NCBI GenBank assembly: GCA_026387835.1
Contig: JAPLKZ010000010.1
Location: 146,379 to 178,378 of the forward strand
Direction of reading: 5' to 3'
DNA from: Candidatus Saganbacteria bacterium
Lineage (GTDB): Bacteria > Margulisbacteria > WOR-1 > JAKLHX01
Length of the DNA stretch: 32,000 nucleotides
A program made the translations under genes and the position numbers. Below the pieces are notes generated by a model. That model saw only the letters and a program-made list of their open reading frames with translations, was not told the DNA's origin and ran no database searches. Of the stretch, positions 1-32,000 are shown piece by piece; within the stretch, counting starts at the first letter, position 1; each line of letters opens with the position of its first letter.

Positions 1-300
1 GTCTTTGATCTTGATCTCCGCACCGAGCTCTTTAAGTATGTAATACAGTATCAGCCTTGCTCCCGCCTCGTCCGCGCTCCGCCCAGATATTTTATCCTTG
101 TCTCCTGCCAGCAGTATCGCGCAGGCTTTTTCATAGTCCATCTTTCTCAGCTCTTCGGCGGGGATCTTTGTCCTGATCTGCCTTAAAAGTATTTTGTACG
201 CTTGGATCTCCTGCTGGGTAAAAAGCGGCTTGCCCTGCTCTGTGCTGCCGGTTGCTGCCGGAGCTTGTGAATTATTAACCGCAGCTGCCTGCTGTGCCAT
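1..300 (-). CDS. hypothetical protein, N-terminal ~100 codons only (continues past window edge)
   Basis: ATG at 300-298 (minus). AGGAG (307-311, minus) lies 6 nt upstream, 12 nt after the stop of the 848-aa gene. My translation MAQQAAAVNNSQAPAATGSTEQGKPLFTQQEIQAYKILLRQIRTKIPAEELRKMDYEKACAILLAGDKDK... stays open to position 1. It is absent from the ORF track because it has no in-window stop. No family recognised. Confidence 0.55.
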   Translation of the reverse strand, partial: MAQQAAAVNNSQAPAATGSTEQGKPLFTQQEIQAYKILLRQIRTKIPAEELRKMDYEKACAILLAGDKDKISGRSADEAGARLILYYILKELGAEIKIKD

Positions 301-312
301 TTTCAGCTCCTA

Positions 313-2859
313 TCAGTCGACGTTTACTCCGAGCTTTGCAGCATATTTCTTTCCTGGATCTGTGAGCTGACCTCTCTTGGCTATTTCTTGAAGTATTGCT
401 CTATAATCACTTAATGTTTTGTCTTCGCTCTTTAATTCTTCAAGGACCGCCGTTGCGGACGACTCGGCATTTTCATCAGTTAATTGATCTGTTGTTATTT
501 TAACGAACTTATTTCTTTTAATTACTAGCATTTTTGCAAATGTTGTCCCGCTCTCATCTTTCAGCATCTTGTCGGCAATTGCCTTAGAACCTTTATCTCC
601 TTCTTTAGCAGCTCCTGCTTGTGGAGCACCCGCACCTGCAGCGGGTGGCATCACTACGGCCGGACCTGTTGCCGGTTTCTGTTGCGTGCCACTTTTTGCC
701 ACATCACTGGCTGTTTTCTTATTTTTGTTTGCTCTTTCCAGCAATACCTTTGGCGGCAATTTTTGCGTGAAATCAAATGCCGAATATCCCCTTACTCCTT
801 CAGCCTCATCTTTTGCGGAATATTCTTTCACTTTTTCAGCCATCCATTCTTTCACCATCTTGTCCTTTTCATATTCGCTGACAGTTATATATCTTGGGGC
901 AGGGCTTTCAAATGTTGCTTCAACTATCATTTTGTCATCGGCAGACAGGCTCTTTTTCTCGGCTGTCTTTGTTACTTTATACAGATAACCTCCGTTTGTG
1001 CCATGCAACTCAAACTTTACATTTTCAGATGAAACCGATTGCTGCTTGAATATTTCCCCAAGCAACTGTCTTGGCGTTGAATCATCCTCTATGCATTTCC
1101 CGCTCGCATTTACAATAAAGTATCTTTCGCCCTGTTTTATGATTGTTTTTTTAGGGGCCTTCTCCATTCTTTCCCCCGTATCACTCAGGGTCTCAGCGTT
1201 ATATTCTTCAAGGACAACTTCAACCGTCTCCCTCTCATATTTCCCCTTCTTGATTCTTTCGTCAACTTTTGCTTCCGAGAACCTTTCGCTGTCAATAGCA
1301 TATAATTTCCCAAATACATCGACGGGCTTTGTCCTGTCATCGCTCGGACTGATCAGTCCCTCTTTTACCGTTATCTGGCTCTCAATAAATTTGTTATTTA
1401 TTAACTTCTTTATCAGATCCGGCAAGCTGCAAGTGCTGTTGTCCGCACTATAAGTTTGTCCGTTTAATTTGGAAATATTACTGTTTGTTTTTATTTCGCC
1501 TTCAGTACGGGTCGCGATCTGTTTTGCCGCATCTCCTTCCATTTCATATCCAAACGCTCTGACTTCTCCCGCCTTCTTGCTTTCTTTCCCTTTATCGTCC
1601 TTCTTTTGTATTTCAACCTTTTTATCCAATACTTTTTTGAGCCACGCTTGTAAACTTTTCCCCGCTTCAGGCCCCACATCTTCTGTCTTCAGCACCGGCA
1701 GCTCATCACTTTTCTTGATACCAAAATAACCTTCGATGAACTTGCTGTCGAGGTCTTTGCCAAAATATGACGCGAACACAAAACCTTTGAGGACAGATTG
1801 TTTTTGTTTAATATCGGCTAGATCGCTATAACTCTTTGCAGTGGTGTAATATGTCCGCGCAATAGGATCGAGCATGCTTCCAAGTCCTGCTGTTGAAACA
1901 TTTGATGTTGTTCCAAATGCCCAGCTTCTGATCGCATCGGCATTGTTTATTTGGGCAAGCGTTAAACTCCCGATAGTATCATGGCATTTTTTTATTGCGG
2001 CCACATCTGCCACAGTAAGCTCCCTGAAGGTCACCCCGGATTCGTTCCACTGCTTTGCGGTCGAAAGATATAATTCGCTCATATTGCCGGACGTTCTTCC
2101 GGACATATTAACGAACCATTGCACCCTTGCCCAGAATATCTGGAGTTCGTCCAGGGTGATTATTCCGTCAGCATTTCCGCCATTAAGGTTTACCATATCG
2201 ATAAGCCTGCCTAAGTCTGCATTTTTGAATTCTATTCCAAGATTTTTTAGATCGGCTATTTTTATTCCTTTAGAAATATCTAAGTCCTGCTTCTGTTTAT
2301 TTCCGTTGATAATGATTTCGATCTTACCACCGTTCACTTTCAATTCGGTTTTAGTTATGGTTTTCCCTAGTAATTTAGGCTTTGTTGTAGTAAACTCGGC
2401 TCCATTTCCTTTTTTCGTACCACCAATCGTTTCAAATAATTTGATCAACGCTTCATCCGTGCTAAGTGTGCTGTTGGCCGCAGTTAATGGCTTTGGTTCT
2501 GCAATGGGTTTATCGGCCGGTTTCGGTCCTGATTTCGGTGCCGGTACTGGTTTGGGGTTCTCCGTTGTTGACGTAGGTGTTGCTACAGGGTTTGGTGTTG
2601 GACCAGATATTTGAACCTCACCATTAACTACTTTAATTGGCACTCCTTTTTTTATTGCTTCTTCAATACCTCTATTGATCTCCGCTTGGCTGAATGTTTT
2701 ATTGTTATCAGTATCTTTAATGAATGCTCTTGCTCTTTCCAAAACACTTGGAATAGCTTTGAGCTCTTTGTTGCCTTTTACATCTACAATATTTTGTTGA
2801 TCCACTTTTAGTTTCGCTTTTGCACCACCGACTGTTATTTCAAAATCTATACTTGCCAT
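313..2859 (-). CDS. large orphan protein (848 aa) with EF-hand-like loops and a Pro-rich linker; no signal peptide
   Basis: Track ORF 313..2859. SD-like AAGGGGGAG lies upstream of the ATG at 2859. Pro-rich linker GPTPNPVATPTSTTENPKPVPAPKSGPKPADKPIAEPKP. EF-like loops DTDNNKTFSQAE and GGNADGIITLDE. The N-terminal ~185 aa resemble those of the 601-aa neighbour. No family recognised. Confidence 0.8.
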   Translation of the reverse strand: MASIDFEITVGGAKAKLKVDQQNIVDVKGNKELKAIPSVLERARAFIKDTDNNKTFSQAEINRGIEEAIKKGVPIKVVNGEVQISGPTPNPVATPTSTTENPKPVPAPKSGPKPADKPIAEPKPLTAANSTLSTDEALIKLFETIGGTKKGNGAEFTTTKPKLLGKTITKTELKVNGGKIEIIINGNKQKQDLDISKGIKIADLKNLGIEFKNADLGRLIDMVNLNGGNADGIITLDELQIFWARVQWFVNMSGRTSGNMSELYLSTAKQWNESGVTFRELTVADVAAIKKCHDTIGSLTLAQINNADAIRSWAFGTTSNVSTAGLGSMLDPIARTYYTTAKSYSDLADIKQKQSVLKGFVFASYFGKDLDSKFIEGYFGIKKSDELPVLKTEDVGPEAGKSLQAWLKKVLDKKVEIQKKDDKGKESKKAGEVRAFGYEMEGDAAKQIATRTEGEIKTNSNISKLNGQTYSADNSTCSLPDLIKKLINNKFIESQITVKEGLISPSDDRTKPVDVFGKLYAIDSERFSEAKVDERIKKGKYERETVEVVLEEYNAETLSDTGERMEKAPKKTIIKQGERYFIVNASGKCIEDDSTPRQLLGEIFKQQSVSSENVKFELHGTNGGYLYKVTKTAEKKSLSADDKMIVEATFESPAPRYITVSEYEKDKMVKEWMAEKVKEYSAKDEAEGVRGYSAFDFTQKLPPKVLLERANKNKKTASDVAKSGTQQKPATGPAVVMPPAAGAGAPQAGAAKEGDKGSKAIADKMLKDESGTTFAKMLVIKRNKFVKITTDQLTDENAESSATAVLEELKSEDKTLSDYRAILQEIAKRGQLTDPGKKYAAKLGVNVD
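2146..2181 (-). other. EF-hand-like 12-residue loop GGNADGIITLDE in the 848-aa protein
   Basis: RC of 2146-2181 reads GGCGGAAATGCTGACGGAATAATCACCCTGGACGAA. It matches EF-hand positions 3(N), 5(D), 6(G), 8(I) and 12(E). Position 1 is G rather than D. Confidence 0.4.
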
Positions 2860-2918
2860 TTTACTCTCCCCCTTTCGTATTTCCTGATCTGTATTTGTTC
2901 ATTTTTATAACCTTTCTC

Positions 2919-3401
2919 CTAGTTCATATTCAGCTCGTACTCAATCTCCATTTCCTGCGAATCGGAAAGCCCTAAGCCTGAATCCACATATTCTGAGCCG
3001 TAAGCCGTAAGCTGTAAGCCGTAAGCATTTGAGGAATCATGTATCCTCACGGTATTTGTCATATCCATGCCTTTGTTTAGATCCAAAGCATAAAGCTCAT
3101 AATTTAAAACGGAATTCATTGTTTTCATCTCTGAGCTCAAAATACTGCCAAAACTCTTTTGAATGCTGCATCTTGGATCCAGGATTTCCCCGCCTCCAGC
3201 GGGTCCATCCCCCTCTATGTATATATCGTCAATTTTTGGCTCAAATCCCATGGTTTCTTTAATGCAAAACTTGCCGTTATGCTGGCTTTTTATCTCGCGC
3301 TCCAGTATATGCTCAAAATCGCTGTAACTCGGCTCTCCTGCCCTTGCCGGGGTATTTTCCCGCTTTAAGTCTTCTTCCTCGTGTCCGATGTTTTCGCACA
3401 T
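2919..3401 (-). CDS. small acidic orphan protein (160 aa)
   Basis: Track ORF 2919..3515, but the internal ATG at 3401 has the SD GAAAGAGGTG 5-7 nt upstream, and a strong predicted promoter (3425-3452) lies inside the longer ORF. Product MCENIGHEEEDLKRENTPARAGEPSYSDFEHILERE... is Asp/Glu-rich. No family recognised. Confidence 0.65.
   Translation of the reverse strand: MCENIGHEEEDLKRENTPARAGEPSYSDFEHILEREIKSQHNGKFCIKETMGFEPKIDDIYIEGDGPAGGGEILDPRCSIQKSFGSILSSEMKTMNSVLNYELYALDLNKGMDMTNTVRIHDSSNAYGLQLTAYGSEYVDSGLGLSDSQEMEIEYELNMN
2994..3026. repeat. tandem heptanucleotide repeat TAAGC[CT]G, about 4.5 copies, inside the 160-aa CDS
   Basis: Plus strand reads tgagccg taagccg taagctg taagccg taagc. 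It encodes AYGLQLTAYGSE on the minus strand. Confidence 0.8.
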
Positions 3402-3424
3402 ATTACACCTCTTTCCTATGGCCC

Positions 3425-3452
3425 ATTTTAGACAGCTGCCTGCAGCTGTTAA
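3425..3452 (-). promoter_or_regulatory. sigma70-type promoter TTAACA-16-TAAAAT for the 160-aa/848-aa operon, overlapped by an 18-bp palindrome
   Basis: The minus strand reads TTAACA GCTGCAGGCAGCTGTC TAAAAT, with the -10 about 24 nt upstream of the ATG at 3401. Palindrome ACAGCTGC-CT-GCAGCTGT (3432-3449) spans the -35 and the spacer. Confidence 0.45.
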
Positions 3453-3605
3453 GAAGCACATTAGAAGGGGTGACAAGCCTGTTGTTGATTGCCACCCCAT
3501 GTAATATGCTTCCACTCAACTTTGTCATATTGTTCATTGAATTCCGCCCCCTGCTTGTCCCGCGAAGCTGCGGAGCATGGCGACGGAGCGAAGCGGGATA
3601 AAAGG

Positions 3606-3651
3606 CCATAAAAATACCGGAGCCCCCAAATAAAACATCTGAGGGTCCGGT
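3606..3651 (-). terminator. candidate intrinsic terminator (imperfect hairpin plus ATTTTTAT) inside the long spacer
   Basis: The minus strand reads ACCGGACCCTCA GATGTTTTATT TGGGGGCTCCGGT followed by ATTTTTAT. The stem is about 11 bp with one bulge and one mismatch. Confidence 0.35.
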
Positions 3652-3775
3652 TATACAAAAAAAAAAAAAAAATAATTCAAGTCCAACAGGCAAGTCCTTG
3701 ATCATTTTCTTTCCTTATACAAAAATATCGAATCCAACAGGCCTGCCTGCAGCAGGCAGGCAAACCTTCGATAAC
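3651..3775. repeat. two ~55-62 bp direct-repeat units (TTATACAAAAA...TCCAACAGGC...CCTT[GC]GAT) in intergenic DNA
   Basis: Unit 1 starts at 3651 and contains an A16 run (3657-3672). Unit 2 starts at 3715 and contains the perfect palindrome GCCTGCCTGC-A-GCAGGCAGGC (3741-3761). The shared block TCCAACAGGC occurs at 3682-3691 and 3733-3742. Confidence 0.7.
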
Positions 3776-3864
3776 TGACGCTCTTTGACGTTCTATATTT
3801 CTATCGGGTTTTGGGGGTCCAAACTTGCATGGGAAAAGGGGGTTGCGGTCCGCGGTTCGTAGTC

Positions 3865-3902
3865 AGCGGATGGCAGCTGTTTTGACCCGCCTGCCATCCG
3901 CT
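3865..3902 (-). other. 12-bp perfect hairpin just downstream of the 601-aa stop (3-prime stabiliser or atypical terminator)
   Basis: AGCGGATGGCAG (3865-3876) pairs with CTGCCATCCGCT (3891-3902) around a 14-nt loop. It begins 17 nt after the stop codon. No U-run follows on the minus strand. Confidence 0.4.
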
Positions 3903-3918
3903 CGGCTATAAACTGTGC

Positions 3919-5724
3919 TTATTTTGCCGTATCTATATCGATCCGGTTTGATATATCGAATTCGTCGTTATTTATAAGGTAAATCGTGTATTTTTTACCC
4001 GGTTCCAGTTTCGAAACACCTATTGTCCCGTCTTTATCATTCACGTTTACGACTGTGGTATTTACAACGGCGTTGTCCGTCACTATCTTAACGCTATATT
4101 TGGCCCTCTCTTTGGGAGCCGCGAAATTGATCACGGCAGAATCTCTGGTGATCTTATTTTTAAGATACCCCAAAGTACCGGTCCTATTCGTGATAGCGCC
4201 GGCAGGAATAACGACCGGGCTTGCTTCCGGTTTTGGCGCCGGAGGGGGAGCATTTTTTTTTGCCAGGGCCGCAGCTTGTTCCGCCTTTTTCCTGGTATCC
4301 GCTATTTTCGCTTCATCTTTCGCTTTTTTTGCGGCATCCGCTGCTTTTTGCGCCAGGAGCGCAGCTTGTTCCGCCTTCTTTTTGTCAGCAATTTTTTTTG
4401 CCGCATCCGCTGCTTTTTTTGCCGCATCCTCCGCTATTTTTGCGGCATCGTTTGCTTTAATTCTCTCTGAAATAATCTTTATGCCGCCTTCCGCAGCGTT
4501 CTTTTCCTCTTCCGTAGTCAGATACCCGGATCTAGCGAGCTCTACGACCAAAGGCAGGATCTTTTTATCCTTGTTCTCGTCGAGTTCCTCGGAATTCAGG
4601 ACCGCTTCCAGCTTCTTATTATTTGCATCAAGCTTTGCCTGTATTTGAGCCGCTTTTGTTAATTCCGACTGGGCTACCTGTTCTTTTTTGCCGGTTTCAT
4701 TCAGATCTTTATTTAGTTTTTCAAATATCTCCGATATACATCCCATAATATTTGGCGCAAACCTTTTTGCGTTTTCATAAGGCATTCTGGTACTTTCAAA
4801 CCATTTGGATTTTAGTTCATAGAACCTTGCATTTAATACCTGATCTGCCTGTTTCTGGATATCATCACTTATCCTTTTCACGTTCGCGATAACTTCCTTT
4901 TTAAGACCAACAAGCTCCTGGATATTTTTAGCAGCGTGCACTTTTTCTGATATTCCGGTGACAAATGCTTTCATAAGATCCGCCTTGTCCGGCCAACATT
5001 TTGTGAGGTCTACATAAACCGATAGCTTCGCAATTAAGTCCCTTTTTGCCGTCTCAAGAAGTTTTGCGTTTGATGCGGCATTTTCGGCTTTTACCTGCTC
5101 GAGATTTATTTCCGCTTTTTCTGCCTTGTCTGAGGCAGCATTTGCCGCATCTTCAAAAAGCCTCGTTTCATCATACCGGTTGATGATTATTTCAAGTTTT
5201 TTTCCGTCTTCTGTCACGCGACATACTCTGTTTAATCTTTCAATGGTTACCTGCGGATCTTTTTTATTCTTTTCCGATTCTTCAACGATCCATTCCATAA
5301 AACTCGGACAATGTACGCTCCGGCCTTTTAATATTACGTCGGTGGCCGGCCTTCCGGAAGATGTCAGATAAGGCATTAATTCCGACAACTGCAATTTCCC
5401 GTCTCCGTTTCGGTCCGGCACCCTTAGCGTTCTACTGATAAATATTTGAGGCACCTTTTCGCCATTTTCGCCATTTGACCTGATAATTACATTTGTCGAT
5501 TTTTTGATGGTTACCTGCGGATCTTTTTGGGTCATTTCCGGTTGTTCAACGGTACAGTCTGTAATGCCCAGCTTAACCTTATGACTTTTTAATATCAAAT
5601 CAATAACCGGCCTGTCGCAAGGAGACTTCAGATCGGGCATTATTTCCCGCAATTGTATTTTCCCGTCTTTGTTTAGATCCGGCACCGATAGTCCTCTACT
5701 GATAGTAACCTCTATGTCTGCCAT
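3919..5724 (-). CDS. large orphan protein (601 aa): two N-terminal EF-hand-loop modules, coiled-coil and Ala/Lys repeat region, C-terminal beta-rich (FN3-like) module; no signal peptide
   Basis: Track ORF. SD CAGGAGG lies 8 nt upstream of the ATG at 5724. Canonical loops DLNKDGKIQLRE and DRNGDGKLQLSE. Repeats of the type AAKKAADAAKKIADKKKAEQAALLAQK. C-terminal LEPGKKYTIYLINND. Confidence 0.85.
   Translation of the reverse strand: MADIEVTISRGLSVPDLNKDGKIQLREIMPDLKSPCDRPVIDLILKSHKVKLGITDCTVEQPEMTQKDPQVTIKKSTNVIIRSNGENGEKVPQIFISRTLRVPDRNGDGKLQLSELMPYLTSSGRPATDVILKGRSVHCPSFMEWIVEESEKNKKDPQVTIERLNRVCRVTEDGKKLEIIINRYDETRLFEDAANAASDKAEKAEINLEQVKAENAASNAKLLETAKRDLIAKLSVYVDLTKCWPDKADLMKAFVTGISEKVHAAKNIQELVGLKKEVIANVKRISDDIQKQADQVLNARFYELKSKWFESTRMPYENAKRFAPNIMGCISEIFEKLNKDLNETGKKEQVAQSELTKAAQIQAKLDANNKKLEAVLNSEELDENKDKKILPLVVELARSGYLTTEEEKNAAEGGIKIISERIKANDAAKIAEDAAKKAADAAKKIADKKKAEQAALLAQKAADAAKKAKDEAKIADTRKKAEQAAALAKKNAPPPAPKPEASPVVIPAGAITNRTGTLGYLKNKITRDSAVINFAAPKERAKYSVKIVTDNAVVNTTVVNVNDKDGTIGVSKLEPGKKYTIYLINNDEFDISNRIDIDTAK
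4261..4460. repeat. internal coding repeat (90-bp period) encoding Ala/Lys-rich helical repeats
   Basis: A 27-mer at 4261-4287 recurs at 4351-4377 with 3 mismatches (core gcagcttgttccgcctt is identical). Motif gc[cg]gcatcc..gct recurs near 4331, 4400, 4421 and 4442. Confidence 0.75.
5380..5415 (-). other. canonical EF-hand Ca2+-binding loop 2 (DRNGDGKLQLSE)
   Basis: RC reads GACCGAAACGGAGACGGGAAATTGCAGTTGTCGGAA. The consensus is the same as loop 1, and the loop lies 88 residues after it within a duplicated module. Confidence 0.6.
5644..5679 (-). other. canonical EF-hand Ca2+-binding loop 1 (DLNKDGKIQLRE)
   Basis: RC reads GATCTAAACAAAGACGGGAAAATACAATTGCGGGAA. It fits D-x-N-x-D-G-x-I-x-x-x-E at every liganding position. 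Confidence 0.6.
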
Positions 5725-5760
5725 TAAAAAATACCTCCTGTAACAGTAAATACCCCTCTA

Positions 5761-5788
5761 ATTATCTATCGTCGGTTTTGTATGCGAA
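5761..5788 (-). promoter_or_regulatory. possible promoter TTCGCA-16-GATAAT for the 601-aa gene
   Basis: The minus strand reads TTCGCA TACAAAACCGACGATA GATAAT, about 37 nt upstream of the ATG at 5724. The match is weak to moderate. Confidence 0.3.
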
Positions 5789-5849
5789 TTTCACGCGGTC
5801 ATCCGGCGAAAGGGGCTGATCGGGAACCGGGAGGATCATCGAATTTATC

Positions 5850-5957
5850 TTACAGCTCTTCTTCCTTCTCCGTGAAAACTTTGTAGAAGCAGAAAAGCGT
5901 CAGGCCGATGATGGCGGCCCACGAGGCGGTCAGAAATATCCAGCCGTAAAAGTTCAT
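5850..5957 (-). CDS. 35-aa single-TM protein, probable MetS-like small subunit of the NSS transporter
   Basis: MNFYGWIFLTASWAAIIGLTLFCFYKVFTEKEEEL. Its ATG overlaps the NSS stop (ATGA, 5954-5957). One hydrophobic helix is followed by an acidic tail, as in small partners of MetP-type NSS transporters. Confidence 0.6.
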   Translation of the reverse strand: MNFYGWIFLTASWAAIIGLTLFCFYKVFTEKEEEL

Positions 5958-7501
5958 CGGTTTCCCCTCTTTTTCCAGGCGGTCCTGACAAGTAATGCCA
6001 GCCCGATGAAAAGCGCGACAAGCCCGGCCCTTGTCCATAGGACATATGGCACGTTCGCGGGACTTATATCCTTCATTGTCATCACAGAGATCCCCTGCTG
6101 GAACAGCCATGATGTTAGGATCGCGATAAGGAACAGCGGGGTGACATATTTTATGATCCATTTATAAATTTTCGGGATCTGCAGCTGCGCGCCGTGATGT
6201 ATCTCGTCCCAGGCTTTATCTATCCCGAATACCCACGCGAACAGCACCGCCTCGATAGTGCCGAACAGGACAAGGCAGAACGTGCCTCCCCAAAAATCCA
6301 GTTCGTCGACCACTCCGTTCCCCAAAAAGAATATCGCCGGCTGGCAGAGAAGGAATGAGGTCACGGATACGATGAGCGCGGCTTTTTTCCTGTCAAAGCC
6401 GAAATCATCTTTGACAAATGCGACCGCGGGCTCGATAAGCGATACGGATGATGTTATCCCCGCAAGGAAAAGCAAGCTAAACCATAGGAAAGCAAAGAAC
6501 GCGCCGAGCGATATTTTTGAAAAGATTAAAGGCATAGTCACAAACCCGAGATTATAGGCCCCGCTGGAAGCGATGTCCTTTACGCCTGCCGGACCGAAGA
6601 ACATAAAAGCGAGCGGAATGACTATGCTCCCACCGAGTATCACCTCGGCAAATTCGTTCGTCGCCGCCGCGGAAAGCCCCGACAGCGCGACATCGTCCCC
6701 CCTTTTCAGGTAGCTCGCGTAGGTCAGGATCACGCCTATTCCCACGCTCAAAGTGAAAAAGATCTGTCCCGCGGCCGCAAGCCAGGTCTTCGCGTTAAGC
6801 AGGGCGCTGAAATCCGGGTTCCACAAATACCCGAGCCCGTTGATGACGTTAAGTTCCGGATGCGACATGTCTGGAGCGCCGAGCGTCAGGACCCTGACAA
6901 CGATCACTATCGCCGCGATAAAAAGGGCCGGCATCGCTATCTTGCAAAGAAGCTCGATACCTTTTGAGACGCCGCGGTAAATGATCCACATGTTGATGGC
7001 AAAGGTCATTAAAAAGAAAATATATGCGTCTTTTATTCCGCAAAAATATTGGTTTGACGCGAGCCCCTGATAGCCGGACAAGAACTGCGCCATGTGGGCC
7101 TTATCGTGGATGGATGTAAGTACTCCGGTCAGCGAATAGAACGCGTACCCAAGCAGCCAGGACTCTATATAAGTGTAATAAATAAAGATCACGAGCGGTC
7201 CGAATATCCCTATCACGCCAAAATATTTGACGAAGCGGTTTTCCCACAGCCGGTTAAACATCCCCGGCGCCGTCGAATGGCCATGGACCCCGCCGAAACG
7301 GCCTATCGCCCACTCTATCCACATCAGGGGGATCCCCAGCAGTACCAGCGAGATAAAATACGGGATCATGAACGCGCCGCCGCCGTTGTTTGCCGCCTGT
7401 ACCGGGAACCTTAAAAAGTTCCCAAGGCCGACCACTGAACCCGCGACAGCCATTATTATGCCGATCTTTGATCCCCATGCGTCTTTTTTTGTCTCCGCCA
7501 T
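5954..7501 (-). CDS. sodium-dependent transporter, neurotransmitter:sodium symporter (NSS/SNF) family
   Basis: 515 aa and polytopic. The N-terminal signature GSKIGIIMAVAGSVVGLGNFLRFPVQAANNGGGAFMIPYFI...GIPLMWIEWAIGRFGG is typical of LeuT-like NSS proteins. Confidence 0.9.
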   Translation of the reverse strand: MAETKKDAWGSKIGIIMAVAGSVVGLGNFLRFPVQAANNGGGAFMIPYFISLVLLGIPLMWIEWAIGRFGGVHGHSTAPGMFNRLWENRFVKYFGVIGIFGPLVIFIYYTYIESWLLGYAFYSLTGVLTSIHDKAHMAQFLSGYQGLASNQYFCGIKDAYIFFLMTFAINMWIIYRGVSKGIELLCKIAMPALFIAAIVIVVRVLTLGAPDMSHPELNVINGLGYLWNPDFSALLNAKTWLAAAGQIFFTLSVGIGVILTYASYLKRGDDVALSGLSAAATNEFAEVILGGSIVIPLAFMFFGPAGVKDIASSGAYNLGFVTMPLIFSKISLGAFFAFLWFSLLFLAGITSSVSLIEPAVAFVKDDFGFDRKKAALIVSVTSFLLCQPAIFFLGNGVVDELDFWGGTFCLVLFGTIEAVLFAWVFGIDKAWDEIHHGAQLQIPKIYKWIIKYVTPLFLIAILTSWLFQQGISVMTMKDISPANVPYVLWTRAGLVALFIGLALLVRTAWKKRGNR

Positions 7502-7509
7502 TTGTAAAT

Positions 7510-7538
7510 ATGTTAAATGGAAAAAACGCCCGGGTCAA
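7510..7538 (-). promoter_or_regulatory. promoter TTGACC-17-TAACAT for the NSS gene; -10 ends 8 nt before the ATG (leaderless)
   Basis: The minus strand reads TTGACC CGGGCGTTTTTTCCATT TAACAT ATTTACAA ATG. There is no SD. Confidence 0.5.
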
Positions 7539-7581
7539 GATGCCTGCCGGCCCGCCATCCGATATGCTAAAATATTTTCCA

Positions 7582-8472
7582 ATGGATATTCCGCAGTTCC
7601 CCGGCTTTAAGCCCCTTAAAAAAGAAGACAAGCCCGTCTTTGAAGAGTATTATTCCAAAAGGCCCCTGGAGATGTCCGATTATACTTTCACGAATTTCTT
7701 CATCTGGCGCCTTGCGGATAACACAGAGCTCACGCTCGTGAACGGCAATCTTTGCGCTTATGTCACCGCCCCCGACAGAAAACGCTATTTCATGATGCCG
7801 CTCGGGGAGAACAAAATGGAAGACACGCTTATGAAATGCCTTTCAACGGGGACTGCCGTGATAAGAACCAATAAATATTTTGTTGACAGATACATAAGGA
7901 AAAATCCCGCTTTCAAGGCGGAGGAAGACCGCGACAATTTTGACTACATATATTTGGCAAAAGACCTTATGGAGCTTAAAGGGAAAAAATACGACGGCAA
8001 AAGGAACCATATCAACAGTTTTCTGAAATCCGGTTCTTTTGAATATGAAGACATGGACAGCGTCCATATCGGGGAATGCATCGCGCTTAACGAAAAATGG
8101 TGCCTCGGGAAAAAAAGAGAATCGGAAGAGTTCCCGAATATCGAGTGTGAAGGAGCGGTCGTAAAAGAAGCCCTGCTCAACTTCAAATTCCTCGGTCTGA
8201 AGGGAGGGGTCATAAAGATCAACGGCAGGATAAAGGCTTTCAGCCTCGGGGAGAGGCTGAACGATGACACGGCCGCTATTCACATAGAAAAAGCAGACCC
8301 GGCCATCAGGGGATTGTCGCAATTGATAAACAGGGAATTCGCACGGAACGCGTGGAGTTCCTTTACATTTATAAACCGCGAGCAGGACATGGGGCACGCG
8401 GGGCTTCGCAAGGCCAAGCTCAGTTATCACCCTGTGAAGATGGTAAGCAAGTTCAATATTACCCTGATGTGA
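7582..8472 (+). CDS. DUF2156-like protein (stand-alone homolog of the MprF C-terminal aminoacyl-PG synthase/GNAT-fold domain)
   Basis: The start FPGFKPLKKEDKPVFEEYYSKRPLEMSDYTFTNFFIWR is typical of DUF2156. Start chosen at 7582 because TGCTAAAAT (7565-7573, extended -10) lies 8 nt upstream. Alternative in-frame ATGs at 7564, 7540 and 7510 cannot be excluded. The track ORF start at 7390 overlaps the NSS gene. Confidence 0.7.
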   Translation: MDIPQFPGFKPLKKEDKPVFEEYYSKRPLEMSDYTFTNFFIWRLADNTELTLVNGNLCAYVTAPDRKRYFMMPLGENKMEDTLMKCLSTGTAVIRTNKYFVDRYIRKNPAFKAEEDRDNFDYIYLAKDLMELKGKKYDGKRNHINSFLKSGSFEYEDMDSVHIGECIALNEKWCLGKKRESEEFPNIECEGAVVKEALLNFKFLGLKGGVIKINGRIKAFSLGERLNDDTAAIHIEKADPAIRGLSQLINREFARNAWSSFTFINREQDMGHAGLRKAKLSYHPVKMVSKFNITLM

Positions 8473-8499
8473 TAAAATAACCTATAAAGGAGACAATCA

Positions 8500-9375
8500 A
8501 TGGCAAACAAATTAAAACTCGGCCTTCCGAAAGGAAGCCTTCAGGATTCCACTTTCGGGCTTTTTGAAAAAGCGGGATACAAGATAAGGGTATCGGCAAG
8601 GTCATACTTTCCTACGATAGATGATGAAGAAATAGAGGTTATGCTCATCAGGGCGCAGGAAATGGCTCGTTATGTGGAAAGCAGGGTGATCGATTGCGGC
8701 CTGACAGGTACCGACTGGACGGTCGAGAGCGGCTGCAAGGTGGAAAAGATAAAGGACCTGATCTACGCGAAACAGGGACTGAGGAAAGTGAAATGGGTGC
8801 TCGCTGTCCCGAAAGGATCCCCGATCAAAAGCGCAAAAGACCTGCAGGGTAAAAGAGTAGCAACGGAACTTGTAAATGTCACGAAAGAATATTTAAAAAA
8901 GAACGGCGTGGACGCTTCGGTAGAATTCTCATGGGGAGCGACCGAGGCAAAACCGCCGGAGCTGGCGGATGCCATCGTCGAGCTTACTGAGACAGGGAGT
9001 TCCCTGCGCGCGAACAATCTTGAGATCATCGATACCGTCCTTGAATCAAATACTATATTCATCGCGAACCAGGACGCTTTAAAAGATAACTGGAAAAAAC
9101 AGAAGATAACAAACATACTGATGCTGCTTGAAGGCGCGCTGAACGCACAGACCCTTGTCGGGCTCAAGATGAACGTTCAAAAGAACGGGCTTGACGCCGT
9201 TTTGGGGGTCCTGCCGGCCCTGAAAAATCCGACAATAGCGCAACTGAGCGACCAGAACTGGGTAGATGTCGACACTATCATCGAAGAAAAGATAGTCCGC
9301 GATATCATCCCGAAACTGAAAGCCGCAGGGGCTGAAGGGATAGTCGAGTATCCGCTGAACAAGGTTATTTATTAG
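8500..9375 (+). CDS. hisG: ATP phosphoribosyltransferase, long form with C-terminal regulatory domain
   Basis: [29 protein letters not shown]...[25 protein letters not shown]. At 291 aa it has the C-terminal HisG_C-like region. SD AAGGAG is upstream. Confidence 0.9.
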
Positions 9376-11420
9376 TTCTTAAAGTGCCGGAGCGCTGAGT
9401 AAGTGATCGAGTATTTGTTCCCGGCGTTCCACACGAGGAAACTCCTTATTTTCAGATCGTCCAAAGCTTTTTTCTGCATAAGCACATAGTTCTCGCTGAA
9501 GTTCTTCACCCTCCAGTCAAAACCCTGGATCCACGGGACAAGTTTTGCATCGGCCCCTTCGATCAGCTTAAGCGATTTTTCACACCCGCGTTTAATAAAG
9601 AGATAGGGTTCGTCCACCGGGTTCTGATATCCGTCAAACCCTCTGTCAAAATGCGAGGGGTAAAGCATCGGACTGACCACAAAGACATACTTTGCCATCT
9701 CCCCTATCCTCTGGCCGGTTATTGAAATATCCATATCCTTGAGCCAGGCCATGACGCCAAAAATGTCTATCGCTATGGAAACATTGTATGGTTCAAGCCT
9801 TTCGTAAGCTTCCTTTAAAAATCTTTCGACCGCGTAGTATTTTTCCTTGTCACGCGGGACCGCAATATTGCTCACGCTGCCTTTTTCGGGAAATCTAATA
9901 TAGTCGAACTGGACTTCGTCCGCGCCCATCTTTGCCGCCGCTTCCGCGAGGTCGATGTTATATTTTCTGACCTCTTCTGAAAAAGGATCGACCCAGTTGA
10001 CCCCGTCATTTTCTGTCCAGACGTTTCCTGTTTTGCTCTTCAGGGCGAGATCAGGCCTTTTTTTTGCGAGTAGCCTGTCTTTGAACACCGCGATCCTTAC
10101 GGAGACCCTTATCCCGTTATCGTGCATTTTCTTTAAGACTTGTTTAAAGTCCTTGATGAATATCCTGTCCAGAGCTCCTATCTTTTTGGCAAGAGGCACT
10201 TCGACCGGGGTCCCGATAACTCCTTCTATGTCCTTCAGGTCGATGACAACGGTGTTTAGCCCTGTCTTTTTATAATTTTCTATAAGTTCATCCAGGCGGT
10301 TTTCAATTCCCGCACTGTGAAAAGTATAATAGACCCCTTTATCGGATGTTCTTATTCTGTTCATCCTGTCTTTTTTGGAAGAGATCCTTGATTCTTTCAC
10401 AAATTTATCGCCGTCATAGATTTTGATCTTCATTCCCGCTTTTAGCGCGGTCTTATCCAGGAGTTTTTCGTCTTTTTGCTGAAAGGTTATTGTGTTCGGG
10501 TCTCCATCGCTGACGTAAAACTCCCGGGTATGCTTTTTCATGTAGGAGATCCATTTATCAAGTTCTACATCGCTTGCCTGGATCCTTTGCACCATTGCCG
10601 GATCAAAATCGGTGCGGAAAGGAGGGGTCGCCGGGGACCAGCCTACAAGGAACGCGACTTTGTAATGATAGGTTATCCCTCCGTAAGTACCGTCCTGCAG
10701 GAGCCATCTTCCTCTTTTTGGCAAAATGCCGAAAGGCAGGGCAACTGAAGAAGCTTCATGAGAAGGTATTGCCTCATAGATCTTTGCCTGCAACAGCGCG
10801 ATCTCCTTCTTTATGCCGTTAAAATCGAGGTCCGAAAGTTTCGCGTGGGTCAAAGTGTGATTGCCGATCTCCCTTCCGGTCCTGACAAGATATTTCAGCT
10901 TCTCTTTCCAGAGCGATGGGCATTCTTTCTGATAAAAAGGCCGGGAATTTATGAAAAATGTCGCGGCCCTGCCGAAATCCGAATGCTTCCTGCAGAACTC
11001 GTCAAGTATACCTACGGCGCAGTCCGGATCGATCTTGGGAATACCGCCGCTGCCCTCGACTGTCGAACCTTTCACAATAAGAAACCTGAATTGTGTGGGG
11101 TGTCCGTCGTCAAATGTCATGACAAGCGGCTTTCTTCCTTCAGGAACTTTGACACGGCTGTTGTTGAAAAGGTCGTTGATACTTACAAGACAGAAGCCTT
11201 CGGCATAAAATTTTTCAAGGTCTTTCCTGAAATTGGCCGCGGACCTTATCCACTCGCCTTTTCCGTCTTCGATCCTGTGATATTCGACGACGAATATCCT
11301 GCCGAGCTCATTATAAGGCCCTTTTACGACCAGGGGCGAAGGCCCTGTCGCCTTCTGGCATGAAGACAACAAAATGCCCGTAAAAAATAAAGCTGAAAAT
11401 ATTAAAAGGCGGGGACGCAT
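9372..11420 (-). CDS. lipoprotein fusing a NodB-type polysaccharide deacetylase to a TIM-barrel putative glycoside hydrolase (COG1306/DUF4015-like)
   Basis: Start set at ATG 11420 ([21 protein letters not shown], lipobox LSSC). NodB motifs VMTFDDGHP and GNHTLTH. The C-terminal half reads NTVVIDLKD...[10 protein letters not shown]...[37 protein letters not shown]. The 54 codons upstream in the track ORF overlap the promoter and the ssb start. Confidence 0.8.
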
Positions 11421-11492
11421 CGTAAGGGTATTATAGCAGATTAATGCGGCGGGCAAATTGCTCATGTTCCATCCAAAAGGAGGTGATAATGA

Positions 11493-11894
11493 ATGGCAGG
11501 ACTTAACAGGATGATACTGACCGGCAATCTGACGCGTGATCCCGAGATCAGGTTCACAAAGAACGAAGTGCCTGTAGCGCATTTTACCGTCGCGGTGAAC
11601 GGCATCCCGAGGAACGGGGAAAAAGGTGATGTCAATTTCTTTAATTGTGTCGCATGGAGAGGCCTCGCAAATATTTGCGGAGAATATCTCAAAAAAGGGA
11701 GCTCCGTCGCGATAGAAGGTAAGCTCCGGATAAAGGCTTACGAAAGCAAAGGCGTCAAGAAACAGGCGACCGAGATCTGGGTAGACAATATGATGATGCT
11801 GGATAAAAAGTTCCTGAAAGCCGCAAAGGATAATACTGCGGAGGAATCCGAAGAAGCCGAAGGAGCGGAAAATGAGCTTGTAAGTACCTCTTAG
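11493..11894 (+). CDS. ssb: single-stranded DNA-binding protein
   Basis: OB-fold signature MAGLNRMILTGNLTRDPEIRFTKNEVPVAHFTVAVNG...FFNCVAWRGLANICGEYLKKGSSVAIEGKLR. SD AAGGAGGTGA at 11477-11486. Confidence 0.9.
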   Translation: MAGLNRMILTGNLTRDPEIRFTKNEVPVAHFTVAVNGIPRNGEKGDVNFFNCVAWRGLANICGEYLKKGSSVAIEGKLRIKAYESKGVKKQATEIWVDNMMMLDKKFLKAAKDNTAEESEEAEGAENELVSTS

Positions 11895-11910
11895 ATCCTT
11901 TCCTTAATGA

Positions 11911-11946
11911 GGGCCTTGGGTGTTGAAAAATCCGACACCGGGGCCC
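11911..11946 (+). terminator. candidate ssb terminator (two-tier hairpin, poor U-tract)
   Basis: GGGCC..GGTGTTG AAAAATC CGACACC..GGCCC followed by TTCCCTCCTT. The inner stem is 7 bp including one G-U pair. Confidence 0.35.
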
Positions 11947-11954
11947 TTCCCTCC

Positions 11955-11983
11955 TTGAAAATATTTATGGCATCGCCTATTAT
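11955..11983 (+). promoter_or_regulatory. promoter TTGAAA-17-TATTAT; -10 ends 6 nt before the LCP ATG (leaderless)
   Basis: TTGAAA at 11955-11960, a 17-nt spacer, TATTAT at 11978-11983, then GTTTTT and the ATG at 11990. There is no SD. Confidence 0.6.
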
Positions 11984-11989
11984 GTTTTT

Positions 11990-12871
11990 ATGCGGAAAAA
12001 GCAGCAAATAGATCTTTTGCGGATAATCGCCCTTCTTTTGATATTTCTGATGATGATCTATGCCTGGCTCTTCATTTTTATGCCGAGAAGCATACCTCAC
12101 GCCCTGATGTTATTTGTCCCGGGGTCAAAATTGAACATCATACTGATCGGCAAGGATCATTCTTACGATGAATTCCATAATATGGTTAAAAACAGCCGGT
12201 CCGATACATTGATCCTGGCCCAGATAAACCCTTTTATCAATAAAATAACCCTTGTTTCAATACCGCGGGATTCGTTCGTCGATATCCCGGGATACGGGTC
12301 CCGCAAGATCAATGAAGCATATTTGAACGGAAAAGAAGACCTTGTGAAAACGACCGTCAAACAGCTTATCGGCATCGATATTCACGGCTATATGACGGTA
12401 GATACAAAGGGCTTCGTCTCCGTTGTCGACAGCCTCGGGGGATTAGTTTTCTATGTCGAAAAAAATATGCGCTACGACGATAACTGGGGAGGTCTGCATA
12501 TCGACCTGAAAAAAGGAAAACAAAGGCTTTCAGGAAAACAGCTTGAAGGATACGTGAGGTTCAGGCACGACAGCGAAGGCGATATCGCCAGGGTCAGGCG
12601 GCAACAGGCCTCTCTTAAGCAGATATTTAAGAAACTGTCTTCGCCGGCGGCGCTTGTAAGGCTGCCGTGGATCATTCCTTCCGTAAAGGCTTCGATCGAA
12701 ACGGACATCTCATTTACCGGCCTTTTGCGTATAGCCAATTTTGCCCGCAGTATCGAACCAAGCGATATAAGGATATTCACCCTGCCGGGACATATCAAAG
12801 ACGGCGATCCTCACTGGTATATCGATCCTGAAATGACAAGAGGACTCTTTTTAGAAAACAAGATACTCTGA
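11990..12871 (+). CDS. LytR-CpsA-Psr (LCP) family cell-envelope polymer transferase
   Basis: An N-terminal TM segment followed by NIILIGKDHS...SRSDTLILAQINPFINKITLVSIPRDSFVDIPGYGSRKINEAY...GIDIHGYMTVDTKGFVSVVDSLGG. Confidence 0.85.
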   Translation: MRKKQQIDLLRIIALLLIFLMMIYAWLFIFMPRSIPHALMLFVPGSKLNIILIGKDHSYDEFHNMVKNSRSDTLILAQINPFINKITLVSIPRDSFVDIPGYGSRKINEAYLNGKEDLVKTTVKQLIGIDIHGYMTVDTKGFVSVVDSLGGLVFYVEKNMRYDDNWGGLHIDLKKGKQRLSGKQLEGYVRFRHDSEGDIARVRRQQASLKQIFKKLSSPAALVRLPWIIPSVKASIETDISFTGLLRIANFARSIEPSDIRIFTLPGHIKDGDPHWYIDPEMTRGLFLENKIL

Positions 12872-12880
12872 TTTGCAATA

Positions 12881-12889
12881 TGATATAAT
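12881..12889 (+). promoter_or_regulatory. extended -10 TGATATAAT, 8 nt before the M50 protease ATG (leaderless)
   Basis: Plus strand reads tgatataat tttcacaa ATG(12898). There is no SD. Confidence 0.5.
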
Positions 12890-12897
12890 TTTCACAA

Positions 12898-14022
12898 ATG
12901 AGATCCGCCATAAAAGTAGGCACGCTTATCGGCATCCCAATAGAGATAAATTATTCGTGGCTCCTGATATTCGGGCTCGTCACTTGGACCCTTGCCACAC
13001 TCCATTTTCCATACCGCGTGCCGGGACTTCCGCCTCTCCATTATTGGATAGCCTCCGTCATCGCGGCATTCCTGCTGTTCGTCTCTTTGCTTCTGCACGA
13101 GCTCGCACATTCATATATAGCGCAGAAGAAAGGCCTGGCCATAAAAAAGATAACCCTTTTTATTTTTGGCGGGGTCGCGCAGATGGAAAGTGAGCCGGAA
13201 CTGCCAAACATCGAATTCCAAATGGCGCTTGCGGGGCCTTTTTTCAGTCTGTCAATGGCCGCTTTTTCATTCGTATTGATGAGCATTTTAACCGCTATGG
13301 GGATAAGCGGTCTTTCGGTTGAAACATTTAGATATCTTTGGTGGATGAACGTTACTATAGCTGTCTTCAACATGATACCGGGATTCCCGCTTGACGGCGG
13401 CCGCGTCCTCAGGGCGGTGATATGGCATTTCAACGGGAACCTCAGGGACGCGACAAGAATAGCCACGATATTCGGAAAACTTTTCTCGTTCGCCTTCATG
13501 ATGACCGGACTTTTCTTTCTTTATATGATGCAGTTCGTCACCGGTATCTGGTTCATCGTTATAGGGCTTTTCCTGCACGAGGCGGCCGAGCTCTGCTACC
13601 AGCAGCTGATACTGAAAAAAGCCCTCCTGGGCGTCCCGGTCAGGGACGTGATGGTCGCGGATGTAATAACCGTCCATCCCGAACTCACGATCGACAGGCT
13701 GATAAGGGATTATTTTTATAAACACCGCCACATGGGATTTCCGGTCGTCGAGAACGGCAAACTTTTAGGTCTGATCACACTGCAGGATGTCGGACAGATA
13801 CCGGACGACCGGAAACCTTTGACAAAAGTCAGGGATCTGACTGTCCCCGCCAAACAGGAGCTTTTGATATGCCCGGAACATGACGCGCTTGAAGCTCTGC
13901 TTAAAGTCACCAAGTCAGGCCTCGGAAAACTCCTTGTGGTCGAGAACGGCCGGTTGCTCGGCATAATCGCCCAGACAGACCTTGTAAAGCTATTTGAGAT
14001 AAAGACCCATCTTTGCAGATAG
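12898..14022 (+). CDS. site-2 protease family (M50) zinc metalloprotease with C-terminal CBS pair
   Basis: HELAHSYIAQKKG (HExxH), the FNMIPGFPLDGGRV motif, multiple TM segments, and two CBS-like repeats (VRDVMVADVITV..., GLITLQDV..., GIIAQTDLVKL). Confidence 0.9.
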   Translation: MRSAIKVGTLIGIPIEINYSWLLIFGLVTWTLATLHFPYRVPGLPPLHYWIASVIAAFLLFVSLLLHELAHSYIAQKKGLAIKKITLFIFGGVAQMESEPELPNIEFQMALAGPFFSLSMAAFSFVLMSILTAMGISGLSVETFRYLWWMNVTIAVFNMIPGFPLDGGRVLRAVIWHFNGNLRDATRIATIFGKLFSFAFMMTGLFFLYMMQFVTGIWFIVIGLFLHEAAELCYQQLILKKALLGVPVRDVMVADVITVHPELTIDRLIRDYFYKHRHMGFPVVENGKLLGLITLQDVGQIPDDRKPLTKVRDLTVPAKQELLICPEHDALEALLKVTKSGLGKLLVVENGRLLGIIAQTDLVKLFEIKTHLCR

Positions 14023-14034
14023 GAGCAGCCGCAA

Positions 14035-14541
14035 GTGAAAAAAGCCGTGCTGGTGATCGCACATGAAGCTTTCAGGGACGAAGAATATTTCCATCCTAAA
14101 GAGATACTTGAAAAGAACGGCATCTTCGTTAGGACTGTTTCCGCAAAAAAAGGCGCCTGCCTTGGAAAATTGGGCGCAAAGGCTGAGTGCGACATGGCCC
14201 TCTCCGAGACTAAAGCATCTGATTTTGACGGAATATTTTTTATAGGAGGACCTGGAGCTTATGATTTTTTCGAAGATAAGACAGCGCACGGCCTACTGAC
14301 AGATGCGGTATCTCTTGGGAAAGTCGTCGGCGGGATCTGCGCGGGAGCGGCTGTCCTGGCGCACGCGGGAATATTAAAAGGAAAAAAGGCGACTTCTTTC
14401 TCGGGAGTAAGACAGGACCTTGAAAAATACGGTGCTCATTACACGGCTGCAAGTGTGGAGGTCGACGGAAAGGTGATCACTGCCGACGGGCCGCAGTCGG
14501 CAAAGCAGTTCGGCGAAGCGATCGTAAAAGCTCTGGCTTAA
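14035..14541 (+). CDS. DJ-1/PfpI family protein
   Basis: GTG start at 14035 with AGGAG about 9 nt upstream. The nucleophile-elbow motif GGICAGAAVLAHAGILKGKKATS is present. Length is 168 aa. Confidence 0.8.
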   Translation: MKKAVLVIAHEAFRDEEYFHPKEILEKNGIFVRTVSAKKGACLGKLGAKAECDMALSETKASDFDGIFFIGGPGAYDFFEDKTAHGLLTDAVSLGKVVGGICAGAAVLAHAGILKGKKATSFSGVRQDLEKYGAHYTAASVEVDGKVITADGPQSAKQFGEAIVKALA

Positions 14542-16233
14542 ATGGACAACCAGCAGATAGCAAAATATTTCTACGACATCGCGAAACTTCTCGAGATAAA
14601 GGACGAGAACCCCTTCAGGATACGTTCCTATCAAAAGGCCGCGCAGACGATCGAGGCTTATCCCGAGAGTATCGAGGACATTTACAACTCCGGCGGGATA
14701 GAGGAGCTCAAAAAGATTACGGGCATCGGCGACAGCATCTCCCATAAGATCGGGGAAACAATAGAACGCGGGCATCCAAAGATCATAGATGAACTGTTCA
14801 AGGAAGAACCGAAAGGCCTTCTGGGTATCATGGACATCCAGGGCATCGGCCCGAAGTTCACCAAGATGGTCTATAAAGAACTCGGGATCAGGAATGTAAA
14901 CGATCTTGAAAAAGCCGCGAAAAGCGGCAAGCTCCGGGGTCTTCCCGGAGTGGAAAAAAAGAGGATCGAAAATATCATCAAAGGCATTGATTCGTATAAA
15001 ACAAGGGCCTCAAAGCATTATATCGGCGATGTCCTGCCTTTTGCTAAGGAGATCGAAAGCATCCTTAAAAGATCGAGGTGCGTCAAGAAGATACTTATAT
15101 GCGGAAGCCTCCGCAGGATGAAAGAGAACATCGGAGATATAGATATTCTTGCGACCTCTGATGACAGGAAAGCGGTGATGGATGTCTTCACAAAACTCCC
15201 GCAAGTCAGGGATATCGTCGCGAAAGGCGATACAAAATCATCGGTCAGCCTGAAGAACGGCATGGACAGCGATCTGCGTGTGGTCGATGAGGAAAGTTTC
15301 GGGGCGGCATCTAATTATTTTACGGGATCAAAACAGCATAATATCAAAATGAGGCATGCCGCAATAAAAAAAGGCCTGAAGCTTAACGAGTACGGCGTCT
15401 TCAAAGGCAAGAGATGCGTTGCAGGAAGAAGCGAGGGCGAAGTCTTCAAAGCCCTGGGAATGCAGTTCATCCCGCCAGAGATAAGAGAGGACAGCGGAGA
15501 AGTGGAGCTAGCGCAAAAAAGGAAGCTCCCGACACTGATAGAACTTTCAGATATAAAAGGCGATTTTCATGTCCACTCAAATTACAGCGACGGCTCGGAC
15601 ACCATAGAAGAGATAGCTAAGGCCGCAAAAAAACTTGGGTATGAGTTCATCACGATCTCTGACCATTCGAAGTCCACAAAGATAGCCGGTGGCCTGACCG
15701 AAAAAGAGCTTCTAAAACAGATGGGGGAGATCGACCGTTTGAACAGGAAGATAAAAGGCATCAGGATACTGAAAGGCTCCGAAGTTGATATTTTACCTGA
15801 CGGGTCCCTTGATTTTGACGATGAAATACTTAAAAAGCTTGATGTCGTGGTAGCTTCGGTCCATTCAAGGTTCGGCATGGGCGAAGACGAGATGACGGGC
15901 AGGATTATTAAGGCGATGGAAAATAAATTCGTCACTATCATCGGCCATCCGACGGGAAGGCTGCTCAGCAGGCGTGACCCGTATAAATTGGATATTGACA
16001 GGCTTGCCGCTGCAGCAAAAAAATACGGAAAGGCGCTTGAGCTCAACTGCTATCCCGACCGGCTTGACCTGAGCGACATCAACTGCCGTCTTGCAAAAGA
16101 AAAGGACGTGAAGATAGCGATAGGTACTGATTCACATTCTGCCGTTCAGTTGTCTCATATGGAATTAGGCATCGGTATCGCGAGAAGAGGATGGCTGGGA
16201 AAAAAGGACGTATTAAACTGCCGGACTTATTAA
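14542..16233 (+). CDS. polX: family X DNA polymerase with C-terminal PHP domain
   Basis: The N-terminal HhH region is followed by ICGSLRRMKENIGDIDILA (nucleotidyltransferase), then PHP motifs DFHVHSNYSDGS...ITDHS...GTDSH. Its ATG directly follows the preceding stop codon. Confidence 0.9.
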   Translation: MDNQQIAKYFYDIAKLLEIKDENPFRIRSYQKAAQTIEAYPESIEDIYNSGGIEELKKITGIGDSISHKIGETIERGHPKIIDELFKEEPKGLLGIMDIQGIGPKFTKMVYKELGIRNVNDLEKAAKSGKLRGLPGVEKKRIENIIKGIDSYKTRASKHYIGDVLPFAKEIESILKRSRCVKKILICGSLRRMKENIGDIDILATSDDRKAVMDVFTKLPQVRDIVAKGDTKSSVSLKNGMDSDLRVVDEESFGAASNYFTGSKQHNIKMRHAAIKKGLKLNEYGVFKGKRCVAGRSEGEVFKALGMQFIPPEIREDSGEVELAQKRKLPTLIELSDIKGDFHVHSNYSDGSDTIEEIAKAAKKLGYEFITISDHSKSTKIAGGLTEKELLKQMGEIDRLNRKIKGIRILKGSEVDILPDGSLDFDDEILKKLDVVVASVHSRFGMGEDEMTGRIIKAMENKFVTIIGHPTGRLLSRRDPYKLDIDRLAAAAKKYGKALELNCYPDRLDLSDINCRLAKEKDVKIAIGTDSHSAVQLSHMELGIGIARRGWLGKKDVLNCRTY

Positions 16234-16238
16234 AGAGA

Positions 16239-17339
16239 TCAGAATCTTGAGGCTATGTTCTGCAGGAACTCCGGGACATCGATAGAGTGTTTTGGTTTTG
16301 GGGTCTGCTGGGGAACCTTTTCATGAGGCGTACTTTGAGGGACTGTCTTTGAAGCCTGCTCGAATATTACCGCGCCCGACTCGGCCCTCTGCCTGAAGCC
16401 TGTAGCTATCACTGTGATCATGATATCACCCTGCATTTTTTCGTCTATCACTGCTCCGAATATTATATTGGCGTCCGGGTCCACCGCGTTGTAGATGACC
16501 TGAGCTGCTTCGTTGACCTCGTAAAGTGTCAGGTCTGAACCGCCGGTCACGTTCATTATCACGCCTTTAGCGCCTGTTATCGTCTCTTCAAGCAGCGGGG
16601 AAGAGATCGCCTGCTCGGCCGCCTCTATCGCCCTGTTGTCCCCTCCGGCAAGCCCGATGCCCATCATCGCGGACCCCGCATCCATCATTATCGTCCGCAC
16701 GTCCGCAAAATCAAGATTGATCAGTCCGGGAACAGTTATCAGATCCGAGATGCCTTTGACGCCCTGGCGCAACACATCGTCCGCGACCTTAAAGGCATCG
16801 ATGATGGAGGTCCTTTTGTCAATCACCTGGAGAAGTTTATCGTTGGGGATGACTATCAGCGCGTCGACTTTTTCTTTTAAAAGAGCTATACCGTTCTCCG
16901 CCTGAGCTGTCCTGACAGGGCCTTCGAATTTGAACGGCTTTGTGACTACACCTATCGTCAGGACGCCGAGGTCCTTTGCAACTTCGGCTATTACGGGCGT
17001 GGATCCGGTCCCCGTGCCGCCGCCGAACCCGGCGGTCAAAAATATCATGTCAGCGCCTTCGACGACCTTGGCGATATCTTCGCGTGATTCTTCGGCCGCG
17101 CGCATCCCTATCTCGGGATTGGATCCGGCGCCAAGACCTTTTGTGAGCTTTCCGCCAAGCTGTATCTTGTTGTCCGAAAGAGAAACGTTCAGGGCCTGCA
17201 GGTCCGTGTTTGCCACCCAGAAATCGACGCCTTTAAGCCCTGCGCCTATCATGCGGTTCACGGCGTTCGTGCCCGCTCCGCCCACGCCGAAAACCTTGAT
17301 GTTCGCGAACCTTTTTATTTCATCACCCTTGGCCTGCAC
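16239..17339 (-). CDS. ftsZ: cell division protein FtsZ
   Basis: [13 protein letters not shown] and [20 protein letters not shown] (tubulin signature). The C-terminal peptide is [13 protein letters not shown] start at 17339 with AGGGGG upstream. Confidence 0.95.
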
Positions 17340-17412
17340 TAATCATAACCCCCTATAAATAATAAACCTGTTTGCTGATTTTCTTGAGAAATTCATGCTG
17401 CTTGACTATTTT

Positions 17413-17421
17413 ATTTTAGCA
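17413..17421 (-). promoter_or_regulatory. extended -10 TGCTAAAAT in the ftsQ-ftsZ spacer (possible ftsZ promoter)
   Basis: RC of attttagca. It lies about 74 nt upstream of the ftsZ GTG. The same 9-mer precedes the DUF2156 gene. Confidence 0.35.
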
Positions 17422-17448
17422 TATCTTTATATGAAAACAAGAAGAAAA

Positions 17449-18201
17449 TCATTTTTTGAACCTGATCACGGGATCGTTCACCAGGCGGACATCAATATAT
17501 TCGATCTTTGATGTATCGCTGCCCGCGGACCTTAAAAGCTGGGCCAGGTTTGACAGTTTCCTGTCGATGTTATCCGGATATCCTATTTTTACATCCAGCG
17601 TGTCATCGATCAGGATACTCAGGCTGTCGGATTTTTTCATCACGAGGACGAACTTGCTTTTTGTAAATACCGGGCTCAGCGTCCTGAAGGATTTTTCGAT
17701 CGCCGACATCACGTCCGGCCTGACCCTTTTGTCATCGACTATCGATCCTTTCGGAAGACCGATAACTGTCGGCAATTTCGATACCTCGGCCTGTATCTGC
17801 GTGCGGGCGCTTCCCTTGACGGAATCTATTATCACGCCCTTTTCATCGACGACTATATAGTCACCGCCGACAAGGAATACCGCGAAAGGGGTCCTTTCTT
17901 CGATCTTTATTTCGATCGTTGACGGTATCTTTGCGGAAAGACGCGCATTTTTCACCTGCGGTATCTCTTTGAGTCGGCGCGTCACCTCGCGGTAATTGAC
18001 AAAAAAGATGTTCTCGTCAAATGAGATGTTGGCTTTTTGTTTTACCAGCTCGGGCGATATCATTGAATTGCCCGTGACGGTGATATTGTTGATCCTCCAG
18101 ACCGGAAGTGAAAGCAGGATTATCAGACAGCTCGCGGCTGCAAGGGAAAAGATGATCACTTTGACCGGTCTGAGATTTCTTTTTTTTTCTTTCTTTTTCA
18201 C
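17449..18201 (-). CDS. ftsQ: cell division protein FtsQ/DivIB (POTRA domain)
   Basis: A basic N-terminus and a TM segment are followed by INNITVTGNSMISPELVKQKANISFDENIFFVNYREVTRRLKEIPQVKNARL. The GTG start abuts the ddl stop. Confidence 0.85.
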   Translation of the reverse strand: MKKKEKKRNLRPVKVIIFSLAAASCLIILLSLPVWRINNITVTGNSMISPELVKQKANISFDENIFFVNYREVTRRLKEIPQVKNARLSAKIPSTIEIKIEERTPFAVFLVGGDYIVVDEKGVIIDSVKGSARTQIQAEVSKLPTVIGLPKGSIVDDKRVRPDVMSAIEKSFRTLSPVFTKSKFVLVMKKSDSLSILIDDTLDVKIGYPDNIDRKLSNLAQLLRSAGSDTSKIEYIDVRLVNDPVIRFKK

Positions 18202-19146
18202 TTACAAAGCGCTCTCAAGGATGCGCAGAACAAGTTCGTCATAAGATATGCCCCCGGATGCCGCCTGGGCCGGCAGGTCCGAAAGGTCAGTCATGCCGGG
18301 TATAGTGTTGGCGTCATGCACATAAGGGGTCCCGTCGCTGTCGACGATCATGTCCACCCTGGCAAACCCCGCACATCCGATAGACCTGTACGCGTCAAGC
18401 GCGGTCTTTTGAACCCTTTGATAGACGGGCTTCGGAAGCCTTGCAGGGATGACGAACTCCGTCATGCCGGAAGTATATTTGGCCGCGTAGTCATAGAACA
18501 CGGATTTTGTCACAAGCTCAAGGACCGGAAGGGCCCTGGCGTTTTCTCCTGTTCCTAGTATCCCGACAGTCACCTGTACGCCGGCTATATATTCTTCAAT
18601 AAATACATCCCCGAACTCCTTGACCGTGCTTTCTACCGTCCCGAATAGTTTGTCCTTTTCATGGATTATTGTCACTCCGAGGCTCGAACCCTCCGAAACG
18701 GGTTTCACTACAAGTGGCACAGGGAAAGTCGTGCTGACCCTGTCACACTGTACCGGAATATCTTTCTCTTTGTCGATCTCGATGAACTTAGGGGTTGGAA
18801 TGCCGCATGACATCCATATTTTCTTTGAAGCCGCCTTATTCATGCCAACCGCGCTTGCAAGTACTTTAGAACCCGTATAAGGAATACCAAGTATTTCAAG
18901 AAGCCCCTGGATAGAACCGTCCTCGCCGTATCTTCCGTGCAGCATTATGCAGGCGATATCCGGCTTTTTATTTCTGAGTTCGCTGATGAATTCTTCTTTA
19001 GTGTCCACCAGGAATGCATCCAGCCCTTGCGAGACAAGGGACTCGTGGACCTTTTTGCCCGAACGCAGAGATACGTCCCTTTCACCGGAAATGCCGCCGT
19101 AAAGGACCGCGATCTTTTTGTTCTTGAACTTTTCTATAATAGACAT
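18202..19146 (-). CDS. ddl: D-alanine--D-alanine ligase
   Basis: KIAVLYGGISGERDVSLRSG...HGRYGEDGSIQGLLEILGIPYTGS...ARVDMIVDSDGTPYVHDANTIPGMT. Confidence 0.95.
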   Translation of the reverse strand: MSIIEKFKNKKIAVLYGGISGERDVSLRSGKKVHESLVSQGLDAFLVDTKEEFISELRNKKPDIACIMLHGRYGEDGSIQGLLEILGIPYTGSKVLASAVGMNKAASKKIWMSCGIPTPKFIEIDKEKDIPVQCDRVSTTFPVPLVVKPVSEGSSLGVTIIHEKDKLFGTVESTVKEFGDVFIEEYIAGVQVTVGILGTGENARALPVLELVTKSVFYDYAAKYTSGMTEFVIPARLPKPVYQRVQKTALDAYRSIGCAGFARVDMIVDSDGTPYVHDANTIPGMTDLSDLPAQAASGGISYDELVLRILESAL

Positions 19147-19174
19147 GTCTTCATTCTTATATTATCAAACCAAA

Positions 19175-19183
19175 TGTTATAAT
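19175..19183 (+). promoter_or_regulatory. extended -10 TGTTATAAT, 10 nt before the GNAT ATG
   Basis: Plus strand reads tgttataat tcaaattaac ATG(19194). There is no SD. Confidence 0.45.
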
Positions 19184-19193
19184 TCAAATTAAC

Positions 19194-19601
19194 ATGAAAA
19201 TGCGCCCGGCAAGACCCGATGAGATAAAAACAATTTATGGTTTGGCATATAAAATGGACCTGGATTCGCAGGACATGGACTATGAGGACTTTACCGTGAT
19301 TGAAGACAAAGGGTATATAGTCGCTTTTGGAAGGCTTAAAAAGCGGGGCGACGCGATCGAGTTGGGGACTTTAGGCGTCGTTGAGAAATACCGCGGCAAA
19401 GGTCTGGCTAAAAAGATCGTCGGCGATCTTCTTTCAAAAACTGACAGGGATGTTTATCTTACGACCCTCATCCCTGCATTCTTTGAAAAGTTCGGTTTTA
19501 AGGAGCTCTCTACCCCTCCCCCGCAATCACTTATCAGGACAAAAGAATTCTGCGAGGGGTGCGGAAAAGTTGGATGCACATTAATGAAGCTGGAAAGATA
19601 A
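19194..19601 (+). CDS. GNAT family N-acetyltransferase with C-terminal CxxCxxxxC cluster
   Basis: Acetyl-CoA loop LGVVEKYRGKGLAKKIV. The C-terminus reads EFCEGCGKVGCTLMKLER. Length is 135 aa. Confidence 0.8.
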   Translation: MKMRPARPDEIKTIYGLAYKMDLDSQDMDYEDFTVIEDKGYIVAFGRLKKRGDAIELGTLGVVEKYRGKGLAKKIVGDLLSKTDRDVYLTTLIPAFFEKFGFKELSTPPPQSLIRTKEFCEGCGKVGCTLMKLER

Positions 19602-19660
19602 ATTAATTTCTAATGTCTAATTATCAAATAATCCTTCCTCAATTAGTCATTCGTCATTAG

Positions 19661-20062
19661 TCATTTCTTTTTCGGCTGGTGGCCTTTCGGATAACACGCC
19701 TTGACCACCGTCTTTATCCCCCCGCGCGGGTTGAAATCACCTGCAATTTCAGCCTTCTTCGGTTTGCAGGCAAAAACAAAATCTTTCAGTATCCTGTTCA
19801 CTGAGTTCTCCATAAAGATGCCGATATTCCTGTAAGAGTTGAAATATGCCTTTAAAGATTTAAGCTCGGCGCAAAATTTACCGGGGATGTATTTGATGGT
19901 GATAGTCCCGAAGTCGGGAAGGCCGGTCTTGGGACAGACGGAAGTGAATTCCGGCTCAATAATCGTGATCTCGTAATCCTGAAAATTATTCTCGAATATT
20001 TCTATTTTCGGAAGTTTGTCCGCTAATCCTGACTTTGCGTGATTTTGATATTTTTCTTTCAA
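19661..20062 (-). CDS. queF: NADPH-dependent 7-cyano-7-deazaguanine (preQ0) reductase, type I
   Basis: EPEFTSVCPKTGLPDFGTITIKYIP...LKSLKAYFNSYRN (the QueF motif and catalytic Cys). Confidence 0.9.
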   Translation of the reverse strand: MKEKYQNHAKSGLADKLPKIEIFENNFQDYEITIIEPEFTSVCPKTGLPDFGTITIKYIPGKFCAELKSLKAYFNSYRNIGIFMENSVNRILKDFVFACKPKKAEIAGDFNPRGGIKTVVKACYPKGHQPKKK

Positions 20063-20064
20063 TA

Positions 20065-20994
20065 TTAAGCTTTACCGGAACAGCCGAGCACATCGGATAT
20101 CTTGTGCTTTACTACCTTTTTGATCTCATCCCTTGCCGGGCCGAGATATTTTCTCGGATCAAATTCTGCGGGAGATTCCGTGAATATTTTTCTTATCGTC
20201 GCCGTCATAGCAAGTCTCAGGTCCGTATCGATATTGATCTTGCATATCGCGCCTTTTGCCGCCTCACGGAGCATCTCTTCCGGGACACCCTTGGCTCCGG
20301 GAAGTTTTCCCCCGTATTTATTGCATTCGTCTACCAGGTACTGAGGAACCGAAGACGCACCGTGCAGGACGAGGGGAAAGTTAGGGAGCCTTCTTGCTAT
20401 CTCAGCTAACCGCGCAAGGTCCAATTTTGCTTCACCCTTGAACTTATACGCCCCGTGAGAAGTCCCGATCGCGATAGCAAGCGAATCGCAACCTGTTTCT
20501 TTTACGAATCTTTCGGCCTCGTCAGGGTCTGTATAGGTCGCGTCCTTTGCCGCCACTTTTACTGCATCTTCGACACCGGCCAATTTCCCAAGCTCCGCTT
20601 CGACGGTTACTCCTTTAGGGTGCGCATAATCAACTACCTGTTTTGTCAGGCGGATATTTTCTTCAAGAGGATATTTGGAGCCGTCTATCATCACGGACGA
20701 GAACCCGCCGTCCACGCAGGATTTGCACACCTCAAAATCCTCGCCGTGGTCCAAATGCAGGGCTATCGGAAGGTCGGCGGTCAAAAGCGCCGCTTCAACT
20801 AATTTGACCAGGTATTCGTGCCTCGCATATTTCCTTGCACCGGCAGACACCTGGAGGATCAACGGAGCTTTCTCTTCCTTAGCTGCATCCACTATGCCCT
20901 GCAGGATTTCCATGTCATTTACATTGAACGCACCTACTGCATATCCTCCGGAATAGGCTTTCTTGAACATCTCTCTTGTAGAAACTAAAGGCAT
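20065..20994 (-). CDS. fba: class II fructose-1,6-bisphosphate aldolase
   Basis: MPLVSTREMFKKAYSGGYAVGAFNVNDMEILQGIVDAAKEEKAPLILQVS...LHLDHG...LVLHGASSVP. SD GGAAGGAG is upstream. The gene ends 2 nt before queF. Confidence 0.9.
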   Translation of the reverse strand: MPLVSTREMFKKAYSGGYAVGAFNVNDMEILQGIVDAAKEEKAPLILQVSAGARKYARHEYLVKLVEAALLTADLPIALHLDHGEDFEVCKSCVDGGFSSVMIDGSKYPLEENIRLTKQVVDYAHPKGVTVEAELGKLAGVEDAVKVAAKDATYTDPDEAERFVKETGCDSLAIAIGTSHGAYKFKGEAKLDLARLAEIARRLPNFPLVLHGASSVPQYLVDECNKYGGKLPGAKGVPEEMLREAAKGAICKINIDTDLRLAMTATIRKIFTESPAEFDPRKYLGPARDEIKKVVKHKISDVLGCSGKA

Positions 20995-21027
20995 TGTTTT
21001 CTCCTTCCAAATATATTCTCAATTTTA

Positions 21028-21036
21028 ATTATAACA
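21028..21036 (-). promoter_or_regulatory. extended -10 TGTTATAAT for fba-queF
   Basis: RC of attataaca. It lies about 33 nt upstream of the fba ATG, and the leader contains GGAAGGAG. Confidence 0.45.
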
Positions 21037-21073
21037 TAAGGATTAAGCCTGCTGCTTTTTTGCAATTTTCACC

Positions 21074-21089
21074 TGTTATAATGTATAAT
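21074..21089 (+). promoter_or_regulatory. overlapping -10 elements TGTTATAAT / TATAAT for ktrBA
   Basis: Plus strand reads tgttataatgtataat, 14-21 nt upstream of the ATG at 21104. There is no SD in the short leader. Confidence 0.4.
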
Positions 21090-21103
21090 AATCCAATAAT
21101 AAT

Positions 21104-22417
21104 ATGTTCAAGATCAGGCCGTCGATAGTAATAGCTGTAAGTTTTTTCATCGTGATACTGGCGGGCGCATTGCTGCTGCAGCTGCCTATATCTTCGTCGA
21201 ACGGAACTTTTACAAAGTTCCTTGACTCTTACTTTACCGCGAACTCAGCCACCTGTGTGACAGGCTTAGTATGCCTTGACACGGGGGTCCATTTTTCATT
21301 TTTCGGACAGTTCATCATACTCCTGTTGATACAGATCGGCGGTCTCGGATATATGACTTTTTCCACTTTTCTGGTTCTTCTTTTCAGGAAGAAGATGTTC
21401 ATCACAGAAAAAATTGCGGTTCAGGAAGCGCTTAACATCCATTCCACAAATGACGTAATAAATGTCGTCAAAAGGATTTTCGGCATCGTCTTTGTGATAG
21501 AAGGTGCAGGGGCTTTGATCCTTTTTCTTAGATGGCTGCCTGAACTTGGACTGAGACATGCCTTATGGTATTCGATATTTCATTCTGTATCCGCTTTTTG
21601 CAACGCGGGGTTCGCCCTCCCAGCTAATTTTGCCAATCTGACCGCCTACAAGGCCGACATCGTTGTCAACCTGACTATTACTTCTCTGATAATACTTGGC
21701 GGCCTCGGGTTCCTGGTAATAGCAGATATTATCCAGAACCGGAGATTTTCTCTCCAGTCAAAGACCGTCATAGCCACGACCGCGTTTCTGATAATTTCGG
21801 GAACGCTCGCAATATTTGCCATGGAGTTCAATAATCTTTCCGTGATGGGCGGCTTGAGCGTCGGGGGGAAATTCCTGTCTTCCTATTTTCAGGCTGTCAC
21901 GCCGAGAACCGCAGGTTTTAATACTCTTGATATCGGACATCTCTCCCATACAACGCTCCTGCTCATGATGGGGCTGATGTTCATAGGTGCAAGCCCCGGC
22001 GGTACCGGAGGCGGGATAAAGACGACTACTTTCGCCCTGATCACGTGGACGATCATCGCAACATTGAAGAACAATAAGAATACCGTTTTATTTGACCGTA
22101 AGATCCCTGCCGAGACTATCAGGCGCGCGTTCGTGATATTCTTTCTTTCGATAATAGTTGTCGCGTGCGCGGTGTTCATGTTGAACGGCATAGAGAAATT
22201 TTCGCTTATGGAGATCGCTTTTGAAGTATTCTCGGCGTTTGGCACCGTGGGTCTTTCGACGGGCATTACGCCTTTTCTGTCAGATGCCGGTAAAATAGTC
22301 ATTATATCCGTTATGTTCATCGGACGCGTCGGGGCCCTCACGCTGCTTGCCGCTCTGTCGGGCCACGAAGGCAAACATCATATTGAATATCCAAAAGAAG
22401 GAATATCGATAGGTTAA
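21104..22417 (+). CDS. ktrB: TrkH/KtrB family potassium transporter membrane subunit
   Basis: 437 aa and polytopic. It has repeated pore-loop segments with conserved Gly (SATCVTGL, NAGFAL, RTAGFNT, STGITP). Confidence 0.85.
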   Translation: MFKIRPSIVIAVSFFIVILAGALLLQLPISSSNGTFTKFLDSYFTANSATCVTGLVCLDTGVHFSFFGQFIILLLIQIGGLGYMTFSTFLVLLFRKKMFITEKIAVQEALNIHSTNDVINVVKRIFGIVFVIEGAGALILFLRWLPELGLRHALWYSIFHSVSAFCNAGFALPANFANLTAYKADIVVNLTITSLIILGGLGFLVIADIIQNRRFSLQSKTVIATTAFLIISGTLAIFAMEFNNLSVMGGLSVGGKFLSSYFQAVTPRTAGFNTLDIGHLSHTTLLLMMGLMFIGASPGGTGGGIKTTTFALITWTIIATLKNNKNTVLFDRKIPAETIRRAFVIFFLSIIVVACAVFMLNGIEKFSLMEIAFEVFSAFGTVGLSTGITPFLSDAGKIVIISVMFIGRVGALTLLAALSGHEGKHHIEYPKEGISIG

Positions 22418-22431
22418 TAAAGGAGGGGGAA

Positions 22432-23097
22432 ATGAAAAAGCAATTTGCGGTTCTTGGGATCGGGAGGTTCGGTTCAAAGGTGGCCAGGGAGTTGTTCTAC
22501 AGGGGGCAAGAGGTCATTGTCATGGACAAGGACGAGCATAAGATCCAGCAGGTCAGGGACGAAGTGACCCACGCATATATCGGGGATATAACAGATGAGG
22601 CCGCTCTTAAAGAAGCGGGGATCAATGATTGCGATATCGCGATAATAAGCGAGAGCTCCAATATCGAATCTAATCTCATCGCATGCCAGATTTGCAAAAG
22701 TTTCGGGATAAAAAAGGTCATAGCAAAAGCCCAAAACACGCTCCACGGAAAAATACTGGTCAAACTGCAGGTGGACCAGATAGTGTACCCGGAACAGGAT
22801 ACTGCCATAAAACTCGTCAACAAGATGACTTCGGACAGGATCCTTGACTATATCGAGCTCGGCGAGCATATAAATATCGTCAGTGTAGAAGCGCCCGCTA
22901 AAATGGAAAACCTGACTATCAGAGAACTCGCGCTCAGAAGAAGGTTCCACGTGACGATACTCGGGATAAAACGGGGTGAAGAACTGATATTCAACCTGAC
23001 GGACGATAATATTATTGAAAAGGGTGATATCCTGGTCGTGTTCGGCGAGACGGAGAACCTGAAAAAACTTAATATGGATGTAACGCATAAGACGTGA
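22432..23097 (+). CDS. ktrA: TrkA/KtrA potassium uptake regulatory subunit (RCK N and C domains)
   Basis: [38 protein letters not shown] (Rossmann GxGxxG). Length is 221 aa. SD AAAGGAGGGGG is upstream. Confidence 0.85.
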
Positions 23098-23975
23098 GAC
23101 AAACGGTCTATAATACTGATTTTCCAAAATTAAAATTATTCAACCGCGGCAAGGTGCGGGACATATATGACCTTGGAGAAAACCTTCTGATAGTCGCGAC
23201 TGACAGGCTTTCCGCCTTTGATATAGTCATGCCGAATCCCATTCCCAGAAAAGGAGAGGTTCTGACAAAGATATCCCTTTTTTGGTTCGACGCTCTAAAA
23301 GATATCATTGAAAATCATCTCATCTCCGCTGATCCCAAAAATTATCCCAAAGAATGCAGAGAATACGCGGACAATCTTAAAGACCGCTCAATGCTCGTGA
23401 AAAGATCCAAGCCTCTTCCGGTTGAGTGTATTGTGAGAGGCTATATTTCCGGTTCAGGCTGGAAAGATTACAAGACGACGGGAACTATTTCTGGGATAAA
23501 ACTTCCAAAAGACTTAAAAGAATCGGATAAGCTCCCTGAACCGATATTTACTCCTTCCACAAAAGAAGAGGTCGGGACACATGACCAGACGATCGACTTT
23601 GAAAGAACAAAAATGCTCTTAGGAAATAAGACCGCAAAAATGATAAAAGAGGCCTCGATCGCTTTATACAACAAAGCATCCGAGATCGCAGCTAAAAAGG
23701 GCATTATCATCTCCGACACCAAGTTCGAGTTCGGCTTCTATAATGATGAAATAATACTGATTGACGAGGTTTTGACCCCCGACTCTTCCCGTTTCTGGCC
23801 CAAAGACGATTACAAGCCTGGAAGACCGCAAAAAAGCTTTGACAAGCAGTTCACCAGGGATTATCTGCTATCCATCAAATGGGACCAGAAGCCCCCAGCG
23901 CCTGAACTACCCGAGGAGATAATATCGAAGACATCAGAAAAATATATTGAGGCTTTGAATAGATTGACCGCTTAA
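23094..23975 (+). CDS. purC: phosphoribosylaminoimidazole-succinocarboxamide (SAICAR) synthase
   Basis: [39 protein letters not shown]...ISDTKFEFG. The GTG start overlaps the ktrA stop (GTGA). Confidence 0.9.
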
Positions 23976-25189
23976 ACCTTGCCGGCCGGCAGCTCAATTG
24001 TAAATACAGACCCTTTCCCCTTTTCGCTCTTAACGCTTATCCTTCCTCTGTGGGCATTAACGACCCATTTTGCGATAGCAAGCCCGAGCCCCATCCCTTC
24101 TTTTCCGGTCCTTTCAACCCGGTAAAATATATCGAATATTTTCTTTTGCAATTTTGGGTCTATGCCCGGACCGTCATCAGAAACTTTGACCGTGAATTTC
24201 CCGGCCTTTTTTTCGACAGATATTTCTATCCGGCCGTTTTCCTTTGTATTCTTGGCCGAATTTTCAAGGAGGTTGCCGATGACCTTTCGTATCTGACCCT
24301 CATCGGCGTTGATCAATGATTCATCGGACAAATTCAGGATTAAATTCCTTCCCGGATATCTGCTTTTGGTCATTTGCGCCTCGTTCACGATCATATCTGA
24401 AAGATCAAACTGCTTTTTGCTTATTTTTTCGGACCCTGTCGCACTTTTAAAGATATACATAAAATTTGAGACCAGCCTGCCCATGAAATCGCTTTGTTCT
24501 TTTATTTCATTGAATGCCTGGCGGGAATCATCATCTTTTGATCCTTTTCTCAGCGCGATCTCCGCTGTTCCGGAAATAACGGACAGAGGGGTCCTGAGCT
24601 CGTGCGAAGCAAAAGCTAAGAACTTCTTCTGGTTTTCCACTATCCCGTAAGAAACGATAAGCGAGACGACAAAACCGATTATCATTATTGTTGATAACAT
24701 TACAACGGAAAGCACCAGTTTAAGATATTCCAAATGCTGGTATATCCGTGAGACCGGCGCGGCAACGATCAGATAACCTATGCTGGTCTCGTTAATTTCA
24801 ATCAAACATTGATAAACCTTCATTTTTGTCCCGTCAGGCATCTCAACGTCCGACAATATACCGTCTCCGTCATTGATGAACGGCAGATATTCATTATTCA
24901 GCCTCTGGGATTTTGTCAGGGGTACGCCTTTTACGTCAGTAAACTCTACAAGGATATCGGAAGTGGCAAAAACAGTCTTGCTGGGATGCGCTAAATATTC
25001 CTGCGGCCTCAATTTAAACTCCGCAGGATCTTTCGCGATCTCTATTACAATATCATTGGCGAAATCGTATAATCCATATTCAAACGCCTCAATTATATTG
25101 ATCCTGTAATACAGATATAACACGGTCGAAGAGAACGAAAGTATCAGTGTAAGGACGGAAATGATGATTATTGTTAATCTTGTCCGCAT
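23972..25189 (-). CDS. sensor histidine kinase (two TM segments, periplasmic loop, HisKA plus HATPase_c)
   Basis: H-box [20 protein letters not shown]1 and G2 boxes: [24 protein letters not shown]. Confidence 0.9.
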
Positions 25190-25845
25190 ATTTTATACCC
25201 GATCCCGCGGACAGTATGCAAAAGAGGTTTTTTTGACCCTTTGTCGATCTTATCCCGCAAATATTTAATGTAAACATCAACAATATTGCTTTCAGGGCTG
25301 AAATCATAACCCCACACATCTTCGAGTATTCTTGTTTTTGAGACCGGCCTCGGAGAATTTTCCATCAGGAATTTAAGAAGCTTGAATTCTGTCGCGGAAA
25401 GTACGACATTCTTTTTATCTCTCTTAACTTCAAAAGTGTCGGGGTCTAAAATAAGATCGGCTACTCTTATCTCCCCTGATACGGTGCCTTTTCTCCTTGT
25501 AAGAGCTTTTATCCTTGCAAGAAGCTCCGCAAAGGAAAAGGGTTTTGTCATATAATCATCGGCGCCGGCATTAAGGCCCGCTATCTTTTCTTCGATGCTG
25601 TCTTTTGCTGTGAGCATGATTATCGGACATTTTTTTCCGTTAATTCGCAGTTTTTTGCAGACCGTGATCCCGTCTATTTTGGGCAGCATAACATCAAGGA
25701 TCACCGCGTCGTAATCGCCCTCCTGTGCCATAAAAAGGCCTTCTTCACCGTCAGAAGCGGTCTCAACCGTAAAATGCTCCGCTTTCAGGCCTTTTTGAAT
25801 GAAAGCGGATATTTTTCTTTCATCTTCTATGATCAATATCTTCAT
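25174..25845 (-). CDS. OmpR/PhoB-family response regulator
   Basis: MKILIIEDE...DAVILDVMLPKIDG...LTAKD, with a winged-helix C-terminus (LTRRKG...LSATEFKLLKFLM...VRGIGYK). It overlaps the kinase start by 16 nt. Confidence 0.9.
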   Translation of the reverse strand: MKILIIEDERKISAFIQKGLKAEHFTVETASDGEEGLFMAQEGDYDAVILDVMLPKIDGITVCKKLRINGKKCPIIMLTAKDSIEEKIAGLNAGADDYMTKPFSFAELLARIKALTRRKGTVSGEIRVADLILDPDTFEVKRDKKNVVLSATEFKLLKFLMENSPRPVSKTRILEDVWGYDFSPESNIVDVYIKYLRDKIDKGSKKPLLHTVRGIGYKICGQD

Positions 25846-25871
25846 TTCCTGAAGATTATATCATGAATGAC

Positions 25872-25889
25872 TTCTAATGAAATTCTAAT
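25872..25889. promoter_or_regulatory. direct repeat TTCTAAT-N4-TTCTAAT (11-bp phasing), candidate response-regulator box
   Basis: TTCTAATGA at 25872-25880 and TTCTAATCA at 25883-25891. It sits between the divergent regulator gene (ATG at 25845) and the small-peptide genes, about 33-50 nt upstream of a TATACT -10 candidate (25922-25927). Confidence 0.4.
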
Positions 25890-25968
25890 CATCCTTTAAC
25901 ATCCGTTTAATGACGCGAGAATATACTAAACGCAGATAGTTTGATATTAGTTAAGGGAGGTGAGTTCA

Positions 25969-26169
25969 GTGGGTAAGAAAACGATCGCAATGTGCATGGC
26001 AGTCTTTTTTTTAGCGTCCATGTCTTATGCATCTCCAAAAACTTGCGAAAATACCGGTGACAAGACCTGCAATCCCGCAAAAGCAAAAGTGATGAGAATG
26101 AAAAAAATGGCACCTAAACTTGGAAAAACAGCAACAACAGAGGCTGGAAAGATGTCCGTAAAGAAATAA
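25969..26169 (+). CDS. small secreted Lys-rich peptide 1 (66-aa precursor)
   Basis: GTG at 25969, 8 nt after GGAGG (25956-25960). Signal peptide (M)GKKTIAMCMAVFFLASMSYA. Mature part SPKTCENTGDKTCNPAKAKVMRMKKMAPKLGKTATTEAGKMSVKK. Confidence 0.55.
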   Translation: MGKKTIAMCMAVFFLASMSYASPKTCENTGDKTCNPAKAKVMRMKKMAPKLGKTATTEAGKMSVKK

Positions 26170-26213
26170 GCGGATTTTCCGGATTTAATTACATACGCGA
26201 GGAGGTGAGTTTA

Positions 26214-26393
26214 ATGAAAAAGATAGTAAGTGCTTTATTGGTAGCCGTGGTTTGCTTTGGTATAGTAGCATCATCCCCTGTTTTAGCGAAAAGGCTTCAC
26301 AAGACAGCGGTGAAAGCAACAAAACCTGCGGTAACAGCTATAGCAGCCCCAGTTAAGGCGGCCCCGGTTAAGGCGGTCCCGGTTAAGAAATAG
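26214..26393 (+). CDS. small secreted Lys-rich peptide 2 (59-aa precursor) with A/VPVKA repeats
   Basis: ATG at 26214, 8 nt after GGAGG (26201-26205). Signal peptide MKKIVSALLVAVVCFGIVASSPVLA. Mature part KRLHKTAVKATKPAVTAIAAPVKAAPVKAVPVKK. A strong terminator follows. Confidence 0.6.
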   Translation: MKKIVSALLVAVVCFGIVASSPVLAKRLHKTAVKATKPAVTAIAAPVKAAPVKAVPVKK

Positions 26394-26418
26394 TCCGGAC
26401 CCAGGACAAAATTAAAAG

Positions 26419-26445
26419 CAGGGGATTAATTTCCCCTGTTTTTTT
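26419..26445 (+). terminator. intrinsic terminator
   Basis: CAGGGGA TTAATT TCCCCTG followed by a T7 run, 26 nt after the peptide 2 stop. Confidence 0.85.
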
Positions 26446-26476
26446 CTTGATCATTCATTTTCCCGAAGCAACATAA

Positions 26477-26485
26477 TGGTATAAT
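26477..26485 (+). promoter_or_regulatory. extended -10 TGGTATAAT, 6 nt before the ATG at 26492 (leaderless)
   Basis: Plus strand reads tggtataat ttttat ATG. There is no SD. Confidence 0.55.
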
Positions 26486-26491
26486 TTTTAT

Positions 26492-26989
26492 ATGTTAAGG
26501 AAGATAACGGAAAAGGCCCGCGGCTGGCAGACAAGGTTCAGCTTCGGTTCTACATCGGCAATAATAACTAACCTTGCGCTGATGGCTGGCCTGCATATGC
26601 AAGCCAACGCAAAAATAAGCATAATCGGCGGCATCCTGGTGATAGCTCTTGCCGATAATATCGCCGATTCTTTCGGCATCCACATATTCCAGGAATCCGA
26701 GAATATCGAGACAGGCGAGGTCTGGATCTCCACTTTTTTGAACTTTATTTCCAGGGCTCTCATTTCATTTGGATTTATAGCATTGATATTAATTCTGCCG
26801 CTTAATACGGCAATAATATCTTCGATCGTTTTGGGCCTTCTTCTTCTTGCCGCGCTGAGTTATTTGATCGCAAAGAATGAGGGAGATAACCTGTATTTGC
26901 CTGTTCTTACCCATGTTCTCACAGCTATCGTTGTGATATTTTTAAGCAATCTCGCGGGTGATTTTCTTATCAGCAGGTTCGGAAGATAA
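26492..26989 (+). CDS. short VIT1/CCC1-like (DUF125-type) membrane protein, divergent
   Basis: 165 aa with about 4-5 TM segments. FSFGSTSAIITNLALMAGL and LVIALADNIADSFGIHIFQESE line up by eye with the VIT1 motifs (xFGxNDGxxSxxxLxxG and AGAxSMAxGEYxSxxSQ), but the acidic and polar ligand residues are substituted. Confidence 0.45.
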   Translation: MLRKITEKARGWQTRFSFGSTSAIITNLALMAGLHMQANAKISIIGGILVIALADNIADSFGIHIFQESENIETGEVWISTFLNFISRALISFGFIALILILPLNTAIISSIVLGLLLLAALSYLIAKNEGDNLYLPVLTHVLTAIVVIFLSNLAGDFLISRFGR

Positions 26990-26992
26990 AAT

Positions 26993-28120
26993 ATGTCTTA
27001 CTCTAAAAAAACAGTAGGATTTTTCTATTTAACAACTTTACTGGCCGGATTTGTCTTATTACTTTGCCACAATGAAGTTTTGGCCTGTAGCCGCGTTCTA
27101 TCTTCTAATAACGGCCATGCAGTTTTATGCGGACGGAACATGGATTGGCCGGATAACACTCCAACAGATCTATGGATTTTACCCCGAGGGATACAACGCG
27201 ACGGTATGATCAGCAAAAATTCTCTCAAATGGACGTCGAAATACGGCAGTTTGGTTGTCGTTTCATCCACAATAGGCAAATGCATCGTTAGTGACGGCCT
27301 GAATGAAAAAGGATTAGCAGCCAACCTGCTCTGGCTCGGTAATAGTGATTATGGGGTTAGGGACGAAAAACTTCCCGGCTTGTCGGTCAGCCTCTGGGCC
27401 CAATACTGCCTTGACAATTTTGCCACGGTTGATGAAGCCATCCGTGCTTTTCAAGATTCATCCTACCAGGTTGTAACATTGTCGATCCCTGTGGGCAAAA
27501 AATTCGATAAAGCCACGCTCCATCTCTCGTTGGAAGATAAAGCCGGCGATTCGGCGATCATTGAATACATCAACGGAAATCCCGTTATTCATCACGATAG
27601 AAACTATGCTGTCATGACCAACGATCCGCCTTTTGAGGGGCAACTCGCCAACCTTAAGCAATATGAAGGTTTTGGCGGAAAAAAACCGCTGCCGGGAACT
27701 ACCTCGGCCTCTGACAGATTTGTACGTGCCTCGTATTATTTAAAATATCTGCCGAAGCCGAAAGATCTGCGTGAAGCTGTGGCCGGAGTTTTTAGCATCA
27801 CGCGCAATGTTTCCCAACCTTTCCGTGACATGTCGGATCCGAAATTCTATACTTCAGCAACCATCTGGAGGAGCGTCGCCGATTTAAGCGATAATATTTA
27901 TTTCTACGAATCGACAATGAGCCCCAATGTTGTCTGGGTAGAGTTAAATAAATTTGATCTAAGTGAAGGCGCTCCGACTATGAAAATCGATTTAAACAAC
28001 AATTATACTCTTGCTGGCGATGTCACAAAACAGGCAACGAAAGCGCAACCGTTTGAATTTATATCTTCGGAAATAAATGTAAAAGAGTTGATACAACAAC
28101 AATCCGGGAAAATTAATTAG
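26993..28120 (+). CDS. linear amide C-N hydrolase, choloylglycine hydrolase / penicillin V acylase (Ntn) family, exported
   Basis: The signal sequence ends ...NEVLA|CSRVLSSNNGHAVLCGRNMDWPD. The nucleophile Cys followed by the GRNMDW context is typical of this family. The gene starts 3 nt after the previous stop. Confidence 0.8.
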   Translation: MSYSKKTVGFFYLTTLLAGFVLLLCHNEVLACSRVLSSNNGHAVLCGRNMDWPDNTPTDLWILPRGIQRDGMISKNSLKWTSKYGSLVVVSSTIGKCIVSDGLNEKGLAANLLWLGNSDYGVRDEKLPGLSVSLWAQYCLDNFATVDEAIRAFQDSSYQVVTLSIPVGKKFDKATLHLSLEDKAGDSAIIEYINGNPVIHHDRNYAVMTNDPPFEGQLANLKQYEGFGGKKPLPGTTSASDRFVRASYYLKYLPKPKDLREAVAGVFSITRNVSQPFRDMSDPKFYTSATIWRSVADLSDNIYFYESTMSPNVVWVELNKFDLSEGAPTMKIDLNNNYTLAGDVTKQATKAQPFEFISSEINVKELIQQQSGKIN

Positions 28121-28209
28121 CTTACTATATTTAGACATTTGATGTTTAAATATTATAGGCCTTTTTAAGGCTTATTCGGCTTCTATATTTCAAGGCAAAA
28201 ATATTAACA

Positions 28210-28218
28210 TGATATAAT
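28210..28218 (+). promoter_or_regulatory. extended -10 TGATATAAT upstream of tsaD
   Basis: It lies 26 nt before the ATG at 28245. No clear SD is present in the leader. Confidence 0.4.
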
Positions 28219-28244
28219 TCATTTTATGAAAGAAAATTGCTGAT

Positions 28245-29309
28245 ATGTTCCTGCTAGCCATCGAAACATCCTGCGACGAGACTTCCGCTGCTGTTGTCGA
28301 GGATGGTACGAAAATATTATCTAATATCGTTTCCTCGCAGACCGAATTCCACAAAAAATACGGCGGGATAGTTCCTGAAATTGCATCGCGCAAGCATATC
28401 GAATCAATAAGCGCTGTCATAAAAGAAGCTATGGATAAATCGGGCGTTATGTTCAATAATATTAATGCGGTAGCCGTGACTTTCGGGCCAGGACTTCCGG
28501 GTTCACTTCTTGTCGGTCTCTCGGCCGCGAAAGCCATTTCCTATTCACTTAAGAAACCGCTTATCGGCGTAAATCATCTTGAAGGTCATATATATGCGAA
28601 TTTCTTAAACAGTCCTTCAGCCCCTCGACTCGCTACACTCGCTCGGGGCAAGCGCTTCAGCCTTCAGTCTTCAGCCTTTCCCTTCATCAGCCTCATCGTC
28701 TCCGGAGGTCATACTCAGATAGTTTTAGTCAAAGATCATTGTGAATACCGGACCATCGGCAGGACCCGCGATGACGCCGCAGGAGAAGCGTTTGATAAGG
28801 TATCCAGGTTTCTTGGCCTGGGATATCCTGGAGGGCCGATAATAGACAGGATCGCAAAGACCGCAGACCCGGGTGCCGTTGATTTCAAAAGACCGATGCT
28901 GGACGACGGTTATGACTTCAGCTTTAGCGGTATTAAAACAGCGGTCGTTTATTATGTCAAAAAACACTCCCCTCTCCCTGTCAAGGGAGAGGGGACGGGG
29001 GTGAGGGTTCACGATCTTGCCGCTTCTTTCCAGCAAGCCGTTATCGAAACCCTTGTTGAAAAAACTATCCGCGCAGCAAAAGAAAATAACGTAAAAACAA
29101 TAGCGCTTGCCGGAGGTGTCTCAGCTAACAGCCTTCTAAGAAAGATGATGAGTGAAAACTGCAAAAAGCAAGGGATCGTTTGCATTATCCCGCCATTGGA
29201 ACTTTGTACGGATAACGCAGCGATGATCGGATGCGCCGGATATTTCAGGTTGAAAAAGGGATATACTTCTGATTACAACCTGGCTATTTTATCCACTGCA
29301 AAACTATAA
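28245..29309 (+). CDS. tsaD: tRNA N6-adenosine threonylcarbamoyltransferase
   Basis: MFLLAIETSCDETSAAVVEDG...KYGGIVPEIASRKHIE...GVNHLEGH...SGGHTQ...DDAAGEAFDK...GYPGGP...FSFSG...AGGVSAN...CTDNAAMI. Confidence 0.95.
   Translation: MFLLAIETSCDETSAAVVEDGTKILSNIVSSQTEFHKKYGGIVPEIASRKHIESISAVIKEAMDKSGVMFNNINAVAVTFGPGLPGSLLVGLSAAKAISYSLKKPLIGVNHLEGHIYANFLNSPSAPRLATLARGKRFSLQSSAFPFISLIVSGGHTQIVLVKDHCEYRTIGRTRDDAAGEAFDKVSRFLGLGYPGGPIIDRIAKTADPGAVDFKRPMLDDGYDFSFSGIKTAVVYYVKKHSPLPVKGEGTGVRVHDLAASFQQAVIETLVEKTIRAAKENNVKTIALAGGVSANSLLRKMMSENCKKQGIVCIIPPLELCTDNAAMIGCAGYFRLKKGYTSDYNLAILSTAKL
28614..28674. repeat. GC-rich insert flanked by CCTTCAG direct repeats, plus a 3-copy heptamer array, in frame within tsaD
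   Basis: Plus strand reads CCTTCAG(28614-20) cccctcgactcgctacactcgctcggggcaagc GCTTCAG CCTTCAG TCTTCAG(28654-74). It encodes PSAPRLATLARGKRFSLQSS between the HLEGH and FPF..SGGHTQ motifs. Confidence 0.6.
28969..28994. repeat. perfect 11-bp inverted repeat (REP-like palindrome) in frame within tsaD
   Basis: CCCCTCTCCCT GTCA AGGGAGAGGGG, followed by ACGGGGGTGAGGG. It encodes SPLPVKGEGTGVRV in a variable loop. Confidence 0.8.
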
Positions 29310-29423
29310 ATAATCTCTTTCTAATCCCTGCCCTTCCTTTTTCCGCTTGCCCTGAGCCTGATTTGTTCACCACTAAAATATAAATTACACGAAATTTCGA
29401 GCGGGAAATAACGATATTGAAGT

Positions 29424-30605
29424 ATGAACATGTCTAGACCTATCAAACCTGTTGTCAGATCGCCATTACCCTCAATGGTTGTTTTGAAAGAGGATCTTTT
29501 GGCAAGAAGGGTACTTTATGGCCGACCGGCTGTTCGACCTTCTCAAGAAGCTGTCAACAATGCCATTTTAGAGGAAGAGGAAGGGTATTCGGGGTTGGAC
29601 CCGCGTAAACTAGACTTGATCGAAACCAACAGAAGGCCGATTATGGGAGCATTAAGAGCTGTTGAATTGCCGACCTTTCATGAATTTATCCCGCTAAACG
29701 CTGATTGCGTCGTTGAAATCGGAGCTGCCTCGAATTTCCTTTACAGGAACGTGCTGGATGAGCCGTTAAAAAGAATATGGAATCCGTTCGAAATAAACCT
29801 GGAAATTATTCGGACTAATAACCTGTTCGCACAACCTGGTATGATTCTGAGATCCGGTTCGGCCTACCGTCCGCTGTCTTCCGTGAAGGATGGCACCGCA
29901 GATGCCTGGGTAGGGCATTCTTCATATGATAGTATCGGTTTTTTGGAGATAGCTCTGCGTAATGCCGTGCGGTATCTGAAGCCCGGAGGAGTATTTATTC
30001 ATATCCAAGATGTTGTTCCCGCTAGTTTCCCTTCTCAGAGATATGTTCAATATTCATTGGGTGAAATGGATGTTAAATTACTTTCAATGGAATGCTTTTG
30101 CGGGAATAGCATTTTTCCCACAAAAGACGGGATCAATCCTCTTGATCCATATATTGATTTAAACGAGAGATTGATTGAAGCGATGAAAAAGAATGGATTG
30201 AATATCGTCAAGGATTCATTGGGAATTGGCGTATGGGTAGGCCCACGGGAAGATAGGCATGACTCTGACAAGAGAGATCTTGAAAAAAATTATTTCTTAT
30301 GGAATAAAGGCAAGCTTTTCTGTGCTGAAACGCTAATTTCTGAGGATGATAATCCGCCGCTCAAAGCCTTCTTGTGTGCACTAAAAAAAAATTCATCCAT
30401 TACGTTAATTGAAGACAAAAAAATAAGCTGGTCCTCGTTTTTAGCACTTATGAGGGGACGGAAGCGTTCCACTGTTCGATTAGAGCCTCATTCATACAGT
30501 GTCGACATGGATCATCCTGTAATTATATATCCTGCAAGTCTTCTTAAACAAGCCGGATTCGTTCAGGAAATTTTTATGGCTGATATCGTTGTTGGAACAA
30601 AGTAA
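29424..30605 (+). CDS. orphan protein with class I methyltransferase-like core and degenerate SAM-binding loop
   Basis: 393 aa. CVVEIGAASNFL sits where motif I (V/I-L-E-x-G-x-G-x-G) is expected. ADAWVGHSSYDSIGFLEIALRNAVRYLKPGGVFIHIQD resembles the post-motif III LKPGG region. The ~190 C-terminal residues are unrecognised. Confidence 0.6.
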   Translation: MNMSRPIKPVVRSPLPSMVVLKEDLLARRVLYGRPAVRPSQEAVNNAILEEEEGYSGLDPRKLDLIETNRRPIMGALRAVELPTFHEFIPLNADCVVEIGAASNFLYRNVLDEPLKRIWNPFEINLEIIRTNNLFAQPGMILRSGSAYRPLSSVKDGTADAWVGHSSYDSIGFLEIALRNAVRYLKPGGVFIHIQDVVPASFPSQRYVQYSLGEMDVKLLSMECFCGNSIFPTKDGINPLDPYIDLNERLIEAMKKNGLNIVKDSLGIGVWVGPREDRHDSDKRDLEKNYFLWNKGKLFCAETLISEDDNPPLKAFLCALKKNSSITLIEDKKISWSSFLALMRGRKRSTVRLEPHSYSVDMDHPVIIYPASLLKQAGFVQEIFMADIVVGTK

Positions 30606-30650
30606 AATATATTTTGCAGATCTTTGGCGGCCGAAGGGTTGGGGTGAGGG

Positions 30651-31589
30651 CTACTTTACTTCCATCTCCGCAAGTAATTTCGATATTGCCCCGGCAAATT
30701 CCTTAGTCTCCGGCTTTAAGAGGTCTTCGAAGCTATAGGCTGCTCTTCCTTTTTGGAAAGAGAGCCGTATTTCCTGGGAGTAGAACATTTCCAGGGTCTT
30801 TTCGGAGTTTTCCTCTATCAGTCTTGCGAGCATCTTGGCTATTGAATTTTTATCAGAATATGAGAAACATAACGAAAATGTTTTGAATTCAACAGAATTC
30901 CCGTTCAATTGATCGATATATGAGGAAATGTCATCCGAAGAATAGAAATATTTGCCTTTCTCAAACGGCACTCCGTATGAAACCATCATCTTTTTTAGGT
31001 CTTCCATGCTTCTTTCCATCATTTTCACGGTCTCCGACGGCGGGTAGATCACATAACGCTTCCACAGAGAACCGTTGAGCATCGCAAAAGCCCATCCTGT
31101 CCTGTTGTAAGCCCTGGCAAAATACAGAACCCCGAGGCTTTGCGAAGATATCTGGAGTCGCTTTTCCGAGTTGTAATTTGATGCTGTCGTCAGGACTTGC
31201 TGGATCCATTTATCCGCGTCGCTGAACAACTTGATCTGCCTGTATAGCTCAATGACCGATCCTTCGACGTAACGGTTGGTGATTATCCCCTTCCTGTATG
31301 CTGACGCGATATAGAACGGAAATACCAACGATGCGGTCCTGTTATCGACATTGCTGCTGTTCAACATTTTATCCGCAATAGCAAGGACAGAATTATATGC
31401 GTACAGCGAGTTCTCAAGAGTGTCCATATTCTCGCGCATGAGGGCTTTGTAATAGACGCTTTTGATCAGGTTTATCTTTGAGGCCACCGACGCTTCGGGT
31501 GAAGTGACCGAAATGATTTCTTCCGTGGGAGCCGCGATCGAAACGCCAGCGCACACAATCATCAGTAGAATGATAAGTGTTTTTTTCAT
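30651..31589 (-). CDS. secreted orphan protein (312 aa), predicted mostly helical
   Basis: Start set at ATG 31589 (MKKTLIILLMIVCAGVSIAAPTEE signal peptide). The 30 upstream codons of the track ORF run into the gatC promoter. No family recognised. Confidence 0.65.
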   Translation of the reverse strand: MKKTLIILLMIVCAGVSIAAPTEEIISVTSPEASVASKINLIKSVYYKALMRENMDTLENSLYAYNSVLAIADKMLNSSNVDNRTASLVFPFYIASAYRKGIITNRYVEGSVIELYRQIKLFSDADKWIQQVLTTASNYNSEKRLQISSQSLGVLYFARAYNRTGWAFAMLNGSLWKRYVIYPPSETVKMMERSMEDLKKMMVSYGVPFEKGKYFYSSDDISSYIDQLNGNSVEFKTFSLCFSYSDKNSIAKMLARLIEENSEKTLEMFYSQEIRLSFQKGRAAYSFEDLLKPETKEFAGAISKLLAEMEVK

Positions 31590-31644
31590 TTTAACTCTTA
31601 ATTTATTCATAATATCACAAATAGAAATGCACAGTAAAGTATTA

Positions 31645-31650
31645 TATAAT
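31645..31650 (+). promoter_or_regulatory. -10 TATAAT, 6 nt before the gatC ATG (leaderless)
   Basis: Plus strand reads tataat tgggtc ATG(31657). A weak TAGAAA lies 17 nt upstream. There is no SD. Confidence 0.5.
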
Positions 31651-31656
31651 TGGGTC

Positions 31657-31971
31657 ATGAGCGTCTCGAAAAAAGACACGCAGTACGTTGCGCTTCTTGC
31701 AAGGCTTGGCTTGTCGGAAGATGAAGAAGTATCTTTCGCAAAACAGCTTAACGATATTCTCGGCTATATCGATATAATAAATTCCGCGGACACAAAGACC
31801 GTTTCACCTGCGGCACACACGCAGCTGACCGGATCGATACAAGAAAAAAAGACCCCGATGAGGGATGACAAGGCTTTTCCGTATAAAGACACAAAAAAAA
31901 TACTGGACATTGCTCCTCACGTTGAAAACAATATGTTCCGTGTCCCCAGGATCCTTGAAACGGAAGAATAA
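31657..31971 (+). CDS. gatC: Asp-tRNA(Asn)/Glu-tRNA(Gln) amidotransferase subunit C
   Basis: MSVSKKDTQYVALLARLGLSEDEEVSFAKQLNDILGYIDIINSADTKTVSPAAH. Length is 104 aa. The internal start of track ORF 31462..31971 was used. Confidence 0.9.
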   Translation: MSVSKKDTQYVALLARLGLSEDEEVSFAKQLNDILGYIDIINSADTKTVSPAAHTQLTGSIQEKKTPMRDDKAFPYKDTKKILDIAPHVENNMFRVPRILETEE

Positions 31972-31976
31972 CAAAA

Positions 31977-32000
31977 ATGAACCTGTATAATCTGACGGCT
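31977..32000 (+). CDS. gatA: amidotransferase subunit A, first 8 codons only
   Basis: ATG at 31977, 5 nt after the gatC stop. MNLYNLTA resembles the usual GatA start (M.L..LTA). The call rests mainly on the gatC-gatA order. Confidence 0.55.

Follow-up and report, generated by a model that had tools for sequence, protein, structure and literature searches.

Orphan genes beside a giant SecA-domain gene in a Candidatus Saganbacteria bacterium: candidate accessory proteins with EF-type loops

A protein of 4,814 aa with a divergent SecA-like motor region is encoded by a gene that enters the left edge of the window, by which is meant the whole 32,000-nt stretch of DNA that was analysed. Upstream of it on the same strand lie three ORFan genes for proteins of 601, 160 and 848 aa (P601, P160 and P848). 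The question raised by the locus, which the earlier note had framed as one of a new Ca2+ system, thereby appears to shift to one of accessory genes that belong to a giant SecA-domain locus. It is possible, with a probability that we put at roughly 40%, that P160, P848 and P601 are fast-evolving, lineage-restricted partners of this locus and that they are probably envelope-associated. What marks the locus is the presence of a giant SecA-like gene and compact, signal-less modular proteins in one apparent operon. With an uncultured organism and genes that have no relatives, the case is built on gene order and motifs.

Organization of the locus

The four minus-strand ORFs that the earlier note had described as running in the same direction were all found where it placed them. 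P601 (NCBI NTZ10_04800) is encoded at 3919-5724, P160 (NCBI NTZ10_04790, MCX5749539.1) at 2919-3401 and P848 (NCBI NTZ10_04785) at 313-2859, while positions 1-300 hold the first 100 codons of a gene which runs past the left edge of the window. That note had called the two larger proteins giant, a label that does not fit 601 and 848 aa but does fit the product of the fragment's parent gene (4,814 aa). Inspection of the sequence bore out the short gaps and Shine-Dalgarno (SD) sites as well: a 59-nt spacer (2860-2918, minus strand) with the SD site GGGGGAG at 2872-2866 separates P160 from P848, and a 12-nt spacer (301-312, minus strand) with AGGAG at 311-307 separates P848 from the giant gene. 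P160 is preceded by an SD-like site, GAGG, at 3411-3408, and P601 by AGGAGG upstream of position 5724.

P160 is most likely the first clear gene of a P160-P848-giant operon, since the 59- and 12-nt gaps, the SD sites and a promoter-like site at 3452-3425 all fit such an arrangement, and co-transcription of the three genes is inferred on these grounds. The promoter-like match (3425-3452, minus strand; TTAACA, 16 nt, TAAAAT) agrees at 10/12 positions with a sigma-70-like consensus, which is the only measure applied to it, and is the best match of this kind in the block. A distance of 24 nt separates it from the P160 ATG downstream, and its spacer contains a palindrome at 3432-3448. P601, in turn, probably forms its own transcription unit, split from the downstream operon by a strong hairpin (GCGGATGGCAG...CTGCCATCCGC; 3866-3901, minus strand) directly past the P601 stop codon. 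The hairpin is terminator-like, though without a T tract, and the 219-nt region folds with a z of -3.18. P601 lies upstream of P160 at a distance of 517 nt, and given this distance and the hairpin, adjacency is the sole tie between P601 and the giant gene.

A doubtful ORF of 100 aa (3403-3705, minus strand) was called by a gene finder on Logan contigs. Its stop codon is one base from the P160 ATG (TAA-T-ATG), its codon score is weak (0.04) and it is absent from the protein collection; this ORF is possibly an artefact. A T-run inside it differs from the Logan contigs, which constitutes one local intergenic assembly anomaly. The zero homologues of the block, together with this anomaly, might suggest that the ORFs in general are not real genes, but such an annotation artefact is wildly improbable and is essentially refuted for P601 and P848. 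These two frames stay open over 1.8 and 2.5 kb at ~44% GC, codon log-odds are positive in frame 0 only, SD sites are present, and P601 contains an in-frame internal duplication with conserved motifs. Moreover, several independent sequencing runs yield an identical locus, and independent assemblies agree fully in its coding sequence.

A SecA-like motor region in the giant protein

Window positions 1-300 encode the N-terminus of the 4,814-aa protein, the full gene of which is present on identical Logan contigs. The earlier note lacked the SecA-like giant because most of the gene sits outside the window. At approximately residues 2436-2742 the protein has a divergent SecA NBD1 and PPXD, with 35.7 bits for Pfam SecA_DEAD (gathering score 24.6) and 30 bits for Pfam SecA_PP_bind (gathering score 23.5). 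Comparison with M. tuberculosis SecA1 (PDB 1nkt) gives an E-value of 8.8e-16, and a Walker A motif, GGGKS, and a DEAD-like motif are present. The NCBIfam SecA model scores 69.7 bits over an alignment limited to model positions 126-390 of 814. No scaffold or wing domain was detected, since the coverage of this model stops there, and the Pfam search returned no SecA_SW match. NBD2-like motifs are visible by eye only. NCBIfam SecA2 models score below the SecA models and far under their cut-offs, and in the PHROGs search the SecA-like region gives the only match of the locus to phage or plasmid sequences, phrog_32805, whose function is not annotated. Weakly hydrophobic segments occur near residues 1559-1610 and 3968-4180, with peaks of 1.2-1.65 in Kyte-Doolittle 19-residue means (KD19). 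At 4,814 aa the protein is just below the 5,000-aa "very large" class.

Orphan status and export signals

The earlier claim that no known family accounts for the block has become firmer with the searches that followed. Among 1.84 billion representative proteins P848 retrieved itself only, exhaustive and word-indexed searches with this protein gave no homologue, and P160 is a singleton cluster by exact-sequence lookup in the protein collection. For P601 no relatives were found by word-indexed search or by scanning viral and metagenome contigs with the repeat module. None of the three proteins reached the threshold of a family in Pfam, NCBIfam, PADLOC or PHROGs, and tblastn gave zero matches in phages for all three and in plasmids for P848 and P160.

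P601, P160 and P848 have no signal peptide or TM segment, as had been claimed, by the heuristic of Kyte-Doolittle 19-residue means (maximum KD19 < 0.9), and no Tat motif or lipobox was found in them. Their N-termini are polar, and for P601 and P848 an upstream in-frame extension is impossible, the ORFs already beginning at the first start codon past a stop. The cytoplasm is therefore the default location for these proteins.

The earlier note had also raised the logic of type I secretion (T1SS), by which P601 and P848 would be paralogous substrates that are secreted unfolded via ABC/MFP/TolC and fold with Ca2+ outside the cell. The absence of N-terminal signals and the Ca2+-type loops of P601 are in keeping with this proposal, but none of the proteins matched a search for the GGxGxD (RTX) repeat with the pattern GG.G.D, and the 32-kb window contains neither an ABC transporter gene nor one for an MFP or TolC. 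The Ca2+ loops are N-terminal rather than C-terminal, and the paralogy of P601 and P848, when tested, came out negative (see below). T1SS is accordingly disfavoured, and we regard it as very improbable.

Domain architecture of P601

P601 is, as far as its sequence can be read, a modular fibrous protein for which Ca2+ binding by two loops is predicted. Residues 1-176 (5197-5724, minus strand) consist of an 88-aa module duplicated in tandem, the copies of which are 41% identical in aa and 63% in nt sequence with a dN/dS of 0.73. This ratio, along with the lack of any homologue found, suggests rapid evolution. Each copy bears one canonical EF/DxDxDG loop: loop 1, DLNKDGKIQLRE, at residues 16-27 (5644-5679, minus strand) and loop 2, DRNGDGKLQLSE, at residues 104-115 (5380-5415, minus strand), both of which conform to the strict consensus. 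The loops match the 12-residue consensus, D-x-[DNS]-x-[DNSG]-G/x-x-[ILV]-x-x-x-[DE], at positions 1, 3, 5, 6, 8 and 12, and they fit both strict and PROSITE-like patterns for which 0.000 and 0.012 matches, respectively, are expected from shuffles. The loop region is the best kept part of the duplicate, with 12/17 residues identical versus 24/72 elsewhere (p = 0.0065).

Scores against EF-hand families are below threshold. Loop 2 reaches 23.3 bits with Pfam EF-hand_5 against a gathering score of 25.9, loop 1 reaches 13.3 bits with the same model as an isolated repeat, and other EF-hand Pfam models give 12-18 bits on P601 against gathering scores of 25-30. The HMM alignments span profile positions 9-22 of 25, which correspond to the loop and exit helix only, and loop 2 aligns with the loop and exit helix of calmodulin at an E-value of 0.62. 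A proline occupies position -1 of both loops, and in the model a strand precedes the loop (pLDDT ~45-54). Because a proline immediately precedes each of them, the loops are probably not canonical helix-loop-helix EF-hands. EF-hands usually occur as adjacent pairs, and the two loops here stand on separate modules with a spacing of 88 residues.

The duplication is followed at residues ~186-491 (4252-5169, minus strand) by a long alpha-helical, coiled-coil-like region ending in Ala/Lys heptads, which are encoded by 21-nt DNA repeats at 4393-4449. An identity of this stalk with TolA was rejected, as it scores 19.2 bits where the cut-off is 213 and the likeness is compositional. Residues 505-601 (3922-4212, minus strand) are predicted to form a beta-sandwich after the Pro-rich linker NAPPPAPKPEASP. 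The sandwich is probably Ig/fn3-like: Pfam fn3 gives an E-value of 7e-4 and 20.2 bits (gathering score 25), and Foldseek returns filamin, Ig and fn3 at E-values of 0.012-0.2 from a model with a pLDDT of ~50-60 in this region. The AF2 model of P601 as a whole is of low confidence (pLDDT 50).

Ig/fn3-like domains, Pro-rich linkers and Ala/Lys helices make up a domain vocabulary of the envelope or surface-protein type. Alternatively, P601 and perhaps P848 could be intracellular coiled-coil or filament proteins that form a Ca2+-responsive cytoplasmic scaffold and are never exported, in which case adjacency to the giant gene would be without mechanistic meaning or would reflect an interaction in the cytoplasm. 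In bacteria, cytoskeletal proteins rich in coiled coils are as a rule lineage-specific and difficult to detect by sequence, and a scaffold would accord with the ~300-aa helical region of P601 and with the absence of a signal peptide, Tat motif, lipobox and TM segment. The putative fn3/Ig-like domain, Pro-rich linkers and DxDxDG loops of P601 argue against it, however, as such features in bacteria are mostly extracytoplasmic. In addition, resting Ca2+ in the cytoplasm is low for loops of this type, and P160 and P848 appear to be operon-linked to a translocase-motor protein. A cytoplasmic scaffold is therefore somewhat unlikely, although it deserves serious consideration.

P848, P160 and the question of paralogy

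P848 has several domains, Pro-rich linkers at residues ~86-125 and ~725-745 and, according to a low-confidence AF2 model (pLDDT 38), two degenerate EF-like helix-loop-helix motifs. The first is a near-miss EF-type loop, DTDNNKTFSQAE, at residues 49-60 (2680-2715, minus strand), predicted to lie between helices 37-48 and 58-72. It deviates from the consensus by a K at position 6 and an F at position 8 and matches the relaxed pattern only, for which 0.04 matches are expected from shuffles. The second, NLNGGNADGIITLDE, at residues 224-238 (2146-2190, minus strand), is a non-canonical EF-like loop (GNADGIITLDE) with Gly at position 1, and is placed by the model between helices 214-226 and 236-253. 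Among the 717 hits of an HMM made solely from the P601 loops, this site comes no higher than 90th, and P848 has no hit to EF-hand Pfam models. The earlier statement that both large proteins carry strict EF-hand loops thus applies to P601, which has two, and not to P848, which has near misses only. The beta-rich C-terminus ascribed to both is likewise seen, weakly, in P601 (the fn3 match at 20.2 bits) and not in P848, the C-terminus of which is predicted to be helical in the low-confidence model.

Paralogy of P601 and P848 had been proposed from their starts (MADIE and MASID) and from KLEIIIN at residue 176 and KIEIIIN at residue 179, all of which are present. The proposal was not supported by comparison of the proteins. 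The best BLASTP E-value is 0.2, the N-terminal 200 aa give z-scores against shuffles of 0.06 in local and 0.40 in global alignment, and an HMM of the P601 repeat gives P848 0.5 bits, like the HisG control. A common 5-mer at the same position in the two proteins has a p of ~0.01, a post hoc value. The motif DG.[IL].[LF].E[LI] is common to P601, P848 and the giant and occurs 0 times in 476,000 background residues, the motif having been defined post hoc, after the sites were seen.

P160 is very acidic, with a net charge of -18, and its gene carries a 7-nt tandem repeat at 2996-3026.

Neighbourhood and composition of the block

The block sits downstream of an SNF transporter gene. Among 80 related loci with a neighbouring SNF gene, none (0/80) carries any block gene, and at the closest SNF locus (79% SNF identity) an unrelated orphan ORF of 2,469 aa occupies the same place. 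The AT-richness that had been noted by eye is real, the block having 43.5% GC versus 46.4% in the rest, but it is modest, and other parts of the window are equally low. Likewise, GC3 in the block is 0.39-0.50 compared with 0.55-0.66 in adjacent housekeeping genes, and similarly low GC3 is found in other housekeeping genes of the window.

These observations bear on the possibility that the block is not a "system" but a set of functionally unrelated, recently acquired or de novo, fast-evolving genes at a variable hotspot where large orphan genes gather. The lower GC3 and lower codon scores relative to the adjacent genes, the distribution across SNF loci with the 2,469-aa orphan at the closest one, and the dN/dS near 0.7 are all consistent with a hotspot. 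Against this, no integrase, transposase or tRNA was found at the locus and no phage or plasmid similarity was seen, the equally low GC3 elsewhere in the window weakens the compositional argument, the tight spacing and SD sites point to an organized operon, and the same locus appears in several independent sequencing runs. On balance a hotspot of unrelated genes is considered unlikely.

Possible functions of the candidate accessory proteins

If P160, P848 and P601 are partners of the giant, they could be surface or envelope components, for example, or substrates. The most economical route for any export would be the SecA-like motor of the giant, itself presumed to be membrane-associated, by analogy with SecA2 systems that handle signal-less substrates. 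Outside the cell, Ca2+ bound to the P601 loops may stabilize or dock the N-terminal modules, and P160 might serve as an acidic chaperone or adaptor. A stronger version, in which the locus is a self-contained giant-protein export module whose motor exports P848 and perhaps P601, with P160 as chaperone or adaptor and P601 locked by Ca2+ outside the cell, is decidedly improbable, but if true it would identify, for the first time, a concrete set of substrates for the SecA domains found in giant bacterial proteins.

If the link between the block and the giant gene is functional, partners of 160-848 aa would offer tractable handles on the function of the SecA-like motor. If it is not, the block would be another lineage-specific ORFan set in candidate-phylum genomes, and its value would be limited to showing the fast turnover of such loci.

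Comparison with known systems

Omnitrophota, Actinobacteria and others contain giant proteins in which divergent SecA_DEAD and PP_bind domains occur without scaffold or wing, as described by West-Roberts et al., who focus on proteins of at least 30,000 aa, define "very large" as at least 5,000 aa, and only hypothesise a role for the SecA-like domain (bioRxiv 10.1101/2023.11.21.568195). Margulisbacteria are named as rich in very large genes (bioRxiv 10.1101/2023.11.21.568195; PMC11573180). The 4,814-aa giant resembles those proteins in its SecA NBD1 and PPXD without detectable scaffold or wing, its hydrophobic segments, its long unannotated stretches and its Margulisbacteria/Saganbacteria host. 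It is far shorter than the Omnitrophota "Archaeovorin" and "Dockerin-type" giants of at least 30,000 aa, and it carries none of the glycosyl hydrolase, peptidase or dockerin domains found in them. Numerous transmembrane helices are a trait of that class; in the 4,814-aa protein the hydropathy profile shows weak peaks only. The conserved genes upstream of the Omnitrophota giants are T2SS-like (bioRxiv 10.1101/2023.11.21.568195), whereas signal-less ORFans occupy the upstream position here. A Ca2+/EF-hand theme is shared with the "Dockerin-type" giants, although the EF-type loops in this case are on the neighbour P601 and not in the giant.

SecA2 systems provide an analogy for the export of the signal-less P848 and P601. 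Mycobacteria and Listeria (SecA2) and streptococci (SecA2/SecY2) possess a second, divergent motor which handles few substrates, some of them signal-less, and in SecA2/SecY2 systems the motor is encoded beside its substrates. The motor described here differs in being a domain of a 4,814-aa protein rather than a free SecA2 of ~800 aa, and no SecY2 gene, Asp genes or serine-rich repeat substrate were seen at this locus.

P601 and P848 are similar to RTX/T1SS substrates in being signal-less with Ca2+-type motifs and differ from them in having neither GGxGxD nonapeptides nor a C-terminal signal architecture. With EF-hands (Pfam EF-hand_1/5/6/7; PROSITE PS00018) P601 shares the loop consensus and a calmodulin-type exit helix, but its loops appear to lack an entering helix, are unpaired and score below gathering thresholds, while those of P848 miss the consensus. 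For P601 no match to dockerins, with their loop-helix motifs, was obtained. Finally, although P601 is without the TM anchor, signal peptide, LPXTG motif or TolA domain III of the proteins concerned, it resembles TolA domain II and streptococcal M-like proteins in having an Ala/Lys stalk that leads via a Pro-rich linker to a small globular domain at the C-terminus.

Organization and coding status of the block

Four minus-strand open reading frames occupy positions 1-5724, and the layout and spacing that the earlier note had given for them were recovered. P601, a protein of 601 aa (NCBI locus tag NTZ10_04800), is encoded at 3919-5724 with the SD AGGAGG before position 5724. P160 (160 aa; NTZ10_04790) is encoded at 2919-3401 with the SD GAGG at 3411-3408, and P848 (848 aa; NTZ10_04785) at 313-2859 with the SD GGGGGAG at 2872-2866. 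The fourth reading frame, which runs through 100 stop-free codons from position 300 down to 1 (NTZ10_04770; SD AGGAG at 311-307), is the start of a giant gene that continues past the left edge of the window. P160 and P848 are separated by 59 nt, and P848 and the giant gene by 12 nt. Codon log-odds trained on the window's other genes exceed zero in the annotated frame only (0.17 for P848, 0.24 for P601 and 0.08 for P160), and these scores, together with an in-frame duplication with conserved motifs in P601, establish the ORFs as genes rather than chance open frames and leave an annotation artefact extremely improbable.

P160, P848 and the giant gene form an operon-like group. Judging from the layout of signals, P601 is likely transcribed alone and the other three genes as an operon: a 12-bp hairpin lies 3' of P601 on the minus strand (3901-3866), and the block's best promoter-like match (TTAACA-16 nt-TAAAAT, minus strand, 3452-3425) lies just 5' of P160. 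The 517-nt spacer between P601 and P160 is structured (folding z = -3.18), and as a candidate ncRNA or riboswitch it had no Rfam match. Within this spacer is a perfect 10-bp palindrome, GCCTGCCTGC-T-GCAGGCAGGC (3741-3761), and a second palindrome, ACAGCTGCCTGCAGCTG (3432-3448), falls inside the spacer of the promoter-like site. Both palindromes and the hairpin after P601 have the common core CAGCTGCC, and these elements could be operator sites or RNA structures. A doubtful 100-aa ORF (minus strand, 3403-3705; codon score 0.04) is also called on public contigs. The P160 coding sequence contains a 7-nt tandem repeat, AGCCGTA, at 2996-3026 (4.4 copies, 91% matches); since its period is not a multiple of 3, slippage would frameshift P160, the first gene of the operon, and copy number did not differ among four public contigs.

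An exact-match look-up with P848 returned seven Logan contigs from several sequencing runs that carry the same locus. Over about 7.4 kb, the window differs from three independent Logan contigs only at 3633, where there is a single change, and at 3657-3667, within the doubtful 100-aa ORF, where a run of 17 T in the window corresponds to TTTTTGGTGGGTAATGG of equal length, with eight T-to-G/A changes. The T-run difference has the appearance of a local error made in assembling or polishing the MAG, or of a hypervariable spot. The AT-richness of the block, noted by eye earlier, is real but modest, with a GC content of 43.5% compared with 46.4% in the rest of the window and GC3 values of 0.39-0.50 compared with 0.55-0.66 in adjacent genes; equally low values also occur in housekeeping regions elsewhere in the window.

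The giant gene and its predicted SecA-type motor

The fourth gene of the block provides its key context. On the longest Logan contig it extends for 4,814 codons from window position 300, and its reading frame was checked against the NCBI protein, which spans residues 202-4814. That NCBI model (NTZ10_04770, 4,613 aa) begins with Met202 of the 4,814-aa Logan ORF, and locus tags _04775 and _04780 sit between it and P848; the MAG may have another local error that splits the N-terminus of the giant in the area of residues 101-201.

Residues 2479-2721 of the giant match Pfam SecA_DEAD (35.7 bits) and SecA_PP_bind (30 bits), both above the gathering scores. A phmmer search of the PDB matched this protein to M. 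tuberculosis SecA1 (E 8.8e-16), with a Walker A motif GGGKS and a DEAD-like motif ADEGEYFMID, and the NCBIfam SecA model scored 69.7 bits over model positions 126-390 of 814 only. By these matches the giant carries a SecA-type motor. No SecA scaffold or wing domain was detected in it, NBD2-like motifs were seen by eye only, and weak hydrophobic peaks occur near residues 1559-1610 and 3968-4180. A word-indexed search of 5.8e9 proteins returned the giant itself and one weak SecA-like match. The SecA-like region (P0002 residues 2275-2541) also matches phrog_32805, of unknown function (E 4.5e-11); SecA-like regions of the giant's divergent type are thus encoded by some phages. Near the N-terminus, residues ~74-115 and ~196-240 form repeated helix-loop-helix modules (…ARLILYYILKELGAEIKIKDGKISFEELLVGLGQL… and …ARWMLAQIMKKLGATTFKGEEKDIPGADELLTMLGEI…), the first of which begins inside window positions 1-300. 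These modules resemble degenerate EF-hands in which the acidic ligands of positions 1 and 3 have been lost.

Anatomy of P601, P848 and P160

The N-terminus of P601 consists of an 88-aa module in tandem (residues 1-88 and 89-176), the copies of which share 41% protein identity and 63% DNA identity, with DNA repeats at 264-nt spacing. Each copy has one loop, DLNKDGKIQLRE and DRNGDGKLQLSE, that matches both the strict EF-hand consensus and a PROSITE-like pattern, for which shuffled sequences predict 0.000 and 0.012 matches, respectively. Within the module, conservation is highest in the loop and its flanks (12/17 identical positions versus 24/72 elsewhere; Fisher p = 0.0065), and dN/dS between the copies is lower for the loop region (0.53) than across the full module (0.73), which argues that the loop motif is under some constraint while the whole protein is evolving fast. 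Because EF-hand Pfam scores do not reach the gathering scores (23.3 vs 25.9), profile matches are confined to the loop and exit helix, each loop is immediately preceded by a proline, and a low-confidence model predicts a strand before the loop, these are best described not as EF-hand domains but as predicted DxDxDG/EF-type loop-helix motifs. The modules are followed by a ~300-aa helical stalk, which has Ala/Lys heptads at its end (21-nt repeats in the DNA), and then by a Pro-rich linker and a predicted beta-sandwich of ~95 aa with sub-threshold fn3/Ig-like signals (Pfam E 7e-4; Foldseek E 0.012 or worse). Single-sequence AF2 models (pLDDT 50 for P601 and 38 for P848) are too poor for fold assignment, and the Foldseek check proposed earlier yielded weak Ig/fn3 matches alone, from the low-confidence P601 model. 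P601, which adjoins the operon, is fibrous, and it combines domains of surface type with two Ca2+-type loops under constraint.

Strict EF-hand loops had been claimed for both large proteins, a claim that holds for the two loops of P601 but not for P848, where near-misses were found. In P848, which also contains Pro-rich linkers and whose AF2 model is unusable, two EF-like helix-loop-helix motifs depart from the consensus: DTDNNKTFSQAE at residue 49 has K at position 6 and F at position 8, and NLNGGNADGIITLDE at residue 224 has Gly at position 1. P160 is acidic (net charge -18). As had been reported, P601, P160 and P848 all lack a hydrophobic N-terminus and TM segments, and upstream extension of the P601 and P848 ORFs is impossible. 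Signal-less proteins with Ca2+ loops had been taken to suggest the logic of a T1SS, but no RTX repeat is present in the proteins and ABC, MFP and TolC genes are absent from the window, which makes this explanation very unlikely. That the proteins form a purely cytoplasmic coiled-coil or Ca2+-responsive scaffold is a real if doubtful possibility; their signal-less N-termini and the long helical region of P601 are consistent with it, and the surface-type domains of P601 point to a location outside the cytoplasm.

P601 and P848 had also been considered paralogues, for which no support was obtained. BLASTP gives an E-value of 0.2 at best, shuffled sequences align as well as the N-terminal 200 aa do, and an HMM of the P601 repeat ignores P848. 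K[LI]EIIIN occurs in both proteins at closely similar positions, with a post hoc probability of ~0.01, and its surroundings do not align. A match of P848 residues 3-146 to giant residues 3215-3373 (BLASTP E 0.002) is due to Pro/Ala-rich linkers and disappeared once the Pro-rich linker was removed (z = -0.36). A 'half EF-hand' pattern, DG.[IL].[LF].E[LI], defined post hoc on sites already known, occurs twice in P601, in P848 and at giant residue 100, and 0 times in 476,000 background residues. With an HMM from P601 alone, the two sites outside P601 come 48th and 90th among 717 hits, and the pattern is a sequence lead, not evidence.

Orphan status and genomic neighborhood

The absence of a recognised family for the orphan proteins, stated in the earlier note, was borne out. 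P848 matched only itself in a word-indexed search of 5.8e9 proteins and in an exhaustive phmmer search of 1.84e9 representatives, P601 matched only itself in the former, and P160 is a singleton cluster. Neither whole orphan proteins, P160 included, nor isolated domains had above-threshold matches in Pfam, NCBIfam, PADLOC or PHROGs. PDB sequence searches and tblastn against phage and plasmid records yielded nothing, and no match came from viral, metagenome or GTDB genome contigs scanned with three queries, namely the giant, P848 and the P601 repeat alignment. The block is extremely lineage-restricted and fast-evolving. No tRNA, integrase or transposase marks the window as a mobile element. A 393-aa ORF on the plus strand (29424-30605; GC3 0.40), with no Pfam match at E <= 1e-4 and the lowest codon score among non-block genes, is possibly another orphan gene amid housekeeping genes.

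Conservation of the block in related MAGs was sought at 80 loci around homologues of the SNF transporter, whose gene neighbours P601; no relative of a block gene occurs at any of them (0/80), nor is gene order conserved. In the closest relative found, MAG SRP220891_co1_490 (locus L006; SNF transporter 79% identical), the region 3' of the transporter (12467-19876) encodes a 23S-rRNA-intervening-sequence protein and a 2,469-aa orphan ORF that has neither a Pfam match nor any similarity to block genes and is hydrophobic in its C-terminal third. The position 3' of the transporter may be a hotspot of large orphan genes. It is conceivable, but unlikely, that the block comprises functionally unrelated ORFans gathered in such a variable hotspot; the lack of syntenic relatives is consistent with this, and the operon-like arrangement of P160, P848 and the giant gene favors a functional connection. 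Between the block and the transporter, a 35-aa hydrophobic ORF, MNFYGWIFLTASWAAIIGLTLFCFYKVFTEKEEEL (minus strand, 5850-5957), has an ATG that overlaps the transporter stop (ATGA), and a similar peptide, MNLYGWFFLVTSWSFIIVLAGFCFYKVFTGEDEE, occurs 3' of the transporter in another relative (L005). The ORF probably encodes a small membrane subunit or partner of the SNF transporter.

Proposed function and relation to known systems

The reading we prefer, with a probability of about 0.4 for the whole, Ca2+ and P160 roles included, is that P601, P848 and P160 are partner proteins of the giant and are probably envelope- or surface-associated. Since these three proteins lack an export signal, the most economical exit would be the giant's own SecA-like motor, by analogy with SecA2 systems for signal-less substrates. 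Outside the cell, Ca2+ might stabilise or dock the P601 modules, with the acidic P160 perhaps acting as chaperone or adaptor. What is said of the locus, other than its gene order and motifs, is inference and comes from one uncultured lineage. A SecA-domain giant that is paired with small, signal-less Ca2+-loop proteins could offer a way to test what such SecA domains do.

P601 is like DxDxDG/EF-loop proteins but falls below curated EF-hand thresholds, and it is not a dockerin, RTX protein or TolA. Margulisbacteria are counted with the phyla in which very large genes abound (bioRxiv 10.1101/2023.11.21.568195) and are enriched in huge, uncharacterised proteins (PMC11573180). West-Roberts et al. 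described giants of Omnitrophota and some other phyla with divergent SecA_DEAD and preprotein-binding domains, lacking the scaffold and wing and possessing membrane segments, and suggested that the SecA domain exports the giant itself or accessory proteins (bioRxiv 10.1101/2023.11.21.568195). The giant described here has the same domains and the same missing scaffold and wing, although it is smaller and its TM content is judged from weak hydrophobic peaks. Whereas the Omnitrophota giants are adjoined by T2SS-like loci, the genes upstream of this giant are different.

Follow-up and report, generated by a model that had tools for sequence, protein, structure and literature searches.

Loops of the Dx[DN]xDG type bind Ca2+ in nearly the same manner in no fewer than 12 unrelated contexts, including strand-loop-helix arrangements, and a grafted loop of this type is sufficient to create a Ca2+ site (PMC3123361). 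Of these contexts, EF-hands and calcium blades are the only ones to occur commonly within cells (PMC3123361). Sites that have the 12-residue loop while their flanks are not two helices are termed EF-hand-like, and the loop-F pattern among them is exemplified by type I dockerin, domain 1 of the anthrax protective antigen and the CHAP domain of LysGH15 (PMC4022735). Here, we describe a bacterial gene whose product carries two loops of this kind, one in each copy of a tandemly duplicated module, and compare it with these systems.

The gene lies in a window of 32,000 nucleotides (the whole stretch of DNA analyzed; GCA_026387835.1, JAPLKZ010000010.1:146379-178378, Candidatus Saganbacteria bacterium), and positions are counted from its first letter. 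The window also encodes an FtsZ that shares 81% identity with FtsZ of Candidatus Margulisiibacteriota MAGs. The gene and its flanking signals are as follows.

3919..5724, minus strand: gene for the 601-aa orphan protein (P0001), from the ORF list and translation, stop codon included
5734..5739, minus strand: Shine-Dalgarno sequence AGGAGG, with a spacing of 9 nt to the ATG at 5724-5722, read from the sequence
5761..5788, minus strand: weak sigma-70-like promoter match TTCGCA-16-GATAAT, from a consensus scan (9/12 matches)
3865..3902, minus strand: perfect 12-bp hairpin with no U tract, 17 nt after the stop codon and before a 517-bp spacer

Around the gene the frame is open for 612 codons, in DNA of 45% G+C. 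The codon-usage log-likelihood of this frame is +0.34 bits/codon, compared with a genome median of 0.32 for long ORFs, while all five other frames score negative. Taken together, the Shine-Dalgarno site, the open frame and the native codon usage establish the 601-aa ORF as a real and native gene. The promoter match is weak evidence, as the sigma-70 consensus scan finds no more promoter-like sites in the region than in shuffled sequence. Downstream, the hairpin may mark the transcript end of the gene; it was not called by the terminator scan because the T run is missing.

Among the data searched, the gene is confined to a single uncultivated Margulisiibacteriota genome. The whole protein, residues 170-425 and residues 495-601 each retrieved only the protein itself, on one contig, from a word-indexed collection of 5.8 billion clusters, and no homologue of residues 1-190 was found among 1.84 billion HMMER representatives, in which only unrelated EF-hand loops matched. 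Likewise, six-frame searches of its own genome and 40 relatives gave no homologue, a profile of the two modules had no six-frame match in 145 other genomes of the phylum, and scans of metagenome and genome contigs yielded no match. A phage or defence origin was considered and is unsupported, since the protein has no match in PHROGs and only a compositional TolA match in NCBIfam.

The locus also encodes an 848-aa orphan and a giant protein of ~4,700 residues. The neighboring 848-aa protein was rejected as a paralogue of the 601-aa protein: BLASTP gave nothing better than E 0.2, there was no Pfam EF-hand match, and hhalign returned a probability of 2.3% that covers KLEIIIN/KIEIIIN only. In relatives in which the adjacent NSS transporter is conserved (73-80% identity), the genes next to it are unrelated ones; in one of them (G005) the position is taken by a 2,472-aa orphan ORF with no likeness to the block of the 601-aa gene. 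The locus, a region populated by fast-evolving large orphans, is thus variable and offers no comparative information.

The head of the protein is made up of two modules, followed by a remnant of a third.

5461..5724, minus strand: module 1 (residues 1-88), from alignments
5197..5460, minus strand: module 2 (residues 89-176), a tandem copy of module 1, from alignment identity
5167..5196, minus strand: third, partial leading segment KLEIIINRYD (residues 177-186), placed by alignment under QIFISR

An earlier note on this DNA had proposed a tandem module of ~88 residues, and this is borne out: residues ~4-90 are duplicated as residues ~92-176, and the local alignment of residues 1-90 with residues 89-185 scores 150 (BLOSUM62), a value reached by none of 2000 shuffles (mean 27.2, sd 5.1, maximum 63). 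Over ~94 residues aligned with MAFFT the modules share 44% amino-acid identity, and at the nucleotide level 63%. Module 1 opens with a leading strand-like segment, after which come the loop and a short helix, then RPxxDxILK and KDPQVTI, and finally a pair of strand-like segments. The same note had placed KDPQVTI[KE][KR] at the end of each module. The motif is indeed present in both, as KDPQVTIKK (67-75) and KDPQVTIER (155-163); two more strand-like segments come after it in either copy. The third leading segment, KLEIIINRYD, has no loop after it.

The duplication looks fairly young. Identical codons are used at 33 of the 42 residues that are identical between the modules, only 3 of 15 four-fold sites differ, and a run of 22 nt is identical at KDPQVTI. 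On the other hand, 56% of module residues have changed, often by two to three nucleotides per codon, and nucleotide identity at the three codon positions is 0.64, 0.69 and 0.57. Conservation between the modules is highest in the loop block. Given the apparent youth of the duplication, retention of the loop in both copies is moderate evidence of constraint only; we estimate that keeping the six key loop positions without selection would be only moderately improbable (roughly 0.01-0.05).

The two loops were found exactly at the coordinates previously given for them.

5644..5679, minus strand: EF-hand-type loop 1, DLNKDGKIQLRE (residues 16-27), with the conserved prolines P15 and P30 on either side
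5380..5415, minus strand: EF-hand-type loop 2, DRNGDGKLQLSE (residues 104-115), with the conserved prolines P103 and P118 on either side

Both carry D1, N3, D5, G6, I/L8 and E12, with a hydrophobic residue at position 13, and both are set in a common proline bracket of the form VP-loop-[IL]MP. The earlier claim that every liganding position is occupied agrees with the pattern searches: each loop, taken with its following residue, satisfies PROSITE PS00018 as well as the stricter consensus D.[DN].[DN]G.[ILV]...E. By sequence, the loops are therefore of the EF-hand type. There is one loop per 88-residue module, the two loops lie 88 residues apart, and no second (partner) loop is found inside either module.

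Motifs were counted over the 1.5-Mb genome, in six-frame ORFs no shorter than 100 aa, which amount to 830,000 aa. PS00018 has seven matches, two of them in the 601-aa protein. The stricter consensus occurs three times, twice in the 601-aa protein and once in a protein of 585 aa whose EF-hand scores lie above the Pfam thresholds. From amino-acid frequencies, about 0.3 strict-consensus loops are estimated to arise by chance in a genome of this size, and the two loops count as a single event, which the duplication then copied, rather than as two independent hits. Moreover, very many windows were scanned, so that single chance motifs are bound to be picked up. An N-terminal 'MAxI' signal common to EF-loop proteins was also considered and dismissed, as it is not enriched: it occurs at 7 of 1174 starts genome-wide, one of them that of a ribosomal-protein-like product.

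Likeness to EF-hand profiles is sub-threshold and covers only the loop and the beginning of the exiting helix. With the whole protein, Pfam EF-hand_5 scores 23.3 bits (E 4e-5), below its cut-off of 25.9, and EF-hand_6, EF-hand_1 and EF-hand_7 score lower still. Module 1 alone reaches 13.2 bits against EF-hand_5, over profile positions 9-21, and module 2 alone reaches 15.0 bits against EF-hand_5 and 14.9 bits against EF-hand_6; all Pfam EF-hand scores, for the whole protein and for single modules, are thus sub-threshold. The alignments start at profile position 8-12, which corresponds to the loop, and extend to positions 21-30, the entering helix never being aligned. EF-hand_7, a model of a pair, is matched at positions 12-39 of 67 only, that is, over one hand. 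For loop 2, the best PDB sequence match is calmodulin (2lhh), at E 0.62.

HMMER searches with residues 1-190 against the 1.84 billion representatives returned 25 proteins at E ≤ 1e-3, the query included. One top match, P0003, was judged spurious, being a low-complexity repeat protein unrelated to EF-hands. The other matches examined, apart from the query, are multi-EF-hand proteins, aligned on their loops plus ~10-15 residues on each side; these proteins were chosen for their likeness to the query, and the agreement of their flanks is biased accordingly. When the two-module profile was compared by hhalign with EF-hand-pair units from these matches, the probability was 91% over 30 columns only, a match whose length is that of one EF-hand and not of a pair.

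Among 435 loops of the retrieved EF-hand proteins, proline precedes the loop (position -1) in one (0.2%) and occurs at position +15 in 11%; both prolines are conserved in the two modules. The one at +15 would end or kink an exiting helix. The segments before the loops have a helical hydrophobic moment of 0.39-0.48 and a strand moment of 0.29-0.37, while Chou-Fasman propensities favor strand, so that these measures together are ambiguous. The earlier note had described the flanks as strand-like rather than helix-loop-helix. For the entering side, the view that a canonical helix is missing has indirect support, in that the profiles start at the loop, proline stands at -1 and no partner loop is present. 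Alignment from the loop onward, combined with the rarity of proline at -1, points to 'loop plus exiting helix' and away from a canonical entering helix, whose absence before the loops is suggested by these comparisons.

Structure prediction with AlphaFold2 gave unusable models, both for residues 1-200 as a single sequence (pLDDT 41.2) and for module 2 with module 1 as the sole alignment row (pLDDT 44.8). Both low-confidence models place a helix from about loop position 10, with helices at residues 25-28 and 113-119, and in the second model, that of module 2, loop positions 7-9 form a short strand. Ahead of the loops, strands are seen in the first model and no regular helix in the second. A helix from position 10 together with a strand at 7-9 would be the local geometry of an EF-hand, but with a local pLDDT of 52-60 the confidence is too low to serve as evidence. 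Foldseek searches of the PDB with both low-confidence models found nothing at E < 1.

Beyond the head, the protein continues for 400 residues.

4249..5166, minus strand: helix-rich middle region (residues 187-492), from its scarcity of Pro and Gly, heptad-like pattern and composition
4249-4464, minus strand: Ala/Lys-rich end of the middle region (residues 421-492), 39% Ala, 25% Lys, net charge +9
4216..4248, minus strand: proline-rich linker PPPAPKPEASP (residues 493-503), from the translation and Pro positions
3922..4215, minus strand: C-terminal beta-rich domain (residues 504-601), from sub-threshold fibronectin-III likeness

The sole family match of the middle region is compositional (TolA of NCBIfam, 19 bits against a cut-off of 213). 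Scanned alone, the C-terminal domain scores 19.9 bits against Pfam fn3 (E 8.5e-4, cut-off 25), and 15.8 bits within the whole protein; against the PDB it matches fibronectin at E 0.054. No signal peptide or transmembrane segment is found in the 601-aa protein (the highest 19-residue Kyte-Doolittle mean is 0.72). Lack of a signal peptide suggests a cytoplasmic location, and the protein is probably cytoplasmic. Free Ca2+ in the cytoplasm is sub-micromolar, so that isolated low-affinity loops would be empty there, which speaks against a Ca2+ site in each module.

In the best reading of these data, which we give about an even chance of being right, each module contains one EF-hand-like loop-F site, which would take up a single Ca2+ and so bring order to the head of a lineage-specific, rod-like protein. 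From N- to C-terminus, the predicted architecture would comprise a head of two modules of ~88 residues each; a helix-rich rod of ~300 residues, the end of which is basic and rich in Ala and Lys; a proline linker; and a small beta domain of Ig/Fn3-like type. In each module, a canonical Dx[DN]xDG...E loop would be followed by a short exiting helix, with neither a canonical entering helix nor a nearby partner loop. As putative ligands, D1, N3 and D5 would contribute their side chains and position 7 its backbone carbonyl, along with a water held by Q9 and a bidentate E12. Ca2+ binding is predicted to order and stiffen an otherwise weakly structured head, and the stiffened head may stabilize or gate whatever it binds or assembles with.

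Other readings have to be weighed against this one. That the ORF is non-coding, and the repeat a mere DNA duplication in non-coding or decayed sequence, is scarcely credible: the ORF is admittedly a singleton ORFan on one contig, with repeat copies near-equally identical across the three codon positions, but it has a 612-codon frame, a perfect AGGAGG at 9 nt and genome-median codon usage in this frame only. In addition, the differences between the repeat copies cluster by codon, with 0 changes in 33 codons and 2 changes in 32 codons, against 24 expected in each case, and a domain-like architecture runs on for 400 residues past the repeat. We consider it somewhat unlikely, though to be taken seriously, that the loops represent a chance DxNxDG turn in a fast-evolving orphan, copied recently and not yet decayed, with no meaningful Ca2+ binding and at most the role of a structural turn. 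PS00018 is known for false positives, and its other matches in this genome, apart from those of the EF-hand protein, resemble chance occurrences. Such a turn would be in line with the youth of the duplication (33/42 identical codons, the 22-nt run, 3/15 four-fold sites changed), with the near-equal identity by codon position, which implies weak purifying selection on the modules overall, with the sub-threshold Pfam scores and with the lack of any homologue in which conservation of the motif could be seen. Yet in both copies the consensus is intact at all six positions, and the hydrophobic residue that follows E12 and the two bracketing prolines have been kept as well, while 56% of the other positions changed; elsewhere in the genome, the strict consensus yields no false positive. 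Full-consensus loops, moreover, still bind Ca2+ once transplanted into a foreign scaffold (PMC3123361).

The remaining alternative concerns the fold rather than the binding of Ca2+. Canonical helix-loop-helix EF-hands might pair across the modules, or with those of a second chain that the helical rod brings near, forming an ordinary four-helix EF-hand domain in which the remainder of each module is an insert; we regard this as improbable. EF-hands almost always work in pairs, and the HMMER and hhalign alignments to EF-hand proteins do reach ~10 residues upstream of the loop and run on through '..L..SG' after the F helix. The I/F, I, L and V of FISRTLRV coincide there with the positions that are hydrophobic in the E helix (YLSRLFQIG), and the helical moment before the loops (0.39-0.48) is slightly above the strand moment (0.29-0.37). 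These flank matches are biased, however, having been selected from 1.8 billion proteins, whereas the unbiased Pfam profiles skip the E helix. Proline at -1 is nearly absent from canonical hands, module 1 has a glycine halfway along the segment that would form this helix, strand is favored by the Chou-Fasman propensities, and the low-confidence AlphaFold2 models have strand or no regular structure before the loops. Finally, a spacing of 88 residues between paired hands would be very unusual.

A bolder version of the loop-F reading, which we offer as a long shot, is that the module constitutes a previously undescribed, probably intracellular, putative Ca2+-binding domain, composed of a strand, a proline-bracketed loop and a short helix on a small beta sheet, and that its two copies form a Ca2+-switched head on a rod-like scaffold. 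If true, this domain would be a new structural context for Dx[DN]xDG, and among very few inside cells. To our knowledge, Margulisiibacteriota is a phylum without studied Ca2+ biology. Should the loops bind Ca2+ intracellularly outside a helix-loop-helix, they would add one more, unusually placed context for a convergently evolved motif, and would open a first way into the study of Ca2+-responsive proteins in this uncultivated lineage, which is sister to Cyanobacteria. Even if correct, the non-canonical reading is a variant of a known theme, because Dx[DN]xDG in strand-loop-helix and other non-EF contexts is already well documented (PMC3123361). The 601-aa protein, a single-genome orphan, is valuable as a candidate for a simple binding assay and leaves current understanding unchanged; we see in it a curiosity of modest weight and not a discovery, since the fold around the loops and Ca2+ binding are still only predicted.

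Compared with known systems, the modules share with the canonical EF-hand (PF00036, PF13202, PF13405, PF13499; PS00018; e.g., calmodulin) the 12-residue loop consensus, the hydrophobic residue at position 13 and the predicted start of a short helix at about position 10, and their entire database similarity is to such loops. They differ in that all Pfam scores are sub-threshold, the entering helix is unmatched and proline stands at -1, while proline at +15 would shorten the exiting helix. Furthermore, a canonical hand has its partner 30-40 residues away, whereas the modules contain none, and the rest of the module is unlike EF-hand domains. Excalibur (PF05901) is a bacterial Ca2+-binding motif with a similar DxDxDG core, but its loop, DxDxDGxxCE, is shorter, includes a conserved cysteine and is extracellular; neither loop of the 601-aa protein contains cysteine, and there is no Pfam match to Excalibur. 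Outside the head, residues 421-492 resemble TolA domain II in composition but the protein is missing the N-terminal membrane anchor of TolA, and the C-terminal ~100 residues show a weak, sub-threshold fibronectin type III pattern.

The 601-aa protein is homologous to none of the listed EF-hand-like families. In type I dockerin (PF00404), which is secreted, repeats of ~22 residues lie within a domain of ~70 residues and position 12 is typically Asp, whereas the loops described here are 88 residues apart and have Glu at this position; Dockerin_1 is absent from the Pfam results even at E up to 10. Loop-F and other non-EF contexts are nearly all extracellular, unlike the 601-aa protein with its lack of a signal peptide. 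Nevertheless, judged by its loops and predicted flanks, the head most likely works like the EF-hand-like loop-F class, with which it has in common the same full-length 12-residue loop and, by prediction, one clear flanking helix; and in dockerin, as in the 601-aa protein, the loop-helix unit is tandemly duplicated.

The two tandem modules of the 601-aa protein, each carrying one EF-hand-type loop, differ in their DNA (window 5380-5724) in a codon-wise manner: a codon either matches in both copies or has 2-3 of its positions altered. Synonymous sites at residues conserved between modules 1 and 2 are for the most part unchanged. Together, these two observations on the aligned copies point to either rapid amino-acid divergence after a recent duplication, with dN near or above dS, or patchy gene conversion. 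Downstream of the gene, the following features are found:

3865-3902: perfect, GC-rich 12-bp hairpin, 17 nt past the stop codon of the 601-aa gene
about 3655-3670, minus strand: T16 run, inside the 517-bp spacer that comes next after the hairpin

No U tract is present at the hairpin itself.

The gene content beside the conserved NSS transporter differs among related genomes, as judged by comparing window 1-5724 with loci L090 (G005:C11:14000-32500), L091 and L092. The window carries here a giant gene with over 4,700 codons together with the orphans of 601 aa, 160 aa and 848 aa; the corresponding region of the relative G005 (L090) holds a 2,472-aa orphan ORF unrelated to them. BLASTP among these products revealed no mutual similarity.

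Strand-like N-termini are alike in three proteins, one of which is encoded elsewhere in the genome:

window 5713-5724: MADIEVTIS, 601-aa protein
window 2848-2859: MASIDFEITV, 848-aa protein
contig C10, ORF start: MAAIQNPVTIT, 585-aa protein

All three lack an export signal and carry EF-type loops or loop-like motifs, the 848-aa protein having no Pfam EF-hand match. Across the genome, MAxI occurs at 7 of 1174 starts and shows no enrichment, so this likeness may be coincidence.

The 585-aa protein is a second protein with EF-hand-type loops that lacks a signal peptide:

contig C10, reverse-strand offsets 6681-8448, minus strand: 585-aa ORF, four EF-hand-type loops

These loops are DTNHDGVINASE, DANGDMKISKDE, DVDGDGKISMSD and DTNSDGVIDFAT. 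Its dockerin match is weak; the protein scores above the Pfam EF-hand thresholds (EF-hand_1, 50.7 bits), so that the organism possesses one or more bona fide EF-hand proteins.
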